Notes under the pieces: model-generated
The model's input: the letters and a program-made list of their open reading frames with translations, nothing else
The model's database searches: none
What the model was told of the DNA's origin: nothing
Part shown: in pieces, positions 1 through 64,000 of the stretch
Numbering within the stretch: the first letter of the stretch is position 1
Layout of the letters: each line of letters starts with the position of its first letter
Position numbers and translations under genes: made by a program
Assembly (NCBI GenBank): GCA_964610125.1
Contig: CAZSUV010000001.1
Span: 383,877 to 447,876, forward strand
DNA: 64,000 bases
Source: an uncultured Candidatus Saccharibacteria bacterium
GTDB lineage: Bacteria > Patescibacteriota > Dojkabacteria > SC72
Reading direction: 5' to 3'

Positions 1-626
1 ATCATAGCGCTTATAACATCCATAAAGGAAAGTTTCTCGATATCTAATTTTCTTGGAAATTTCTCGGAATACAAATTTACAGCTATAACTTTTTGCGCTC
101 CCATCTGCCTTACGACATCTACGGGTACAGGGTTTGTATTTCCACCGTCAATTAGAACAGTATCCCTGTATTGTACAGGCTTTAGCAATAGTGGTATGGA
201 AATACTTGCCCTAATGGCTTCAAGCAAATTTCCCTCTTTTAAAATCACAGGTTGTGCGGTATTCAAATCTGTTGCTATTGCCGCAAAAGGAATTTTAGTG
301 TCTTGAATCAATGTAGTTTTGCCAATATATCCATCAAGTAAGTCTAGAACTCTTTCTCCTTTGAATACACTAGATTTTAATGAAGGGTCAAAAAAAGCAT
401 TAAACATATCCTTGTATCCCTTTGAATATGCAAGTTCTTCAATGATTTTTATATCTTTTGTAAGTGCATACATTCCGCCAACAACAGAACCGATACTTGT
501 ACCAGCAATATAGTCAATGGAGATATTGTTCTTTTCTAATTCTTTTATAACGCCAATATGAGCAATTCCCTTAGCAGCTCCTGCTCCTAAAGCTAAACCA
601 ATTTTCTTTTTAAAAAGGTGGAACAT
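1..626 (-). CDS. Patatin-like phospholipase, partial (N-terminus at 626; C-terminus runs off the window start)
   Basis: Reverse-strand translation from the ATG at 624-626 reads MFHLFKKKIGLALGAGAAKG...DYIAGTSIGS...LIDGG. This gives the patatin glycine-rich oxyanion motif, a GxSxG serine nucleophile and the DGG aspartate motif. Confidence 0.6.
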   Translation of the reverse strand, partial: MFHLFKKKIGLALGAGAAKGIAHIGVIKELEKNNISIDYIAGTSIGSVVGGMYALTKDIKIIEELAYSKGYKDMFNAFFDPSLKSSVFKGERVLDLLDGYIGKTTLIQDTKIPFAAIATDLNTAQPVILKEGNLLEAIRASISIPLLLKPVQYRDTVLIDGGNTNPVPVDVVRQMGAQKVIAVNLYSEKFPRKLDIEKLSFMDVISAM

Positions 627-629
627 ATT

Positions 630-2600
630 TTAATTATTAATATTAGATTGAATTTCTTTAATTTGGTCTCTTAATTCCGCTGCTTTTTCAAATTGCATAC
701 TGTCTGCAGCAAGTAACATCTTAGCTTCTAATTTCTTAATTAACAATCGTTTTTGTTTTTGGTCTAATTTCTCAACATATTCATCATCTACATTTATCTC
801 TTCTTCTTTCTCTACTAATGATCCTCTTATTTCTTTTACAATTGAAGTAGGGGTTATTCCATTTTCTTCATTATATTTCTTCTGATATTCTCTTCTTCTG
901 TTGGTCTCAGAAATAGCGTATTTCATACTATCTGTCATATTATCGGCGTACATTATAACTCGGCCTTGTACATGCCTTGCAGCTCTTCCAATGGTCTGTA
1001 CAAGACTTGTCTTAGACCTAAGGAACCCTTCTTTGTCTGCATCCAATATTATAACCAACGAGACCTCAGGTAAATCGATTCCCTCTCTTAAAAGATTTAT
1101 GCCTACTAATACATCATATTTTCCTAATCTTAACTCTCTTAGAATTTCAACTCTTTCAACAGTATCAATATCGGAATGTAAATATTGAACTTTAATCCCA
1201 GAATCCTTAAGGTAATCTGTTAGATCTTCAGCCATACGTTTAGTTAATGTTGTAACTAATACCCTTTGTCCATTAGCAACATTCTTGTTTATCTCTGTAA
1301 TTACATCATCAATCTGTCCCTCGGTCTTTCTAATTTCAATCTCTGGATCTACCAACCCAGTTGGCCTTGTAAGTAGCTCTACAACGCTCTTGTTGCTATC
1401 TTGTAATTCATATTCAGAAGGAGTTGCAGATATATATACTGTAGTGCCTTGTTTTTTTACAAACTCATTGAAATTGAGGGGTCGATTGTCTCTTGCACTT
1501 GGTAATCTAAATCCATATTCAATCAAGTTATCTTTTCTTGCTCTGTCCCCATTGTACATACCACCTACTTGAGGGATTGTAATGTGAGACTCATCAATGA
1601 ACATGAGGTAATCCTCTGGGAAGTAATCCAAAAGTGTGTAAGGTGGTTCACCAGTTTTTCTACCATCAAAATAGATTGAATAGTTTTCCATACTCTTACA
1701 ATATCCAACCTCTTGAAGCATTTCGATGTCATAGTTGGTTTTTTGTTCTAATCTGTAAGCCTCGACATCCTTTCCAATGTTTTTAAGGAAAGCTACACGT
1801 TGCATTAAATCTCTCTGAATGTTTCCAACTGCTGATTTGATTACGTCATCAGAATATACCAACGATGTAGCTGGGAAGATCAAGATTTCCTTCATCTCCT
1901 GTATTTTGTGCTTTGATATTGGATCTACCTTGAATATGTTTTCAATGGTATCGCCAAACATTTCAATTCTAATGGAATATTCCTCATATGGCGGGAATAT
2001 TTCTACAGTATCACCATTAATTCTAAATACTCCAGTATCAAAATCATATGTATCTCTAACATATCGCATCATTACTAATTCTTTAGCCAAAGCAGTTAGA
2101 TTAAAATCATGTCCTTTACGTAGTTCTAGTGATTTGTTTTCATAGTTCTCTGGATCTCCAATGTTGTAGATGCATGATACTGAAGCAACGACAATTGTAT
2201 CCTTTCTTGTTAGGGCTGAATTCATAGCCCCAAACCTTAGGTTCTCAATAGCTTTGTTTACCTGAGATTCCTTTTCAATGTAAAGATCTTTTGAAGGAAT
2301 ATATGCCTCTGGTTGATAGTAATCGTAGTATGAGACAAAATATTTAACAGAATTCTCTGGGAAGAATTCTTTAAATTCTTCATACAATTGCGCAGCTAAG
2401 GTTTTGTTGTGAGAAAGTATTAAAGTTGGTCTGTCTAATTTTTGTATGACATTAGCCATGACAAAAGTTTTTCCTGATCCAGTTACCCCGAGCAATGTTT
2501 GTTTCTGCTTACCATTCTCAATATTTTGTATTAGCTCATTTGTAGCCTTCTGTTGGTCAGGAGAAATGTCATATGGTGCTTGTAATCTGAATGAATCCAT
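630..2600 (-). CDS. uvrB: Excinuclease ABC subunit B (UvrB)
   Basis: 656 aa. Walker A GVTGSGKTF, helicase motifs, and a C-terminal UvrB/UvrC-interaction helix (MQFEKAAELRDQI) are present. Confidence 0.95.
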   Translation of the reverse strand: MDSFRLQAPYDISPDQQKATNELIQNIENGKQKQTLLGVTGSGKTFVMANVIQKLDRPTLILSHNKTLAAQLYEEFKEFFPENSVKYFVSYYDYYQPEAYIPSKDLYIEKESQVNKAIENLRFGAMNSALTRKDTIVVASVSCIYNIGDPENYENKSLELRKGHDFNLTALAKELVMMRYVRDTYDFDTGVFRINGDTVEIFPPYEEYSIRIEMFGDTIENIFKVDPISKHKIQEMKEILIFPATSLVYSDDVIKSAVGNIQRDLMQRVAFLKNIGKDVEAYRLEQKTNYDIEMLQEVGYCKSMENYSIYFDGRKTGEPPYTLLDYFPEDYLMFIDESHITIPQVGGMYNGDRARKDNLIEYGFRLPSARDNRPLNFNEFVKKQGTTVYISATPSEYELQDSNKSVVELLTRPTGLVDPEIEIRKTEGQIDDVITEINKNVANGQRVLVTTLTKRMAEDLTDYLKDSGIKVQYLHSDIDTVERVEILRELRLGKYDVLVGINLLREGIDLPEVSLVIILDADKEGFLRSKTSLVQTIGRAARHVQGRVIMYADNMTDSMKYAISETNRRREYQKKYNEENGITPTSIVKEIRGSLVEKEEEINVDDEYVEKLDQKQKRLLIKKLEAKMLLAADSMQFEKAAELRDQIKEIQSNINN

Positions 2601-2644
2601 ATGACGATTTTAGCAGATATGGGTTTGTGTTAAAATACATACAT

Positions 2645-4513
2645 ATGGAAAGACCAAAATTAAACAGATTAACGGCAGAGGTAGTGAATCAGATTGCGGC
2701 AGGAGAGGTTATTGAGCGTCCTGCATCTGTAGTCAAAGAGTTGGTAGACAATGCAATTGATGCTAAGGCAGGTAAAATTACAATACGAATCAATGGCGGT
2801 GGTATGAAGATGATTGAGATTAGTGATGATGGTATTGGTATACCGAAAGAAAATCTAAATGATATTTTTGATGCACATACAACTTCAAAGTTGAGAAGTA
2901 TTGAAGATTTAAACACATTAATGAGCATGGGGTTTAGAGGGGAAGCACTTTCTACAATTACCTCAATTGCAAAGGTAACCGTAGTTTCAAAATTTGAAGA
3001 GGATCAGGTTGGGTACGAGATTGGATTTGATGAAAATGGGAAATCTGAAATTAAAAAGAGTGCAAGAGAAAAGGGGACTTCTGTAAAAGTTGAGGATCTT
3101 TTCTACAATATTCCAGCCAGAAGAAAATATCTTAAATCAGAGCAAACAGAATACAGAAAGATATATGAATTGTTAGCTAAATATTTCCTTGTCTATCCAA
3201 ATATTCACTTTGTATTGGAAAAAGATGGGAAGAAGGTATTGGATCTACCCGAAGTTAAAGATGCAAAACGGGGTACTGTGCAATTAGAAAGAGTTAAAGA
3301 TATATTTCCAGATGACACCGGGTTGGCAATTTTTTATGATGGTTCAGGCATATCCATGAATGGTTACGCGGCACATCCTTCTTTGCATGGCCCTAAGGTT
3401 ATGAAGCAGTATGTATTCATTAACGGTCGTCCAATTACTGAACGTGGGATTGTTAGAGCCGTGTATGAGGGGTATTCCAGATATCTGCCATTCGGTGAGA
3501 AGATCCCTTTTGTTTTAAATATTACAATTAGGCCCGATTTAGTTGATGTTAATGTGCATCCAAGAAAGGAAGAAGTTAGATTTGAGAATGCATTTAGAGT
3601 ATATTCTGCTGTTCAAGAAGCTGTACAACATACATTAGAGAAAGCATTGTCATACAATTCTAAAACTTCAGATGAGAATGGTGAGGGAAGCCAAGCATTT
3701 AGTATGTCAAATAGCAGTCAAAACAGTTTTGCTGATATGCGAAGCAGGTTCGCAAGTAAAGGAAATAGTACAGGGAGTAATAGGGAATATGCGGATGGCG
3801 GAAGTGGTGATATATCTTTCAACAACAAGGCCTCTTCTGTGAGAGATAGCCTACTCTTCTCAAAACAGGTAATGGAACAAAGTCCTATGAATTTTGATTT
3901 TAAGAATGAAGAAAATACCCATTTACCTAATGAAAATAGTACATTTACAAATATATTCCAAATATTTGATAAATATATAGTTATTGAGTTCCAAGACGAA
4001 CGTCTTTGGGTCATAGATCAACATGCCGCTGCAGAGCGTATCAATTTTGAAAGAATATCTAAAAATGAGAAAGAGAAGCAAAACATTCAAACACTCCTAG
4101 TTCCTCAACAACTTACATTTACACAAGAAGAAAAACTATTCTTAGAGGAATATATGCAGTTCTTTAAAGATTTAGGCTTTGATTATGAAATAACCGTCAA
4201 TGGGATTGATTTACATACTACTCCAGTTGAGTTTACATTTGATATTGAAAAGATGTTTAAAGAGATGTTTGAATTAGCAGATAACCCAGGTATACTTAAG
4301 CAGAACTTTGAAAAACTTAGACATGATATATTAGCAACAATTGCCTGCCATACTAGTGTAAGATCAGGAAAGAAATTAGAGCGAAGCGAGATGATAAATA
4401 TATTTAATGAGCTTTTGAAATGTCAGAATCCATATAGTTGTCCTCATGGAAGACCAGCAATTTGGAAATTGACACTAGATTTAATTGATAAAAACTTTGA
4501 AAGGACATATTAA
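2645..4513 (+). CDS. mutL: DNA mismatch repair protein MutL
   Basis: GHKL ATPase N-terminus (NQIAAGEVIERPASVVKELVDNAIDA). I prefer the internal Met at 2645 (MERPKLN...) to the ORF-track start at 2591, which overlaps the divergent uvrB start. Confidence 0.9.
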   Translation: MERPKLNRLTAEVVNQIAAGEVIERPASVVKELVDNAIDAKAGKITIRINGGGMKMIEISDDGIGIPKENLNDIFDAHTTSKLRSIEDLNTLMSMGFRGEALSTITSIAKVTVVSKFEEDQVGYEIGFDENGKSEIKKSAREKGTSVKVEDLFYNIPARRKYLKSEQTEYRKIYELLAKYFLVYPNIHFVLEKDGKKVLDLPEVKDAKRGTVQLERVKDIFPDDTGLAIFYDGSGISMNGYAAHPSLHGPKVMKQYVFINGRPITERGIVRAVYEGYSRYLPFGEKIPFVLNITIRPDLVDVNVHPRKEEVRFENAFRVYSAVQEAVQHTLEKALSYNSKTSDENGEGSQAFSMSNSSQNSFADMRSRFASKGNSTGSNREYADGGSGDISFNNKASSVRDSLLFSKQVMEQSPMNFDFKNEENTHLPNENSTFTNIFQIFDKYIVIEFQDERLWVIDQHAAAERINFERISKNEKEKQNIQTLLVPQQLTFTQEEKLFLEEYMQFFKDLGFDYEITVNGIDLHTTPVEFTFDIEKMFKEMFELADNPGILKQNFEKLRHDILATIACHTSVRSGKKLERSEMINIFNELLKCQNPYSCPHGRPAIWKLTLDLIDKNFERTY

Positions 4514-5223
4514 TGAAAACAGGAACACTCTATCTAATACCTACCCCCATTGATAATCGAGAGCTTAAGGACATTCTGCTTAAGGAAGATATCGAAAAAG
4601 TTGTTAAGCTCAAAAACTTTATTGTAGAAACGCCAAAGAATGCACGAAGAAATTTGGGTAGCTTAGAGATGGAAACGCCAATGCGAGAGATAAATATGAT
4701 GGAGCTTAGTGAGCATACAAAGAATAACGGATTAAGAGAATTACTAAAACCATTATACGAAGGACAAGATGTAGGACTTATGTCCGATGCAGGCTCCCCA
4801 AGTATTGCAGATCCAGGCTACAGACTTGTTATAGAAGCCCAAAATGCAGATATATTAGTTGTTCCATTTGTTGGGCCTTCTTCCATCATCCTTGCGTTAA
4901 TGGGCTCTGGATTAAATGGTCAAAGCTTTGCATTTAATGGATATATTCCTAAGGATGTTGAAGAATTAAGAAAAAGGATTAGACTTTTTGAAAGCTTAGC
5001 TTTGAAATTAGGTCAAACACAGATCTATATGGATACGCCATACAGAAATCAAAAACTGTATGATCATACCGTCTCGGTTTGTAATCCAAATACATACCTT
5101 TGTATTGCTTTAAATGTTGGTGGTGAGGATGGGTATATAAAAACTATGAGTATTGCCGATTGGAGAAAGAATGATATTCAACTTCCAAAACAGCCTTGTT
5201 TATTTTTGATCAATAGAATTTAA
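4513..5223 (+). CDS. rsmI: 16S rRNA 2'-O-ribose C1402 methyltransferase RsmI-like (tetrapyrrole-methylase fold)
   Basis: LYLIPTPIDN...SDAGSPSIADPGYRLV...VPFVGPSSI resembles RsmI motifs. ATGA start/stop overlap with mutL. Confidence 0.7.
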   Translation: MKTGTLYLIPTPIDNRELKDILLKEDIEKVVKLKNFIVETPKNARRNLGSLEMETPMREINMMELSEHTKNNGLRELLKPLYEGQDVGLMSDAGSPSIADPGYRLVIEAQNADILVVPFVGPSSIILALMGSGLNGQSFAFNGYIPKDVEELRKRIRLFESLALKLGQTQIYMDTPYRNQKLYDHTVSVCNPNTYLCIALNVGGEDGYIKTMSIADWRKNDIQLPKQPCLFLINRI

Positions 5224-6470
5224 TGTCAATACTAATTGGTTCTATTCCTACAACTCAGTCAGATGACTTAGAATTAGCAAAACGGATATTGAGAGGGCAA
5301 GAGAATATTGTAGATAGTACCGTTAATTTACAAAAACAATTAGAAGACATTTTCCAAAATAAAGAGGTGTATCTTTTTAATCGGGGTAGAGAAGCTCTGT
5401 ATTTCGCATTAAAGACTTTGGGAATTGCAGAGGGTGACGAAGTTATGATTCAAGCAATGACCTGTATTGCTGTGATATCTCCAATTCTTAGTTTAAAAGC
5501 TAAACCTGTGTATGTTGATATTAATCAAAGTGATTTCAATATTGATATTGCGGACTTAGAGAAGAAAATTACATCAAAGACCAAAGCTATTATTGTTCAA
5601 CATACATTTGGAAATATTGCGGATGTAAGAAAAATATCTGAACTAGCCAAAGCGCATAATATATATATAATTGAGGATTGCGCTCACCTTTTTTATACCG
5701 ATTACAGTAAGACAAATATAAATAAGTACAGCGATGTATCTTTCTTCAGCTTTGCTCAAGACAAGAGCATTAGCGCGGTACAGGGAGGTTTAGTAGTTAT
5801 TAATAATCTTCAATTAAAATCAAAAGCGATGGATATGTATCTAAATGTTGAGGATCAGGATAAATCGCAAGAAATGTATAACGCCAGATATATACAGTTA
5901 TGGAGCATTATAAAAAAATATTACTTTACTCCAATTCTTCCATTTCAATCACGAATTACATTAGGCAAAACATTGATAATGGTATTTAGATGGCTTGGGT
6001 CAATAAAGCAGCAAGCTACAAGCTCAGTAGATTCAATACTCCGTATGAATAGAATCAGTGAAGTGCAAAGTGCACTTTTGCTAAATCAACTCAATAAGTG
6101 TGATGATATGAATAAACGAAGAGAAGAGATTACAGAAATATATAATGAGAAATTGAAGCCAGAATTTAAGAATGACGGAATTACTAAGTGTTTACTTCGA
6201 TACCCGGTATTACTTTCCAATCCTGGTTCGGTTATGCAACAACTTAAAGCGCATAAATACATATGTGGGAGATGGTACAATTCTATTGTGTTCCCTATAC
6301 ATAAAAATTTAAATACGGTAGGGTATATAAATGGGAGTTGTCCAAAGGCAGAAGCTTTAACCACGGGGATATTGAATCTCCCTACAAATATCGATTTAAC
6401 AAATGAGGAAGCTATTGAGATTGCAAATATCGTAAATGAAAACGCTAAGCCTTTTAAATTTAGTAGTTAG
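5223..6470 (+). CDS. DegT/DnrJ/EryC1/StrS-family PLP-dependent sugar aminotransferase
   Basis: 415 aa. Fold type I aminotransferase signature with a candidate PLP lysine in FSFAQDKSISA. Start overlaps the rsmI stop. Confidence 0.7.
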   Translation: MSILIGSIPTTQSDDLELAKRILRGQENIVDSTVNLQKQLEDIFQNKEVYLFNRGREALYFALKTLGIAEGDEVMIQAMTCIAVISPILSLKAKPVYVDINQSDFNIDIADLEKKITSKTKAIIVQHTFGNIADVRKISELAKAHNIYIIEDCAHLFYTDYSKTNINKYSDVSFFSFAQDKSISAVQGGLVVINNLQLKSKAMDMYLNVEDQDKSQEMYNARYIQLWSIIKKYYFTPILPFQSRITLGKTLIMVFRWLGSIKQQATSSVDSILRMNRISEVQSALLLNQLNKCDDMNKRREEITEIYNEKLKPEFKNDGITKCLLRYPVLLSNPGSVMQQLKAHKYICGRWYNSIVFPIHKNLNTVGYINGSCPKAEALTTGILNLPTNIDLTNEEAIEIANIVNENAKPFKFSS

Positions 6471-6474
6471 CCAA

Positions 6475-7536
6475 ATGTCACAACTAGAATTTAGAGAAGT
6501 AACAAATGAACAAGAATGGAATGATTTGGTTTTGACACTACCTAATTATTCATTTTTAAACAGTAGCGCTAGATACCAATATTTGAAAGAAATTGGAGGA
6601 CATACATTTAGATATTTAGTTTTTAAAGCAAATGAATTTAAGGGTATAGTAGCAGGTAATATCGGTCATTCTAAAATATTTGGCAAGTTTTTAGAGTGTA
6701 AACATACCCCATTGCTTAAAGATGCAAATAAGGCGGGTTGGAGCGAAATATTGGCCTTCTGTAAGGGCCTAGGACGCACGAATGGATGCTTCATGGTACG
6801 TACATCCCCACTAATTGAGAGTGATTCTAATCTTGAAGAAGCATATTCTGAAAATTCCGTAGTTGAAGCTCCAATTCAAAATATTGATGCTTTAATATCT
6901 CAATATTTTGATCTTAGTAAATCTGAGGAAGATTTAAGACATGATATGACTGATTCAACAAGGAATAATATTAACAAGCTTTCAAAGAATCCTGATATTT
7001 CTATTAGGGTGTTTGATGATAATTCACAGTTTGAGCTATTTAAAAATTTCCATGAACAGACAAAGAAGAACAAAGGGTATACAGATAGACCTGCCGAGCT
7101 ATTATTAAAAGAGCTACAAATTCAAGTTGATAACCATATGTGCTATATGATTGTTGGATATTTCCAAGATAGGCCAATTAGTATTTGGCAATGTACAGTG
7201 TTTGGAAAGTATATGCATATATATCAGGCGGGAAGTGATACAGAATTTAGAGAAAAGAATATTCGTGTTACATACTTGCTATTCTGGGAATCAGTTAAAC
7301 TTGCAAAACAGTTAGGGCTACAAGTACTTGATCTCTTTGGAGGTATGACTCCACCAAACTATATTGGTAATAAACATCCTTGGTCAGGTGTAAATTCATT
7401 TAAAGAAAGTCTTGGAGGAAAGAAAATGGTATATATGCATAGTAGAGATTTTGCAATTAACAGACCTATGTATTTCCTTTACTACATATATTCATATATT
7501 AGAACAACACTAAAAGGATATACCATTAAGTGGTAG
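6475..7536 (+). CDS. FemAB-family peptidoglycan interpeptide-bridge aminoacyltransferase (putative)
   Basis: About 350 aa GNAT-like protein with FemX-like layout. I prefer the internal Met (MSQLEFREV) at 6475 to avoid the 35-nt overlap with the upstream gene. Confidence 0.45.
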   Translation: MSQLEFREVTNEQEWNDLVLTLPNYSFLNSSARYQYLKEIGGHTFRYLVFKANEFKGIVAGNIGHSKIFGKFLECKHTPLLKDANKAGWSEILAFCKGLGRTNGCFMVRTSPLIESDSNLEEAYSENSVVEAPIQNIDALISQYFDLSKSEEDLRHDMTDSTRNNINKLSKNPDISIRVFDDNSQFELFKNFHEQTKKNKGYTDRPAELLLKELQIQVDNHMCYMIVGYFQDRPISIWQCTVFGKYMHIYQAGSDTEFREKNIRVTYLLFWESVKLAKQLGLQVLDLFGGMTPPNYIGNKHPWSGVNSFKESLGGKKMVYMHSRDFAINRPMYFLYYIYSYIRTTLKGYTIKW

Positions 7537-7538
7537 TT

Positions 7539-9269
7539 TTACCAACTGCCACCACCTCCGCCACCAAAACCACCACCTGAGCTTCCACCGCTAAATCCAC
7601 TTCCCCCAGAGCCGCCATGGGAGGATGCAAAGCCATGCGTGCTATTACTTGGGGTAGAATGGGAAATGACTTGCTTGTTTACATGGTTTAAGGAAGAGAT
7701 TAAGTAGTAGGTATGAAAAAGTCCAGTTCCTCTATTACTACTTTCATACCACTCAGGTTGTTCAATATATATATCCTCAAATTCTTTCGCCCATCGTTTT
7801 TCTAATCCGAAAATCATGGCGTATGGAAGAAGTTGCTCGAATACACCAAGATACTTCTTAGGATTATCATGAAATTCAATTCTGTGCTTTTCTGCGGTGT
7901 TAATGTACATTTTTAGCCCTAATAGTTGATAGAAATTTTCGTTCCCTGTGACATCTCGTTTGTCTATTTTAATAGATAAAAATACAAAGATTATAAACGA
8001 CACAACTAATCCCCAAAACCAACTCATAGCAGCATTTGTGGATAATATCCCAATTAAGCAAACACTAATAACTATACCCGCAATACTTAACGCGCTTATC
8101 CTATTAGCTAGATTTTGTTTTGATCTGGAGAAGTAACCTTCTTCATATAGGCGCTTTTCTGTTGTAAATTTTAACTTAGAAACTGTCGCATAGAATTTTG
8201 TGCTTAAATTATTCAGATTAATAGTATCTTTCTCCTGGAATAGGCCATCATAGAGTATTTTTTCCTCTGGGTCTGTCGGAGCCTCTTTAGAAGATTTAAC
8301 AAATTCATAGTCTGTTTTTGAAATTTGTTTAATCTTAAGATATCCATTTATAGCTAAATCAATGATTTGAGCAGTTATAACATTATTAGGAAGATACTTA
8401 CTATAAATAAATCCACTTCTAAGAGGGTTCCATCCCTTAGGTACATTATAACTTGGAATAATAGTAATCTTTTTATTTTTCTTTATTCTTGAGGAAATAA
8501 TAATAACTGCAATAATTGCGAAAACTGGCAGAAACAAACCGCTGTTTGCAACTGCAGATTGGAGTCTCTGTTGACTTTCGGTATTTGCAATTGTGTCCTT
8601 GGGCATTGCAACTACAATAGTTAATCCTTCATACACACGAAGATTATTTGTTTCTATTGTTAGTGTATTTTCTCCAGATTCTGTAATTGTGCAATTTGAA
8701 TCTTTTGAGTTAGTTACTCCCGTATAGCAAACCGCATTAATTATTTTGCCAGGGACAGTAATATTAGCTACTACTGAATTGATAGGCACATCCCAACCAG
8801 TTCCTGTAATATTAAGATACAACTCATCATGATCATCAAAATAATTATTCGCATACGTTAATTTATAATCTAAAATATACGTGTAATCACCAATTACTGT
8901 TGTGTCATCACTCCCAATTTTAAATATTACATAACCATTTTGATATTCTCTTCCGTAAGTATTGTACCTATCATTAGAAAATCCTTTTTGAAAATATTCA
9001 AGATTGTTTAGTTTAAGGAGAGTAGGGCGTGTAAATGATCCAGAAGTTTTATAATTAATCGGAATCTCTCGATATATTCCATGTCTAGCAAATGTAAAGT
9101 GATAGTCGATTGATTCATTGATTGATATAGAAGCATCTTTGTTGAGGGTTACATCACTATTAAATACATTAATATAGTCAGTGTAACTGTAATCCTGAGC
9201 AAAAGCCCTGGAAGGTAATACTAAAATTACTCCCAATACTAATGAAAGCGCAAGTAATAGCTTCTTCAT
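7539..9269 (-). CDS. DUF2207-family membrane protein
   Basis: Signal peptide, large extracytoplasmic domain, several TM helices and a C-terminal Gly-rich tail (...GGSSGGGFGGGGGGSW) typical of DUF2207. Adjacent to LemA, as is common for this pair. Confidence 0.6.
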   Translation of the reverse strand: MKKLLLALSLVLGVILVLPSRAFAQDYSYTDYINVFNSDVTLNKDASISINESIDYHFTFARHGIYREIPINYKTSGSFTRPTLLKLNNLEYFQKGFSNDRYNTYGREYQNGYVIFKIGSDDTTVIGDYTYILDYKLTYANNYFDDHDELYLNITGTGWDVPINSVVANITVPGKIINAVCYTGVTNSKDSNCTITESGENTLTIETNNLRVYEGLTIVVAMPKDTIANTESQQRLQSAVANSGLFLPVFAIIAVIIISSRIKKNKKITIIPSYNVPKGWNPLRSGFIYSKYLPNNVITAQIIDLAINGYLKIKQISKTDYEFVKSSKEAPTDPEEKILYDGLFQEKDTINLNNLSTKFYATVSKLKFTTEKRLYEEGYFSRSKQNLANRISALSIAGIVISVCLIGILSTNAAMSWFWGLVVSFIIFVFLSIKIDKRDVTGNENFYQLLGLKMYINTAEKHRIEFHDNPKKYLGVFEQLLPYAMIFGLEKRWAKEFEDIYIEQPEWYESSNRGTGLFHTYYLISSLNHVNKQVISHSTPSNSTHGFASSHGGSGGSGFSGGSSGGGFGGGGGGSW

Positions 9270-9276
9270 ACTCCTA

Positions 9277-9828
9277 TTAGAATTTTATCTCAACATTTTT
9301 TTGCTCTTCCTCTGATGCTTCAAAGAAAGGCTCTGCTTTGAATCCAAACATACCCGCAAGGATGTTATTTGGGAATACAACAATCATTGTATTAAAGTCT
9401 CTAACAGTACCATTGTAGAATCTTCTGGACTTCTGAATGTTATCTTCTAAATCCTTAAGACTTGTTTGTAAATCTAAAAAGTTTGTATTTGCTTTTAATT
9501 CTGGATAGTTTTCAGCTAATGCAAATATCTTTGAAAGACCTTTTGAAAGTTGATCCTCAAGCTTTGCTTTTTCATCAAATGAACCAGCCGACATTGCTTT
9601 GTTTCTTAACTCAGTTACAGCTTCAAAGGTTCCCTTCTCATGCTGTGCATAGCCTTTAACAATTGATACAAGATTTGGAATCATATCGTATCTCTGCTTT
9701 AGCATTGTTTCAATGTCTGCAGATGCTTCATTTATGACAACCTTCTGGCTTGCAAGTTTGTTATAAAGAGAAACGAGAACTATTGCTAATAGCAATACGA
9801 TTCCCAGTGTTATGTATAGTGCTGTCAT
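9277..9828 (-). CDS. LemA-family membrane protein
   Basis: N-terminal TM helix followed by a LemA-like soluble domain (...LKQRYDMIPNLV...GTVRDFNT...). Confidence 0.75.
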   Translation of the reverse strand: MTALYITLGIVLLLAIVLVSLYNKLASQKVVINEASADIETMLKQRYDMIPNLVSIVKGYAQHEKGTFEAVTELRNKAMSAGSFDEKAKLEDQLSKGLSKIFALAENYPELKANTNFLDLQTSLKDLEDNIQKSRRFYNGTVRDFNTMIVVFPNNILAGMFGFKAEPFFEASEEEQKNVEIKF

Positions 9829-9943
9829 GTAAATATTTCTTTAAGTTAGATATACATTCATTTTAGATTCTTTCGATATGGAATGCAATATAAAAAGAAA
9901 CCCCTCCAAGTGAGGGGTTGTACATGCATGTATTGGTTTTAAA

Positions 9944-10138
9944 CTATTTCTCCTTAGCTACTTTTTTTGTAGCCTTCTTCTTAACAACCTTTTTGACAGT
10001 TGTTTTCTTTACAGCCTTTTTAGCAACTTTCTTTTTTGCTACCTTTTTTACAGCTTTCTTGACAACCTTCTTCTTCATTGTCTTCTTTGCTGCTGGCTTT
10101 TTAACAACTTTTTTCTTTGTTGTTTTAGCTTTGGGCAT
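9944..10138 (-). CDS. Lys/Ala-rich basic protein (histone H1/HC2-like nucleoid protein candidate)
   Basis: 64 aa composed almost entirely of K, A, V and T repeats (KKVVKKPAAKK...). The mirror + strand ORF is a Phe/Thr-rich shadow. Confidence 0.5.
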   Translation of the reverse strand: MPKAKTTKKKVVKKPAAKKTMKKKVVKKAVKKVAKKKVAKKAVKKTTVKKVVKKKATKKVAKEK

Positions 10139-10203
10139 TTTTGTAAAGGTAATAGATTAAATACTATTAATTTAACACTTGGGTAATGTTTGTCAATATA
10201 CTA

Positions 10204-11205
10204 CTATTTTGTAGCAAAAATGATTGTAAAGACGGTATATGCAAGGTATGCCACAATCATAATAATTCCAGAAAGACGGCTAAGCGATTTCATTTTTCCA
10301 ATTAATCGCATTTCGGCTAATACAAGTATTACGATTACAGCACCGTAGATATTTACAAAGACGGTATCATTCAAAACCCCTTGTGGAACGTTAATAGGAT
10401 TAATGACTGCAAGTAATCCTATGCCCAAGCCAATGTTTAGGATATTACCTCCAAATACATTTCCAACAATTAGATCATTATTACCCTTCTTTGCTGCTAC
10501 TATACTAGCTACAATAGTAGGTATTGATGTTCCTATACCGACTAATGTTAAACCTAATATATAGCTACTGATTCCTGTTACTTGTGAGAATATTGGGGTT
10601 AATAATGTGATGCCAAATGATGCTACTAATATTACGAAAATCAACACTGAGATATTTAATAACTGCTTTCCTACATCTTGTGCATTTGGTTTCTTAGTCT
10701 TTAGATCAACTACCTTTTTAAAATCTTCTTCCACATCTTTATTCTTATGGAGAAATCCATATTGAATAATCACAACCCAAGCTGCAATTAGAAAAAGTAC
10801 CAGAATAATACCATCAATTCTTGAAACTTCCTTGTCAATTACTAATGCTGTAAAGAGAGCTGTGATTGCGAAATACAAAGGAATTTCTTTTTCAAATACT
10901 TCTTGCTTTACCATAATAGTTGTCATGAATGCTGGAATACCCAAAGCAAGGCCAAGGTTTACATAGTTAGTGCCGAGAAGGTTTCCCAATGCAATATCGT
11001 GTTGATTTCCAACGAATGCCATTATACTTACAAGCAATGTAGGAGCTCCTGTCATGAGTGCTACTAGCGTAGTTCCAATGAGTACATCACTTACACCAAT
11101 ATTTCTAGCAAGTTTAATAGAAATGTTAACAAGATATTTGCCACTTAATGTTAATACTAGGAAACAGACAATTAGGCCAAGAATTGATAGCAGTAAAGGT
11201 GACAT
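10204..11205 (-). CDS. CaCA-family Na+/Ca2+ exchanger (YrbG-like)
   Basis: Two alpha-repeat signatures (GNLLGTNYVNLGLALG and GNVFGGNILNIGLGIG) within about 10 TM helices. Start trimmed to Met at 11205 (MSPLLL) because the ORF-track start at 11244 overlaps tRNA-Pro. Confidence 0.8.
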   Translation of the reverse strand: MSPLLLSILGLIVCFLVLTLSGKYLVNISIKLARNIGVSDVLIGTTLVALMTGAPTLLVSIMAFVGNQHDIALGNLLGTNYVNLGLALGIPAFMTTIMVKQEVFEKEIPLYFAITALFTALVIDKEVSRIDGIILVLFLIAAWVVIIQYGFLHKNKDVEEDFKKVVDLKTKKPNAQDVGKQLLNISVLIFVILVASFGITLLTPIFSQVTGISSYILGLTLVGIGTSIPTIVASIVAAKKGNNDLIVGNVFGGNILNIGLGIGLLAVINPINVPQGVLNDTVFVNIYGAVIVILVLAEMRLIGKMKSLSRLSGIIMIVAYLAYTVFTIIFATK

Positions 11206-11232
11206 ATGAGCAGATTGATCAAATATAGAATA

Positions 11233-11306
11233 TCGGGGTGACACGACTTGAACGTGCGACCTCTGCGTCCCAAACGCAGCGTTCTAGCCAACTGAACTAC
11301 ACCCCG
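11233..11306 (-). tRNA. tRNA-Pro (anticodon TGG)
   Basis: Reverse complement CGGGGTGTAGTTCAGTTGGCTAGAACGCTGCGTTTGGGACGCAGAGGTCGCACGTTCAAGTCGTGTCACCCCGA folds as a cloverleaf. Acceptor CGGGGTG/CACCCCG, anticodon stem CTGCG/CGCAG with loop TTTGGGA, T-loop TTCAAGT. CCA is not encoded. Confidence 0.85.
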
Positions 11307-11394
11307 ATAACTGTGAGATTTTAACACAACATACGAAAAGAAAAAAGGGAGATGTTTAGTCTCCCCTTTAATATCCATTTATATTACTAAGCTA

Positions 11395-11730
11395 TTAGAT
11401 AGCTGAGAGTAACTTCAATGCTAATCCTGATACAACAGGGACATCAAATCTCTCACCCTTGTAAGCTTTAACCATACCTACAATTATTAATACAACTGTA
11501 AGAGGAGCTAGCAACCATCCGATTACTGGAACCCATGAGAAGAACTGCAATACACCGACTAGTGTATATTGTGCTCCCATATATCTAACAAAATTATCAT
11601 CTTTCTCTACGAACATAAGGATAAGACCAACAATAGGAATACATGCGAGTACACCCATCCATTGATTCTTTTCATTGTACTTTATCTCTTCTAATGTAAA
11701 TATTTTTTTGGCTTTCTTTTCTTCTGCCAT
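11395..11730 (-). CDS. DUF4870-like small membrane protein
   Basis: 111 aa with two TM helices and a KDDNFVRYMGAQ motif resembling DUF4870. Confidence 0.45.
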   Translation of the reverse strand: MAEEKKAKKIFTLEEIKYNEKNQWMGVLACIPIVGLILMFVEKDDNFVRYMGAQYTLVGVLQFFSWVPVIGWLLAPLTVVLIIVGMVKAYKGERFDVPVVSGLALKLLSAI

Positions 11731-11788
11731 ATTAGTAACGCTACAATAAAATTATTTATATCAATAAGGATACTATCAAGGTATGAGG

Positions 11789-11832
11789 TTTACAAGAGGT
11801 ATACTACAGGTAGTTGCAAGGGTATACTAAAC
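11789..11832 (+). promoter_or_regulatory. Three direct GGTATACT repeats (palindromic GTATAC core) upstream of lexA; candidate SOS operator/promoter
   Basis: GGTATACT occurs at 11789-11796, 11812-11819 and 11825-11832, with a related AGTATACA at 11857-11864, all within 90 bp of the lexA start. Confidence 0.35.
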
Positions 11833-11874
11833 AGGTATACTGGTATATATAAATAAATTTACAGCAGTATACAT

Positions 11875-12531
11875 ATGGGAGATATATTAACAGAGAAGCA
11901 GATCTTAGTGCTTAAGGCTATTCGCGACTTTTTCATAGCCAATACCTTCGCTCCTTCATTAACAGAATTACAAAGAATACTAGGTATATCTACAAAAAGA
12001 GGCGTAGTGGTTCACCTTATGGCTTTAGAAAGAAAGGGATATATCATTAGAACAAATGAGCCTAGAGGTATTAGATTGGTAGATGAAGACGAGGAGTCTA
12101 TGGCATTCGAATATATGGTCGGTATACCTATACTTGGCTATGTAAACGCAGGTACACCCCTAGTCAATGCTGTTGAAGAAAATCTTGGTATGCTTAAAGT
12201 CCAAGGGAAAATTTTAGGAAAAGTTAAGAAAGGTCTATTCTCAGTAATAGTTAAAGGAGATTCTATGAACGAAGAGGTTATAGATGGAACTAAGATAGCT
12301 GATGGCAATTATCTCATTGTAGATAAGGATAGCGCTGTTGAAGACGGCGACGTAGTTGTAGCTATCATTGAAAACTCTGCTACGGTTAAGAAGATAAAAC
12401 GAGGGAAAGATATGGTAACTTTGTATCCTCACTCAAGTAATCCAATTCATCAACCAATTTTCGTAAATCGCGATTGGAGTGGTTTAATTAATGGGAAAGT
12501 CATAAAGGTATTGGAGAAGCCAACTATCTAA
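11875..12531 (+). CDS. lexA: LexA repressor
   Basis: N-terminal winged HTH. Ala-Gly cleavage site in VNAGTPL. S24 peptidase Ser (GDSM) and Lys (TVKKIK). Confidence 0.85.
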   Translation: MGDILTEKQILVLKAIRDFFIANTFAPSLTELQRILGISTKRGVVVHLMALERKGYIIRTNEPRGIRLVDEDEESMAFEYMVGIPILGYVNAGTPLVNAVEENLGMLKVQGKILGKVKKGLFSVIVKGDSMNEEVIDGTKIADGNYLIVDKDSAVEDGDVVVAIIENSATVKKIKRGKDMVTLYPHSSNPIHQPIFVNRDWSGLINGKVIKVLEKPTI

Positions 12532-13216
12532 TCTCTACATTTAAAACATAGGGCTTAATATTCTTCCTTAGAATTTTAAGCTCTTTCTCAGTAAAAGAAT
12601 TTTGTTCTGAAAGAGTAGGGTTAATTGTTTTTCCGGCTCTAAAATTTTGTACATAATATTGTTTTGCGCCATTAATCATTTCGCCTATAGCTTTTGATGA
12701 ATCTGTAGTATGTATTCCTTTTACATAGGTAGTTCTAAATTCATAATCTATATCTGAATCCATAATTATAGATATGGATTGTTTTACATTCTTTAACGCA
12801 TTCTCCCCAGTAAATGTCAGGTAGTCTCCTTCCGGATATTTAATATCCATTGAAATGTAATCAATCACCCTATGCGTGATTAATTTTTTAAGCTTACTCG
12901 GAAGTAGTCCATTAGTATCTAACTTCACAAGGTATCCTAAGTCCTTTATAGATTTTAAAAAGGGTTCTAGGTCATCATAGAGGAGTGGTTCTCCACCAGT
13001 AATGACTACTGCTTCTAATTTTCCAACCCTAGATTTAAGAAATTTTAAAACTTTCTTAGGATCATAGATTTCCCCTGGCGCAATGTCTTGTATAACAAGC
13101 TCTGGGTTATGACAGTACTCACATCTTAAATTACATCCGTGCGTGAATATTATGGCAGACAACTTCCCAGGGTAGTCTATTAATGACAATTTTTCTAAAC
13201 CCGCAATTTTTAGCAT
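12524..13216 (-). CDS. nrdG: Anaerobic ribonucleoside-triphosphate reductase activating protein (radical SAM)
   Basis: CNLRCEYCHNP is a CxxxCxxC radical-SAM cluster motif. Lies downstream of nrdD. Confidence 0.85.
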   Translation of the reverse strand: MLKIAGLEKLSLIDYPGKLSAIIFTHGCNLRCEYCHNPELVIQDIAPGEIYDPKKVLKFLKSRVGKLEAVVITGGEPLLYDDLEPFLKSIKDLGYLVKLDTNGLLPSKLKKLITHRVIDYISMDIKYPEGDYLTFTGENALKNVKQSISIIMDSDIDYEFRTTYVKGIHTTDSSKAIGEMINGAKQYYVQNFRAGKTINPTLSEQNSFTEKELKILRKNIKPYVLNVEIR

Positions 13217-13377
13217 GTAGCACAGCCCATTTTAAAGAATTTTCTATCATTCCATTCTGCCTGTTTACCAATGTTCCATTGATTAACAGGTCTGATATAT
13301 CCAACAACTCTTGAATATACCTCACACTTTTGTCTTGTAACTTTTTTCATAACTTTGGACAGTTAAAATTATATATA

Positions 13378-15441
13378 CTAAACAATCTCATCAAATTCCA
13401 TACCATCTCTATACCCCACCTCTATATCACACTTTGGACAGTATCTATGCTCTCCAGCAATATATCCATGTTTAGGGCATATACTGAATGTTGGGGTTAA
13501 AGAAAAGTATGGTAACTTGTAATTCTCCGCCACTTTTTTAACTAAATTCTTTACACTTGTTGTAGAAGAAATCTTTTCACCAATGTACAAATGCAGTACA
13601 GTTCCACCTGTGTATTTACACTGGAATTCATCCTGTTCATCCAATGCTTCGAAAATATCATCCGTATAGTTGACTGGAAGTTGTGAGCTGTTCGTGTAAT
13701 AGGGAACAGTACCACCTTTCCCAACTAAATCTGCAGCAGTTAATATATCTGGAAACTTCTTCTTATCCGCCTTTGCAAATTTGTATGTAGCCCCCTCACC
13801 AGGAGAAGCTTCTAAGTTGAACAGTTGGTTGGATTCTAATTGATAGTTCATTAATACCTCTCGCATATGATCCATAATCTCTAATCCAAATGCTCTACCT
13901 TCTTCAGAGGTAATCCCCTTAGATTTATCTTTAAAAAAGTTTACCAGGGATTCATTCAACCCAAGGATGCCAATGGTATTGAAATGATTCTTGTAATATT
14001 CTCCAAATCGCTTTTTAATATCGCCAAGATAGAATTTGGAATATGGATACAATCCCTTCTCTGTATATTTTTCAATGAATGCACGTTTAATGAGTAAGCT
14101 TTGTTTAGAAAGCTCCATCATATGGTCTAGTCTCTTAAAGTAATCCTTTTTATCCTTACTCAAGTATCCAATTTTAGGTAGATTTATTGTTACAACTCCA
14201 AGACTCCCAGTCAAAGGATTAGCTCCAAAGAGACCACCACCTCGTTTTCTTAATTCTCGGTTATCTAATCTCAATCTGCAACACATACTTCTTGCATCAT
14301 CGGGATTCATATCTGAATTTACAAAGTTTGAGAAGTATGGAATGCCATATTTAGCAGTCATTTCCCATACTGGTTTGTAATCAGTATTGTCCCAATCAAA
14401 GTTCTTAGTGATGTTGTAGGTAGGAATAGGGAACGAGAAAAGTCTACCCTGGGAGTCTCCTTCCATCATTACCTCGCAGAACGCTTTGTTTAACATAGCC
14501 ATCTCAGGTTGGAAATCCTTGTATTTTTCTTTTTGTACTTTTCCACCAATGATTACACCTTGTTCAGCTAACTGGCCAGATGGGATTAAATCCATTGTAA
14601 TGTTTGTAAATGGTGTCTGACATCCAACCCTTGTTGGAACATTCATGTTGTACAAGAACTCCTGCATCTTCTGTTTTACTTCTTTGTAAGTCAATTTGTC
14701 ATATCTAATGAATGGTGCAAGATATGTATCGAAACTAGAGAATGCTTGCGCGCCTGCAGCCTCATGCTGCAATGTATAGAAGAAGTTTACACATTGGCCA
14801 AGTGCAGCGCCAAGATGCTTTGCAGGGGCAGAAGAAATCTTTCCAGAGACTCCTGTGAATCCTCTAAGCAGTAAGTCTTCCAAGCTCCAACCGCAACAAT
14901 ATACAGCCAACATACCAAGATCATGTATATGTATGTCTTTATCTATATTTGCATTTGAAATTTCCTTTGGATATATACTATGTAACCAGTAATTTGCTTG
15001 AACAGTAGAGGATATGTAGTTATTTAACCCTTGCCATGAATATGTCATATTACTGTTCTCACTTACCTGCCAATCCTCAATGTCAATATATCCTCGAACC
15101 AATGTATCAGCATCAATCAGGGATTTAATATTCATTACCTGATTCTTAAGATCAACAAACAAGCCAAAAGCAATGGATGTTTTACCATGCCCCATATCAA
15201 TAAGAACCTGTTTTACAACATCTGCAATTTCTTCTGTCTTAACATATTTTCGTTTTGGGTATTTTGCAATTAATCTAGTAATAACTTCGTCGGTTATTTC
15301 TTCAGCTCTTTTACGATCATGCCCACCAACACTTTCAGCAGCCTTAAACACACCAGTAGATATTCTTTCTCTCTCAAACTTAACTATTCTTCCATCTCTT
15401 TTCTTGACCTGGAACGAGTTCTTGTTTTTTAGGGCAGCCAT
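13378..15441 (-). CDS. nrdD: Anaerobic ribonucleoside-triphosphate reductase, class III
   Basis: 687 aa. N-terminal ATP-cone. C-terminal zinc ribbon (CPKHGY...CPKCD) with Gly-radical region. Confidence 0.9.
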   Translation of the reverse strand: MAALKNKNSFQVKKRDGRIVKFERERISTGVFKAAESVGGHDRKRAEEITDEVITRLIAKYPKRKYVKTEEIADVVKQVLIDMGHGKTSIAFGLFVDLKNQVMNIKSLIDADTLVRGYIDIEDWQVSENSNMTYSWQGLNNYISSTVQANYWLHSIYPKEISNANIDKDIHIHDLGMLAVYCCGWSLEDLLLRGFTGVSGKISSAPAKHLGAALGQCVNFFYTLQHEAAGAQAFSSFDTYLAPFIRYDKLTYKEVKQKMQEFLYNMNVPTRVGCQTPFTNITMDLIPSGQLAEQGVIIGGKVQKEKYKDFQPEMAMLNKAFCEVMMEGDSQGRLFSFPIPTYNITKNFDWDNTDYKPVWEMTAKYGIPYFSNFVNSDMNPDDARSMCCRLRLDNRELRKRGGGLFGANPLTGSLGVVTINLPKIGYLSKDKKDYFKRLDHMMELSKQSLLIKRAFIEKYTEKGLYPYSKFYLGDIKKRFGEYYKNHFNTIGILGLNESLVNFFKDKSKGITSEEGRAFGLEIMDHMREVLMNYQLESNQLFNLEASPGEGATYKFAKADKKKFPDILTAADLVGKGGTVPYYTNSSQLPVNYTDDIFEALDEQDEFQCKYTGGTVLHLYIGEKISSTTSVKNLVKKVAENYKLPYFSLTPTFSICPKHGYIAGEHRYCPKCDIEVGYRDGMEFDEIV

Positions 15442-15459
15442 TATATGTAGTAGTAAAAA

Positions 15460-15909
15460 TTAAAATTTTTCTAACTTATTTATCTCCTCTTTAATATCAT
15501 CAAGATCTTTAAACTCTTTATATACCGAAGCAAAACGAATATATGACAATTGATCCTTGGTCTTTAACCACTCAAGAATCATCCCTCCAATTACTCTTGA
15601 ACTAACAGGCTCCTCGCTGTTTATTACATAGCGTTCTACCTGTTCTGCAAAATCCTCAACTTCGTGGGCAGACACAGTATTTTCATTAATTGCTTTCTTT
15701 ATCCCTTTAATTATCTTGTTAATATCAAATGTTTCTAAAGAGCCGTCTTTCTTTAAGATGGAGACATCCATTTTTTCTATTCTTTCGTATGTAGTAAACC
15801 TTTTACCGCAGCGAAGACATTGTCTTCTTCGTCTTGTAGAACTATCTTCTCGGTTATCTCGTTTATCTACAACTTTCGTTGTATCACAAGCGCAAAAGGG
15901 ACATCTCAT
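15460..15909 (-). CDS. nrdR: Transcriptional repressor NrdR
   Basis: MRCPFCACDTTKVVDKRDN zinc ribbon plus ATP-cone. Lies immediately upstream of nrdD. Confidence 0.9.
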   Translation of the reverse strand: MRCPFCACDTTKVVDKRDNREDSSTRRRRQCLRCGKRFTTYERIEKMDVSILKKDGSLETFDINKIIKGIKKAINENTVSAHEVEDFAEQVERYVINSEEPVSSRVIGGMILEWLKTKDQLSYIRFASVYKEFKDLDDIKEEINKLEKF

Positions 15910-15918
15910 ATATTTTTA

Positions 15919-15932
15919 ACAACATGTTGTGT
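15919..15932. promoter_or_regulatory. Perfect palindrome ACAACATGTTGT(GT) just upstream of nrdR; candidate NrdR box
   Basis: A 12-bp perfect palindrome lies 10 bp upstream of the nrdR start codon. Related CATGTTGTAT and ACAACACAATAT motifs occur at about 15984-16022. Confidence 0.4.
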
Positions 15933-16121
15933 ATGCTTTACAAGTTACCCCCAACAGGTGGTATGGTCAAGAAGCCGATAGCATGCATGTTGTATAGTCA
16001 TTGATAAGACAACACAATATGCAGGTGAGAAATATTACAGGGTTGGTTATTAATAATATGAGATTTTGACTATGTGGGGATAAGCATATAACATATATAA
16101 CTAAGTTAAAAAATTATCTGT

Positions 16122-16607
16122 ATGATATTTGAACTTAAAGATTTCCCCGCATTAAAAGAAAAGCTTGGCAACAAGAAGATTGTTTGTACTTCAGGATTCT
16201 TTGATCCTATGCACCCTGGACATGTGTCATGTATTACAGAATCTAAGAAGTTTGGGGATGTATTAATTGTAGTAGTCGATGGTGATCAAAGAGCTGTAAC
16301 TAAAAAGGGTAAATCATTTATGCCAGAGAAAGATAGAGCATACATTGTAGATCATCTTGTAGGGGTCGATTTTGTAACGATTTACAACCACCCAACAGAA
16401 AATAATTGTATTGAAGCTATAGATATCATAAGACCAGATGTTTTTACAAAAGGTGGTGATAGGGTGGGAAATACTACGCCTGAAGCTCAATTAATTGAAA
16501 GCTATGGTGGAAGAATAGAATACAATGTTGGTGACGCAAAAATATGGTCTAGCTCAGATTACCTTGAAGATTGGCATCAATTTAGAAAATCCCAGGAATC
16601 TACTTAG
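16122..16607 (+). CDS. Cytidylyltransferase-like nucleotidyltransferase (RfaE domain II / TagD-like)
   Basis: TSGFFDPMHPGH is an (H/T)xGH nucleotidyltransferase motif. 161 aa. Confidence 0.6.
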   Translation: MIFELKDFPALKEKLGNKKIVCTSGFFDPMHPGHVSCITESKKFGDVLIVVVDGDQRAVTKKGKSFMPEKDRAYIVDHLVGVDFVTIYNHPTENNCIEAIDIIRPDVFTKGGDRVGNTTPEAQLIESYGGRIEYNVGDAKIWSSSDYLEDWHQFRKSQEST

Positions 16608-17532
16608 GTCTTTTTGATAAATATTTGAAAATAGAATTGGCAGCTACTCCCCCTTCTCCAACTGCCGTTACTACCTGCCTAAAGCCATTAGAAGCGGTTG
16701 TACAGTCTCCTGCAGCCCATATTCCCTCGACATTTGTAGCTTGTGTCTGATCTACCTTTATATATTTCTTTCCATCTACCTCTAATCCAAGCATATTTGC
16801 AAATAATCCATCAGGTTCAGACCCAATTTCAATGAATACACCATCAACATTCACATATTGTTCTCCATTGTATGGTTGAGATAACTTTATCCTTTCTAAT
16901 CTATTTTCTCCCTCTAAACCAATAGGGAGGGTTTTAAGAATAATCTCCACATTCTTTCTTGCCATTAATTGATCAACCCACATAGGCTCACCAAGTAATT
17001 CAGTACCTCTGTAGATTAGATATACTTTTTTTGCAATATCTGAAAGCATTGTTGCTGACATCACTGCAGCATTTTTACCACCTACAACAGCCACAGTTTT
17101 GTCTCTGTAGAACATAGCATCACAGGTAGCACAGTAGGAGAGTCCTTTACCTAAATATTTGTCTTCATCTGGCAACATTAGTTTGTTTCTCTCAGTACCA
17201 GTAGTAAGAATTACAGTTTTAGCTTCATATTGATTATTATTCTTGTCTGTCATTATATGGAATGTCGATTCATCTTTCTTTCTCCATATATCAACAACAC
17301 TTTCATAAGCTACTTCTGCCCCAAGGTCTTTAGCTTGTGCTTCAAACTTTTGGCCTAATTCAACACCTGTAATATCAGGTAATCCCGGGTAATTGCACAC
17401 TTTATGTGCTTCTGAGATTGTTCCTCCAACTATTTTTCCAAATATGATGTTTGAGAGTTTGTATCTACTAGCATATATACTTGCTGAATATGCGGCTGGT
17501 CCACTTCCTACGATTGCTATGTCGTATGTCAT
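16600..17532 (-). CDS. trxB: Thioredoxin-disulfide reductase
   Basis: FAD-binding GSGPAAYSA, redox-active CATCDA, NADPH-binding GGGNAA-like motif. Confidence 0.85.
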   Translation of the reverse strand: MTYDIAIVGSGPAAYSASIYASRYKLSNIIFGKIVGGTISEAHKVCNYPGLPDITGVELGQKFEAQAKDLGAEVAYESVVDIWRKKDESTFHIMTDKNNNQYEAKTVILTTGTERNKLMLPDEDKYLGKGLSYCATCDAMFYRDKTVAVVGGKNAAVMSATMLSDIAKKVYLIYRGTELLGEPMWVDQLMARKNVEIILKTLPIGLEGENRLERIKLSQPYNGEQYVNVDGVFIEIGSEPDGLFANMLGLEVDGKKYIKVDQTQATNVEGIWAAGDCTTASNGFRQVVTAVGEGGVAANSIFKYLSKRPK

Positions 17533-17985
17533 ATGTGTTAGAGGTTACAAATTAGTATATATTTCTGATTTATATATTCTAACATATATGTAAAGAGGTG
17601 AAATGGGAGAGGGGTGTTGGAGGTACTCAATATGGTTTTGTCTGTGTTAACAGCAATGATTGAGTACCTCTGTAAAGGTTTATTGTTTAATAGAGGGGTC
17701 TCATAAGATATAGAATAAAGCAAATAAAAGCGAATAATACTACCACGTAGGGTAATAATTTCCAGGAAAAAATCTCCTCTCCATCGCTTCCTTTGTACTT
17801 TTTATTCCATGCTTTAGAAACCACAGTCCAGAAAGTCACCCTTCTTGGTTTTCGTGCCATACTTTGGATGCTACTTCTGTTACTCATTATAATTCTCCTC
17901 TAACCCTTAGGGTTAATATATTGATATGTTTAATACAACATCTCTACCTTTAAATATATTTAAAAATATAAAAGCTGTATTAAAC

Positions 17986-18060
17986 TGGGAGAATATATGC
18001 AAATAAACCTTTTAAAAGAACAATATAGATTTATTCAACCTATAGTATATTATATCATAT
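17986..18060. repeat. Intergenic repeat, copy 1 (about 75 bp; partner at 22863-22934)
   Basis: GGGAGAATATATGCAAATAAACCTTTTAAAAGAACAATATAGATTTATTCAACCTATAGTATATTATATCATAT aligns with the second copy. A 25-bp core, AACCTATAGTATATTATA(T/C)CATAT, is nearly identical. Confidence 0.6.
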
Positions 18061-18071
18061 TTAGGATAAGA

Positions 18072-18851
18072 TTACGCAACAACCCCCCAATCAAGGGTAT
18101 TTGTAAGTATCTCAGGCTTATTCTTTCTAACAATCACCATATATTCAAACATAACGCTATTACCACCATGCTCTGTATGAACTGACCAACCATCCTTGTC
18201 TGTATATACATGACCAGTATCATCTACTACTTGACATTCAACACACACAACCATACCATCAACTAACAATTCGCCTGTACCTGGTTTGCCAAAAGCAGGG
18301 ATATCAGGATATTCATGCATAGATTTACCAATACCATGGCCTACATACATCTTGATGATATTAAAACCATTATCCTTAGCCGTTTTTTCCATAGTATAGC
18401 CGAGATCTCCGGTTCTATTACCAACCACAGCCTTAGCCATAGCATTCTCAGTTGCAGCTCTACCAGCCTCTAAAAGCTTGGCATTTTGTTTAGAAGGTAT
18501 TCCCACACTCCAAGTCCAGCAATGATCAGTAAAATATCCTTTATATATGATGCCTGTATCAATTGAAACGAAATCACCTTTCTTAAGAGGTATATTAGTA
18601 GGAATGCCATGTACAGCCACATCATTAACAGAGATACAAAGATTGTTTTTGTAATCATCTACAGTTGGAAAATTAGGTTTTACACAATATTCTTTACAAA
18701 GTTCACCCATGAGCTTATCTAATTCCAAGGGAGTAACTCCTTCTTTAATATTTTTTCCAAGTTCTGACAAAATTTCAACAGAAATACCTGCAGCTTCACG
18801 AATGGTTAATTCTTCTTTTGGATTCTTAATAATCATATGGCCATTATACAC
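18072..18851 (-). CDS. map: Methionine aminopeptidase type I
   Basis: Pita-bread fold motifs (FTDHCWTWSVG, HGIGKSMHE) and metal-binding D/H/E residues. Confidence 0.9.
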   Translation of the reverse strand: MYNGHMIIKNPKEELTIREAAGISVEILSELGKNIKEGVTPLELDKLMGELCKEYCVKPNFPTVDDYKNNLCISVNDVAVHGIPTNIPLKKGDFVSIDTGIIYKGYFTDHCWTWSVGIPSKQNAKLLEAGRAATENAMAKAVVGNRTGDLGYTMEKTAKDNGFNIIKMYVGHGIGKSMHEYPDIPAFGKPGTGELLVDGMVVCVECQVVDDTGHVYTDKDGWSVHTEHGGNSVMFEYMVIVRKNKPEILTNTLDWGVVA

Positions 18852-19090
18852 GCCCAGGGAAGAACATGGAACTAGTAAGTAGTAATTAGAAAATTGTAGG
18901 TTGTCGGACTTGCACCGCTTAAAGATGAGTCAACATCGCATGCTACACAAGGTAGCAAGGGGAGCTTCTCCACCTCCCAACCAACCTACATAGCTAGGTG
19001 TTATACCTCTATCTAAATTATAATACTTTTCTTTATCTACTACAAAATAAAGAAATCTTTGTGTTTTTGTCTTTGTATTCAAACGTACAC

Positions 19091-19127
19091 TGGCAGGGAA
19101 GAATATTTAAAATATTATCTTCCCTGC
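19091..19127. other. 37-bp near-perfect palindrome/hairpin (11-bp GC-rich stem, 15-nt AT loop)
   Basis: GGCAGGGAAGA atatttaaaatatta TCTTCCCTGCC. No flanking U-tract on either strand. Confidence 0.5.
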
Positions 19128-19495
19128 CGGCTCCTAGGTTAAAGGTTTGATTGTCTTCAGTTATTATTACTGTGGAAATTGGAATTTTTTCCATTTGAGT
19201 CTGTATCCCATGACATGCGAGAGCTTCCTCTTTCTGTTGTAACAGACTCTGTGTGATGTGTTGTGCCATCCGGGCGACTTACGTCATGAAAATCTCTGTG
19301 GACAGCTCCCCCAGAAACTTCTGTTCCTGGTGAATCACTTGACGAACGCTCATCAGCCATTGCGACCTCTTTCTTTTTTGAAAAATTCCTTTAACCTAAA
19401 GAACTGTATATTATAGGCGTGACGAATAAATATTACAATAAGGATAAGCATTTTATTGATTCCAGGGAGTGATCTATTGAAGACATTGCGATTGC

Positions 19496-20656
19496 CTACC
19501 CAATAATATACAGCTCCTCTTCAGCTCTTGTTACTGCGGTATACAACCATCTTCTCCAGTTATCATCACTCATCTGTGGGAATCTCTCTTCAAACAGTAT
19601 TACCCGCTTAGCTTGGCTACCTTGAGCCTTATGTACTGTTAAAGCATACCCAAAATCAAACAAATTCATATTCTCAGGTAAATATTGAGTATTGGTTTCA
19701 GCTTTTCCAAATTGGTCAAGACTTACAGGCCCTACAAACACTTCTTCTTCATCATCTAAAGCAATTTCAGCATCATAGAACTTGCCTACATGGTTCTTTG
19801 ATATGGAAAGTATCGTGCCTGTCATACCATTAAATATCCCCATACTAGGATTATTCTTTAAGCAGATTACTCGATCCCCATATTGTGGCTCAGGAGATTC
19901 AAACTCTAATAACTGCCTTATACCTTTATTCAAATCTACTCGTGTACGATTGTATCCTGTTAAGACCATGGTTTGGTCATCAAATGACTCTAGCTTGCCA
20001 GAAAGAAATTCCTGTGTATTTTCTCCATTCTTTGAAAGTTTTTTAACTGTATCTGAAAATTCTAATTGAGGAATATGTCCATATCTACGTGCAATTTCCG
20101 AAACTTTAATAATTGGATTATCTCTTTCTTGTCTGAATATCTCTTCCAGCTTAATATTTGGTCTCTCCATCAAATTGAAAGTCCCTTCTACCGGTGGAAG
20201 TTGTCCATGGTCACCAGAAGCGAGAATGGGGACGCCATAACTCAAAAGATCATCCCATATCTGTCTGGTAACCATTGAAGCTTCATCTACAATTATTAAA
20301 TCATATGTAAATTCTTCCTGAAGTTTCTTTTCCCAACCAATGATATTGTCTCTTTCATCACATATGGCTTTGTAAATAAGGCCATGGATAGTACCGATAT
20401 AGTCAGATTTGAATATGGATTTAGCATCTCTAAGCTTGTGTTGAAGTACTCTTGCAGCCTTACCTGTGTAACTACAGTATGCAATCTTAATATTCTTCTT
20501 CTCTTTGTGAAGATGTTGTCCAAGATATCCAAGCATGGTAGTTTTACCCGTACCAGCATACCCACCAAAGGTTAGATACTGTACAGGATGTTCCTTGTAC
20601 CATTGTAAGATGTCATCGATAATTGATTTTTGTTTTTCTGAGAATGCTATGTCCAC
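19496..20656 (-). CDS. RecD-like SF1 DNA helicase / AAA ATPase
   Basis: Walker A GGYAGTGKTT, Walker B IIVDEASMV, and a C-terminal LTVHKAQGSQ motif typical of RecD/TraA-like helicases. Confidence 0.65.
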   Translation of the reverse strand: MDIAFSEKQKSIIDDILQWYKEHPVQYLTFGGYAGTGKTTMLGYLGQHLHKEKKNIKIAYCSYTGKAARVLQHKLRDAKSIFKSDYIGTIHGLIYKAICDERDNIIGWEKKLQEEFTYDLIIVDEASMVTRQIWDDLLSYGVPILASGDHGQLPPVEGTFNLMERPNIKLEEIFRQERDNPIIKVSEIARRYGHIPQLEFSDTVKKLSKNGENTQEFLSGKLESFDDQTMVLTGYNRTRVDLNKGIRQLLEFESPEPQYGDRVICLKNNPSMGIFNGMTGTILSISKNHVGKFYDAEIALDDEEEVFVGPVSLDQFGKAETNTQYLPENMNLFDFGYALTVHKAQGSQAKRVILFEERFPQMSDDNWRRWLYTAVTRAEEELYIIG

Positions 20657-20692
20657 TTGAGATGTTAAGAGATAATTGGTAAATTAAAAGAC

Positions 20693-22153
20693 ATGTTAAA
20701 TGTATATAGTCTACTAAAAAAGCGCAAGTTTATACAAATTATCCTAGTATTAGGTTTGTTTTTAATAGCCCCAAGCTTTGTTAGAGCTCAGGAAACAACA
20801 ACCGTAGCTCCTGTACAAGAACTAAAAGCATTTACATATTTTACAGGTATTGGATGTCCCCACTGTGCGAAGATATCTCCTACAATACATAAAAGTGTTA
20901 ATTCCCAGAATGGTTTGTTAATGATTGAGTATGAGATATATCAGGAATCCTCCAATGCTAGAACCTTGTATAGCTACAATTCTAAGTATGGATATGAGTT
21001 AGCAATTCCATTGATTTTGTATGCTCCTAAGGACTTTAACCAAGGGGATACTCCAATTCTTGATAACTTTGATACTCAGATAACCAAGCTTCAAACAAAT
21101 ACAATTGAGCTATCAAACAAGACTGTAAGCTGGACTGATTTGAATTTGAATGATTTTGAGGGTAAGGTAAAATTGTTAACAAAGGATAGAATGGCGATGC
21201 AGAGTAATACTAAAGATTTGAACACTGAGCAGATGGTATTGATAAAGGAGTTTTTGGTTGCTAAAGATTTAGATACATATGTTCAAACTTTACAAGGAAC
21301 TAAAGTTAAGGACATGACTATTGAATATCCTGGAGGTAATGAAATATATACCCATGGCGTTAATATTGGATCATGGACCTTACTTTGGAGAGGAAATAGT
21401 GACGCACAGATAACTGATGGGAAGACCACGACTACAGACTCTAATATTACAAATTCAAGCAATATTTCTTGGGCAAAGATTTCAACGTTAGCGCTTACAG
21501 ATTCTATAAACCCATGCGCATTGTCTGTCCTTTTAATGATGCTAATAGCCATAGCTACATATCATCCTAAGGATAGAAAGCAGATATTGTGGGCGGGCTT
21601 GGCCTTCGTAGCAGCGGTATTTATCACATACTTCATATATGGTCTTCTAATAGTTAAAGCTTTTTCATTTGTGCAAGGTATTAGCAGTATTAAATTGTAT
21701 TTGTACAAGGGGCTAGGGGCAGGTGCAATTATTTTGGGCTTACTTGAGATTAAGGATTTCTTTTTCTACAAGCCTGGATCTATCGGTACTGAGATGCCTA
21801 TGATGTTTAGACCTAAGGTTCAACAGATTCTTGCTAAGGTTACTTCTCCTTTAGGTGCATTTGGATTGGGTATGTTTGTTACTTTATTCTTACTGCCTTG
21901 TACGATTGGCCCATACATTATATTGGGTGGTATGTTGTCATATGGTGAGTTTGCTGGTGCATTGCCATATCTTACTGTCTACAATCTGATATTTATCCTT
22001 CCTATGGTGGTTATAATCCTACTTGTATTCTTTGGATCTAAGAGTATTAAACAGGTTACGGAATGGAGGGAGAAGAATGTTAAGGTTATGCATTTGATAA
22101 TTGGAATAATATTTGTTCTCTTAGGTGTTTCTATGTTCTTTGGGTTGTTTTAA
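20693..22153 (+). CDS. Secreted thioredoxin-like domain (CPHC) fused to a CcdA/DsbD-type transmembrane thiol:disulfide electron-transfer domain
   Basis: Signal peptide (cleavage near VRA-QE). GIGCPHCAK thioredoxin motif. A C-terminal polytopic domain with conserved membrane-embedded Cys (SINPCALSV and LLPCTIGPY), as in CcdA/DsbD. Confidence 0.6.
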   Translation: MLNVYSLLKKRKFIQIILVLGLFLIAPSFVRAQETTTVAPVQELKAFTYFTGIGCPHCAKISPTIHKSVNSQNGLLMIEYEIYQESSNARTLYSYNSKYGYELAIPLILYAPKDFNQGDTPILDNFDTQITKLQTNTIELSNKTVSWTDLNLNDFEGKVKLLTKDRMAMQSNTKDLNTEQMVLIKEFLVAKDLDTYVQTLQGTKVKDMTIEYPGGNEIYTHGVNIGSWTLLWRGNSDAQITDGKTTTTDSNITNSSNISWAKISTLALTDSINPCALSVLLMMLIAIATYHPKDRKQILWAGLAFVAAVFITYFIYGLLIVKAFSFVQGISSIKLYLYKGLGAGAIILGLLEIKDFFFYKPGSIGTEMPMMFRPKVQQILAKVTSPLGAFGLGMFVTLFLLPCTIGPYIILGGMLSYGEFAGALPYLTVYNLIFILPMVVIILLVFFGSKSIKQVTEWREKNVKVMHLIIGIIFVLLGVSMFFGLF

Positions 22154-22338
22154 ATAACCAAGAATAGTTTCAATGGTTTGTTATATGAATTACCTATAAT
22201 AGGGATGATACTAACGATATGGGTATAAATACTAATGATTTATATCAATATTTATTAGTAATATAGTGATTTTGTATGGATATTTATCATGATATGTAAT
22301 ATATTCATGATTTCCGATTGTATCGGTGAGGCGGTCGA

Positions 22339-22404
22339 GAGGGAGGTTCAGATTGAAGAAATGTTATATGCCAAAAGGCAATATAGTATTATCTGAACCC
22401 CCTC
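22339..22404. terminator. Long-stem hairpin between convergent genes (candidate bidirectional terminator or structured RNA)
   Basis: GAGGGAGGTTCAGAT ... ATCTGAACCCCCTC forms a 14-bp stem with a 1-nt bulge. The 37-nt loop contains an inner TGCC-AAAA-GGCA hairpin. Confidence 0.35.
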
Positions 22405-22456
22405 TTAGGCCTATTGTTGAATTCAATATTCATGAGATTGTGGTTTATTTAGCAAG

Positions 22457-22774
22457 CTAAATTTTATGGAATAAAAAGAATTTTATATCCATTTTCCACA
22501 ATCTAAACTGTGTCGCTATCCTGTTGGGTAAGCTTAAATCTAAGCATGCGACACTACTTTCTGGTGTAGGTATGTACAATTTTGTCATAACACTACAGAC
22601 AGAGCCATCTCTTTTCTCATATGTCGATAATCCTGCAGGAAATTGTGTTGGGAGTTTTTCAGGCTCATCAGCAACAACAAATTGTGCAAAAATCATGGCG
22701 ACAAAGACTATGATTAAGATATGGGGTAACAAGGTTCTTGTTTTTGTTTTCATTGAAAGCTCTCCTCTTCCCAA
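22457..22774 (-). CDS. Hypothetical small secreted protein
   Basis: 105 aa with an N-terminal hydrophobic segment (LLPHILIIVFVAMIFAQFVVA) and two Cys. No recognisable family. Confidence 0.25.
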   Translation of the reverse strand: MGRGELSMKTKTRTLLPHILIIVFVAMIFAQFVVADEPEKLPTQFPAGLSTYEKRDGSVCSVMTKLYIPTPESSVACLDLSLPNRIATQFRLWKMDIKFFLFHKI

Positions 22775-22862
22775 AAGGGAATAAATAAATTTGTGTTTAT
22801 TCGTGTTATACGAATTAAAGCCTTAAAGCTGGAGACTTGAAAGTTATAAATCGTACAACACG

Positions 22863-22934
22863 GAGGAGAATGCAATAGGTCTTTTTAAAGAGCAGTATAA
22901 GCTATTTCTAACCTATAGTATATTATACCATATG
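22863..22934. repeat. Intergenic repeat, copy 2 (partner at 17986-18060)
   Basis: GGAGGAGAATGCAATAGGTCTTTTTAAAGAGCAGTATAAGCTATTTCTAACCTATAGTATATTATACCATATG. Lies 160 bp upstream of the first cassette gene. Confidence 0.6.
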
Positions 22935-23095
22935 CCCAATAAATTATACAATAATCATAAATTAAAATCGCGTTATTGATATGCGCTTACTAAAACATAG
23001 AGCAATACATTTATATAGGTACTGTATTTCTTTAAATAATTTAGTATATACTAAACATATCTAATCTGCCTAAATAGAAGACTATATAAATAGTT

Positions 23096-24271
23096 ATGTC
23101 TAAAAAGAAAAAATATATCTTACTATTATTAATAACCTTAGTACTTGCTGCTGTTACAGCTAGTATATACATATTTGTTAATTCGAAGATAAATGGTTCT
23201 ACTATATATACAGTAGATAAATATTCAGATGTTACGAATAGGTGTGATACAAATTTAAAGGATGGAAAGTTATCAGTAGATTGTAAAGCCTTATTAATCA
23301 ACATTGACTCAAATAGTTGCTTTGAAGTGCAGCTCATTACCAAGGACAAAGAATTAAAAGATTTAACTGTTTGTGAGAAGAATGATACTCTTTCATATAC
23401 CAATGATGTATTAGGATACAAAAAGCTAATGCCTGTAGATATGGTATTTACATATACTAAGGAAGGAATACTAAGAGATTACTCATTTAACAACGTTTCG
23501 TTTACTAAGGTAGAAGATACATATGTGCAGAGTATTGTTAATGAAGACATTGCGAACCTAGTAACTTTAGATCCCAAATCAACAGCAATTGAGAATAGTG
23601 TAGATTTTTGTCCAAGACCTGAAACATTGCCAAGTTATATTACAGAAGTGAATAGAACTGCATATACAGAATATTTCAACAAGAATATAATGGCTAAGGA
23701 AAAATATTTCGATGGATATATGTACAACTGGGATGATAGTACCATACGGATATTGTTTGCTTGTGATAGTGCTAAAAATATGGGGTATACAGATGTATGT
23801 AATACTCAAAGATCACAGAATGATAAGAAGCAATCTGTTATCTTCCATGATGTCGATTTTAGCAATAAATTATCTAACTCCAAACTTAATGCTCAAGATA
23901 AATTATTGAAAACCGTGTCTTTAATATACGATAGTATGCACAAGGATATAGGAAACAATATAGTAGATGTAGGTTTGCTCGGTGATATCGTGCAAGAAAT
24001 CAATGCAACAGAAAAATTACAAGAAGAAGTTCTTTGGGGAATTTATAAAATTTATTTGGATTTAACAACATTAAATACATCATATCAGCAAAAATCTTAT
24101 TTTATCGAATCAATACTTAAATCTCAAGGCGATATGTTAACTTACTGCCCTGATGGTGGAGAATCACAATATCATAACGAGATAGGGAAATATTTTAGAT
24201 GCTCAATTGAAAATCAAACTACAATTTATCGTAGATGCAATAATTTAAGAAATTTTATATCTAATGAATAA
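23096..24271 (+). CDS. Cassette gene A1: N-terminally membrane-anchored, Cys-containing extracytoplasmic protein (paralog of 27061-28275)
   Basis: 391 aa with a basic N-terminus then a TM helix (YILLLLITLVLAAVTASIYIFV). At least 8 Cys are conserved with the paralog (NRCD, VDCK, NSCFEVQ, LTVCEKN, VDFCPRPETLPSYITE, LFACDS...DVC). The last codons overlap the B1 start (ATGAATAAG). Confidence 0.7.
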   Translation: MSKKKKYILLLLITLVLAAVTASIYIFVNSKINGSTIYTVDKYSDVTNRCDTNLKDGKLSVDCKALLINIDSNSCFEVQLITKDKELKDLTVCEKNDTLSYTNDVLGYKKLMPVDMVFTYTKEGILRDYSFNNVSFTKVEDTYVQSIVNEDIANLVTLDPKSTAIENSVDFCPRPETLPSYITEVNRTAYTEYFNKNIMAKEKYFDGYMYNWDDSTIRILFACDSAKNMGYTDVCNTQRSQNDKKQSVIFHDVDFSNKLSNSKLNAQDKLLKTVSLIYDSMHKDIGNNIVDVGLLGDIVQEINATEKLQEEVLWGIYKIYLDLTTLNTSYQQKSYFIESILKSQGDMLTYCPDGGESQYHNEIGKYFRCSIENQTTIYRRCNNLRNFISNE

Positions 24272-27053
24272 GTTCATCCTATTACTGATTATCATTGCCA
24301 TTGTTACTTTCCTGCCGTTTAAATTAGAAGCTGCAGATTGCTCCAATGCTCGTGCGGGAGGAAGCGGGTTAACCTGTAGCGTTAGTGGTATACAAAGTTA
24401 CTGTGCCTCTGGAACAACTTTTTGTGATTGTGCACGGTATGGAACAGCACAACAGATTCACTGTACCCAAGGTGCATACTATTATGGACTTTGCGTATTT
24501 AGCTCAGGCCCAGAAGTTGCAAGCTGGGGATATTGCACACGGAATGTAGATGCTACATATCCTAACGGTGGAACATGTACTTGTTGTACTCCAATCTCTT
24601 GTTCCTGTACCCCCTCATGCCCAGCAGGCGCCTCTACAACATACTCAGGCCCTCTATGTGCTGCAGGAAACGCAAGTTGTTCTCAATCAAATTCCTGTTC
24701 CTCATGTACAAGTACTGGGAGCGCCTGCTACTATCCAGAAACCAACACCACCTTCATCCAATCTAACGGCTCAACTTCAGGCCCAACCTCTGTAAATATG
24801 GTTGTAGATGGTAAAACATATATCCTTTCTACAGACCCAAACAACCCAACCCATATCAAACTCCCAGCTTTAGGTTCTTCTAATGTACAGATAACCACAC
24901 CAACATTCACAGCCCCTGTAACCTCTAGAGGAGCCAATTACTACTACCAAGCCAATAACTATGGAAGTAGCAATGAATGGAAAACATGGACAACATGCTC
25001 AGGCATAGCAGGAGAAGACTTCTGTACTACAATGCCAAATTCAAACAATACTCAAAGCTTTGTACCAACATCTAAAACAGTAAACCAAGTATTAAAGGAA
25101 GGAGCTACTGGAGAAATATCCGCAATGTATGCCACTACAGACAAATGTAACAATACATACAAATATTCATTGCCTATCAAAGGTTACTACATTGTTGATA
25201 CCCTCCCAGATTCACAACCTAATGAAGGAGGCAGTGAAATAGTTAACCCCGAAGATCTTTTCTCAGACATAGGTTTGAATACTACAGCAAATGGTTGTTC
25301 TTCTTTAACATACTCTGGTGTAGAAGCTAACAACGAATTACATATAAAAGCGGACGTTACAGATATCGATGACCTGAACGAAATACAAGCTCTAACCCTT
25401 TGGTTTACAAAAGATACAAACGTTCCTACAACAGAAACAATCTCAGCCTCATATACAGGAAGTATAACTGAGGACCTTGGAATTATGATTAAAAAGAATG
25501 GAGGCGATTGGAGCAATCCAACTATATATGCTACAAATGCAAACCTAAGCTGGGGAGAAATATCACTAACTGATGGGAAAGGATATATAAATGTAGCAGG
25601 TTCTAACATTATCGAAATATATGATATATCAGTCACCCAGGATCTCAATGCAACCTTCGACTACAAGATAAAGTTTTTGAGAAACGCTTCAACCCTTTCT
25701 GGTATGTACAATGTCTACGGAGGCTCACTCGATACATACATGATTAATGGGAACATTATCGATCAAAGTTATTTTGTTAAATTTTTTGATTGGGGAGTAG
25801 ATCTTGAAAACCCTACAGTAGAAGATATAACTCAACAAATTAGAGACTCACAAAATACCTACATAATTTGGGGAAATGCCGATAGCATTAGTGGGATAGC
25901 ACAAACTGTCATTAACGCCTATAGATTGGGTGGAGTATCAACTGACCCAGAGGGGGTTAAATTATATCTTCCAGCCGCATATACAATATTGAAAGGCGCA
26001 ATAACGTTGGATCCTAATGCAAGTATTCCTGATACTATAAACATTGGTAGATACAATGATACAAACGCATGGGTATTTAGCAACAATACTGGAGAACAAG
26101 ATTTAATAAATATTGGAAATAACGAAAGTGGTCAAATCGCTTTATACATAACAGCATATGACAAAGCATGTAACATGAGCGGAAATAGCGCAGATATAGA
26201 TTTAAATCCATGGTTTGCATCAAGAGGGGCAACTGTATATTCTAAGGGCAATATCTCAACAACAACAAAAGATGTTTTAAATTTACCATCACTCAATGGA
26301 GTATTTAACCCAAAGACAGGAATGAACACAACTCTCATTGATCTTGGAAGTGAATTACTTGCGACAAGAAACATCTCTATCTCAAATATAATTCATCCCT
26401 CAAGTGGAGCAGTTTTAGCAACAGAAGTAGAGGATTCAAATAATACTAAAGGAAACTGGTACGCACATCTTCTTGAGAAATTTAATAGATACAAGTCCGA
26501 GCTAACACCATTTGCTAAAGTCGTAACGGACGATTCAGTGTCAGATAGTTGCACCGGTAAGAATTGCTATATGTATTCAATTGAAGACATTACAATTCCG
26601 CAGGGGTATACCTGTGACCGAAGTACATTATTCATTACAGAAGGAAATATACATATAAATCCTGATGTAAATAGTGATAACAATTTGTTAAGTGGTTGTA
26701 TATTTCTAGCAAAGAATAATATTTATATAGAAGCCGGAAGATTTAAATCAACAGGGACAAAAATCTTATATGATTATATAGAGGGTTATATGATTGCAGA
26801 TAATCAAATTATCTTTACAGTGGCAGATGAATCTCGCGCATTGAGAGATGGCGTTGAAATTTTCGGTGGAATGGTAGGGCTAGCAACAAGTGATAACAAA
26901 GGAATATTAATACAACGCAATCTAAGATTATATAGTCAAATAAATCCAACCGTAGTATTAACATATGACACAAAATACCCAAGCATCTCAACTATATTCT
27001 TTGGAACAGAATACAGTTTGTATAAACAAGAAGTTGGGTTCAAAACATTTTAA
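24264..27053 (+). CDS. Cassette gene B1: large secreted protein with an extremely Cys/Ser/Thr-rich N-terminal domain and an Asn/Thr-rich beta-rich body (paralog of 28278-31031)
   Basis: 929 aa with a cleavable signal peptide (FKLEA-ADCS). About 20 Cys in the first ~150 residues (TCTCCTPISCSCTPSCPAG...CSQSNSCSSCTSTGSACYYPETN). The body is conserved with the paralog (IDGKTY.LST.PNNPT, PTFTAP.TSRG, CSGIAGEDFCTT, KYSLPI.GYY..DTLP, LTYD.KY). The protein ends ...YKQEVGFKTF. Confidence 0.75.
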   Translation: MNKFILLLIIIAIVTFLPFKLEAADCSNARAGGSGLTCSVSGIQSYCASGTTFCDCARYGTAQQIHCTQGAYYYGLCVFSSGPEVASWGYCTRNVDATYPNGGTCTCCTPISCSCTPSCPAGASTTYSGPLCAAGNASCSQSNSCSSCTSTGSACYYPETNTTFIQSNGSTSGPTSVNMVVDGKTYILSTDPNNPTHIKLPALGSSNVQITTPTFTAPVTSRGANYYYQANNYGSSNEWKTWTTCSGIAGEDFCTTMPNSNNTQSFVPTSKTVNQVLKEGATGEISAMYATTDKCNNTYKYSLPIKGYYIVDTLPDSQPNEGGSEIVNPEDLFSDIGLNTTANGCSSLTYSGVEANNELHIKADVTDIDDLNEIQALTLWFTKDTNVPTTETISASYTGSITEDLGIMIKKNGGDWSNPTIYATNANLSWGEISLTDGKGYINVAGSNIIEIYDISVTQDLNATFDYKIKFLRNASTLSGMYNVYGGSLDTYMINGNIIDQSYFVKFFDWGVDLENPTVEDITQQIRDSQNTYIIWGNADSISGIAQTVINAYRLGGVSTDPEGVKLYLPAAYTILKGAITLDPNASIPDTINIGRYNDTNAWVFSNNTGEQDLINIGNNESGQIALYITAYDKACNMSGNSADIDLNPWFASRGATVYSKGNISTTTKDVLNLPSLNGVFNPKTGMNTTLIDLGSELLATRNISISNIIHPSSGAVLATEVEDSNNTKGNWYAHLLEKFNRYKSELTPFAKVVTDDSVSDSCTGKNCYMYSIEDITIPQGYTCDRSTLFITEGNIHINPDVNSDNNLLSGCIFLAKNNIYIEAGRFKSTGTKILYDYIEGYMIADNQIIFTVADESRALRDGVEIFGGMVGLATSDNKGILIQRNLRLYSQINPTVVLTYDTKYPSISTIFFGTEYSLYKQEVGFKTF

Positions 27054-27060
27054 ATAAATA

Positions 27061-28275
27061 ATGAGAAAAACTTCTACAAAAACAAAATACATATTAATGC
27101 TCCTATCCTTTCTTTTTATCGTTTCTTTAGGCACAGGGATATTTTTTTTGTTAAAACAAAAAACGTTGAAAATATTCGAGAAGAGGATTAATAGATATTC
27201 AGAGGTGTTTGATTGGTGTAACCATACTTTAAATGATAATAAATTAGATATTAATTGTTCTGGATTATTAAAAGATATTAAAGTCACAGAAAATAAAGAA
27301 ACATGCTTTGAAATACAGGTAATCGCCCAGGACAAGCAACTAAAGGATATGACTGTTTGTGAAAATGAAGATAATTATGTATATACCAACGATGTATTGG
27401 AGTTTAAAAGATTGATGCCAGTTAGTATAGTATTTGCTTATACAAATGAAGGGGTATTAGGTGAATATCAATTAAATAAAGTTTCATTCTCTAAAAAAGA
27501 TAATACGTATATACAGAACATTATCAATGAAGATATTGCGAATCTCGTTACAATAGATCTAAGTACCACAACGATACAAAATAGTGTAGATTTTTGTCCT
27601 CAATTAGAGACATTGCCAAGTTATATTACAGAGGCTAATAAAAATGCATATTCCGAATATCTCAATAAGAATACTCTTACGGAAGACAAATACATAGATC
27701 CTCTATTATATAGTTGGGATGATACTATCATACGGTTACTATACGCGTGTGATTCTTCAAAAAATATGGGATACAAAGGGGTATGCAGTGATAAAAAAAT
27801 TAACAATCTGTCTTTAATGTCAACTGAAATAAACCATATCTATGCTACTCCAGTTTGGAATAATACATTGAATAATAAAAACAAAATGCTTCTGAAGGAG
27901 ATTTCGCTTCTATATGACAATATGTATTCTATCAATATACCCAATAGCTTGGTAAATCTAAGTTTAATGAAAGACCTAGTTGATACTGTGAACACAGACT
28001 CAAACCTTAATGGGGAAATATTATGTGGAATATATAAGATTTATAGTGGACTAGCAACCCAAGATAGCAAATATATTTCTGATAGAAATACCCTCCGAGA
28101 TTTGTTTTCTTCAGACTTATCAAATACTTCGACATGCACAGATATTATTCCCGATCTTAATTTGAACAAAGATACAAATGGAATATATATAGAAAGATAT
28201 TACTCAAATCTCCAACCTGACCTATTAACAATATATTCAAGATGTCAAAACCTAACTAACATTGTATTATATTAA
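27061..28275 (+). CDS. Cassette gene A2: membrane-anchored Cys-containing protein (paralog of A1)
   Basis: 404 aa, alignable with A1 over its full length with the same N-terminal anchor and conserved Cys positions. Stop lies 2 nt before the B2 start. Confidence 0.7.
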   Translation: MRKTSTKTKYILMLLSFLFIVSLGTGIFFLLKQKTLKIFEKRINRYSEVFDWCNHTLNDNKLDINCSGLLKDIKVTENKETCFEIQVIAQDKQLKDMTVCENEDNYVYTNDVLEFKRLMPVSIVFAYTNEGVLGEYQLNKVSFSKKDNTYIQNIINEDIANLVTIDLSTTTIQNSVDFCPQLETLPSYITEANKNAYSEYLNKNTLTEDKYIDPLLYSWDDTIIRLLYACDSSKNMGYKGVCSDKKINNLSLMSTEINHIYATPVWNNTLNNKNKMLLKEISLLYDNMYSINIPNSLVNLSLMKDLVDTVNTDSNLNGEILCGIYKIYSGLATQDSKYISDRNTLRDLFSSDLSNTSTCTDIIPDLNLNKDTNGIYIERYYSNLQPDLLTIYSRCQNLTNIVLY

Positions 28276-28277
28276 GT

Positions 28278-31031
28278 ATGAAAAAATTGTTTTTAATGAT
28301 TCTAACTTTGGCGATACTATTCTTCTCAAGATTTGAAACAGTTTTTGCATATACATATACTACATGCACTGGTGGAAGTACTTCATGTTCCTGCACTTCA
28401 GGTTCAATAGATTGCCCATGTCCTGATGGTACATGCTACATCACCTGTAACCAGAGAACATGTAGTGACTGTACAAAACAGGGATGTTGGGTAAATGGAG
28501 GCGGAATTACTTGCTATAATATAGGCACATGTACTTGCACTAGCAGCGCAGGAGGCACAAGATATCCTAACGGCTCTTCAGTTTCTTGCTGTAGTCAGAT
28601 TAATTGTAACTGTACACCAACATGTACAGCAGGTGCGTCAACTACGGTGACAGGAAGCCTATGTAGTGCTGGAACATCTAGTTGTTCACAATCAAATTCT
28701 TGTTCCTCATGTACTAGTACAGGAGCAGCTTGTTATTATCCTGAAACGAATGTAATCCCACCAACACCAAATACAATAAGCATGATTATTGATGGTAAAA
28801 CATACCAACTTTCTACCAATCCCAATAATCCAACCAAATTGAAACTTCCAAAGCTTGGAGCCTCAAATGTACAAATTACAGTTCCAACTTTTACAGCACC
28901 AGCTACATCAAGAGGTGGAGGCTATTATTTTACAGCCAACAATTATGGAATCAATGATGAATGGCGAACCTGGGTATCTTGCTCTGGTATAGCGGGTGAA
29001 GATTTCTGTACAACGGTACCAAACACAAACAATACTCAAAGTTTCGTCCCTACCTCTAAGACAATAAATCAAGTACTTAAGGAGGGAGCAACTGGAAAGA
29101 TTTCAGGAATGTATACAACTACTGATAAATGTGGCAATACATATAAATACTCTCTTCCAATAGAGGGTTACTACCTCATAGATACATTACCCCATGTCTC
29201 TCCATCACCAGATTCACCAACAAACAACACAACCATTATTGATCCTCAAGACTTAGTTCCAAGTATAGGAACAGACATTACTACAAATGCATGCCAATCC
29301 TCTACATACACAGGAAGTGAGATTAATAATCCACTTCATATTATTGCCCAAACCTCGGACACTAATACAAATGACGAAATCCAATCCTTTACCATTTGGT
29401 TAAGTCAAGATTCTTCAATTCCGACAACAACAACAATAACTTCATCATACACAGGAAGTACAAATACTGATTTGGGAATAATGATAAAGAAGAATGGCAC
29501 AGATTGGACAAATCCTTCTCTCTATGGCACAAATTCTTCATTAGATTTTGGACAAATTACTGATGGATATATAAAAATTAATAACGAAAATATAATTAGG
29601 ATATATGATCTTTCAGTAACACAAGACACAAATATAATATTTGATTACAAACTTGAATTCTTAAATAATTCAAATACTATATCAGCTCTATACCATATTT
29701 ATGGAGGAGCACTAGACACAAATATGTTTAATGACGCAACTATCGATCAAAGCTATTTTGCAAAATTTTTTGATTGGAATATTGATTTAGTAAACCCAAT
29801 CCTTGACAATATTGTTCAACAAATCCAAAATCCAACAAATACAAATCTAACTTGGTCTGTAACCGATTCTCAAAGTGGTATAGGACGCACTGTCATTAAT
29901 GGGTATCGAACTGGAGGAATAGAAACAGATACCGCAACTCTTTTTGATAAAAATAATACTAATAAGGGAGCATTGAATTTAGTGGCAAAACCACTTGATA
30001 ATGCAATAGGATTATATACAGACACAAATGCATGGATTTTTGATAATAATGCTGGAGAAACCGATCGCCTAAACATTGGTACTAACGAAGGAGGCGCTAT
30101 CGATATATATGTAACAGCATACGATAACGCATGCAATTCAACAAGTACAAGTGAAAAAATAGATTTAGACCCTTGGTTTGCCACACGAGGAGGGGCAGTA
30201 TATTCCGAGAACAATATTTCAAAAGCTCCAAAGGATGTATCGCAAGTATCAAGCCTAGATAACGTCTTCAATTCAAGAACATTGATGACGAAAAGTCTAA
30301 TAGATCTTGGAACTGAACTATTAGCTACAAGAAACACAAATATCTCGGTTCTTATTCACTCTAATAGTGGAGCTGCTAAGGCTATCCTAGCGTACGATTC
30401 AAATAATATTAAATTATATTGGTTCAACACATTGTTGGAGAAATTTAATATATTAGCGAATAAATCTTCACAATTTTCCTCTTTGACTACGCGTACTTCT
30501 ATTGATTGTACAGGGGAAACTTCATGCTATATGCATTCCACAGCCCCAACTGAAGACATACATATTCCAAAAGGTTATCAATGTGATAGACCTACCTTAT
30601 TTATATCAGAAGGAAATATTTACATTGAACCTAATATTACCAGCGATATTACAAAAGCAACGGGTTGTATATTTATAGCAAAGAATAATATATATATTGG
30701 CGCTGGAGATTATCAATCTACTGGAAGTGTAATAGAATATGATTATATAGAAGGTTTCTTAATTGCTGAAAACCAGGTAATTTTCTCTCCTGTAGATACT
30801 AATCAAACCTTACGTGATGGAATAGAAATGTTTGGTGGAATTGTGGCATTTGGATCAAATTCATTACAAGAGGGAAATGCGATTTCGATAGAGCGAAATA
30901 TGCGTTTATTCAATCAAACCAATCCCACTATAGTTTTGACATATGATAATAAATATTCATATCTTTCTACTTTTTTCTTTGGTACAGAAGCTACAATATA
31001 TAAGCAAGAAGTTGGCTTTAAATCTTTTTAG
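28278..31031 (+). CDS. Cassette gene B2: large secreted Cys-rich-N-terminus protein (paralog of B1)
   Basis: 917 aa with a signal peptide (ETVFA-YTYT) and a Cys-rich N-terminal domain sharing CSQSNSCSSCTSTGAACYYPETN with B1. Alignable with B1 over its full length. Ends ...YKQEVGFKSF. Confidence 0.75.
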   Translation: MKKLFLMILTLAILFFSRFETVFAYTYTTCTGGSTSCSCTSGSIDCPCPDGTCYITCNQRTCSDCTKQGCWVNGGGITCYNIGTCTCTSSAGGTRYPNGSSVSCCSQINCNCTPTCTAGASTTVTGSLCSAGTSSCSQSNSCSSCTSTGAACYYPETNVIPPTPNTISMIIDGKTYQLSTNPNNPTKLKLPKLGASNVQITVPTFTAPATSRGGGYYFTANNYGINDEWRTWVSCSGIAGEDFCTTVPNTNNTQSFVPTSKTINQVLKEGATGKISGMYTTTDKCGNTYKYSLPIEGYYLIDTLPHVSPSPDSPTNNTTIIDPQDLVPSIGTDITTNACQSSTYTGSEINNPLHIIAQTSDTNTNDEIQSFTIWLSQDSSIPTTTTITSSYTGSTNTDLGIMIKKNGTDWTNPSLYGTNSSLDFGQITDGYIKINNENIIRIYDLSVTQDTNIIFDYKLEFLNNSNTISALYHIYGGALDTNMFNDATIDQSYFAKFFDWNIDLVNPILDNIVQQIQNPTNTNLTWSVTDSQSGIGRTVINGYRTGGIETDTATLFDKNNTNKGALNLVAKPLDNAIGLYTDTNAWIFDNNAGETDRLNIGTNEGGAIDIYVTAYDNACNSTSTSEKIDLDPWFATRGGAVYSENNISKAPKDVSQVSSLDNVFNSRTLMTKSLIDLGTELLATRNTNISVLIHSNSGAAKAILAYDSNNIKLYWFNTLLEKFNILANKSSQFSSLTTRTSIDCTGETSCYMHSTAPTEDIHIPKGYQCDRPTLFISEGNIYIEPNITSDITKATGCIFIAKNNIYIGAGDYQSTGSVIEYDYIEGFLIAENQVIFSPVDTNQTLRDGIEMFGGIVAFGSNSLQEGNAISIERNMRLFNQTNPTIVLTYDNKYSYLSTFFFGTEATIYKQEVGFKSF

Positions 31032-31081
31032 ATAATGATATACTGAAGACTTACTTAATCTGCTCTATATAAATAATAAAT

Positions 31082-31837
31082 ATGGTCAAACCATTCCTCT
31101 ACTTTGACACCGAAACAACAGATATTCAGGTAAAAGACCTAATACAATTAGCTTTCATCACTGACTCAGAAGTTAAACTTAATATGTATTTCAAGCCAAA
31201 ACAAAATATCGCGTTTGCTGCTATGGCAGTACACCATATAACACCTGAATTTTTAGAAGATAAACCATATCTAGAAGAAGCAAAACTTCCACTTGAGAAC
31301 ATTGATCCCGACTTCATCGGCGAGACCCTTGAGGATTATTTACACTTCCTCGCAGACAAATATATATGGGTAGCACATAATGTTGATTTTGATTTAGAAG
31401 TACTCGATAGAAAAGGAATCAAGATTCCCAATAGCATATGCACGCTTAAATTAGCACGGAACATGTTCTACGAAGGAGATCACGACCTGGAAAGTTATGC
31501 ACTTCAGTATTTAAGATATTTTCTTGGTCTATACAAAAATGAGAATTTAGAGCATAACACAGCTCATGATGCTTTAAGTGATGTATATTTCCTTCGAGAT
31601 TTATTTCATTACATGCAAGCAAATAGTACATTAAGTGCCGAGAATATGATTCTCATCTCAAAAGAGCCTCAGTTTATGAGACAAATGACATTTGGTAAGT
31701 ATGCGGGAAAAACACTAGAAGACATTGCACGAACAGATAAGGGATACTTAGAATGGATAGTAGACACAATGCTAGATAAACCAGATTTACAATGGAATGC
31801 TAAAAGAGTTTTGGGAAATGGATTAACATTATTTTAA
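31082..31837 (+). CDS. DEDDh-family 3'-5' exonuclease (DnaQ/epsilon-like) with a C-terminal KYxGKTLxEI...YLxW domain
   Basis: Exo I FDTETTD, Exo II HNVDFDLEVL, Exo III HTAHDALSDVYF. The C-terminal ~60 aa (FGKYAGKTLEDIARTDKGYLEWIVD) resembles the small domain appended to some exonuclease X-like proteins. Confidence 0.7.
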   Translation: MVKPFLYFDTETTDIQVKDLIQLAFITDSEVKLNMYFKPKQNIAFAAMAVHHITPEFLEDKPYLEEAKLPLENIDPDFIGETLEDYLHFLADKYIWVAHNVDFDLEVLDRKGIKIPNSICTLKLARNMFYEGDHDLESYALQYLRYFLGLYKNENLEHNTAHDALSDVYFLRDLFHYMQANSTLSAENMILISKEPQFMRQMTFGKYAGKTLEDIARTDKGYLEWIVDTMLDKPDLQWNAKRVLGNGLTLF

Positions 31838-31855
31838 TTGATATACTATAAAGTA

Positions 31856-32809
31856 ATGAAACATAAACAATACCCGGCGCAAGCCTTGGCCATAGCTATG
31901 GTTGTGCTTGTTGTATCTTCAATCTTAGCAATTTCAATATATTCTCGAGTATCAAAAGACAAAACACTCTCCCTTGATGAGAGGAATTCTGCTGAAGCTT
32001 TAGAAGTATCAGACTTGATTCTTAACTATCTAACAGCATCACCAATCGAAAAAACAATTGCATTAATAGAACAAGACGGGCTTCAATCATTAGACTCAGG
32101 GATAGGAATAACATTAACTGAGAATTCAACAAAAACAGAGATAAGTGATTTGCTAAATAGTATTACAAATAATACCAATAGCATAGATAACCTGAGTATA
32201 TGCCCGTTGCCTGTATCGGATAATACATACTTCCTCAATATTAGAAAAGCCGACTTAGATACGTATTTTGAAATACGTCCAGGCCAAATAATGGTCTTAC
32301 CAATAAAAAATACCCCCCTTGGGGAAGATTGTAATACTATCGTGAGAGCAGCTGTACGAGGAGATTCAGGCGCTGGATTCACAGTCACATACATATATGC
32401 AAAGAACTATGATACAGATGGATATGCAAGAACATATAAACCATATGCTGAAGCAGATGTCTTACACTATTGTTTCGCAACTTCTGGTCAGTGCAATAAT
32501 ACCACCTCCTTTGGAGGAGGGCTAAACTGGATTCCATACCCTGGAGAGATAGTAGTGGATCTGCGAGATAATACATACTCTTCTGATGGTTATACGCTTG
32601 ACGAAGTAAAAATAACTGCTGTTGGAGGAACAATAGGAATTGCTTACAATATCCCTGCAGCCTGCACAGAAGAACTAAACATGATAAATGTCCAAGCTGG
32701 AGCCAACTGTAGTGGAACATATAGAGGAAAATCTGTTCTAATCCCTGCGAAACAGTGGGAAGTTCCACTCTTTAACTACGTACTTTTCAATGGCGAGGGC
32801 TCACTTTAG
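31856..32809 (+). CDS. Hypothetical membrane-anchored, Cys-containing, Asn/Thr-rich extracytoplasmic protein
   Basis: ATG at 31856 (MKHKQYPAQALAIAMVVLVVSSILAISIYS) is preferred over the upstream TTG used by the ORF track. Single N-terminal TM helix then about 290 aa with paired Cys (CPLPV, CNTIV, CFATSGQC, CTEE...CSGT). No prepilin G-F-T-L-I-E motif. Confidence 0.5.
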   Translation: MKHKQYPAQALAIAMVVLVVSSILAISIYSRVSKDKTLSLDERNSAEALEVSDLILNYLTASPIEKTIALIEQDGLQSLDSGIGITLTENSTKTEISDLLNSITNNTNSIDNLSICPLPVSDNTYFLNIRKADLDTYFEIRPGQIMVLPIKNTPLGEDCNTIVRAAVRGDSGAGFTVTYIYAKNYDTDGYARTYKPYAEADVLHYCFATSGQCNNTTSFGGGLNWIPYPGEIVVDLRDNTYSSDGYTLDEVKITAVGGTIGIAYNIPAACTEELNMINVQAGANCSGTYRGKSVLIPAKQWEVPLFNYVLFNGEGSL

Positions 32810-32848
32810 TAACTTACAAGTTCGAAATCTAAAATATTGAATTGAAAT

Positions 32849-34552
32849 ATGCCAGCTAATAGATATTGCATAAAACTAGGCGGAGAATCTGGGCAAGGAA
32901 TTAACACTCTTGGTTTGCTTCTCAGTAAAGCCATGAAATCAATAGGATATAACATTTTTTCATATCGTGAATACCCATCCCTGATTAAAGGTGGTATAGC
33001 CTCATATCAAATTGATCTCGCAAATAAATACATAGCTTCATCCTCAAAATCATGCCATATATTGGTAATATTAGATCCTGAAGCAGTACATGAATATCTT
33101 CATTCCCTGAATGCTAATGGTATTTTACTATATGATGATAAGCAAGTAGTATTTACACAAGAAGAACAAGATTGGATAAAACAAAATAATGTTCATACCA
33201 TTTACCTAGATTCACAGGCAATGGCTGTCAATGCAGGAGGTTCTCCAATCATGTCGAATATTGTCATGACTAGCTTCCTTTGGAAGCTACTAGCGTTTAA
33301 CCCAGAAGATCTTACAAATATTGTTAAAGAGATATTTACCTCTAAAGGAGATGATGTAATAAACAAAAATATTCTCTGTTTAAATGCCGGATACAATGCT
33401 TCGGAATTCAAAGACGAATATTTACAAAATACACTCATTCCAGAACAGCTCAAGCAAGAAAATAACAGTAAAATATTAACGGGAAATGATGCAATTGCAT
33501 TAGGAGCAATATCCGCAGGAGTACGTGCATACTACGGTTACCCAATGACTCCAGCAACCACCATATTCAAATATTTAGGTAATACATATAAAGAGACAGG
33601 TATACTCATTAAACAAGCAGAAAGCGAAATTACAGCCGTACAAATGGCACTGGGAAGTATGGCCATGGGAACCAGAGCACTAACAGCAACATCAGGAGGT
33701 GGCTTTGATTTAATGCAAGAAACCATATCGTGTGCAGGAATAACAGAAACACCATTAGTCATAGTATTAGCACAAAGAATAGGGGCAGGCACAGGAGTAC
33801 CCACATGGACAGGAAGCAGTGATATCCATACAGCAGTAAAATCTGGACATGGTGAATTTCCAAAAGCAGTACTTTGTGTAAGTGATATACAATCAGGATA
33901 TATACTAATCCAACAAGCTTTCAATATCGCAGAAATATATCAAATCCCCGTAATAGTTCTAACTGAGAAGCAGATAGCTGAATCCCTCTTTACAGTCGAC
34001 ACTCTCCCGCAACCATTACAAATTCAAAGAGGAACATACGATGGAGAAAGTAGATACACGATAACCAATACAGGAATATCACCAAGATGGATACCAAGTT
34101 TTGACAAAAAACCATATCTAAATACAAGTGACGAACATAATCAAAATAGCCAAAGTACAGAAAATGGGGAAGAGATAAAAGCAATGTCAGATAAAAGGAT
34201 GCAGAAACATGCAACATTGTTAAGTAATCTACCCGAACCAACCCTCTATGGAGACCCTAATGCACCAACAGTGTTAATTGGTTGTGGAAGTACAAAAAAT
34301 CCTGTCATAGATGCAATAAATGAAGGAATGAACATTGCATACCTCCATTATGAATATCTGTATCCAACTAAAACACAAACTCTAATGAATTTAGTATCTT
34401 CTGGCAAACGAATAATCCTAGTTGAGAATAACCAAACAGGCGAATTAGGAAAGATATTAACAGAAGCTTCAGGCTATCAATTTAAGGAAAAAGTTTTAAA
34501 ATATGACGGAAGACCATTCTTCCTAGAAGATATATTAAACATACAAATATAA
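32849..34552 (+). CDS. 2-oxoacid:ferredoxin oxidoreductase, fused gamma-alpha subunit
   Basis: N-terminal gamma-like domain (GGESGQGINTLGLLLSKAM...YPSLIKGG) followed by an alpha domain (GNDAIALGAISAGVRAYYGYPMTPATT). Confidence 0.8.
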   Translation: MPANRYCIKLGGESGQGINTLGLLLSKAMKSIGYNIFSYREYPSLIKGGIASYQIDLANKYIASSSKSCHILVILDPEAVHEYLHSLNANGILLYDDKQVVFTQEEQDWIKQNNVHTIYLDSQAMAVNAGGSPIMSNIVMTSFLWKLLAFNPEDLTNIVKEIFTSKGDDVINKNILCLNAGYNASEFKDEYLQNTLIPEQLKQENNSKILTGNDAIALGAISAGVRAYYGYPMTPATTIFKYLGNTYKETGILIKQAESEITAVQMALGSMAMGTRALTATSGGGFDLMQETISCAGITETPLVIVLAQRIGAGTGVPTWTGSSDIHTAVKSGHGEFPKAVLCVSDIQSGYILIQQAFNIAEIYQIPVIVLTEKQIAESLFTVDTLPQPLQIQRGTYDGESRYTITNTGISPRWIPSFDKKPYLNTSDEHNQNSQSTENGEEIKAMSDKRMQKHATLLSNLPEPTLYGDPNAPTVLIGCGSTKNPVIDAINEGMNIAYLHYEYLYPTKTQTLMNLVSSGKRIILVENNQTGELGKILTEASGYQFKEKVLKYDGRPFFLEDILNIQI

Positions 34553-35409
34553 TGGCAATAGATTTAAACGAATACAACTCAAATTTGAAACCCACATGGT
34601 GCCCAGGATGTGGAAATTTCCTAATACACATGTCTTTGAAAAAAGCACTTTCCGAACTAGACATAACCCCATCACAAACATATATAGCATTCGACATTGG
34701 TTGCAATGGAAATGGAGCAGACAAAATCAATACATACGCATTTAAGGGATTACATGGAAGATCAATTCCATTAGCCACTGGATTACATTTAGCAAATAGA
34801 AAATTTACTGTAATTGCAGACTTAGGCGATGGTGCATGTTTCCATGAAGGCTTAGATCATCTGATACATGCCATCCGTTCAAACTATGACATTACAATAA
34901 TAATACATAACAACCAAAACTTTGCATTAACCACAGGACAAGCAACACTTACAACAGATGAAGAAAAACCAATGTATGGACTCCCAGATAGCAAGCCTGA
35001 GAGGACCTTAGAGCCATCTGAAATAATCCTAAGCGCTAATCCGTCCTTGTATGCACGAGGATATTCTGGAGATATGCAACAAATGACCGAACTAATCAAA
35101 GCAGGAATACAAAACAAAGGATGTAGTGTTATTGAAATCATGCAACTATGTCCAACCTACAATGAAGAATGTACTCCACAATGGTTTATGCAACGAATAC
35201 ACAAAGTTGAAGACACCAACAGAACATTAGAAGAAGCGAGAAAGATAAGTACAATTACTGATGAAAGCATAAATACTGGTATAATATATCGTAATACTGG
35301 ACTTAAAACATTCTACGAACTACTAGAAAATCGAAAAGATACACCAACCGAACTAGTAGACGAAGTAAAACAGTATGATGTCCAAAAATTATTTGACCAA
35401 TTTAAATAA
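34552..35409 (+). CDS. 2-oxoacid:ferredoxin oxidoreductase beta subunit (TPP-binding)
   Basis: WCPGCGNF near the N-terminus and a GDGxxxxEG-type TPP fold (DLGDGACFHEG). ATGG start/stop overlap with the alpha gene. Confidence 0.8.
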   Translation: MAIDLNEYNSNLKPTWCPGCGNFLIHMSLKKALSELDITPSQTYIAFDIGCNGNGADKINTYAFKGLHGRSIPLATGLHLANRKFTVIADLGDGACFHEGLDHLIHAIRSNYDITIIIHNNQNFALTTGQATLTTDEEKPMYGLPDSKPERTLEPSEIILSANPSLYARGYSGDMQQMTELIKAGIQNKGCSVIEIMQLCPTYNEECTPQWFMQRIHKVEDTNRTLEEARKISTITDESINTGIIYRNTGLKTFYELLENRKDTPTELVDEVKQYDVQKLFDQFK

Positions 35410-37517
35410 TGGAAAATGTAATATTCTCTCCTAAATCAATTGCAATAGTAGGTGCATCCCAAGATTCAGAAAAAATAGCTTCGGTCATATTAAAAAATCT
35501 TCTAGAAGGTGGATACAATGGGAAGGTATTTCCAATTAACCCCAAATATGAAGAAATTCAAGGAAGACAGGCATATCCCGATATTCTTTCTATTAAAGAA
35601 AATATTGATTTAGTATGTATAGCAATCCCATATCAATTTGTAGATACAATCATAGATCAGTGTATAGAGAAGAAAGTAAAATCAGTAGTTATAATTACTG
35701 CAGGATTTAAAGAAACAGGAGATGAGGGCAAAGCATTAGAATTAAAAATTGCAGAAAAATTACAAATTGCAGGAATTAGATTGCTTGGACCTAACTGTCT
35801 TGGATTCATAAACAACAAAGCCAAGATAAATCTGTCTTTTGCTAGGCAGAATCCTGGAGATGGGAATATTGCATTTGTATCACAATCAGGAGCATTTTGT
35901 ACTGCAATTCTAGATATGGCTTGTGAAAGTGGAATTGGATTCTCCCATATTATCTCCTTGGGAAATAAGGCAGATATACATGAGAACGAATTAATGCAAG
36001 ACTTACTTTTTGACAAAGAAGTAAAAGCATTAGCTTTGTATCTTGAGGAATTTGCGGATGGAAAAGAATTCATTTCCCTTGCTCAAAAGGCTAAAAAACC
36101 TATCTTACTCATAGCACCTGGTAGTTCTGAGAAAGCTAAACAAGCAATCTCATCCCATACAGGATCTCTTGCTTCATCATATGACACTATTGTTGCCGCT
36201 GTTAAAAAAGGAAACATCATTATGGCAGATAATTCAGAAGACCTCTTTGAGTTAATCATGCTCATAAACCAAGATGCTATACCAGATGGAAGAAAAATTG
36301 CAATAATAACCAATGCCGGTGGACCTGGAATACTTGCCACAGATGCAGTAGAAAAAGAGAATCTTGAGTTAACTGAAATAGGGGAAAAGACAAAGCAAAA
36401 ACTACTTAAGGTCTTGCCTAGAGAGTCAAACATTAAAGATCCTATTGATCTCCTAGGAGATGCAAAAAGCGATCGATATGAATTAGCAATAGAAACAGTA
36501 TTAGAAGAGAAAGATGTGGATTCAATATTTGCAATCTTAACACCACAGCTAATTACAGACATTGAAGGTACTGCTCAGAAGATTGTCGATATGAGTAAAC
36601 AAACATCCAAACCCATCTATGCATGTTTCTTAGGAGGGAAAGATGTAAAAGCAGGGTTTAGGATACTAAAGCATAACAATCAACCATCATTTAATGATAT
36701 TCAGGAAGGCATACACCTAATAGCCAAATTGGCAAAATTTGAAGAAAACAAAGAAAAGACAAAAGTAGTTAATTGTGAAGATTACAAAGTAAGGGCTAAG
36801 CACAAGAAAGAAGTTAGCGAATATACTAATGAGGATGAAATCAGGATATTGCCTGAGAATCTTGCTATAGCATTACTTCAGGAATTCAAAATTGATATAC
36901 CACAAGAATTAGTAACTGGGAGTATAGAAGAAGCTGTAGATTTCGCAGCAATGAATTTTCCCGTAGCAATAAAAGCTATAGCTAAAGATTTAGCACATAA
37001 AACAGATTTCAAGGGTATATATCTTGATATTAGAACTATCTCGGAATTTGAGGAAAAATTTGTGGAATTAAGAGAAAATATCTCAAAAATAACAGGTAAT
37101 CCTGCACCAGAAATTCTTGTTCAAGAAATGATAGATGGAAAAGTCGAATTCTTCATTGGTGCAAATAGAGAAGGAGATTCCCATATCTACGAAAAGAATG
37201 GAAAAGGATTTGGACATCTCTTGGCAATTGGTCAGGGAGGTATCTATACAGAGGTATATAAAGACATTAAGCATATACTTGTACCTGAAAATGATGAAAA
37301 GATTAGAGATCTATTTGATGAAACAAAGATATCTATGATTATAAATGGATATAGAGGAAAACCAGCTTTAGCAAAAGAAAAGATCTTAGATTTAATTACG
37401 AAGATAGAAAAATTGCTAATTAATTATCCTGAAATAATCTCTATGGACATCAATCCTGTAATGATAACTGAAAAACGTGCTGTTGTTGTAGATGCTAAGT
37501 TCTATGTTAAGAAATAG
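35409..37517 (+). CDS. Acetyl-CoA synthetase (ADP-forming), fused alpha-beta (NDP-forming acyl-CoA synthetase)
   Basis: N-terminal CoA-binding Rossmann domain (KSIAIVGASQDSEKIASVILKNL), a succinyl-CoA-synthetase-like ligase domain and a C-terminal ATP-grasp domain. 702 aa. Confidence 0.8.
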   Translation: MENVIFSPKSIAIVGASQDSEKIASVILKNLLEGGYNGKVFPINPKYEEIQGRQAYPDILSIKENIDLVCIAIPYQFVDTIIDQCIEKKVKSVVIITAGFKETGDEGKALELKIAEKLQIAGIRLLGPNCLGFINNKAKINLSFARQNPGDGNIAFVSQSGAFCTAILDMACESGIGFSHIISLGNKADIHENELMQDLLFDKEVKALALYLEEFADGKEFISLAQKAKKPILLIAPGSSEKAKQAISSHTGSLASSYDTIVAAVKKGNIIMADNSEDLFELIMLINQDAIPDGRKIAIITNAGGPGILATDAVEKENLELTEIGEKTKQKLLKVLPRESNIKDPIDLLGDAKSDRYELAIETVLEEKDVDSIFAILTPQLITDIEGTAQKIVDMSKQTSKPIYACFLGGKDVKAGFRILKHNNQPSFNDIQEGIHLIAKLAKFEENKEKTKVVNCEDYKVRAKHKKEVSEYTNEDEIRILPENLAIALLQEFKIDIPQELVTGSIEEAVDFAAMNFPVAIKAIAKDLAHKTDFKGIYLDIRTISEFEEKFVELRENISKITGNPAPEILVQEMIDGKVEFFIGANREGDSHIYEKNGKGFGHLLAIGQGGIYTEVYKDIKHILVPENDEKIRDLFDETKISMIINGYRGKPALAKEKILDLITKIEKLLINYPEIISMDINPVMITEKRAVVVDAKFYVKK

Positions 37518-39099
37518 CTAATAATTTCTTTGTTTCTTCAATATCGTTCCAGGGGTATTCTGTTTGCCCAAAGCAAAGTGATTTTTCATGAGCCTTGCCT
37601 GTGATAATTATGATGTCATCTGGTTGTGCTATTTCCAAAGCTCTTTTAATTGCATCTCTTCGATTAACGACATTATTGCTTACATCATCAAATCTTATTA
37701 AAGTACTATTTTTATTCTTTCCTTCTTTCCATCCTGTTTCTATTTGATCATTTATCTCTTTTAAACTTTCTAATCTTGGATCTTCAGCTGTTAGTATTGT
37801 AATATCTGCTAGTTCATTAGAGACCTTCCCCATCATAGGCCTTTTGTAAAAATCTCTATGACCTGCGGAACCAAATACATTAATTATTCTTCCTTTAGTT
37901 TTATGTTTATTCAATGAGCTAAGTACTTCAAACAAAGCATTTGGCGTATGAGCGTAATCAACAATTACTTTAAAAGGTGTTTCTTGAAGAATTTGCATTC
38001 TCCCTGCTACAGTACTAAAGGTTGAGATGTATTTAACGCAATCTTCTATTGAGATACCCTCTTGCATACAGAGCAAAGAGGCACACATAAAATTACTGGC
38101 ATTATATTCACCTAAAATTGGTAATCTTACATCATACTGCTTATCCTCGTTCTGCAAGACGAATGTAAGCCCACTTTCATCTTCATTCAACTTGCTACAA
38201 ACCAAGTCTGCATCGGCAATTCTGCTATATGTTTGGTACTTAGATGCAATTTTAGACAGTACATCAAAAGACTTATCATCTTTATTCAATATAACCATAC
38301 CACCAATTTTTAAATGTTTTGAAATTAACAATGATTTAGCATGACAATAGTTCTCCCAAGTCTTATGATAATCCAAATGCTCTGAAGTAATATTGGTATA
38401 CCCAACTTCATCAAATTTCAAACCCGCTAGTCTTCCTTGCTCCAATCCATGAGAGGTACTTTCTATAATAATGTGGGTACAATTTTCCTTTTCAGCAATT
38501 TCAATAATTTTTGCAATTTCTTGAGAAGAAGGAGTTGTCGTATGTAAAAATCCTGTATCCACCTCCTTGTCATTGATAATACAGGAAACTGTTGTTATTA
38601 GGGCGGGCTTATATCCAGATTCTTTCAAAATATGATAAACCATTGTACAAGTTGAGGTTTTTCCATCGGTACCCGTAACGCCTATATATTTTATTTTGGA
38701 CTGATCTACAAAATAGAGTGGAGCTATATCCGATTGAATAAATGCTTCTTTCGCTGAATCGCTCATTTGCCCTGATTCATAATCATTGGTTATCTGATGA
38801 TAAAAATGGCCTATTTCATGTCCAACAAGATCCTTATTATCCTCAAATATTATTGCTTGAACTTTTTGAGGTAGATCGTTGGAATAAAGATAGAAGTCTC
38901 CTTCTAAATGCTCTCCAACATTGGGATTTCTATAATTAATTACAATTCCGAGTTTCTCTAATTCTTTTGTATTATCATTCTTTTTAAGATCATACCCTAT
39001 GATTTCAACACCTAAGAGAGAAAGAAATTTTGCAATATAATATGCACCTTTTCCCCCGATACCCAAAATACTTATTTTTTTAATATTTGAATAATCCAT
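37507..39099 (-). CDS. Mur ligase family protein, MurE-like (UDP-MurNAc-L-Ala-D-Glu:diamino acid ligase candidate)
   Basis: Central GVTGTDGKTSTCTM P-loop, DYAHTPNAL and C-terminal VFGSAGHRDFYKRPMMG...ILTAEDPR...ITGKAHEK all resemble MurE. There is an unusual N-terminal Rossmann-like GIGGKGAYYIAKFL segment and an insertion containing HEIGH. Confidence 0.65.
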   Translation of the reverse strand: MDYSNIKKISILGIGGKGAYYIAKFLSLLGVEIIGYDLKKNDNTKELEKLGIVINYRNPNVGEHLEGDFYLYSNDLPQKVQAIIFEDNKDLVGHEIGHFYHQITNDYESGQMSDSAKEAFIQSDIAPLYFVDQSKIKYIGVTGTDGKTSTCTMVYHILKESGYKPALITTVSCIINDKEVDTGFLHTTTPSSQEIAKIIEIAEKENCTHIIIESTSHGLEQGRLAGLKFDEVGYTNITSEHLDYHKTWENYCHAKSLLISKHLKIGGMVILNKDDKSFDVLSKIASKYQTYSRIADADLVCSKLNEDESGLTFVLQNEDKQYDVRLPILGEYNASNFMCASLLCMQEGISIEDCVKYISTFSTVAGRMQILQETPFKVIVDYAHTPNALFEVLSSLNKHKTKGRIINVFGSAGHRDFYKRPMMGKVSNELADITILTAEDPRLESLKEINDQIETGWKEGKNKNSTLIRFDDVSNNVVNRRDAIKRALEIAQPDDIIIITGKAHEKSLCFGQTEYPWNDIEETKKLLAIS

Positions 39100-39107
39100 T
39101 TACTATT

Positions 39108-39464
39108 TTACAGTTGGTATGGCGTATATTCTGCTGGAACATCAGTAGGAGATTCTAAAACTATAAATTTTTCATCTCCATCTCTATCATTAAAGACAAC
39201 GGTGCTTATACCAGAATTATCAGTAATCTCTGCTATATTTCTCTGAACAATAGCATTATATCCCTCTTGAGGATTGATACCTTCAAAAACCTTTCCGATT
39301 GTTGGAACCAATAAAGCACGATTCCAGTTTGCTGTTCCATCTGGTATATCAAGTCCTGGAACTGGAAGATCATCTTGATCAAGAACAGCTCCGGCATACC
39401 TATCTATTAATGCTTTCTCAGTCTCTGTAAATACTCTTTTTGTTTGTAATAGATCAGGATTCAT
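39108..39464 (-). CDS. Hypothetical protein
   Basis: 118 aa acidic protein with no recognisable motif. 8-nt gap to the Mur ligase gene suggests co-transcription. Confidence 0.35.
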   Translation of the reverse strand: MNPDLLQTKRVFTETEKALIDRYAGAVLDQDDLPVPGLDIPDGTANWNRALLVPTIGKVFEGINPQEGYNAIVQRNIAEITDNSGISTVVFNDRDGDEKFIVLESPTDVPAEYTPYQL

Positions 39465-39542
39465 AAATATAAATTCTTAATATTTTAATGATAAATATTA
39501 CCATAAATTGTTAATAAATAATAAAGATATTCTATAAGTTAT

Positions 39543-40409
39543 TTATAATAACGTCTCCCAGAACTTCGTTAATTCTTCCCTGTATTCATTTCTCGTCATA
39601 GCATACTTTATCTGTGCTTCTAAATAGTTCAATGGATCACCCGTAGTCAACCATTCACCATCCACAGCCTTGCAATATACATTCTTTACCTTGCATAGTT
39701 TGTCTAAAGCCACAGGGAAATATAATTCTCCTTGTTGAATATTTTCCTTGTTTAAATAATCAAAAATACTGTAATCAACTAAATATCTTCCATAAGTTGC
39801 CAATAATGAAGGTGGATTTTCTAATGGTTTCTCAACAATGGTCTCAATTATTCTTTTCTCTTCATCCCTAAATGATGCTGCCCCATATTTATGTATCTCC
39901 TTAGCATCAACCTCTTGAGCCGCTACAACCCCTCCAATGTTGTTATCCGTAGCCTTCCTCATATTATATTCATCCACCAATTGCTTAACTGCAGAAACCT
40001 CTGAAAGTACTAAATCATCACTAAATATGAATACAAAAGGTTCTCCTTCCTTTAACCAAGGTTTAGCAGCTAATACAGGAGATCCATTTCCATATGGCAA
40101 TGCCTTGTTCTGCCTTACAACAGTAATATTTACCTTACCAAACACCTCCTTAAATCTTTCATATCTCTCTTCTTTTCCTGTTTCCTTTAAGAACGATTCT
40201 AAATCAGGACGATTATCAAAATAGTCTTCAACAGGATAGTTACCAAAACTAGTAACCAAGATTACATCTGTAATTCCAGCATCAATACATTCCTTAACAA
40301 TTTCGTGAATAATTGGAACTTCCTGTATAGGAAGCATAGACTTAGGAACACTCTTACACACCGGAAGAAAACGAGTAGAGTAGCCAGCGGTAGCTATAAC
40401 AGCTTTCAT
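39543..40409 (-). CDS. UTP--glucose-1-phosphate uridylyltransferase-like sugar nucleotidyltransferase
   Basis: MKAVIATAGYSTRFLPVCKSVPKSMLPI matches the GalU-type nucleotide-binding N-terminus. 288 aa. Confidence 0.75.
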   Translation of the reverse strand: MKAVIATAGYSTRFLPVCKSVPKSMLPIQEVPIIHEIVKECIDAGITDVILVTSFGNYPVEDYFDNRPDLESFLKETGKEERYERFKEVFGKVNITVVRQNKALPYGNGSPVLAAKPWLKEGEPFVFIFSDDLVLSEVSAVKQLVDEYNMRKATDNNIGGVVAAQEVDAKEIHKYGAASFRDEEKRIIETIVEKPLENPPSLLATYGRYLVDYSIFDYLNKENIQQGELYFPVALDKLCKVKNVYCKAVDGEWLTTGDPLNYLEAQIKYAMTRNEYREELTKFWETLL

Positions 40410-40448
40410 AGGATAATCAGTAACAAGTTAGTAGATATTGTACACTTT

Positions 40449-40889
40449 TTAATACAAAGTATGAACCCCGTTTTTGTATTCGTTATAAACCTCTTTACAT
40501 GCTTCTGTTTCTAAAGGCATCTCTACATATTCATCCTTACTATTCCCTTGCTCTTCAGCAAACCCTATATCCTTCGCATCATTGTAATCACAACCATAAT
40601 ATACTTTGGATAGCTTTGCCCACATGATAGCGGCTTTACACATAGGACAAGGCTGACCAGTAACATATAGCTCACATCCCGAGAGATCAAAATTTCTAAG
40701 TTTCTTCGATGCAATCTGAATAGCTCTAATTTCAGCATGATTCGTAGCGTCCTTTCTTCTCACAACCTCGTTATGTGCCTTTGCTACAATCTTGCCATCT
40801 TTTACAATCACACATCCAAATGGTCCACCATGCTTGTGATTAATACCATATCTAGCTTCATCAATTGCAACCTTCATAAATTCATTCAT
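40449..40889 (-). CDS. CDA-fold zinc deaminase (TadA/GuaD-like)
   Basis: HAEIRAI (H-A-E zinc/catalytic motif) and PCPMC zinc ligands. 146 aa. Confidence 0.7.
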   Translation of the reverse strand: MNEFMKVAIDEARYGINHKHGGPFGCVIVKDGKIVAKAHNEVVRRKDATNHAEIRAIQIASKKLRNFDLSGCELYVTGQPCPMCKAAIMWAKLSKVYYGCDYNDAKDIGFAEEQGNSKDEYVEMPLETEACKEVYNEYKNGVHTLY

Positions 40890-41740
40890 TAGAATTTTCT
40901 ACCAAAATTAATATCTTCTACCATAAGTTTCTTACCTGTTCTCCCTAAATCTTGCTCATACCTATGTGCAAAATCTCTGTACTCAAGTATCTTTTTAGTC
41001 CTTTCCTTAACACTACGCTCTCCAATCATCCCAGGTCCACCAATACAACCACCTTCACAAGTCAAAATATCCAAAAATTTATAATTCTTGTACATACCAT
41101 CTTTAAATTCAGAAAGTACCTTTACTATATTCTCTACACCATCAGTAACAAGAATGTCTTTCTCTTCCAATATGTTTTTGTAATGAAGAGTAGAGGATAG
41201 CCCACCAGAGATAGGGTAGATCTTGGTATAGTCATTGTAAAATTTTTCAAAGGTCACACAATATTTTGAATCTGTAACCTTCTCCGGAATGTTATGTAAT
41301 TTGAAGAGTTCATTTAATTCTTTAAATGTTAAAGCCTCATCAATAGTTCCAAGTTCCTGTGCTTCATTCTTTTTAGTAATACATGGGCCAACAAATACTC
41401 GTTTGTAATCTGGGTAGTATTTCTTACATATGAGAGCCATAGCGCCCATAGGAGAGAGGACTGGAACAAGATTTGGAATTAATTCTGGAAATTTTACCTT
41501 AATCATATTAACCAGTGTAGGGCATGGAGATGCTATCCACGTTTTCTTTTCTCCCTTTTCTAAACTTTCTTTTAGTAATTCGTAGTAAGCAATATTCACC
41601 ATCTTAGCTCCAAATGTAAGCTCTAAGACTTCATTAAATCCTAACTGCCTTAATCTGTAAACTATTTCTGGATATTCAAATTCAGCTGCAAACGAGGGTG
41701 CTAACATACATAGATATTTTTGTCCTTGTACAAATTCCAT
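40889..41740 (-). CDS. [FeFe]-hydrogenase-like protein, H-domain only
   Basis: Fe_hyd_lg_C-like N-terminus (APSFAAEF...LGFNEVLELTFGA). L1 motif reads ASPCP instead of TSCCP. L2 GPCITKKNEAQE. L3 TCEGGCIGGPGM. 283 aa, no ferredoxin-like F-domains. Shares the ATGA start/stop overlap with the deaminase gene. Confidence 0.55.
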   Translation of the reverse strand: MEFVQGQKYLCMLAPSFAAEFEYPEIVYRLRQLGFNEVLELTFGAKMVNIAYYELLKESLEKGEKKTWIASPCPTLVNMIKVKFPELIPNLVPVLSPMGAMALICKKYYPDYKRVFVGPCITKKNEAQELGTIDEALTFKELNELFKLHNIPEKVTDSKYCVTFEKFYNDYTKIYPISGGLSSTLHYKNILEEKDILVTDGVENIVKVLSEFKDGMYKNYKFLDILTCEGGCIGGPGMIGERSVKERTKKILEYRDFAHRYEQDLGRTGKKLMVEDINFGRKF

Positions 41741-41785
41741 ATATTAAATATATCTTAAGTAGGTACGTCTGTAAAATATTTAAGA

Positions 41786-42316
41786 TTGATATATACTGGA
41801 TATATGGAACTGCTTCAGAAAGAAAATCTCAAACAAATATTGTTGAATGAAAAAGTACAACTTTCTGTAGTATACGTATTAGCTTTTACAATTCCTTTCA
41901 TATTTAAACAGCCACAGCTTCTCATTGGGAGCATCATAAACTTCATACTCATTTTCTCCATATCAAAATATGGATTAAAGAAGATAATTCCTGTATTGTT
42001 TTTACCATCACTAGCATCCTTTCTAAATGGAGTACTCTTTGGAGTATTCACTCCATATTTACTCTATTTAATGCCGTTCATAGTCCTTTCCAACCTCATA
42101 CTTGTACTTACGGTTAGATATATAAAGGTGAGGTATTTAAATGTAGGAATAGCAGCATTACTTAAGACTTGTTTCTTGTTTTCAGCTGCATATATACTCT
42201 TCAATACAGTTCATATACCAGAGATATTTCTAACCTCAATGGGGCTCATACAGCTCTACACAGCTCTAATTGGTGGAACGTTAGCATCCATATTTTTAAC
42301 TTCTAAGCAATCATAG
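41786..42316 (+). CDS. Hypothetical polytopic membrane protein
   Basis: 176 aa with about 5 predicted TM helices. Confidence 0.4.
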   Translation: MIYTGYMELLQKENLKQILLNEKVQLSVVYVLAFTIPFIFKQPQLLIGSIINFILIFSISKYGLKKIIPVLFLPSLASFLNGVLFGVFTPYLLYLMPFIVLSNLILVLTVRYIKVRYLNVGIAALLKTCFLFSAAYILFNTVHIPEIFLTSMGLIQLYTALIGGTLASIFLTSKQS

Positions 42317-42317
42317 C

Positions 42318-42998
42318 ATGTACATAGATCCAATATATTGGTACTTTGCACTACCAGGATTCGTAATAACCATAATAGCTCAGATATATGTAAAAATTGT
42401 ATATGGAAAATACAATAGCATTCCTGTAGCTAAACATACTGGTATGGAAGTAGCAAAACTAATAAAAAACGGTGAAAGATTTCCAGTAGAAATATATCCC
42501 CGAGGAGGGAAATTAGAAGACTATTTTGACCCTACAAAAGATCTTGTAAACATATCTGCAGATAACATAGAGCAGGGCACTGTAGCAAATATAGCTGTGG
42601 TAGCCCATGAGTTTGGTCATGTACAACAGAAATTTGAGAAATCACCAATCTTTAGATTTAGAATGATTCTAACTGGAATTACTAAGTTTACATCTAGCAT
42701 TGGATATATACTTTTCATAATTGGGATACTACTCTCCGCATTAAGATTGGCCGAAATAGGGCTAGTATTCTTCTCAACAAGCACATTGTTTGCACTCATA
42801 ACCATACCTGTGGAAGTAGATGCAAGTAAAAGAGGAATGGGATTCATAAAGAAGTATGATCTTCTAGATAGCTACGATACAAATGGAGCAAAACAGGTAT
42901 TAACGGCAGCAGTATTTACATATATTGCAGGATTTCTCTCTTCTGCATTAAATCTGCTTTACTACATTAATATACTAGGTGGAAGAAGAAGAAATTAA
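42318..42998 (+). CDS. YugP-family membrane zinc metallopeptidase (Zn_peptidase_2)
   Basis: ...DYFDPTKDLVNIS...ANIAVVAHEFGHVQQ contains an HExxH motif. N- and C-terminal TM helices match B. subtilis YugP-like proteins of about 226 aa. Confidence 0.65.
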   Translation: MYIDPIYWYFALPGFVITIIAQIYVKIVYGKYNSIPVAKHTGMEVAKLIKNGERFPVEIYPRGGKLEDYFDPTKDLVNISADNIEQGTVANIAVVAHEFGHVQQKFEKSPIFRFRMILTGITKFTSSIGYILFIIGILLSALRLAEIGLVFFSTSTLFALITIPVEVDASKRGMGFIKKYDLLDSYDTNGAKQVLTAAVFTYIAGFLSSALNLLYYINILGGRRRN

Positions 42999-43000
42999 TT

Positions 43001-43687
43001 CTAAATTTCTCCTTTTAAATATGCTTTTCGCTTAGTCTCTTCAAACTTCTCAATTGCATACCTTAACATAGTTCTAGGCAGCTCCTTGTAATATTGTTTC
43101 AGGAATTTCTCTTCAATAGCCTGATCTTTATTCCCAACCTCTCTTAACATCCAACCCACAGCTTTGTGAATGAGATCATGTTTGTGATGAAGTAATATCT
43201 CAGCTATAGCCAATGTATCCTTGAAATCACCTTCCTTTATGAACGCAAAAGTAGCCATAATACTTACTCTTTGTTTCCAAAGATTGTTGCTTTTAGCTAA
43301 TTCATATAATATTGATCTATCCTTGTCCTTAAGATATTTTCCAACAATATTGGGAGTCGTCACATCAACTAAATCCCAGTTATTAATATATTCCAAATTG
43401 TTGATATAGAAATCATATATCTCCTTATTCAAAGGCATATATGTAAGTGTTAGTAATGCAAACATTCGATATTCATGTATCTCACTGCTGATAAACGGTT
43501 TTAAATCGTATAGGGTTACGACTTTTGAATATTTCTTAGCAATCTTTCTAATATCAGGCATAACAATACCAACAAATATATCACCCTCCCCATACTCTCC
43601 TTTTCCTGTTTTGAAAAACCATTGTAACTCCTTTGCTTTTTTAGGGTTTGAAACACTTTTTAATTCTTTTAATATCTCTTCTTTCAT
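43001..43687 (-). CDS. DNA alkylation repair protein (AlkC/AlkD-like HEAT-repeat glycosylase family)
   Basis: 228 aa with the MPDIRKIAKKY...WDLVD...HKAVGWMLRE pattern of the DNA_alkylation family. Confidence 0.65.
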   Translation of the reverse strand: MKEEILKELKSVSNPKKAKELQWFFKTGKGEYGEGDIFVGIVMPDIRKIAKKYSKVVTLYDLKPFISSEIHEYRMFALLTLTYMPLNKEIYDFYINNLEYINNWDLVDVTTPNIVGKYLKDKDRSILYELAKSNNLWKQRVSIMATFAFIKEGDFKDTLAIAEILLHHKHDLIHKAVGWMLREVGNKDQAIEEKFLKQYYKELPRTMLRYAIEKFEETKRKAYLKGEI

Positions 43688-44385
43688 TACTGTTTAATAG
43701 CTTTTTTAAATAGTTCGGCAGAATATATAACCATCTTCATTTCAGCTTTCAATGTATCCACGGTAATATTTACTTCATCCATAGTAATAGTATCTGGTGA
43801 ATTATTTGTCCTTACAAACAACCATAGCTTGTCTGTAACCAACCCCGAAACTATTGCCTTAGATTGTAATTGAGAGATCATATCCTGTTTTGAAACAAAT
43901 GAAAAAATAGATTCCCCATTTTCAAATACATGCTTAGGGTGGGTATGTAAATTGAAAAGATATTGTATAGATACTTTTTTAGGAGCATCTTTGTAATATA
44001 CGTCCTTACGCTTGTATATACTCCCATCCATATATATTTCCTTTCTAAAATATCCTTTACGCGTAGGATGTTGTATATACTTAACAGAAATATTGTGATT
44101 TGATGTTACAGAACTCTCTTGTCCCTTTATAACAGATGTAAAGATCAATTCTCCATCAACCATAAAAACGGATATTTCTCTTTCTAGTCCGTCTTTCAAT
44201 GTCATTTTGTGGATAGAAACCACTTCTTTCCAAAAAGATTCAGGTAAAGCTATTGCCTGTGGAAGATTGTATTCAAATGGAAATATCCCATCTTCTTTCA
44301 GTCGGTTAATTTTCTTGTAGAATTCTATAAATGGGATACTAGAAATTCGACTGTCTGTGAATAGATCTTTCAGAAATTCAAACAT
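43687..44385 (-). CDS. Hypothetical protein
   Basis: 232 aa, no recognisable motif. ATGA overlap with the upstream gene. Confidence 0.35.
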   Translation of the reverse strand: MFEFLKDLFTDSRISSIPFIEFYKKINRLKEDGIFPFEYNLPQAIALPESFWKEVVSIHKMTLKDGLEREISVFMVDGELIFTSVIKGQESSVTSNHNISVKYIQHPTRKGYFRKEIYMDGSIYKRKDVYYKDAPKKVSIQYLFNLHTHPKHVFENGESIFSFVSKQDMISQLQSKAIVSGLVTDKLWLFVRTNNSPDTITMDEVNITVDTLKAEMKMVIYSAELFKKAIKQ

Positions 44386-44509
44386 CCTTTAGCTATTTGT
44401 TAACCTTAAATATGTCTATACATTGTATCATTTACTTAAGGAATTTTCTGGCTGTTACTGTTGAGAGAATTAATATACAATTAGATATAACTTAATCGAA
44501 TAGATAGTT

Positions 44510-45070
44510 ATGAAAAACGCTACTGCCATATTTGTGTTTTTAGGATTGATATTTGTCGGTGTAATTATATTTGCCTTTATATATCTCCCTAAGATGGTTG
44601 ATGCTAATGGTATTGGTTACAAGAATATTACAATGGAATTGCCTGTAGATATGACCAATATGAGGTACTATGGTACTGGTATTACTTCTTTTTGTGTTAA
44701 CAAGGATAATGGTATTGGGATAGAGGTTAAGGAAAATACTGCCGTATTAGCTCCTGTTTCTGGAGTAGTTACTAATATATATGAGGGTCCTAACCGTATA
44801 GCCCTAGAACCTGATACCAATGTTTTAGTGTCTGTTAGTCCTGTGGTTAAGCTTAATGTTAGTGTAGGGGACTATGTTAACGCAGGAGATGTACTGGGAT
44901 ACTCAGAGGGTACCAATATTCACTTCATCTTAGATAATCAGAAGAATGATAGGTATGAGTGTCCATTCTTGTATTTGAATGAGGATGACAAAAATACCAT
45001 ATTGAATGGATTAAAACTTACTACCAGTACTACGGGTAGGATATGTGAATGTGATGTGATGAGGTATTAG
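44510..45070 (+). CDS. LytM/M23-like domain protein, probably non-catalytic
   Basis: N-terminal TM helix. C-terminal GDYVNAGDVLGYSEGTNIHFIL resembles the M23 beta-barrel, but the HxxxD/HxH zinc ligands are not evident. Confidence 0.4.
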   Translation: MKNATAIFVFLGLIFVGVIIFAFIYLPKMVDANGIGYKNITMELPVDMTNMRYYGTGITSFCVNKDNGIGIEVKENTAVLAPVSGVVTNIYEGPNRIALEPDTNVLVSVSPVVKLNVSVGDYVNAGDVLGYSEGTNIHFILDNQKNDRYECPFLYLNEDDKNTILNGLKLTTSTTGRICECDVMRY

Positions 45071-45083
45071 AAAAACGTTCTTT

Positions 45084-45141
45084 AATCTGTACATACTTTC
45101 CACTTAGGGATACTACTCAAGGTAGTGTGTATGTACAGATT
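45084..45141 (+). terminator. 13-bp perfect-stem hairpin 14 nt after the stop codon (candidate terminator or start of a structured RNA)
   Basis: AATCTGTACATAC (45084-45096) pairs with GTATGTACAGATT (45129-45141), closing a 32-nt loop with inner CACT/AGTG pairing. No U-tract follows. Confidence 0.4.
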
Positions 45142-45836
45142 GTGGACAGAAGAGAATCAATTCATTGAAATCATTTCGAGGGATGGGGGGGGCATCCTTA
45201 AGAAACAGCATGAATTGCTGATTTAGATTCTCAATCTATCCAATGCATTTTGTTGCTCTTTACTCCTAAAAGAATAGGGATCAGCTCCTGATGAATGCGT
45301 TTGTAGAGAAATTTTACCTATACCAGTAACGGTAAATTCCATAGATTTCTCTACGACAGAGGGGTGGAAGTAGGGAGACTTCTCAATTTGCTGGAATATT
45401 GGGCAAATTAAATCCTCTTGATGTATTTGTTTTTAAAATAGCAAATAGGATTATACATTACTATAGGTATTATTTCAAGAACTGAGAGTATAGCCATAGG
45501 CATATATTTTACATAGGGTTTAACCTATGCTCTCAGTTCCTGTTATTGTATCTTGGATCCTATCCAAGTGTGCTTGCCCACCCGAACAGGACCCTTAACG
45601 AATAATAGTGGTTTTTAAAGAAGGAAAGGAACTTCTGGTAATCCAAAGGGTTCTGAGGGCGTAACCCTTAGAATATTTTGAAGTGAGGAAAACTTCTTCA
45701 AAAAGTTGGACTCCATTGCACCACGCACTATTATTCCAGTAAGAGCGATATTTATAACTCTTTATTATATGCTACAGGTTAATAAGAATACAATATAGAG
45801 AAATGGAATAAGATAGGGTATAATACTTTTCGATAT

Positions 45837-45914
45837 GGTGGGTATAGCTCAATTGGTTAGAGCATTGGTTTGTGGAACCAAGGGTTACGGGTTCAAGTCC
45901 CGTTATCCACCCCA
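45837..45914 (+). tRNA. tRNA-His (anticodon GTG), with encoded G-1 and 3' CCA
   Basis: G-1 pairs with discriminator C. Acceptor GTGGGTA/TATCCAC with one G-U pair. D-arm GCTCAATTGGTTAGAGC. Anticodon stem TTGGT/ACCAA with loop TTGTGGA. T-arm ACGGG-TTCAAGT-CCCGT. CCA is encoded. Confidence 0.85.
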
Positions 45915-45928
45915 TATAGAAATTTCAT

Positions 45929-46564
45929 ATGCATAATAAACCTTCTGGAAAAAACGGAATTGCTCGAGTGAAAATAAATCCTAATTCTTATGTTTTTGTA
46001 CCAATAATATTACCTTTAGATAAAGCATCTAAAGAAAATTATTTTGTTGAAAGATTTGTGCAAGAGACAAAGAAAGTTGGATTTAAAATACATAGTTACA
46101 AAGCAAATCAAGAGAACGATTTTGATTTTATATTGAATATAGGTAATCATGAAGATGTTTACCTCGAACTCAAAGAAGTTTTACCTCAAATCACAGAAAA
46201 GGGTTCTCCATACGAAACAAGAAATACAAGCATAAATAATTACGATTATGCGAATTCTGTTGCAAAGGAAATAGTGGCATATTCCAAGAAGTATTCTTCT
46301 GATAAACCTCTTCATTTATTACTGTATACTTCGGATTATAAATTTGCGTTATCAGATATTGCAACCATGTTATTAAAATATTTCCTTAAGGATCAAAAAC
46401 TAATATTTGAATACATATTTCTCTATACACCAATAGACCAAACTAATGGAGAAGTTAAGTTAATATACCCATCAGAACAATCTTTTGATGAAAACTTCAA
46501 TCCAGAGAAATACAAAGATTCTATTTGCATACCATTAGACCCTGCAGGATTTACATTATTATAA
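45929..46564 (+). CDS. Hypothetical protein
   Basis: 211 aa beginning 15 bp after tRNA-His. No recognisable motif. Confidence 0.35.
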   Translation: MHNKPSGKNGIARVKINPNSYVFVPIILPLDKASKENYFVERFVQETKKVGFKIHSYKANQENDFDFILNIGNHEDVYLELKEVLPQITEKGSPYETRNTSINNYDYANSVAKEIVAYSKKYSSDKPLHLLLYTSDYKFALSDIATMLLKYFLKDQKLIFEYIFLYTPIDQTNGEVKLIYPSEQSFDENFNPEKYKDSICIPLDPAGFTLL

Positions 46565-46701
46565 TATCCTAAGATTCGGGAATACACGGAATTTTGTCAA
46601 CCTATCTAGACTTACTCCATATAAATATAATAAAAAACACGAACCTTTACTAAACAAGCCAAGTTCACAGACCTAAAAAAGATCAAAACAACAGAAAACT
46701 A

Positions 46702-46983
46702 TTAATATGAATTTCTCCCATACAATGAATTCATAAAGGTTTCTTTATCAGTAGAAACTAGAATATCAATACCTTGTTTATTTAACATATGTATCTTCTC
46801 TATCGGTAGAGTAAGTGACTCAAAGTAAACTCTTTCAATAGAATACTCATTATCATCACCAGCTATTCGATTCTTAGAAAAGGCACCACAATTAGTACAT
46901 TCATGCACTAACATTAATTCAAACGTTGTATTTCTTGAATATACGTTCCTTTCAGGCTTATATGTTATAGCAATAGGTTTCAT
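46702..46983 (-). CDS. Small CxxC zinc-ribbon protein, with a possible unannotated Cys-rich N-terminal extension
   Basis: 93 aa containing HECTNCGAFS. The in-frame upstream sequence, open to 47160, encodes ...FRCLNCRE...HCPLCLH...CTC... with no ATG, GTG or TTG codon. Confidence 0.4.
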   Translation of the reverse strand: MKPIAITYKPERNVYSRNTTFELMLVHECTNCGAFSKNRIAGDDNEYSIERVYFESLTLPIEKIHMLNKQGIDILVSTDKETFMNSLYGRNSY

Positions 46984-47345
46984 CTTACCTTGGCATGTAC
47001 ATTTTCTATCACCAGGCTTAAATAAGTCTAAGTGCTTAGAATGTAAACATAATGGACAATGATTTCTATTGGAAGTACCTATTGCGTTGTTTGAGATAAT
47101 CTCACGACAATTTAGACACCTAAAGTTTGTGTCATAATGTCGTGAATGATTTGTTTTGCCTTATTACAATAATTTCTCAAAGATTTGATTATATCATTAA
47201 ATATTTGTTGTATCAAAATTGGAAAGGAATTTCTATTTTTATGCTATTGATTATCAATAGGACTGAAACTAATAAATTCCTAATATTGTGTGAGGTTTAA
47301 TAAAGTGATATTATAGGATACGATAATTTGTGATATACACATTAT

Positions 47346-48716
47346 ATGGCAGATACTCACGAAGAACTACCTCAACAGGTCGATGAAGAACAATTGAAAG
47401 ATTATGCTTATATATATAGTAAAATACTCAAATTAGGGAACGAGAATGAAGCTGATAGTGCGAAAAAACAACTCACAAACATTATAAAAAACATTCCCGA
47501 CACTACAGACTCAAAAGAATACGCACATATTGAGGACAGATATAATTTTACACTAAATGCAGTATTAGGAGCTATAACAGAAGATCCAATAGATGAATCC
47601 CCAAAATCAAACCCTTCTCTTAGACGACAAAATGCAGTAGAGATATTAAACACCTCATACACCTCTTTGTTAAAAGATAATCCACAAGGTGCAGCAAAAA
47701 TCGCATATGCCCTTACCAAGAAACTTGATAATCCAAATAAGGGAACGATGAAAATGTATGATGTGAACTCAAAGGAAGAACGAGATCTTAACAATGAAAC
47801 ATCAGCTGTCTTCAGCTTCTTACGTAATATTGCTTGCAATGTTAAAAAGCAGCCTCAGGAGGTATCTGTCAATGTATTTGATGCTGTCATACGAAATTTT
47901 AAATCTATTGAAGACAGTAATGTTTTTGGGGAGGAAAGACGTATTTTAGAAACATTCTTTTATCAGGCGATAGAAGCAAAAGATTACAAATTATACAAGA
48001 ACTTCATAGATATATTCTTTAATAGGATAGAAGAACTGGATATCGATAATGCAAAGGATAATGCTATCTTGGACAATATATCAATAGTATATCTATTTAA
48101 TCAGCTATACAAACAGAATAAAGAGATAAATTCAGAGTATAGATTTGATATAAATAATATGATTTTTGAAAAAACAATCTCCATGGTAAATAACTGTAAA
48201 GATAATGGAATCAGAGGTGGTCTCATTTCTGTTTTGAGTACAGTTGTTTTAAAAAATAACGAAAACTGGGAAATCGAGCCCAATTTATTCTCACAGCAAG
48301 TAGACTTTTATATTAAAACTTTAAAAACTTTAATCGCTATCACAAATGAACAAAGAGTTCTTGTTGGAAAATCAGAACAGGATGCAACAATAAATCTCCA
48401 CATGGAAACATATAATCTTTTGTCCAGTATGCTTGGAGAATATGTCGATGGCGTAATAAGTCAAAATAAGCAATGGGTTACTTTATATAAAGAGTATCAT
48501 CCTTTATGTCAACAAGCGTTAAGAGCATACCTTAATGGTATAAACAAAGGAAATCAAGAAATTAGTGAAAACATAATAGATCAACTCGAAGATTTCTTAT
48601 CTCCAACTTTATTAGAAAATCCAAAGCATCCATTTATTAAAGAATGTTTGGAATTCTACGTTAAGTATTATTCAAAAAAGTTAGAGGAATTAAAGAAGAA
48701 AGAAGAGAAGAATTAA
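47346..48716 (+). CDS. Hypothetical alpha-helical protein (paralog of 49290-50579)
   Basis: 456 aa. Shares blocks with the downstream paralog (IDIFFNRIEELDIDNAKDNAIL vs VDILIEKINTLDINKEDEKVIL, and C-terminal LNGINKGNQEISENI...NPKHPFIKECLEFYVKY vs LANIEKGNKYNENIL...DKNYPFIEKAKSFIDKY). Confidence 0.5.
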   Translation: MADTHEELPQQVDEEQLKDYAYIYSKILKLGNENEADSAKKQLTNIIKNIPDTTDSKEYAHIEDRYNFTLNAVLGAITEDPIDESPKSNPSLRRQNAVEILNTSYTSLLKDNPQGAAKIAYALTKKLDNPNKGTMKMYDVNSKEERDLNNETSAVFSFLRNIACNVKKQPQEVSVNVFDAVIRNFKSIEDSNVFGEERRILETFFYQAIEAKDYKLYKNFIDIFFNRIEELDIDNAKDNAILDNISIVYLFNQLYKQNKEINSEYRFDINNMIFEKTISMVNNCKDNGIRGGLISVLSTVVLKNNENWEIEPNLFSQQVDFYIKTLKTLIAITNEQRVLVGKSEQDATINLHMETYNLLSSMLGEYVDGVISQNKQWVTLYKEYHPLCQQALRAYLNGINKGNQEISENIIDQLEDFLSPTLLENPKHPFIKECLEFYVKYYSKKLEELKKKEEKN

Positions 48717-48724
48717 AAAATTGG

Positions 48725-49177
48725 TCACATCGTGAAGTTCCTTTTCTTCCTTGTTAGATCCTTCGTATGTTTTCTGATATGCCTAGCTATCTCATTAACA
48801 TAGTCTACAGCCTTGTATATTCTACCTCCCTTTTTGTATGGAATCTCTGTATCATCCTTAAGTAGAAGTAAATCCTTAACAAATAGCCTTTGTGCTTTCT
48901 TAAATCTATCATACAGTTCATTTCTAGAATATTTAGCATATTCCTTAGTACATCGCATATTAATAACCGCAAGAGATTCATCAATCAAAGGAAGATCCTT
49001 CTTCTTAACAAGCGCATCAACCACTCTAGAATAGTACTCATGATAGTAGACTATGTGAGCTACAATCTCTTTAGCATTCCAACCATCCTCATATACAGGC
49101 CTTAGAAGCTTTGTAGTACGTACTACATCTAAGAAAGCATTAGCAGAATCTTCAAGATTTTTTACTTCTTGTATCAT
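48725..49177 (-). CDS. DinB/YfiT-like four-helix-bundle protein (tentative)
   Basis: 150 aa. W..KEIVAHIVYYHEYY and a C-terminal HIRKH give a His arrangement reminiscent of the DinB_2 family. Weak. Confidence 0.3.
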   Translation of the reverse strand: MIQEVKNLEDSANAFLDVVRTTKLLRPVYEDGWNAKEIVAHIVYYHEYYSRVVDALVKKKDLPLIDESLAVINMRCTKEYAKYSRNELYDRFKKAQRLFVKDLLLLKDDTEIPYKKGGRIYKAVDYVNEIARHIRKHTKDLTRKKRNFTM

Positions 49178-49289
49178 AGTTTGGTATTAAAATAATATCA
49201 CAGTTCCATTTCTTTGCAATTTTGTCGACCTCTTCTCAATAGCCTATTAAGTGATATACTAGGATATGTAATTTGTTTATATTCATGTT

Positions 49290-50579
49290 ATGAGTAATAC
49301 AAATTTAGATAAAACGGAACCCTTGCAGGATACCCAATTAGAAGGATGGATTAATGACTTAGGTCACACAAAAGAGCCATCATGGCATGCAATCCAATGG
49401 TTTAAATATACACTAACAAATTCCCCTGATTTCAAACCCTTGGAGAATCAAATAGACCAAGAAAGATTTGTAAATGAATATAATCTTGCGACACAAAGAG
49501 TATTAGAAGCAGCTGCTTACAACCCACAAAGCCCCGAAGAAGTAACTGATCCAGAAACCAATCCATACACCAAAAGAACCCGAGCATTAAGTCTCCTTAT
49601 GGAAGCATATCCCGTTATTGTTGAACAAAATCCAGAATTTGCGATTCAAATAACAAATTTATTAAACCAGAAGATATCCAACCCACTTGAAACGACCATG
49701 ATTTTATGTCGAGATGAAGAAACAAACCAATTTGCAAAAGAGGAAACCTATATTACATTGAAATCATTAAAGATAATCGCAGAGCAAATTCCATATCAAC
49801 CTGAATCTATAACTAGAAAGCTTTTTTCTACAATGATAGAGGCTACAAAAACAAATGATTATTTAATAATTTGTCAGTATCTTAGAGAAGGGATTTTTGA
49901 ATTCTTACATAATTCTGCATCTGAAGAGGCCCCACATATATTCAATAATCTTGTAGATATATTGATAGAAAAAATTAATACTCTTGATATTAATAAAGAA
50001 GATGAGAAAGTAATTCTTAAAGAGCTAGGCTTTTTATCCAGTGATATCTTCTCTCCACATTTGGAATTACCAAACAATCTCAAATTAAGGAATTACAAAG
50101 AAGTTTATACTGCTATAAATAAAATAATTAAAAACGAGGCACTTCCCGATGAAATACGTTCTTCATACTTACATTCATTTCATATAATAAAAGATAATTG
50201 GAATAAAGATCCTCAATTATTAAAACAAGATTTGAGTTTTCACTCAGAGATATTTAGCACATTAGTGGATATAGTTAAGAAAAATAATAAAAAGGAAAAA
50301 TCACAATTATTTGATGAAGCTTATCAACTTTTAGGTTACTACTTAGTAAGCTATGTAAAAGGAGTCGCCTCTAATGACTATAATTGGCGAAAATTTGAAA
50401 TAAAGTGCCATAAAAAAGTTGATACTAGTTTAAATGTATATTTAGCGAATATAGAAAAAGGAAATAAATATAATGAAAATATCTTATCTTTCGTTGAAGA
50501 AATTATTAGTCATGAGTTGATAGAAGATAAAAATTATCCCTTTATTGAGAAAGCGAAAAGCTTTATTGATAAATATTGA
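49290..50579 (+). CDS. Hypothetical alpha-helical protein (paralog of 47346-48716)
   Basis: 429 aa. See the paralog blocks listed for 47346-48716. Confidence 0.5.
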   Translation: MSNTNLDKTEPLQDTQLEGWINDLGHTKEPSWHAIQWFKYTLTNSPDFKPLENQIDQERFVNEYNLATQRVLEAAAYNPQSPEEVTDPETNPYTKRTRALSLLMEAYPVIVEQNPEFAIQITNLLNQKISNPLETTMILCRDEETNQFAKEETYITLKSLKIIAEQIPYQPESITRKLFSTMIEATKTNDYLIICQYLREGIFEFLHNSASEEAPHIFNNLVDILIEKINTLDINKEDEKVILKELGFLSSDIFSPHLELPNNLKLRNYKEVYTAINKIIKNEALPDEIRSSYLHSFHIIKDNWNKDPQLLKQDLSFHSEIFSTLVDIVKKNNKKEKSQLFDEAYQLLGYYLVSYVKGVASNDYNWRKFEIKCHKKVDTSLNVYLANIEKGNKYNENILSFVEEIISHELIEDKNYPFIEKAKSFIDKY

Positions 50580-50720
50580 AAAGAGTAATCTACCTCCTCT
50601 TAATATATTCCCAATACTCCTTCAATACCTTCCTCCGAATCTAATACAATATTTTTATCATATCTTTCAATTATACTATGTAATCTTGCATCCCCATATC
50701 CCTAGCCATATAATGAATTA

Positions 50721-51785
50721 ATGCTCAAGAATATATCAAAGCTAAAAGCCATTGTATCAAAACAATATATATTCAAATACCTCCTCTCCATCCTCCTCGT
50801 AATATGTATATCCTTCATATTTGCATACACCCATTTAGATAACCTTGCACAAAAGAATACCAACAGTGATATATCCCAAACCACTCAAGAAGAAAATACT
50901 GATGATATAGACACACCCGTAGACTCAGATACCAAACTAGAAACACAAGTAAATACAGAAATACCAACAACCACAACACCCGTTACAGAAACAAAAATTG
51001 AAACACAATCCACACCACAAGGAACCACATCCAATCCAGGACCAGCACCCGATGAAACACCTATACCAGAACCTGAGAATACACCCGTAGTACCCGAATC
51101 TCCAAGTGCCATAGTCGCTTTCTATGGAGACAACCAATCAGATACCGATGATGAAGATATTAATCATCAAAGAGTAGTAACATATATCCTTAACTCAGGA
51201 GCCAATCCAGTCTTCAATGTAGGCGACATTATGGAAGATGGAACACAAACCAGTCTTAACCGATTCAATACAGTAACATCTAGCCTAAGAGCTTCAAGAA
51301 CCTTCTACAGTGCACTAGGAAACAACGATCGAATGGTCGGTGATTCAACTACACCCTCACAATTATTCTTAGACAATTTTACATTCCCAAACAATGAAAG
51401 ATGGTATTCAGTAAACTATGGTAATCTCCATATGGTTGTATTGGATAGTGCATTTGCATCAGGTAATCAAACACAATTAAATTGGTTAGCCAATGATTTA
51501 CAAAGTGCTAATTCACAAAACAGAATAACTGGGGTTATGTACCATCATCCTTCATTTGGAAGTACTATATCATCATATTTGGTAAATTATGGTGTAGATT
51601 TTGTCGTTACAGGTCATCTACACTCATACAATCATTCAGTATCTAACGGAATCCATTACTATGTATTAAGTGGACAACCAAATATTGGGTACTTGAAGGT
51701 TAAGATATATGAGGCGAGAGGGGAGATAACCTCGTATAATAGTGGAAATGGGGTTATAGAGACAGTAGAATTTAATGAGAGATAA
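50721..51785 (+). CDS. Membrane-anchored calcineurin-like metallophosphoesterase with a Thr/Pro-rich linker
   Basis: N-terminal TM helix, then a T/P/E-rich low-complexity linker of about 90 aa, then metallophosphoesterase motifs (FYGDNQSD, GDIMED, ALGNNDRM, GHLHSYNH). Confidence 0.55.
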   Translation: MLKNISKLKAIVSKQYIFKYLLSILLVICISFIFAYTHLDNLAQKNTNSDISQTTQEENTDDIDTPVDSDTKLETQVNTEIPTTTTPVTETKIETQSTPQGTTSNPGPAPDETPIPEPENTPVVPESPSAIVAFYGDNQSDTDDEDINHQRVVTYILNSGANPVFNVGDIMEDGTQTSLNRFNTVTSSLRASRTFYSALGNNDRMVGDSTTPSQLFLDNFTFPNNERWYSVNYGNLHMVVLDSAFASGNQTQLNWLANDLQSANSQNRITGVMYHHPSFGSTISSYLVNYGVDFVVTGHLHSYNHSVSNGIHYYVLSGQPNIGYLKVKIYEARGEITSYNSGNGVIETVEFNER

Positions 51786-52790
51786 CTATTTAATCGTATA
51801 AATCATATAGTTATAATCATCACCACTATCATTAAACAATAGATAGCTATCATTATCCTTAACTGAGGCCATAATCGTTACAGCAGTACCAGCATAATTA
51901 GAAGGAACAGTCCAAGTATATGAATTCTCACTACTCCAATCCTTTAATACAGTAAACGATCCTCCCTTAGGCAATACCTGAAATCTATACTCCATCTTGT
52001 CATTATTAGGATCCACTGCCGTTATCGTAAGTATAACAGTATCACCAGCTTTCAAACTCTTTGGTAAACCATCAGGCCATGAACCACCCTCATTAGCACC
52101 CCAAGAATTAGTATTAACATTACCCTTGTCATCTCTAGAATCAGTAATAACCGGATATATCTTGTTTTTAACATCCTTAGGATTAACCTCATATATCAAA
52201 GTAGTATAGTCATCACAATCATTAAACCTGTACTTTTTGTCAGCATCTCTTACAGAAATCTTAATATACAACCATCGACCAACAGCATTAGCAGGAACAA
52301 CAAAATTCAAAGAATTAGTAGTATCCCAATCTTTTAATACCTGAAACGTACCTCCAGGGACTTGATATTCATATCTGTAACTCAACTCTGTACCTTTTGG
52401 ATTATTTGCAACAACCGAAATCTTCAAAGTATCCTCAACCTTAATACTAGGATTCTTCCAATAGTCCATATTCCCTTGACCAAATGAGCTGTAATTAACA
52501 TTCCCAATACCATCTTTAACAGATGTAATCGTTGGGTATTCAGGAGAAATATCTTTGTTAACCTTAGAAGCATCAACAACCTCTGGATTCTCAATCCTTT
52601 GAGCATTACCAATCGGATCTAGTTTCTTTCGGTTAACAATCATATCAAATACAAAAATACCAGTTAAAAAGAAAAATATAACACAAGCAACAATATATAC
52701 TGGAATATATTTCTTTTTAACAAAATTACGGATTGAGAATCTTTTGATTGACCTAAAAAATCGTTTTACTAGCATAGAAAGCTTTTTCAT
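51786..52790 (-). CDS. Membrane-anchored protein with two tandem Ig/FN3-like ~100-aa repeats
   Basis: N-terminal TM helix. Internal duplication (YRYEYQVPGGTFQVLKDWDTTNSLNFVVPANAVGRW...NDCDDYTTLIYEV vs YRFQVLPKGGSFTVLKDWSSENSYTWTVPSNYAGTA...NDSGDDYNYMIYTI). Confidence 0.5.
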   Translation of the reverse strand: MKKLSMLVKRFFRSIKRFSIRNFVKKKYIPVYIVACVIFFFLTGIFVFDMIVNRKKLDPIGNAQRIENPEVVDASKVNKDISPEYPTITSVKDGIGNVNYSSFGQGNMDYWKNPSIKVEDTLKISVVANNPKGTELSYRYEYQVPGGTFQVLKDWDTTNSLNFVVPANAVGRWLYIKISVRDADKKYRFNDCDDYTTLIYEVNPKDVKNKIYPVITDSRDDKGNVNTNSWGANEGGSWPDGLPKSLKAGDTVILTITAVDPNNDKMEYRFQVLPKGGSFTVLKDWSSENSYTWTVPSNYAGTAVTIMASVKDNDSYLLFNDSGDDYNYMIYTIK

Positions 52791-52844
52791 AGTACTCTTA
52801 ATTTAACAAATTTAAGTTAAGGATACAATGAGATATAATCGAGA

Positions 52845-53969
52845 ATGAAATATATTTTTTCGATATTCATTGCACTAATATTCTCGAGTATATTACCAAC
52901 CACTCTTCTACAAAATGAAATAGTCGAAACATCCATAACACTTGCACCACCTCCTATAGAACAAAAAATCCTCAAATATATGACCACTGAGGAGAAAGTA
53001 GGACAACTCTTTATGTTTGGAATCAATGGCACTACTTTAACATCTGAAACGCAGCAATTTCTTACTGACCATCATGTAGGGAGTGTATTACTGTATGGAA
53101 AAAATGTAATAAGTGAAGATCAAGTAAAATTATTTACTCAGAGCCTACAAACAACTAATAGAATCCCACTATTCATATCAATTGATCAAGAGGGAGGAAT
53201 TGTATCAAGATTGAAATGGAACATCACTTTAACATTTGCTCAAGAGGATATTCAGACACCAGAACAAGCATATATTGTTGCAAAAGATAGGGGAGAAATA
53301 CTTAAGAATCTAGGAATAAATATGAACTTAGCTCCAGTAGTAGAATATATCACTAACAAGAGCTCATTCATGTATTACAGAGTCTTTAGAGGCACACAAG
53401 AGGAAGTTGCACAGAAAGGGATATCATCAATACAAGGATACAAACAATCGAATGTCGTTGCAGTATTAAAACACTATCCTGGGCACAGTGATACTTCGCC
53501 CGATTCACACTTCAATCTACCAGTTGTAAATATATCTAATGATCAATGGAGTGAATATGTAAAACCATTTAGTAGAATACTTGAGCAAACAGCTGTAGAC
53601 GGAATAATGGTGGGACATGTTGAATATCCAAATATTGATAGTAATCCATCAACAATATCACCTGAGATTGTTTCAAAAAGGTTAATACATGATCTCGGAT
53701 ATACCGGATTGATCATTTCTGATGATATGGAAATGGGAGCTCTAAAGGAGATAGATACAGATGTTAATCTAGCTAAGCGAGCACTAATTGCAGGGAATGA
53801 CATTCTAATCTACAGTACTGCTAACGATTCGGGCTCATCCATACAACAAAAGGTCTATGATTACATCTTACAGGAGGTTACAAATGGGAGTATGAATATA
53901 GATGAAAAAGTATTAAAGATATTAAGAATGAAAATTCAATATGGGATATTACAGCCTGATCGTAATTGA
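52845..53969 (+). CDS. Glycoside hydrolase family 3 N-terminal domain protein (NagZ-like beta-N-acetylhexosaminidase)
   Basis: N-terminal TM/signal segment. KHYPGHSDTSPDSH and ISDDMEMGA match the GH3/NagZ catalytic region. Confidence 0.75.
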   Translation: MKYIFSIFIALIFSSILPTTLLQNEIVETSITLAPPPIEQKILKYMTTEEKVGQLFMFGINGTTLTSETQQFLTDHHVGSVLLYGKNVISEDQVKLFTQSLQTTNRIPLFISIDQEGGIVSRLKWNITLTFAQEDIQTPEQAYIVAKDRGEILKNLGINMNLAPVVEYITNKSSFMYYRVFRGTQEEVAQKGISSIQGYKQSNVVAVLKHYPGHSDTSPDSHFNLPVVNISNDQWSEYVKPFSRILEQTAVDGIMVGHVEYPNIDSNPSTISPEIVSKRLIHDLGYTGLIISDDMEMGALKEIDTDVNLAKRALIAGNDILIYSTANDSGSSIQQKVYDYILQEVTNGSMNIDEKVLKILRMKIQYGILQPDRN

Positions 53970-54065
53970 TAGAAAGAAGAGGCAGGAATCTAATCAATTC
54001 CAACTATTTAACTAGTATATATTCTTTCTTTGGCCTTTTCAAACCTCTTGTAGAGCATATTTTCA

Positions 54066-54302
54066 CTATTCAGAAACCTCCACAACCTTCTTCCTACTCT
54101 TAAACCCTAACTTTATCTTCAGGTTACTCTGAGGAATCTTTAGATACTGAGCAAGTAGGTATATTACAGAAATATTTGCTTTACCATCCCTCGAAGGAGA
54201 TTGCGTATGTACATAGTACAAATCATTCTCAAATTTAACATCATTCTTTTTCGCATTCGCTTTGACCATTACAGTAATATTCATCCCAAGAGTATATATC
54301 AT
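54066..54302 (-). CDS. DUF167 (YggU-like) small protein
   Basis: 78 aa. VMVKANAKKN...GKANISVIYLLAQYLKIPQSNLKIKLGFKSRKKVV fits the DUF167 pattern. Confidence 0.5.
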   Translation of the reverse strand: MIYTLGMNITVMVKANAKKNDVKFENDLYYVHTQSPSRDGKANISVIYLLAQYLKIPQSNLKIKLGFKSRKKVVEVSE

Positions 54303-54344
54303 ATTAAGAGAGATAGCTTGGAAAGAAGATGATATAATACCAAC

Positions 54345-55283
54345 ATGTTACAAGATATTGTAAAAATAAGAATAGAATCAGGAAAAGGTGGAGAAGGATC
54401 CAGTGCGATGTATGCTAACCGATGCTCTGGAGGTGATGGTGGTAAGGGTGGAGATGTATATCTCAAAGGCTCTATGCATACATATGATCTAAGTCGTTTT
54501 GATCCAGAGAAGACATACAAGGCTCTTAACGGACAACCTGGCCAACAAAAAGAAAGAAAAGGAGACAAAGTTGAAGATCTTACCTTACTTCTTCCATTAA
54601 CTACTGAAGTATATTTGAACAACAATCTCATTGGTAAGATAGAGAATGACGGACAGGTATTAAAAATATTGGAAGGTGGAGTAGGTGGATATGGAAATGC
54701 TACTTTGTTGAGGAATAGGGAATTGAGATCTAATGAAACAGAAAGAGCTAATCAGAAAGGTATATTTACATTTGTTCTCAAGCTTAAATCAGATGTGATA
54801 TTCATTGGATATCCTAATGCAGGGAAATCTAGTCTTCTTAATGAACTAACCAATGCTCATGTAAAGACTGCTCCATATCAATTTACTACATTGGAACCCC
54901 AGTTAGGTATTATGGATGGGCTTGTCCTTATGGACCTCCCAGGCCTCATAGAGGGTACATATGATGGCAAGGGATTAGGTACTAGTTTTGTTAAACATAC
55001 TGAGAATTGTAAATTAGTAGCTCATTTTGTAAGTTTAGAAGATGAAAATCCATATCAAAGCTATACAAGTATGAGAGAAGAGATTAGAAAGATAAGTAAG
55101 GATATGTTTGAAAAGCCTGAGATTGTTGTATTAACAAAGATAGATACTGTAAATGAATCTAAAATCGAAGAAACTAAAGCGAAATTCAAGACACATCGTA
55201 TAGATACAATTACTACTTCCATAGTGGATGAGGATTCAATTCAAAATTTTAAGAAGAAATTTAAAGAATTGTTGGCAGAATAG
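54345..55283 (+). CDS. obg: Obg-family GTPase
   Basis: Gly-rich Obg-fold N-terminus (GGDGGKGGDVYLKG), G1 GYPNAGKSSLLNELT, G3 DLPGLIEG, G4 TKID. Confidence 0.75.
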   Translation: MLQDIVKIRIESGKGGEGSSAMYANRCSGGDGGKGGDVYLKGSMHTYDLSRFDPEKTYKALNGQPGQQKERKGDKVEDLTLLLPLTTEVYLNNNLIGKIENDGQVLKILEGGVGGYGNATLLRNRELRSNETERANQKGIFTFVLKLKSDVIFIGYPNAGKSSLLNELTNAHVKTAPYQFTTLEPQLGIMDGLVLMDLPGLIEGTYDGKGLGTSFVKHTENCKLVAHFVSLEDENPYQSYTSMREEIRKISKDMFEKPEIVVLTKIDTVNESKIEETKAKFKTHRIDTITTSIVDEDSIQNFKKKFKELLAE

Positions 55284-55288
55284 GGTTA

Positions 55289-56080
55289 TTGAGATGTTCA
55301 CGGCCCTATAGTATAATATCTTCCATTATGTCATGTGACGTTGGAGAAAAAACAGAATTTGGTATTCCCTGTGAATTAGGTGATTTTAAGTATGATATTG
55401 ATGATACTCAACCAATCATTATCTATAATTTCTATAAATCTATCCCGTTGCCCTTAAGAGACAATATTTCGAATTTGCATATAAATACATATGCAACTAA
55501 CATTCCTTCCATCCTTCCAAACCTAGAACCACATACTTCATCCAATGTTTCACTTTCATATTTAGGAAAAAAAGAGGAGCAAAAGAGATTACAAGGGATA
55601 TTTGAAATTTCTGATATTGTACAAGAAGAAATCCCTGAGATGAGGATGAGCCATATAGATGTCATTGTTACAGAGCAGCAATATCCATATGTATATAGAC
55701 GCTTAATAATGAACAACCCAATTATCTTCACTTCAGGGGAATTTCTAATGTTTAAGAACAGTAAAGGATTATTTGGACTCGGTCATGCAAAGAAAGAGAC
55801 TGAATATCTAGCAGAAGCATCTAGAAAAGATGTCGCAAAAGGAATTGAAAAGCAAGGATACATTTTTAACTTTACAGTTCCACCTCAAGTATTTGATAAA
55901 GCATCTACAATGTTTTCCGACCTTTTTTCTCAAAAATGTCCTACTTTGAAATATCATTTCCAACAGGAGTATTCTCCAACATCAGTTGCTTATTTTTTTC
56001 GTAGAGGAATCCTAAAACATATGGTAATACTAAAAACAAAAAAAGAGTATGCAAATGAGCAATTAGTTCCTTTGCTATAA
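55289..56080 (+). CDS. Hypothetical protein
   Basis: 263 aa, no recognisable motif. Confidence 0.35.
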   Translation: MRCSRPYSIISSIMSCDVGEKTEFGIPCELGDFKYDIDDTQPIIIYNFYKSIPLPLRDNISNLHINTYATNIPSILPNLEPHTSSNVSLSYLGKKEEQKRLQGIFEISDIVQEEIPEMRMSHIDVIVTEQQYPYVYRRLIMNNPIIFTSGEFLMFKNSKGLFGLGHAKKETEYLAEASRKDVAKGIEKQGYIFNFTVPPQVFDKASTMFSDLFSQKCPTLKYHFQQEYSPTSVAYFFRRGILKHMVILKTKKEYANEQLVPLL

Positions 56081-56086
56081 TCAAAC

Positions 56087-57151
56087 ATGATTTCTCTAAA
56101 TATCTACATCCACATTCCCTTTTGTTTTGCCAAATGCCCATACTGTGCATTCTTCTCATGTACCAACTGTGAAGATACGTATGAAGAATATTTCAAAACA
56201 TTAAACAAAGAGATTCTCACCAAGTCTAAAATATATAAAGATAGAGAAATACAAACCATCTACTTTGGTGGAGGAACACCCAACCTAGTACCATACAAAT
56301 ACATAGTGGAATGTATAGAGAATATCAAAAAGAATTTCCAATTAAGTAAAGATATAGAAATAACCATTGAACAATATCCCCAATACATAACTAAGGAATC
56401 ATTAGAAGCATACAAAGCAGTAGGAATAAATAGAATAAGTATAGGATTACAAGCGACAAAGAATGATGAGTTACAAAAACTTTCTAGAAGATATACATAT
56501 GAAGAATTCCTTGAGAAATACCAACTTGTGAAAGAAATAGGATTTAAGGACATAGGAGTAGACCTCATATTTGGATATCCAAACCATACCTTAGACCAAT
56601 GGAAACAATCTCTTAAACTTGTAGCTCAATTAGATATTCAACATATATCTTGCTACAGTCTAGAAGTAGAAGAGGGAACACCGTATGGGAAATTAAACGA
56701 AGTAGGAAAGTTAAATCTTCCTACAGAGATAGTTGATCGAGAAATGTACCATTACGCTTGTGAATATTTAAATGAAAAAGGTTTTAAACAATATGAAATA
56801 TCTAACTTTGCAAAAGAAGGATATGAATGTAAACATAATCAAAACTTCTGGCATTACCAAGACTACATTGGATTAGGAGCAGGAGCATATTCAAGAGTAA
56901 ATAATGCTAAATCACACAATCCAGAAGATATACAAACATATATACTTGGAGAATGGGATATTGAAAAAGAAACTATTACCTCAAAGGAAGAAAAACTCGA
57001 GAAACTAATGCTTGGGTTAAGGTTAAATGAAGGTATTAAATATGATGAAAAGCTATTTCAAAAGGAATACATGACTAAGGTGGGAGATAAAACGATTTTA
57101 AACACCAAAGGGAGAGATATGTACAACCAGGTTGTAGAAAAAATCATCTAA
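56087..57151 (+). CDS. hemW: Radical SAM HemN/HemW-family protein (oxygen-independent coproporphyrinogen oxidase-like heme chaperone)
   Basis: HIPFCFAKCPYCAF is a CxxxCxxC cluster motif. 354 aa (HemW-sized). Confidence 0.75.
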   Translation: MISLNIYIHIPFCFAKCPYCAFFSCTNCEDTYEEYFKTLNKEILTKSKIYKDREIQTIYFGGGTPNLVPYKYIVECIENIKKNFQLSKDIEITIEQYPQYITKESLEAYKAVGINRISIGLQATKNDELQKLSRRYTYEEFLEKYQLVKEIGFKDIGVDLIFGYPNHTLDQWKQSLKLVAQLDIQHISCYSLEVEEGTPYGKLNEVGKLNLPTEIVDREMYHYACEYLNEKGFKQYEISNFAKEGYECKHNQNFWHYQDYIGLGAGAYSRVNNAKSHNPEDIQTYILGEWDIEKETITSKEEKLEKLMLGLRLNEGIKYDEKLFQKEYMTKVGDKTILNTKGRDMYNQVVEKII

Positions 57152-57190
57152 AACATATATATTAATATAGTAATATTTAAATATATACCT

Positions 57191-57574
57191 ATGGACGATA
57201 ATCTTCATGAACCCCTTCCTACTGATATTCAATCAAGCACACCTCAGACATTAGAATTTACAGGATCAATTGAACAAGAGACATTTGACAACTATGCCGA
57301 TCAGCTTAACAAGGATGCAAGAGAAGCTGGTATTTCTCCAATTCAACAGATATTCTTAAATATACATGTCAATGCAATATATGGTAGCAGTATGCAAGAC
57401 ACAGGAGGCTCACTAACTGGTATATTTAAAGCCATTGTTGGTTTAACCGGAATAAAAGATCTGACTCTGGCAAATGGATCAAAGATCGTAATGGGAAATG
57501 TCTCAGATACTGGACAAACAGTGGGAGATGGATCAGCTAAACAATTTAGATTGCCACATATTATCAAAGCATAG
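57191..57574 (+). CDS. Hypothetical protein
   Basis: 127 aa, Gly/Thr-rich C-terminal half. No recognisable motif. Confidence 0.3.
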   Translation: MDDNLHEPLPTDIQSSTPQTLEFTGSIEQETFDNYADQLNKDAREAGISPIQQIFLNIHVNAIYGSSMQDTGGSLTGIFKAIVGLTGIKDLTLANGSKIVMGNVSDTGQTVGDGSAKQFRLPHIIKA

Positions 57575-57577
57575 ACG

Positions 57578-58006
57578 ATGAATATATACTTTGCAGGTTC
57601 AATCCGTGGAGGAAGAGAGGATGTAAAAATATATCAGGATATTGTTGCATTTCTAAAAACTAAGGGAACTGTCTTAACCGAACACATAACACTAGATTCT
57701 ATCCATGATATGGGCGAGGATGATAAAACAGAAGAGTTCATATACAAACGAGATATCGATTGGCTTAATCAATCAGACATTGTTATTGCAGAAGTCACAC
57801 AGCCAAGTTTAGGAGTAGGTTATGAACTAGCCTACGCCGAAAGTAAAAAAATCCCCGTTATTTGTCTCTTTCGAGAGAATTCTGGAAATCATCTTTCTGC
57901 AATGATCAAAGGTGATTCATATTTCAAAGTAATAAAATATACTGATATCGAGGTAGTTCTAAAGGATCTTTCCATCCATATGCCTATGCTTCAAGAAATG
58001 GTATAA
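57578..58006 (+). CDS. DNPH1/Rcl-like 2'-deoxynucleoside 5'-phosphate N-hydrolase (nucleoside 2-deoxyribosyltransferase superfamily)
   Basis: MNIYFAGSIRGGRED matches the DNPH1 signature. 142 aa. Confidence 0.5.
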   Translation: MNIYFAGSIRGGREDVKIYQDIVAFLKTKGTVLTEHITLDSIHDMGEDDKTEEFIYKRDIDWLNQSDIVIAEVTQPSLGVGYELAYAESKKIPVICLFRENSGNHLSAMIKGDSYFKVIKYTDIEVVLKDLSIHMPMLQEMV

Positions 58007-58033
58007 TACAGCCATAACCTCCTCAATACTAAT

Positions 58034-58909
58034 ATGATTAATCGCACTGTCCTAGCCGTAGGTATTAATACTCCTGTTGAGGAAAAAATCATCATACAAG
58101 AAAAATTAAAACTAAAAGATATTACCCTAGAGACGGCATCAATTAAGGACATAGTGTTTGAAATAGTAGATGGAATCATAACAGTAAATATCAAAGGAAA
58201 AGATCTTAAACAGTATGACTATGTTTGGATACAGTCTGGATGGAATACAACCCATATGGCATATCTTTTACATCTGTATCTCAAATCACAGCATATTCCA
58301 CATAACAAGACTAATTCACATAACACAAAACTGTCAGATATTTTTACTTTGGCTTACAAAGGGGTATTAGTACCTAATACATATTTCCATAATGGATTGA
58401 ATGTGACTAAAGAAAATATTACTGAGATAGCTGATGTTTGTAAGTTACCATGTATATATAAAACTTCACTTGGTTCATTAGGTTGTAATGTGTTTTTAAT
58501 AGATAAGGAAGAAGAGATTAAGCAGACGATTAAAGATAATGGGAAATATAATAGGTATATATTTCAACAATATATTCCTAATGATTTTGATTACAGAGTA
58601 GTTATAGCTAATGGTAAATCTACTTCGGTATGTAAGCGAACTAGGATAACAGACAAGTTTAGAAATAATGTAGCTCTAGGAGCTAGTGAGGACTTTATAC
58701 ATATCAAGAATGTTCCAACTGAAGTTATAGCTATTGCTATTAAATCTGCTAATGCCTTGAAATTGAAATGGGCTGGGGTCGATGTGGTTACAGATAAGGA
58801 TACGGGAGAAAACTATATATTGGAGGTAAATAGAAGACCTGGACTAACAGAAAAGTCTACTGAGATATCAGCGGCATATAAATATATAAAAGGATTGGTA
58901 GGGAGATAG
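58034..58909 (+). CDS. RimK-like ATP-grasp ligase
   Basis: ATP-grasp C-terminal pattern (YRVVIANGKS...GASEDF...WAGVDVVTDKDTGENYILEVNRRPGL). Confidence 0.6.
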   Translation: MINRTVLAVGINTPVEEKIIIQEKLKLKDITLETASIKDIVFEIVDGIITVNIKGKDLKQYDYVWIQSGWNTTHMAYLLHLYLKSQHIPHNKTNSHNTKLSDIFTLAYKGVLVPNTYFHNGLNVTKENITEIADVCKLPCIYKTSLGSLGCNVFLIDKEEEIKQTIKDNGKYNRYIFQQYIPNDFDYRVVIANGKSTSVCKRTRITDKFRNNVALGASEDFIHIKNVPTEVIAIAIKSANALKLKWAGVDVVTDKDTGENYILEVNRRPGLTEKSTEISAAYKYIKGLVGR

Positions 58910-58911
58910 TT

Positions 58912-60120
58912 TTATCTATCTATAAACGTCAACGCATAACCCTTCTTACCAGCTCTACCTGTTCTACCAATCCTATGAATGTAATCTTCATAACACTCTG
59001 GTTCATCGTAGTTAATAACATGGGTAATGTTGTTTACATCTAACCCTCTTGAAGCTACATCAGTAGCAATAAGGATATTAAAATCACCTCTCTTAAATCC
59101 ATCGATAATTCTAGTTCTTTGTGATTGTCGCTTGTCACCATGTAAGGCATCTACATTTAACTTTTGGTTGTAAAGATAGTCAGATAGCTTGTCTGCATTT
59201 CGCTTAGTTCTAGTAAATATCAATACTCTTTTAAATTCTTCCTTAGAAAGTAAATCTAAAAGAACTTCTTCTTTTCTCTTACTTCCATCAACTCTAATAA
59301 CATCCTGATCCACATTATGCTGAGGAGATTGAGATTCAATCTCAACCTTAACAGGATTCTTTAGCAAGGAGTTAGCAATTGCTTCTGCCTTAAATGACAT
59401 AGTTGCTGAGAAGAATAGGGATTGTCTGTTAGGATCAAGCTTGTCTATGATATATCTAATATCATCTATAAATCCCATATCCAACATTCTATCTACTTCA
59501 TCAAGGATTACATTGTTTACTTCACCTAAATTTACACCTCGTCTGTCAAAGATATCTTTTAATCTCCCTGGTGTAGCTATGATGAAATGTGGTCTTTTGT
59601 CTAAGATATACATCTGATCCCTAATACTCTTACCACCAATAATTAATACAGATTTAAGGTTAGTACCTTTAGCTAATTCTCTGAATTCATCTTGTATTTG
59701 GCTACCCAGTTCTCTGGTAGGGACAACTATTAAGCATGTCTGTGTACCATCGTTTAAAAATTTGTTTATCATCGGTAACAAAAATGCTGCTGTCTTACCA
59801 GAACCTGTGCTTGCTATACCAAGAATATCTTTTCCAGCCATAATAGCAGGAATAGCTTCATTCTGAATCTTAGTAGGGATTGTGTATCTTTTACTTAGAA
59901 TATTCTTCTGAAGTATTGGATCTAAATTAAAGTCGTTAAAAAGGGCATCTGTAACATATATGTTAGATGTCTCAGTTTCAATAGCTTTCGCTATGTATTG
60001 ATTTGTACTTATACCAGAACTTTTTCTAGTATTTCTTCCGTAACTTCTTCTTGGGGAAAATCGATTTGTACGACTAGGCCCGTATGATCTATACCTGTTT
60101 TCCATAACAGTGATTAACAT
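58912..60120 (-). CDS. DEAD-box ATP-dependent RNA helicase with Arg/Ser/Gly-rich N-terminal tail
   Basis: Q-motif, motif I ASTGSGKTAAF, Ia PTRELGSQ, II DEVD, III SAT, VI HRIGRTGRAG. Confidence 0.9.
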   Translation of the reverse strand: MLITVMENRYRSYGPSRTNRFSPRRSYGRNTRKSSGISTNQYIAKAIETETSNIYVTDALFNDFNLDPILQKNILSKRYTIPTKIQNEAIPAIMAGKDILGIASTGSGKTAAFLLPMINKFLNDGTQTCLIVVPTRELGSQIQDEFRELAKGTNLKSVLIIGGKSIRDQMYILDKRPHFIIATPGRLKDIFDRRGVNLGEVNNVILDEVDRMLDMGFIDDIRYIIDKLDPNRQSLFFSATMSFKAEAIANSLLKNPVKVEIESQSPQHNVDQDVIRVDGSKRKEEVLLDLLSKEEFKRVLIFTRTKRNADKLSDYLYNQKLNVDALHGDKRQSQRTRIIDGFKRGDFNILIATDVASRGLDVNNITHVINYDEPECYEDYIHRIGRTGRAGKKGYALTFIDR

Positions 60121-60324
60121 TAATTTTAGTTTTCAGTTTATATAGATAAACCGAAAATAAAATATTGTTAACCTCATAAGGTCTCATTAATTTCGCTTAC
60201 ATCTACATCAAACAGCGTAGATAATACCACAAAGAATAAAAAATTGATACAGGGATGTAATTTATGTTCATGTAGCCCAGCAAATGTTATATATTTGCCG
60301 GGCTACCGTGCTCATTTTTGTGTA

Positions 60325-60642
60325 CTAAGGAAGTGGGTATGGATCAGGATCTTCCGTAATGTTATAGATTTTGTCGCATAATGCGGCCAAAATTGTCTCA
60401 TCCGGAATCCCAACAGGAAAATGGATATCATCTCGACGGCGATCTTCCTTTTTATTTGTTTCCAGAAGATATGTACCTTCGAGCTTCAATGCATTTAATT
60501 CCTTCTTTTCCTTTGTTCCCACAGCTACAGAGTGTTTCTCTGGGTATAAATGGACTTGGCCCACCCATAACCGTTTTCCGTTCACATCAAAGATCATTAA
60601 CTTGATTGGATCGTACATTGAAACCTCCTCATATACCAACAA
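60325..60642 (-). CDS. Hypothetical small protein
   Basis: 105 aa with balanced composition. Preferred over the overlapping, Ser/Phe-rich + strand extension. Confidence 0.35.
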   Translation of the reverse strand: MLVYEEVSMYDPIKLMIFDVNGKRLWVGQVHLYPEKHSVAVGTKEKKELNALKLEGTYLLETNKKEDRRRDDIHFPVGIPDETILAALCDKIYNITEDPDPYPLP

Positions 60643-60727
60643 GAATGAACAACAAAGGGATTATATCATTACAAGCCCTCGAAATAACATAGATGCTTCC
60701 TTGTTCTTTCTGATATATAATAAAGAT

Positions 60728-61777
60728 ATGAAAAAGAAATGGATTATTATCTTTGCCATATCATTACCCATCTTAGTATTCCTCATAACCTTCGCATTAT
60801 TTGAACTTTCAAAACGATATCTTGCTAACAAAATTAACTGTTTAGACCAACAAACACTAAATATTCCCTCAGATATATCCCCCTTAACTCAAGACCTATG
60901 CCTTGTAGAATATTCAACTGCAAAGAATAGTATCCATATGGAATTTAAATTAAACAACGATTTCCAATCAAAGTTAGTCACCGAAGAATGGACCCAATCA
61001 GACAGTGATACCTACAAAAAAGGAAAGTACAGTCTAAACCTCTCAGGTACCGTTATCTCCATAGTTGAAGAAACAACTGAAGTAGGAGCTATAAAGGAAA
61101 ATGACACTTCCATACCAGAGCTTGTGCATACAGCTGAAGTCATACGCCCAGGCTACCAAGTAACATCAAAGGAGATATCAAGAATAAATACCACAAACAA
61201 AGTAGTTGTATTTACATTTGATGGAGGGTCTGGAATTCAATCAATGGATTCCATACTTAGTACATTAGCAAAATACAATTTAACAAGTACGTTCTTCTTA
61301 ACAGGTAAATGGGCTGAAGCTAATGTAAATGATGTAAAACGTATAAATAATGCAGGACATGAAATATTCAATCATTCATATTCACACCCAGACTTCGCTA
61401 CCATTTCTGATACACAGATAGCAGAAGAATTTTCCAAAACAGATGCCATTATTAGTGATATAACAGGATATCATACGAAACCATTCTTTAGACCACCATA
61501 TGGATCTAGAAATACACATATACGAGAGTATGCAGCTTCTCTGGGCTACCAAGATGTATATTGGACTATAGATGCTCTAGATTGGAAAGAATCCACAGGA
61601 ACCACTGCAGAGACTGTAAAAAGTAGGATATTGGATAACCTCGCGCCCGGCAATATCTACCTTATGCATATTGGAGACAATCTAACAGGGCAAGTGTTAG
61701 ATGAAGTAATACAGGAAATACAGAATAGAGGATATACAATAATGAGCCTGTATCAAGCAATCACTTTATATCCATAA
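60728..61777 (+). CDS. Polysaccharide deacetylase (CE4/NodB domain) with N-terminal TM anchor
   Basis: Start at internal Met (MKKKWIIIFAISLPILVFL). NodB motifs FTFDGG, HSYSHP, RPPYG, LMH. Confidence 0.75.
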   Translation: MKKKWIIIFAISLPILVFLITFALFELSKRYLANKINCLDQQTLNIPSDISPLTQDLCLVEYSTAKNSIHMEFKLNNDFQSKLVTEEWTQSDSDTYKKGKYSLNLSGTVISIVEETTEVGAIKENDTSIPELVHTAEVIRPGYQVTSKEISRINTTNKVVVFTFDGGSGIQSMDSILSTLAKYNLTSTFFLTGKWAEANVNDVKRINNAGHEIFNHSYSHPDFATISDTQIAEEFSKTDAIISDITGYHTKPFFRPPYGSRNTHIREYAASLGYQDVYWTIDALDWKESTGTTAETVKSRILDNLAPGNIYLMHIGDNLTGQVLDEVIQEIQNRGYTIMSLYQAITLYP

Positions 61778-61841
61778 TCATCCATTGCATCACTTCACTT
61801 AATTATATATATTTTAATATATTAAATTTATCTTCTGTCCT

Positions 61842-62603
61842 ATGGATAAATACAAAAACCTCCGTATATTTAACATAGTAATGGGATTCTTCCACTTTGT
61901 ACAAGGAATACTCATGGTAGTACTAAGTAATGACTTCACATTACCAATCAATACAAGCTACCTAAAGTTTGATGTAACAACCCTTACACTACAACCATCC
62001 CTAAACCATATATATGATCTAAAGGTAGGGTATGCAATTGCAGCATTCCTCTTCCTTTCATCATTAGCACATTTCATCATCTCCCTTCCTAGGGTATATG
62101 AATGGTATGTAGCAAACCTAAAGAAGGGTATTAACTATGCTAGATGGATAGAATATGCATTTAGTTCATCCATAATGATTGTTGTAGTATCAATGTTAGT
62201 AGGGGTATATGATTTTAGTACGCTCTTGTTGATCTTCTTCCTCAATGCAATGATGATTCTCTTTGGAATGGTTATGGAAATACACAATCAAACAACAACC
62301 AAAACAAACTGGATATCATTCATCTTTGGATGTATAGCAGGAATAGTTCCATGGGTAGTAGTAGCATTGTACCTCTTTGGTTCTGGAGATGCAGATAACA
62401 AAGCTCCAACCTTTGTATATTGGATCTTCTTTAGTATATTCCTCTTCTTTAATACATTTGCAGGTAACATGATCCTACAATATGGAAAGATTGGAAAATG
62501 GAAGAACTATACATTTGGAGAAAAAGTATATGTCATCTTAAGCTTAGTAGCTAAATCATTACTTGCATGGCAGGTATTTGCTGGAACACTAAGACCTGTA
62601 TAG
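61842..62603 (+). CDS. Heliorhodopsin
   Basis: 253 aa, 7 TM helices. LSNDFTLP, ARWIEYAFSSSIMIV (counterion Glu), FGCIAGIVPW and YVILSLVAKSLLAWQVFAGTL (Schiff-base Lys) match heliorhodopsin signatures as I recall them. Confidence 0.8.
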   Translation: MDKYKNLRIFNIVMGFFHFVQGILMVVLSNDFTLPINTSYLKFDVTTLTLQPSLNHIYDLKVGYAIAAFLFLSSLAHFIISLPRVYEWYVANLKKGINYARWIEYAFSSSIMIVVVSMLVGVYDFSTLLLIFFLNAMMILFGMVMEIHNQTTTKTNWISFIFGCIAGIVPWVVVALYLFGSGDADNKAPTFVYWIFFSIFLFFNTFAGNMILQYGKIGKWKNYTFGEKVYVILSLVAKSLLAWQVFAGTLRPV

Positions 62604-62614
62604 AATAGAGAAAT

Positions 62615-63886
62615 ATGTCAAAAAATAAAAGAATACTAGATTTAATACCAAAACAGTTCTCGCGTAATACTTTTGTATATTTTTTGATACCTCTCTTTTT
62701 AATACTCCTTGGGGATGGAATAGTTGCCTATATATTTCCATTAATCCTAGGAAATCATATAAGCTCCAATTTAGTAATTGGATTGATTATGTCGGCTTCT
62801 TCTGTAATTGGAATCGCCTGTGATTTTCTAATTCCATTAGTATTCCCCAAATATGGTTGGAAATTTCAACTTATCACTGGAATTATTCTAGCCCTAACAT
62901 TTCCATTAACCACAGCCATTGGAGATACATTTTCAATCGTATGGATGTTCTTAATAGCATCACTCTTGTGGGGTATTTACTATGAATTTATAATGTTTGC
63001 TCAACAGAGTTTCATTGTAGAAGAAGAAAATCAGAAACACTATTCTCATGATTGGAGTATCGTAGAGATTTTAACCAATATCGTAGAAGTTTCTGCACCA
63101 ATCATTGGTGCCTTCATTTTAATACGAGGAATAGTTGCATATACATCGACCACATTAGTTATTGAGATTCTAGCTCTCATATTTGCAGTTCTTTTAGTCA
63201 TAGTAAAACGAGATGTTAAAACACAAAGACCAAAGAGCCAGATTAAGGAATATATTAGCTTCTTTAGAGAGTTAAAATCTTGGAAGATACTTTCAAAAAA
63301 GGTATATATCATACTAATAATGGCTGTGATAGTGGAAATAGTTTCCGCTGGCTTCTTAACATTCGCAGGATTGTATGGAGAACAGTTGATAGCCAATCCC
63401 GATTGGAATTGGGTATTAATCACGTTAGCAACTATTCCATACATGTTTGGATCACTCATTATCTATAGATTAAATCTAAAGAAAGGAAAGAAAAGGCTTT
63501 CGCAACTTTCAATCTTGGCTTCAGGAATTGTCCTTTCGTTGCTCTTCTTTTTTGGAGGCAAACTCATTCCAATATTGATAATAATTTTCATCTCAAATCT
63601 CATAATGTCTTTGTGTTGGCCATTAGATGATGCAATATTCAGTGATTTACAAAAACGATTAGGAAAACACGGCCTACATCTAATTGGATTATCCCAAGCA
63701 AGCTATTCCATAGCATATATTGTTGCACCTACATTAATGGGATTCTTTGCGGATAGGGTGGGATACAATAATTCATTTGCAATAATTGGAGTAATAGCAG
63801 CAGTAATTGGCTTGATTCTTTTAATTATAACCCCCAGAAAGTTAAGAATGCCTCACAAAGAATTAGATAATATAGTTACTTCTTAA
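62615..63886 (+). CDS. MFS-like polytopic membrane transporter (tentative)
   Basis: 423 aa with about 12 predicted TM helices in two halves separated by a basic loop (KRDVKTQRPKSQIKEY). Confidence 0.45.
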   Translation: MSKNKRILDLIPKQFSRNTFVYFLIPLFLILLGDGIVAYIFPLILGNHISSNLVIGLIMSASSVIGIACDFLIPLVFPKYGWKFQLITGIILALTFPLTTAIGDTFSIVWMFLIASLLWGIYYEFIMFAQQSFIVEEENQKHYSHDWSIVEILTNIVEVSAPIIGAFILIRGIVAYTSTTLVIEILALIFAVLLVIVKRDVKTQRPKSQIKEYISFFRELKSWKILSKKVYIILIMAVIVEIVSAGFLTFAGLYGEQLIANPDWNWVLITLATIPYMFGSLIIYRLNLKKGKKRLSQLSILASGIVLSLLFFFGGKLIPILIIIFISNLIMSLCWPLDDAIFSDLQKRLGKHGLHLIGLSQASYSIAYIVAPTLMGFFADRVGYNNSFAIIGVIAAVIGLILLIITPRKLRMPHKELDNIVTS

Positions 63887-64000
63887 GGATTATGAATTCT
63901 CCATCATATATTGATTGACTTTGGGTATATCCTAAGTCTATAAATTTCTGAACTTCATAATTTGGTACAATTAATATATCCCCCTCCTGTATATCCTTCA

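Follow-up and report, generated by a model that had tools for sequence, protein, structure and literature searches.

A cysteine-rich, candidate exchangeable head domain in a hitherto undescribed Dojkabacteria family of large surface proteins

Two paralogous genes in the window, the whole stretch of 64,000 nucleotides analysed here, encode members of B, large surface proteins that form a previously undescribed family in the tiny, uncultivated Dojkabacteria (WS6), for which we know of no cultured representative. On balance, we favour the view that the cysteine-rich N-terminal region of these proteins is the disulfide-scaffolded, exchangeable and exposed head of a two-gene (A-B) surface system, which would probably serve in host or ligand recognition. 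To our knowledge, host recognition and attachment by CPR/Patescibacteria are largely unknown, and the B family provides a concrete candidate for an exposed specificity determinant, with a small head of ~135 aa. Both the unannotated family and its Cys-rich module, which is without a match in Pfam, NCBIfam or PDB, are newly defined here. The features of the locus are listed below.

20693..22153, plus strand: thiol-disulfide gene, encoding a CPHC extracytoplasmic domain fused to a CcdA/DsbD-like membrane domain
23096..24271, plus strand: A1, open reading frame of 391 aa, membrane-anchored at its N-terminus, 10 Cys
24264..27053, plus strand: B1, open reading frame of 929 aa, a secreted protein in which signal peptide and Cys-rich head precede a conserved, beta-rich body
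24264..24332, plus strand: B1 signal peptide, residues 1-23 (MNKFILLLIIIAIVTFLPFKLEA), read from the sequence
24333..24572, plus strand: B1 distal head, residues 24-103, hypervariable, 8 Cys
24573..24746, plus strand: B1 neck module, residues 104-161, conserved, 11 Cys, with CYYPETN at its end, defined by alignment
27061..28275, plus strand: A2, open reading frame of 404 aa, paralog of A1 (43% identity)
28278..31031, plus strand: B2, open reading frame of a 917-aa paralog with the architecture of B1
28350..28577, plus strand: B2 distal head, residues 25-100, 13 Cys, with the motif CPCPDGTCYITC
28578..28751, plus strand: B2 neck module, residues 101-158, 10 Cys
31838..32809, plus strand: membrane-anchored protein of ~320 aa, 3′ of the last B gene

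The 3′ end of A1 and the start of B1 share 8 nt, and 2 nt separate the end of A2 from B2. Both Cys-rich segments lie inside long open reading frames in frame 3, directly after typical Sec signal peptides, with 24340-24745 corresponding to B1 residues 27-160 and 28345-28760 to B2 residues 24-161. The signal peptide of B1 comprises an n-region, a hydrophobic core and an L-E-A cleavage-type end, at which the putative cleavage site is placed. Overall, the two B proteins are 56% identical, and each has an even number of cysteines (28 in B1, 32 in B2). The flanking genes identified are a helicase, Trx-CcdA, an exonuclease and POR. Rfam searches matched two tRNAs only, and a scan for promoters and terminators gave the same result as shuffled sequence.

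The initial annotation had described a domain packed with cysteines right after the signal peptide of both paralogs, and the counts bear this out. B1 has 19 Cys in residues 24-161 (at 26, 38, 47, 54, 56, 67, 77, 91, 105, 107, 108, 113, 115, 119, 132, 139, 145, 148 and 155) and B2 has 23 in residues 25-158, the last of them at residue 152. Given a local background of 1.1%, the chance that 137 residues include 19 or more Cys is 1.6e-15, and for 23 Cys it is 2e-20. The CxC, CC and CSSC arrangements listed in the annotation are present in the head, while CxxC is rare, the single one in B1 being the CSSC itself. A proteome-wide Cys bias does not account for this composition, since no 140-residue segment has more than 6 Cys in any of the window's other 47 open reading frames of at least 150 aa; overall, even with the B proteins counted in, cysteine makes up 1.24%.

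The same architecture extends across the family. A profile search recovered 339 representatives at 50% identity (E<1e-3), with 201 at E<1e-30, and B1 has 40 close homologs. The conserved core of the family spans profile positions about 320-905, and the N-termini differ. Aligned end to end with 32 homologs, B1 and B2 share 100 invariant columns and display the features of the family, namely a signal peptide, a Cys-rich head, a C-terminal core of ~580 residues that closes with EVGFKxF and, as a rule, an A gene upstream. Across 78 full-length, non-redundant members, the median for mature residues 1-180 is 20 Cys (11.1%), versus 1.3% in the remainder. At least 12 Cys occur in this region in 72 of the 78 representatives with a signal peptide, so that a Cys-rich N-terminus, which had been thought unusual for bacteria of this type, is the rule within the family. 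It also appears not to belong to a known domain, as matches were absent from Pfam, NCBIfam and PDB, by sequence or by fold. Specifically, at E<=1 B1 had no family match in either Pfam or NCBIfam, B2 matched no NCBIfam family and only two DUFs below threshold in Pfam, and the B sequence had no match in PDB. A literature search found no paper on the B family. When the head alone was queried against a set of 5.8 billion proteins, no match was returned, not even its own protein, probably owing to a word-index limit on low-complexity sequence.

Cysteine parity is informative about the state of these residues. The total count is even in 98 of 108 family members (p=2.7e-19) and in 70 of the 78 non-redundant representatives (p=1.7e-13), which favours disulfides over metal ligands or a thioester. 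In most of 34 aligned sequences, both the head count and the body count (9 or 11) are odd, implying one disulfide that joins head and body. Within head types, Cys columns are conserved at 0.92 and 0.83, compared with 0.39 and 0.41 for the other columns. These patterns indicate that the head is almost certainly disulfide-bonded, and that its cysteines may form a fixed scaffold between which the loops would be free to vary.

Parity likewise bears on the roles that the initial annotation had offered, of which the disulfide-rich module is retained and the metal-binding and thioester or covalent-attachment modules lose ground. A metallothionein- or zinc-ribbon-like head that sequesters or senses extracellular metals would fit the dense cysteines with their CxC, CC and one CxxC. 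Metallothioneins, including the bacterial SmtA type, are small cytosolic proteins with few aromatic residues, in which Cys act as metal thiolates. We consider such a head very unlikely, and a metallothionein-like module a poor fit, because the domain is exported behind a signal peptide and forms part of a 929-aa, beta-rich extracellular protein, is rich in Tyr and Trp and poor in His, has few CxxC (one in B1), and shows no metallothionein or zinc-ribbon match in Pfam or NCBIfam; moreover, metal sites do not require the even parity seen throughout the family. A role in covalent attachment, whether as a thioester adhesin or by disulfide exchange between a reactive Cys and a host protein, fits no better. 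Abundant cysteine on the surface protein of a probably episymbiotic bacterium would be compatible with it, but an unpaired reactive Cys predicts odd counts where ~90% of members are even, no thioester-domain family was matched in Pfam, and the alignments contain no conserved Cys-Gln pair, which together make this role extremely improbable.

The head consists of two parts that differ in conservation, as identity between B1 and B2 is 25-30% in the distal head and 54-78% in the neck. The invariant positions of the neck are C115, C119, C132, C139, C145, C155, Y156, E159 and N161. An HMM of the neck block matched 57 of the 188 family proteins collected, most members have one neck module per protein, and the head is a single domain. 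The near-identity noted at the end of the Cys block corresponds to the tract SCSQSNSCSSCTSTG(S/A)ACYYPETN, located at residues 138-161 of B1 (24675-24746) and 135-158 of B2 (28680-28751). It is identical at 23 of 24 residues, and the DNA at only 58 of 72 nucleotides, with 11 of the identical residues encoded by different codons, a pattern that points to selection on the protein and not to recent gene conversion. Recent conversion between B1 and B2 was also rejected as the cause because the longest exact run between the two genes is 16 nt. The part upstream of the tract, which had been described as reshuffled, proved instead to be weakly homologous and strongly diverged (31% identity over 72 aa, E=7e-4).

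Across the family, head similarity is uncoupled from body similarity. The heads closest to that of B1 (P0020, P0013 and P0035, 42-49% identity) are borne by bodies only 43-57% identical to its own, and the bodies closest to B1 (72-76% identity) bear unrelated heads. B2 carries a different head type, and its nearest head, that of P0021 (59% identity, 101 bits), belongs to a protein whose body is only 53% identical. Similarly, P0007 and P0218 have bodies that are 88% identical and heads that are 21% identical, and P0019 and P0218 have heads at 72% and bodies at 61%. Over 3081 pairs, which are not phylogenetically independent, the correlation between head and body was r=0.28 versus 0.57 between module and body. 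In pooled clusters at 90% identity, including the possibly chimeric P0003 cluster, variable columns were 6 times commoner in the head. Near-clonal clusters showed no head changes, suggesting that variation arises by occasional large replacements and not by continuous change.

Sequence comparison among relatives also pointed to recombination where head and body meet. The paralogs of locus L002 are 80-100% identical over nt 540-1980, with an exact run of 332 nt, and their heads share 24-49% identity; at L007, an exact tract of 94 nt lies directly after the head. The pair P0003/P0216, with 100% identical bodies and unrelated heads, was set aside as proof of head replacement. The 4-kb contig of P0003 (L024) matches the two L007 paralogs, both of one genome, as an exact mosaic, and it probably derives from the same lake dataset. 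It may thus be an assembly chimera, so this pair does not serve as primary evidence.

DGR targets are common in CPR. Their variable region is usually a C-terminal C-type-lectin fold that undergoes adenine-directed changes and lies close to a reverse transcriptase and the template repeat. B resembles them in having a hypervariable region, presumably of a ligand-binding type, on a CPR surface protein. Unlike in DGR targets, this region is N-terminal and Cys-rich, and the head is matched by no repeat except its 70%-identical paralog, such paralog pairs being the only repeats within 22000-33000. Hypermutation by a DGR was rejected, given that no template repeat for the head was found and that near-clonal alleles have identical heads.

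In the mechanism that we propose, B would be exported via its Sec signal peptide, and its first ~135 mature residues would fold as a small, beta-rich domain held by disulfides. This head would combine the hypervariable distal part (B1 24-103) with the conserved neck of 10-11 Cys (104-161), the latter being tied to the conserved beta-rich body by one further disulfide. The finding of different heads on similar bodies and of similar heads on different bodies suggests that head diversity may arise as paralogs multiply (here to two copies, in relatives to as many as three) and through recombination at the neck-body junction. We infer both surface exposure and a binding function for the head, which would most likely face outward and either bind a ligand, on a host cell or in the environment, or vary so as to escape recognition.

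A further step, which we offer as a tentative possibility, is that the head acts as an exchangeable host-recognition cassette. Several A-B copies with different heads would be kept, and recombination between copies or strains at a conserved hinge immediately behind the neck would exchange heads and so give the cell surface a new target or a disguise. If this were true, B would represent a recombination-based system of host range or antigenic variation in an ultra-small episymbiont, built on a new disulfide-rich fold. The 94-nt tract of L007 and the conversion boundary of L002, at about nt 540, would be examples of such a hinge.

Structure prediction was consistent with a beta-rich protein. The AF2 model of B1 (mean pLDDT 74) is all-beta and multidomain. 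The model of the head is only moderately confident (pLDDT 73.6); it predicts long beta hairpins in the distal head, with pLDDT of 82-95 over part of this region, and a Foldseek search with it found no fold match, the best hit having E=1.4. For the full B1 model, Foldseek returned only generic matches to Ig/FN3 arrays, with TM-scores of 0.1-0.2, and the body is therefore assigned to no family. Such arrays are also found in structural proteins, those of S-layers among them.

These matches, which include the S-layer proteins EA1 (8opr) and HPI (8cka) among the generic Ig-like arrays, bear on the idea that the head is structural only. B would then be a surface-layer or coat protein or a rigid stalk, whose head adds stiffness and protection from proteases and whose variability reflects relaxed constraint or escape from phages or predators. 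An anchor with a coat subunit would be compatible with the A-B gene pair, and Cys parity supports structural disulfides. At TM-scores of 0.1-0.2, however, the likeness to S-layers is no more specific than that to any beta-sandwich array. Distinct head types persist beside gene-converted bodies, and old head types have been kept across diverged bodies, which looks like selection for distinct specificities and not like drift. We therefore regard a purely structural head as rather doubtful; if it were so, B would still be a tidy example, in a minimal bacterium, of oxidative folding outside the cytoplasm, though of modest interest. The term stalk, used in the initial annotation, captures the disulfide-rich character of the domain but misses its distal half, which is the most variable part of B and resembles an exposed specificity determinant.

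The second component of the proposed recognition system is the A protein. An A gene 5′ of a B gene recurs at loci L002-L010, L015, L016, L018, L021 and L023, and A1 matched no Pfam or NCBIfam family. The identity of A proteins tracks that of the module and the body (Spearman 0.64 and 0.62), but not that of the distal head (0.18), with which co-variation was looked for and not found. A may thus be a membrane-anchored partner that co-evolves with neck and body and not with the distal head. The gene for the ~320-aa protein is conserved in position at L002-L004, L009-L014, L017, L019, L020 and L023, and its product has 131 homologs, all unannotated and without a Pfam family.

This gene always follows the last B gene, and its product, like A, has a single hydrophobic helix at the N-terminus. 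In addition, CPR bacteria prominently feature type IV pili and divergent pilins (10.1101/335083). B could accordingly serve as an adhesin, at the tip of a pilus-like filament or accessory to it, with the head as its tip-binding module and with A and the ~320-aa protein as anchored partners resembling minor pilins. We hold this arrangement to be unlikely, as the sequences of both partners lack the prepilin motif (G, then F/M-T-L-x-E), no pilin or PilX match was found in Pfam or NCBIfam or among the 131 homologs of the ~320-aa protein, and the flanking genes identified so far include no pilus-assembly genes.

The Trx-CcdA neighbour (20693..22153) is a candidate folding helper for B. Its product contains a CPHC motif (DsbA-type), aligns with CcdA (PDB 5vkv, E=0.004) including the PC motif, and weakly matches SfLAP/DsbD_2 in Pfam. 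It adjoins the A-B array at L001-L008 only, that is, in the closer relatives, so its link to B may be plain synteny. Membrane domains of the CcdA/DsbD type with Trx normally act as electron donors in reductive or isomerising pathways. Thiol-disulfide oxidoreductases that work outside the cytoplasm are enriched in CPR bacteria (10.1101/335083). In the MdbA/VKOR folding of surface proteins and pilins of Actinomyces and Corynebacterium, with MdbA-like proteins being CPR-enriched (10.1101/335083), exported substrates acquire extracytoplasmic disulfides, which parallels B and the CPHC gene adjoining its array. The neighbour of B differs from MdbA/VKOR in that a Trx-like domain is fused to a CcdA/DsbD-type membrane domain, and its functional link to B is putative.

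Giardia VSPs are eukaryotic proteins defined by frequent CXXC, a membrane anchor at the C-terminus and the tail CRGKA, and they have their own expression-switching mechanism. By analogy, B shares with VSPs and other Cys-rich variant coats of protists an invariant Cys framework, hypervariable loops, a conserved remainder and multiple paralogs. Since B1 has one CxxC, a C-terminus (...YKQEVGFKTF) without a hydrophobic anchor and no match to the VSP family in Pfam, B is not a VSP. The Cys-rich repeats of Myxococcus (TIGR02232) are, like B, bacterial, extracellular and Cys-rich; B1 and B2 differ from them in having no NCBIfam match at E<=1 and a single-domain head without internal repeats.

In Peregrinibacteria (CPR), large, Cys-rich and strain-variable extracellular proteins have been proposed to function in attachment or rigidity (PMC4736985), their sole weak similarity being to the Myxococcus repeats TIGR02232 (PMC4736985). 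Compared by description only, these proteins (Anantharaman et al. 2016, PMC4736985) resemble B in belonging to ultra-small CPR, in having a signal peptide, in being Cys-rich and strain-variable, and in being without functional annotation. They come from a different lineage than the B proteins of Dojkabacteria, and are ~1,650 aa long and Cys-rich throughout (~7%), whereas in B the cysteines cluster within ~140 residues of the mature N-terminus (11-17%) and make up 1.3% elsewhere.

The cysteine-rich segments noticed in the initial annotation fall within two of four tandem genes:

23096-24271, + strand: A1, first gene of the tandem A-B array
24264-27053, + strand: B1, second gene of the tandem array
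27061-28275, + strand: A2, third gene of the tandem array
28278-31031, + strand: B2, fourth gene of the tandem array

Read in frame 3, the flagged stretches correspond to residues 27-160 of B1 and 24-161 of B2, and a Sec-type signal peptide directly precedes them in both proteins. The description of a cysteine-rich segment behind the signal peptide holds for both paralogs, with 19 cysteines through residue 155 of B1 and 23 through residue 152 of B2, counts that, against a local background near 1.1%, would arise by chance with probabilities of 1.6e-15 and 2e-20, respectively. A proteome-wide cysteine bias, raised earlier as an alternative, is absent: the other 47 window ORFs (at least 150 aa) contain at most 6 cysteines per 140 residues, and overall cysteine content across window ORFs is 1.24%. 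The near identity of the tract SCSQSNSCSSCTSTG(S/A)ACYYPETN between the copies was likewise recovered, at 23/24 residues in protein. At the DNA level the tract is identical at 58/72 positions, different codons are used at 11 of its identical residues, and the longest exact run common to the B1 and B2 genes is 16 nt. These figures rule out recent B1-B2 gene conversion as the source of the tract and argue that it is kept by purifying selection on the protein.

The B genes encode a genuine, conserved protein that carries a signal peptide. Searches of Pfam, NCBIfam and PDB returned no sequence match for B1 or B2, and a profile built from 34 full-length homologs recovered 339 50%-identity-cluster representatives at E<1e-3 (201 at E<1e-30) among 1.84 billion proteins. 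The nearest relatives belong to candidate division WS6 (Candidatus Dojkabacteria) and to generically labelled Patescibacteria MAGs. The conserved family core comprises roughly the last 580 residues, and the N-termini vary in both length and sequence. At least 12 cysteines occur in the first 180 mature residues of 72 of the 78 signal-peptide-bearing full-length representatives, the median being 20 (11.1%) versus 1.3% in the remainder of the protein, which argues that the cysteine-rich N-terminus is a family rule and no peculiarity of the source genome. A few members additionally contain Laminin_G_3, DUF2341 or Gly_rich_2, kinds of module typical of surface proteins. Cysteine content is much higher in some members, reaching 29 in the part behind the N-terminal domain (the body) of P0032, P0033 and P0037, and 72 and 88 in total in P0054 and P0156.

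Alignments divide the cysteine-rich domain, or head, into a neck module and a distal part. The neck module (B1 104-161) holds 10-11 cysteines and follows the consensus CC-T-x3-C-x-C-T-P-S-C-P-x-G-x-S-T-T-x-S-G-x-L-C-x5-S-C-S-x-S-N-x-C-S-S-C-T-x-T-G-x-x-C-Y-Y-P-E-T-N, with C115, C119, C132, C139, C145 and C155 unchanged in all 34 aligned sequences; an HMM built on the module matches 57 of the 188 collected family proteins, some of which possess a second copy. The distal part (B1 24-103, B2 25-100) is hardly alignable family-wide and is 25-30% identical between B1 and B2. Distal parts group into recurring head types, that of B1 being recognizable by '...CDCxxYGTAQQIHCTQ...IDATYPNG' and that of B2 by 'CPCPDGTCYIxC'. 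Within these types, conservation reaches 0.92 and 0.83 in cysteine columns versus 0.39 and 0.41 in all other columns, the pattern characteristic of a scaffold of disulfides whose loops are free to vary. The AlphaFold2 model of the head alone (pLDDT 73.6) shows long beta hairpins and a well predicted core (pLDDT 82-95), and Foldseek found no match for it in PDB (best E=1.4). The full-length model (pLDDT 74) is all-beta and multidomain, matching only generic Ig/FN3 arrays of integrins, adhesins, S-layer proteins and phage tail proteins (TM 0.1-0.2).

Three roles had been proposed for the segment, namely a disulfide-rich stalk, a metal-binding module and a covalent attachment domain, and only the disulfide-rich module is supported. 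If all cysteines are paired, their number in the mature protein must be even, as it is in 98/108 full-length members (p=2.7e-19) and 70/78 non-redundant representatives (p=1.7e-13), and in B1 (28) and B2 (32). Together with the conserved cysteine columns, this parity makes it very probable that the cysteines form a disulfide scaffold. Even parity is predicted neither by a metal-thiolate cluster nor by a reactive thioester cysteine, and Pfam and NCBIfam searches gave no metallothionein, zinc-ribbon or thioester-domain family match. Metal binding by the head is thus very unlikely, and a thioester or reactive-cysteine domain extremely so. For the majority of the 34 sequences aligned, the head (through the ETN motif) and the body both have odd counts (19+9 in B1, 23+9 in B2; bodies of 9 or 11 in other members), which implies, in the putative disulfide map, that a single disulfide would staple the head or neck to the body. 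The N-terminus of B is a family-wide cysteine-rich domain with a conserved cysteine framework, even parity and variable loops.

Head and body differ in their histories. The bodies closest to B1 (72-76% identity: P0003, P0006, P0008, P0004, P0002) bear unrelated heads, and the heads closest to B1 (42-49%, about 70 bits: P0020, P0013, P0035) are found on bodies 43-57% identical; for B2, the closest head is that of P0021 (59% identical, body 53%). Bodies are 88% identical and heads 21% between P0007 and P0218, and heads are 72% identical and bodies 61% between P0019 and P0218. Over 3081 pairs, which are not phylogenetically independent, identity correlates at r=0.28 between head and body versus 0.57 between module and body. 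These comparisons make it likely that head evolution is decoupled from that of the body. In 90%-identity clusters, variable columns are 6 times commoner in the head, a pooled figure that includes the possibly chimeric P0003 cluster. Because two near-clonal clusters show no head changes, head variation is episodic replacement or divergence and not continuous hypermutation; a repeat search found no DGR-type repeat. The scaffold could also serve a purely structural head, a coat or stalk, which we consider unlikely beside the separate histories of head and body.

Recombination between paralogs is visible in relatives. On the 134-kb contig L002, paralogs P0022 and P0024 (5211-8009 and 10001-12727) show 80-100% DNA identity over nt 540-1980, where 332 consecutive nt match exactly; identity drops to 24-49% in the heads, and is 42-76% in the last third and 30-67% in the A genes upstream. 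Gene conversion appears to halt here at the head boundary. The B paralogs of locus L007 (5929-8775 and 10729-13491) share a 94-nt exact tract just 3' of the head, against a background of 40-75% identity. The 4-kb contig L024 (1-4055), from which P0003 originates, combines exact sequence from both L007 copies, the A gene and head from copy 2 and the body from copy 1, with the switch point inside this tract. Either true recombination between paralogs or chimeric assembly could have produced this mosaic, and it is excluded from the evidence relied on.

Relatives keep the same locus order, with between one and three A-B units per locus: helicase (- strand), Trx-CcdA, A-B units with an intervening ExoX-like exonuclease, a 320-aa protein and pyruvate:ferredoxin oxidoreductase. 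Two of the flanking genes are as follows:

20693-22153, + strand: Trx-CcdA fusion gene, encoding an extracytoplasmic thioredoxin-like domain with a DsbA-type CPHC motif and a CcdA/DsbD-like membrane domain (PDB 5vkv, E=0.004)
31838-32809, + strand: gene of the 320-aa protein, with one N-terminal hydrophobic helix

Extracytoplasmic thiol-disulfide oxidoreductases are enriched in CPR bacteria (10.1101/335083), and it is plausible that the Trx-CcdA protein helps to fold a 14-disulfide protein; its gene adjoins the array only in closer relatives (L001-L008), not in distant ones. The 320-aa gene always lies directly after the last B gene, including in distant Dojkabacteria loci, and its product is more conserved than B, with 131 homologs that are all unannotated and lack a Pfam family. 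Upstream of A1, a 940-nt AT-rich stretch (window 22154-23095, 31% GC) without a convincing ORF presumably houses the regulatory sequences of the array; it has no Rfam match, and a promoter scan there was uninformative. A proteins possess an N-terminal membrane anchor and 10 cysteines, and their genes lie flush against the B genes or overlap them. Since A identity follows the neck module and body (Spearman 0.64 and 0.62) and not the distal head (0.18) in 13 A-B pairs, this fits an arrangement in which A would touch the conserved part of B and the distal head would point away.

On balance we lean towards a disulfide-scaffolded, exchangeable and exposed head that may serve recognition. After Sec export, oxidative folding would turn the head into a compact domain rich in beta structure, which would contain some 9-11 internal disulfides and be linked to the body by one more. 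It would occupy the distal end of a beta-sandwich body that A tethers to the membrane. The variable loops of the head could bind a ligand on the host surface or in the environment, or vary to escape recognition, and new specificities could come from paralogs and from recombination at the hinge between neck and body. Binding or specificity as the function of the head is a tentative assignment. The head is not a member of the metallothioneins, thioester-domain proteins, Myxococcus Cys-rich repeats, DGR targets or pilins; a pilus-associated tip adhesin seems improbable.

The nearest precedent for B is the large, cysteine-rich, strain-variable extracellular proteins of Peregrinibacteria, with a proposed attachment role (PMC4736985). 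In working principle the head resembles variant surface proteins built on a cysteine framework, Giardia VSPs for example, but it lacks their defining CXXC density, C-terminal anchor and family match. The theme of cysteine-rich CPR surface proteins has thus already been noted, whereas the domain and family are undescribed and the evidence for a fixed-scaffold, exchangeable head is new. A hypervariable, recombining head on a conserved body, in a family of 339 representatives, is the most interesting aspect and was absent from the initial annotation; through its putative binding function it offers a testable handle on host recognition, relevant to CPR specialists.

Every B protein ends in a near-invariant ...YKQEVGFK(T/P)F (window 27021-27053 and 30999-31031), with Q922, E923, G925, F926 and K927 invariant among the 34 aligned sequences. 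This peptide has low pLDDT, with neither a membrane anchor nor an LPXTG motif, and may be a docking strand or sorting signal. Elsewhere in the window, this Dojkabacteria-type genome has a heliorhodopsin gene (61842-62603, + strand; Pfam PF18761, E=8e-101), followed by an MFS transporter (62615-63886). A gene pair encoding LemA and DUF2207 membrane proteins (7539-9828, - strand), a secreted GH3 glycosidase (52845-53969) and a polysaccharide deacetylase (60728-61777) are all cell-envelope-related.

Follow-up and report, generated by a model that had tools for sequence, protein, structure and literature searches.

What does a heliorhodopsin (HeR) do in a fermentative bacterium with a small genome, and where would such a cell obtain the chromophore? 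The question is raised by a gene near the end of the 64-kb stretch of DNA that was analysed here as a whole (the window), which an initial annotation, made from the letters alone, had read as a heliorhodopsin gene. The answer depends on whether the protein belongs to this family at all, on whether it retains the residues for binding and admitting retinal, and on whether the transporter gene directly downstream takes part in its function.

Identity of the gene product and its host

The three motifs on which the initial reading was built are all present in the translation of the 253-residue open reading frame, RWIEY at residues 101-105, FGCIAGIVPW at residues 162-171 and SLVAKSLLAWQ at residues 234-244. 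The gene and its functionally relevant segments are located as follows.

61842-62603, + strand: heliorhodopsin coding sequence, ATG start and TAG stop; 253 residues, seven TM helices, N-terminus predicted inside
62151-62153, + strand: codon for E104 of TM3 (RWIEY), predicted to be the counterion of the Schiff base; aligned with E107 (48C12) and E108 (TaHeR)
62319-62354, + strand: TM5 segment F160-W171 (FIFGCIAGIVPW) with the fenestration residues F160, C164 and G167, mapped by alignment to 48C12
62448-62462, + strand: TM6 fenestration partners F203, N204 and A207, likewise mapped by alignment to 48C12
62553-62555, + strand: codon for the lysine K238 of TM7 (S234-x-x-x-K238), predicted to form the Schiff base with retinal; aligned with K241 (48C12) and K238 (TaHeR)

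The protein matches the Pfam family PF18761 (Heliorhodopsin) over the entire profile, positions 1-242 of 242, with 336.8 bits (E = 8.4e-101; cut-off 26.7 bits), and the NCBIfam equivalog NF038020 ('heliorhodopsin HeR') over positions 1-244 of 244 with 346.8 bits (E = 6.5e-104; cut-off 100 bits). Full-length sequence matches to solved structures were obtained with TaHeR (E = 3e-76) and 48C12 (E = 4e-63). In the alignment with these two proteins, E104 falls column for column on E107 of 48C12 and E108 of TaHeR, and K238 of the SxxxK motif (SLVAK) on K241 and K238, respectively. The glutamate is thus placed in TM3 and the lysine in TM7, each in the expected column, and the roles of counterion and Schiff-base lysine that had been proposed from the motifs are borne out. 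The histidine pair H18/H77 corresponds to H23/H80 of 48C12. Among 20 relatives with 66-97% identity, E104, K238, H18 and H77 as well as E146 and E227, the glutamates of the cytoplasmic cavity, are invariant.

An AlphaFold2 model of moderate confidence (pLDDT 77, pTM 0.74; pLDDT 56-70 in TM6-TM7) shows seven TM helices, a short helix in the BC-loop and a beta-hairpin in the AB-loop. The best ten PDB matches of this model in Foldseek are all heliorhodopsins (TM-score 0.74-0.82, E ≤ 2.6e-15), with TM-scores of 0.80 to TaHeR and 0.74-0.78 to 48C12. The best type-1 rhodopsin is found at E = 6.6e-3, with a TM-score of at most 0.58 and 9-16% identity. In the Pfam scan the protein had no match to PF01036 (Bac_rhodopsin) at E ≤ 0.01, and TM7 carries SxxxK, not DxxxK. 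An identity as type-1 rhodopsin was hence rejected, and the grouping with the heliorhodopsins is supported by both sequence (Pfam, NCBIfam, PDB) and fold (Foldseek). With the N-terminus placed inside, 12 lysine and arginine residues are counted on the inner loops vs. 4 on the outer loops, a charge distribution consistent with the predicted inverted topology, in which the N-terminus would be cytoplasmic and the C-terminus outside.

The best solved relative is TaHeR from the Thermoplasmatales archaeon SG8-52-1 (PDB 6IS6, 7U55, 7CLJ), with 51% identity in Foldseek. Both proteins have the counterion glutamate, the SLVAK motif, the histidine pair, the FGCIAG segment of the fenestration and a C-terminal GTLRP. 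They differ in their hosts, an archaeon for TaHeR and a CPR bacterium for the window heliorhodopsin, and in the TM5-TM6 loop, which is 4 residues longer in the latter (GSGDADNK). In addition, the window protein has F160 in place of Y164 and I103 in place of a phenylalanine. The founding actinobacterial heliorhodopsin 48C12 (PDB 6SU3, 6SU4, 6UH3, 9LJJ) is less similar than TaHeR, with 45-46% identity in Foldseek. Its fenestration residues 162, 166, 169, 206, 207 and 210 are identical in kind to those of the window heliorhodopsin, while the lengths of the AB-loop and the TM5-6 loop are off by 1-2 residues.

The closest annotated relatives identify the host. A 97%-identical heliorhodopsin is annotated in the candidate division WS6 bacterium GW2011_GWC1_36_11, and relatives with 69-76% identity carry the names Candidatus Dojkabacteria or Patescibacteria group. 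The window, with a GC content of 34%, contains genes for NrdD, NrdG and NrdR, a two-subunit 2-oxoacid:ferredoxin oxidoreductase, an ADP-forming acyl-CoA synthetase and a Fe-hydrogenase-type domain; respiratory genes were not detected within the 64 kb. Given this gene content and the Dojkabacteria/WS6 relatives, the description of the host as a fermentative small-genome bacterium fits. The gene is a bona fide heliorhodopsin gene of a Candidatus Dojkabacteria (WS6, CPR/Patescibacteria) bacterium.

As such, the protein joins a known group. An identical protein has already been deposited in an NCBI-sourced record, on a contig of up to 454 kb, and relatives are annotated by NCBI as 'heliorhodopsin HeR [Candidatus Dojkabacteria bacterium]'. 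A published census lists 98 heliorhodopsins in CPR genomes, 7 of them in Dojkabacteria, with SLVAK as the commonest motif of the CPR proteins; it does not discuss the gene neighborhoods in Dojkabacteria (Chiriac et al. 2022, PMC9166423). The window heliorhodopsin agrees with these catalogued proteins in lineage, family and SLVAK motif, with no substantive difference.

Chromophore source and lateral fenestration

The initial annotation saw no blh, brp or crt genes in the window, and this holds: in Pfam scans of 56 window ORFs, 15 of which are without any Pfam match, no Blh/BCD, phytoene synthase, phytoene desaturase or lycopene cyclase was found. The search for chromophore genes covered the 64-kb window and a flank of ~10 kb. 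A FAD-dependent protein encoded past the end of the window was faintly flagged as Lycopene_cycl. As only positions 1-36 of 380 match, and as this part is the N-terminal Rossmann/dinucleotide-binding motif, the protein was rejected as a carotenoid enzyme.

The question of the chromophore source has already been raised for rhodopsins of CPR bacteria (Jaffe et al. 2022, PMC9296517) and for heliorhodopsins generally (Chazan et al., preprint). According to the latter work, blh is rare both near heliorhodopsin genes and in genomes with a heliorhodopsin as the only rhodopsin, and blh and a heliorhodopsin occur within one genome mostly where another rhodopsin exists; a non-canonical retinal pathway is reported for Aurantimicrobium. 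The rhodopsin-bearing Saccharibacteria described by Jaffe et al. lack blh, and their rhodopsin bound externally added retinal within 30 s, which the authors call comparable with the heliorhodopsin TaHeR, a protein that takes up retinal via a small opening. Like the window protein, SacR of these Saccharibacteria is encoded by a CPR fermenter in which no blh was found, and it was proposed to take up retinal from hosts or neighbors through an opening of the apoprotein. The SacR proteins are, however, type-1 outward proton pumps with a DTS motif and normal topology, while the window protein is a heliorhodopsin. With no visible pathway in the window, and CPR bacteria generally being without one, the chromophore is most likely scavenged.

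For heliorhodopsins, a lateral fenestration that is at the same time a carotenoid-binding site has been delineated at positions 162, 166, 169, 206, 207 and 210 of 48C12 (Kornilov et al. 2025, preprint). It is characterized by facing aromatic residues at 162 and 206, small residues at 166 and 210, Gly169 and Asn207. At the level of sequence, the window heliorhodopsin has a suitable residue at all six positions: F160 and F203, C164 and A207, G167 and N204. In 20 relatives G167, F203, N204 and A207 are invariant, and C164 is almost so. Mapped in this way, part of the FGCIAGIVPW segment that had served as a hallmark of the family would be the retinal-entry window itself. The fenestration has been proposed to bind exogenous xanthophylls too, in monoderms, and 91% of heliorhodopsins are argued to be carotenoid-binding proteins (Kornilov et al. 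2025, preprint).

We infer that retinal, and possibly a xanthophyll antenna, would most likely be scavenged from neighboring or host cells. The chromophore would then enter via the TM5/TM6 fenestration, which is expected to face the outer leaflet of the cell membrane; CPR bacteria are generally regarded as having no outer membrane.

Gene neighborhood and the downstream transporter

The surroundings of the gene, all encoded on the same strand, comprise the following features.

60728-61777, + strand: membrane-anchored CE4 polysaccharide (peptidoglycan-type) deacetylase, upstream of the heliorhodopsin gene (Pfam PF01522, 117 bits)
61778-61841, + strand: AT-rich spacer of 64 nt between the deacetylase and heliorhodopsin genes, a possible heliorhodopsin promoter, with one sigma-70-like match at 61794-61823
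62604-62614, + strand: purine-rich spacer of 11 nt between the heliorhodopsin and MFS genes, with the sequence AATAGAGAAAT
62615-63886, + strand: MFS_1 transporter of 423 residues, downstream of the heliorhodopsin gene (Pfam MFS_1, 93 bits)

Both neighbors had been named correctly in the initial annotation, with the family assignments given by the Pfam scores above. The distance of 12 bp that it gave for the MFS gene is also right if counted to the ATG, which lies 12 positions past the final nucleotide of the heliorhodopsin stop; the spacer itself has 11 nt. The start of the deacetylase gene, most likely at 60728, was taken from the gene call on an identical contig (L001). The encoded protein resembles the NCBIfam models of PdaA, PdaB and PgdA, and scores under their cut-offs. 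The spacer between the deacetylase and heliorhodopsin genes keeps its length in L001-L003 and has a similar 63 nt in L084, where the CE4 gene upstream of the heliorhodopsin gene is 50% identical over 206 residues. The spacer region contains fewer matches to the promoter consensus than its shuffles. Between the heliorhodopsin and MFS genes no terminator-like site was found in the terminator scan. With a spacer of 11 nt and no terminator, the MFS gene would be transcribed from within or upstream of the heliorhodopsin gene, and co-transcription is likely.

The transporter belongs to a small family, for which 35 relatives were found, the named members all being from Dojkabacteria. With respect to a substrate, no NCBIfam subfamily was matched at its cut-off, all scores being far below, and no sequence relative was found in the PDB. 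Weak precomputed signals of BT1 (folate/biopterin transporter) among the relatives are the sole substrate hint.

To see how regularly the two genes occur together, all ORFs of 94 loci were surveyed with phmmer and with a profile HMM of 33 MFS sequences; identities are given relative to the window proteins.

Heliorhodopsin followed by MFS: L001-L005 (heliorhodopsin at least 92%, 11-nt gap)
Heliorhodopsin followed by MFS: L091 (heliorhodopsin 82%, MFS 66%, 6-nt gap)
Heliorhodopsin without MFS: L084 and L085 (heliorhodopsin 82%, CE4 gene upstream, convergent PMT_2 gene directly downstream)
Heliorhodopsin without MFS: L086-L090 (heliorhodopsin 75-78%, unrelated neighbors, heliorhodopsin gene apparently monocistronic)
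Heliorhodopsin without MFS: 78 other species-level loci
MFS without heliorhodopsin: L092 (MFS 69%, wider synteny kept, with radical-SAM, RimK and DEAD helicase genes ... IscS-NifU-MnmA)
MFS without heliorhodopsin: L093 and L094 (MFS alone)

By either search method, an MFS homologue adjoins the heliorhodopsin gene in two (L004 and L005) of the 80 heliorhodopsin loci that represent species. Remnants of the missing heliorhodopsin or MFS gene were not detected by tblastn in any unpaired locus. In HGW-Dojkabacteria-1 a heliorhodopsin gene (CVU76_02455) and a gene for a 48%-identical MFS protein (CVU76_03255) have locus tags ~160 genes apart. A conserved operon of the two genes was therefore rejected: the pair is limited to six loci, and among close relatives either partner can be absent, with no trace left behind. 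The MFS gene is a facultative downstream neighbor of the heliorhodopsin gene, and the pairing is recent, optional and found within one narrow Dojkabacteria clade.

The two genes also differ in their rate of change. In comparison with seven relatives, the dN/dS of the heliorhodopsin gene is 0.035-0.095, and the gene is under strong purifying selection. The MFS gene is also constrained, yet shows ~2-4 times more amino-acid change than the heliorhodopsin gene. The heliorhodopsin gene lies in a variable segment of envelope genes, with the conserved DEAD helicase gene on one side and the IscS/NifU/MnmA block on the other. Relative to the sister species represented by L004, nucleotide identity is 91-94% for the heliorhodopsin gene, 90-96% for IscS/NifU, ~81% for the MFS gene and 61-69% for PMT_2. 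The heliorhodopsin gene is hence among the most constrained genes of an otherwise fast-evolving, envelope-related segment. Its synonymous divergence from L004 is low (pS 0.27, as compared with 0.59 for the MFS gene), which prompted the consideration of a recent recombination or transfer of the heliorhodopsin gene. Such an event was rejected as not needed, since identity spans 61%-96% from gene to gene in a sliding profile and that of the heliorhodopsin gene lies within the range of IscS/NifU.

These data bear on the idea that heliorhodopsin and MFS protein form a dedicated light-regulated transport module, in which the illuminated heliorhodopsin would bind the carrier and alter its transport rate. 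A precedent exists in OcHeR, which regulates an operon-encoded transporter, OmrDE (Cho et al. 2024, PMC11109279), and as in that system the window heliorhodopsin gene adjoins a same-strand gene for a membrane transporter with which it is probably co-transcribed. The short spacer without a terminator, the recurrence of the pair in L001-L005 and L091, and the purifying selection on both genes would agree with a module, and MFS and ABC transporters are a recurring theme near heliorhodopsins (Chazan et al., preprint). However, OmrDE is an ABC multidrug exporter that is up-regulated by OcHeR, while the partner in the window is an MFS secondary carrier, and the adjacency is confined to a narrow clade and dispensable both ways, as L084/L085 and L092-L094 demonstrate. 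The wide separation of the two genes in HGW-Dojkabacteria-1 and the low count of adjacent pairs at the species level, two of 80, likewise argue against a module. MFS is not within the ten recurrent heliorhodopsin operon classes of Cho et al. (2024, PMC11109279), and as a neighbor it is a generic theme that is shared with proton-pump rhodopsins (Chazan et al., preprint). We therefore consider a module of this kind unlikely.

The corresponding evolutionary scenario, in which the heliorhodopsin gene of one Dojkabacteria genus was drawn into an operon beside an MFS gene specific to the lineage and its product now gates that carrier by light, appears just as doubtful; if true, it would be the first case of a secondary transporter under the control of a rhodopsin. 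The pair is present in two sublineages, with an 11-nt and a 6-nt spacer, respectively, but sister lineages do without it. More speculative is the notion that the MFS protein might import the retinal or a xanthophyll needed by the heliorhodopsin. Other partners known from published heliorhodopsin neighborhoods were searched for in the Pfam scans of the window. No glutamine synthetase, photolyase, NAD synthetase, MerR, TerC, ABC transporter or SDR was found, nor an alpha/beta hydrolase, DUF2177, DUF2238, DegV, DUF1295, glutaredoxin or peroxidase.

Proposed function and its alternatives

As a whole, the observations are best explained by a retinal-binding heliorhodopsin that acts as a slow, non-transporting photosensor with a scavenged chromophore, a reading to which we assign a probability of roughly 80%. 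The photochemistry is drawn from 48C12, TaHeR and Cv06, whose published photocycles are non-transporting with a long-lived O-state; homologues used for this purpose are 45-51% identical to the window protein in structure-based alignments. By analogy, all-trans-retinal would be bound covalently at K238, and absorption of green light would start a photocycle lasting seconds. The Schiff-base proton would pass to E104 and the histidine group, with no net ion transport. A slow photocycle without transport would in turn suggest the role of a photosensor, the cytoplasmic face of which might modulate one or more partner proteins. In the surveyed loci the heliorhodopsin gene mostly stands alone, without a conserved operon partner, which argues that the signaling partner is encoded elsewhere than next door. 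The MFS protein is a weak candidate for this output.

An energy-yielding function, either as an ion-transporting rhodopsin in the manner of viral heliorhodopsins or as a light-harvesting, carotenoid-binding 'two-antenna' device, would be valuable to a fermenter as an extra energy source. All six residues of the fenestration and carotenoid site are present, in line with the carotenoid binding argued for 91% of the family (Kornilov et al. 2025, preprint), and proton transport by viral heliorhodopsins has been demonstrated. Yet it is the viral subfamily with transport activity that lacks the carotenoid-binding site, which the window heliorhodopsin has, and by structure the latter is closest to TaHeR and 48C12, neither of which is a transporter. 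No ion transport is found in any characterized close cellular heliorhodopsin (48C12, TaHeR, Cv06), and an antenna carotenoid alone, without transport, gives no energy. We regard an energy-yielding function as very improbable.

Equally little credence is given to a role in the membrane that does not depend on light, be it structural or enzymatic, or to a gene that is merely carried along and drifts in an organism living in the dark. The genome of the 97%-identical heliorhodopsin bears a GW2011 name, which we take to denote groundwater MAGs, and this leads to the question how much light the lineage ever meets. Near-identical genes under such names, the location in a variable envelope-gene segment and an enzymatic use of the cytoplasmic cavity that has been speculated upon in the literature would speak for light independence. 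However, a dN/dS of 0.04-0.09 rules out drift, and across relatives the lysine for the chromophore, its counterion and the residues of the fenestration are fully or almost fully conserved, a pattern difficult to account for if no retinal were bound. One of the close relatives, that of L004, stems from a MAG named Loclat, which is a lake. Further CPR MAGs bearing close relatives of the heliorhodopsin are from freshwater (Chiriac et al. 2022, PMC9166423).

For the photosensor with a scavenged chromophore, much of the frame has been set before: the occurrence of heliorhodopsins in Dojkabacteria, the missing blh and the scavenging of retinal through the fenestration are all themes already published. 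The sole addition made here, a modest one, is the facultative pairing of heliorhodopsin and MFS genes in one narrow Dojkabacteria clade. The window heliorhodopsin is a clean and well-constrained example from a CPR fermenter, in which no residue of the chromophore site or the fenestration is lost, and with a conservation between species that is on par with genes of Fe-S assembly. The natural variants with both genes, with the heliorhodopsin gene only and with the MFS gene only would offer a convenient comparative system for the regulation of neighboring transporters by heliorhodopsins.

Variable gene content around the heliorhodopsin

Relatives differ in the genes they carry in the stretch that separates the DEAD helicase from IscS-NifU-MnmA, where the CE4 deacetylase, heliorhodopsin, MFS transporter, PMT_2, GT2 and FAD protein genes are variably present. 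For the PMT_2-type glycosyltransferase, which is convergent with the MFS gene, the nucleotide identity to the sister species (L004) is 61-69%, and that of the flanking genes is 80-96%. The low-identity region was located by comparing L004 with L001, the contig identical to ours that extends beyond the window. Taken as a whole, the segment from the helicase to IscS-NifU-MnmA looks like a hypervariable envelope-gene island. The small ORF listed below returned no match in a Pfam scan.

L001 9044-12617 (beyond the window end, window-equivalent ~63900-67400): low-identity PMT_2 region
Window 60325-60642, minus strand: small ORF of 97-105 aa, flanked by the DEAD-box helicase and CE4 deacetylase genes, also called as a gene on L001

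Heliorhodopsin neighbours in other Dojkabacteria

Two further neighbours were found at Dojkabacteria loci whose heliorhodopsins are 75-78% identical to the window protein.

L086 5759-6127, L089 5759-6133 and L090 4006-4380, minus strand: convergent ORF of 122-124 aa, overlapping the heliorhodopsin stop by 4 nt
L087/L088 (HGW-Dojkabacteria-1) 2057-2839, minus strand: DUF1295 gene, ~2 kb upstream of the heliorhodopsin gene

The convergent ORF is a recurrent small neighbour, present at three of these loci; it has no Pfam match at any of them, and a counterpart is absent from the window. DUF1295 is one of three families, together with DUF2177 and DegV, described as systematically associated with heliorhodopsins (Chazan et al.); the window contains no DUF1295 gene.

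Other genes of the window

Three features lie elsewhere in the window.

23096-31031, plus strand: two tandem paralogous two-gene modules, the first encoding proteins of 391 and 929 aa, the second proteins of 404 and 917 aa
40889-41740, minus strand: 283-aa protein made up solely of an Fe-only hydrogenase large-subunit C-terminal domain (PF02906, 153 bits)
~9944-10138, minus strand: 64-aa, extremely Lys-rich protein (MPKAKTTKKKVVKKPAAKK...)

Between the tandem modules, the small proteins share 43% and the large proteins 53% identity. All four carry a hydrophobic signal or anchor at the N-terminus and gave no match in a Pfam scan, and the large ones are Cys-rich, with 28 and 32 cysteines. Possibly, they are surface or adhesion proteins of this episymbiont-type bacterium. 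The 283-aa protein is missing the usual N-terminal ferredoxin-like domains and may represent a truncated or a Nar1/HydA-like stand-alone H-cluster domain. The Lys-rich protein bears a resemblance to histone H1-like nucleoid proteins; the low-complexity ORF opposite to it (9918-10160, plus strand, FFLTTFL...), taken from a mechanical ORF listing, is probably spurious.

Heliorhodopsin loci labelled Gammaproteobacteria

Three MAG contigs labelled 'uncultured Gammaproteobacteria bacterium' (L007, L009 and L068) encode heliorhodopsins with 58-67% identity to the window protein. Their GC content of 39-44% is near that of the Patescibacteria loci. Mislabelling or mis-binning is likely, since the same data source assigns a Saccharibacteria label to L005, a Dojkabacteria-syntenic locus with an adjacent heliorhodopsin-MFS pair. 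The Gammaproteobacteria label, if right, would contradict a monoderm-only distribution of heliorhodopsins.
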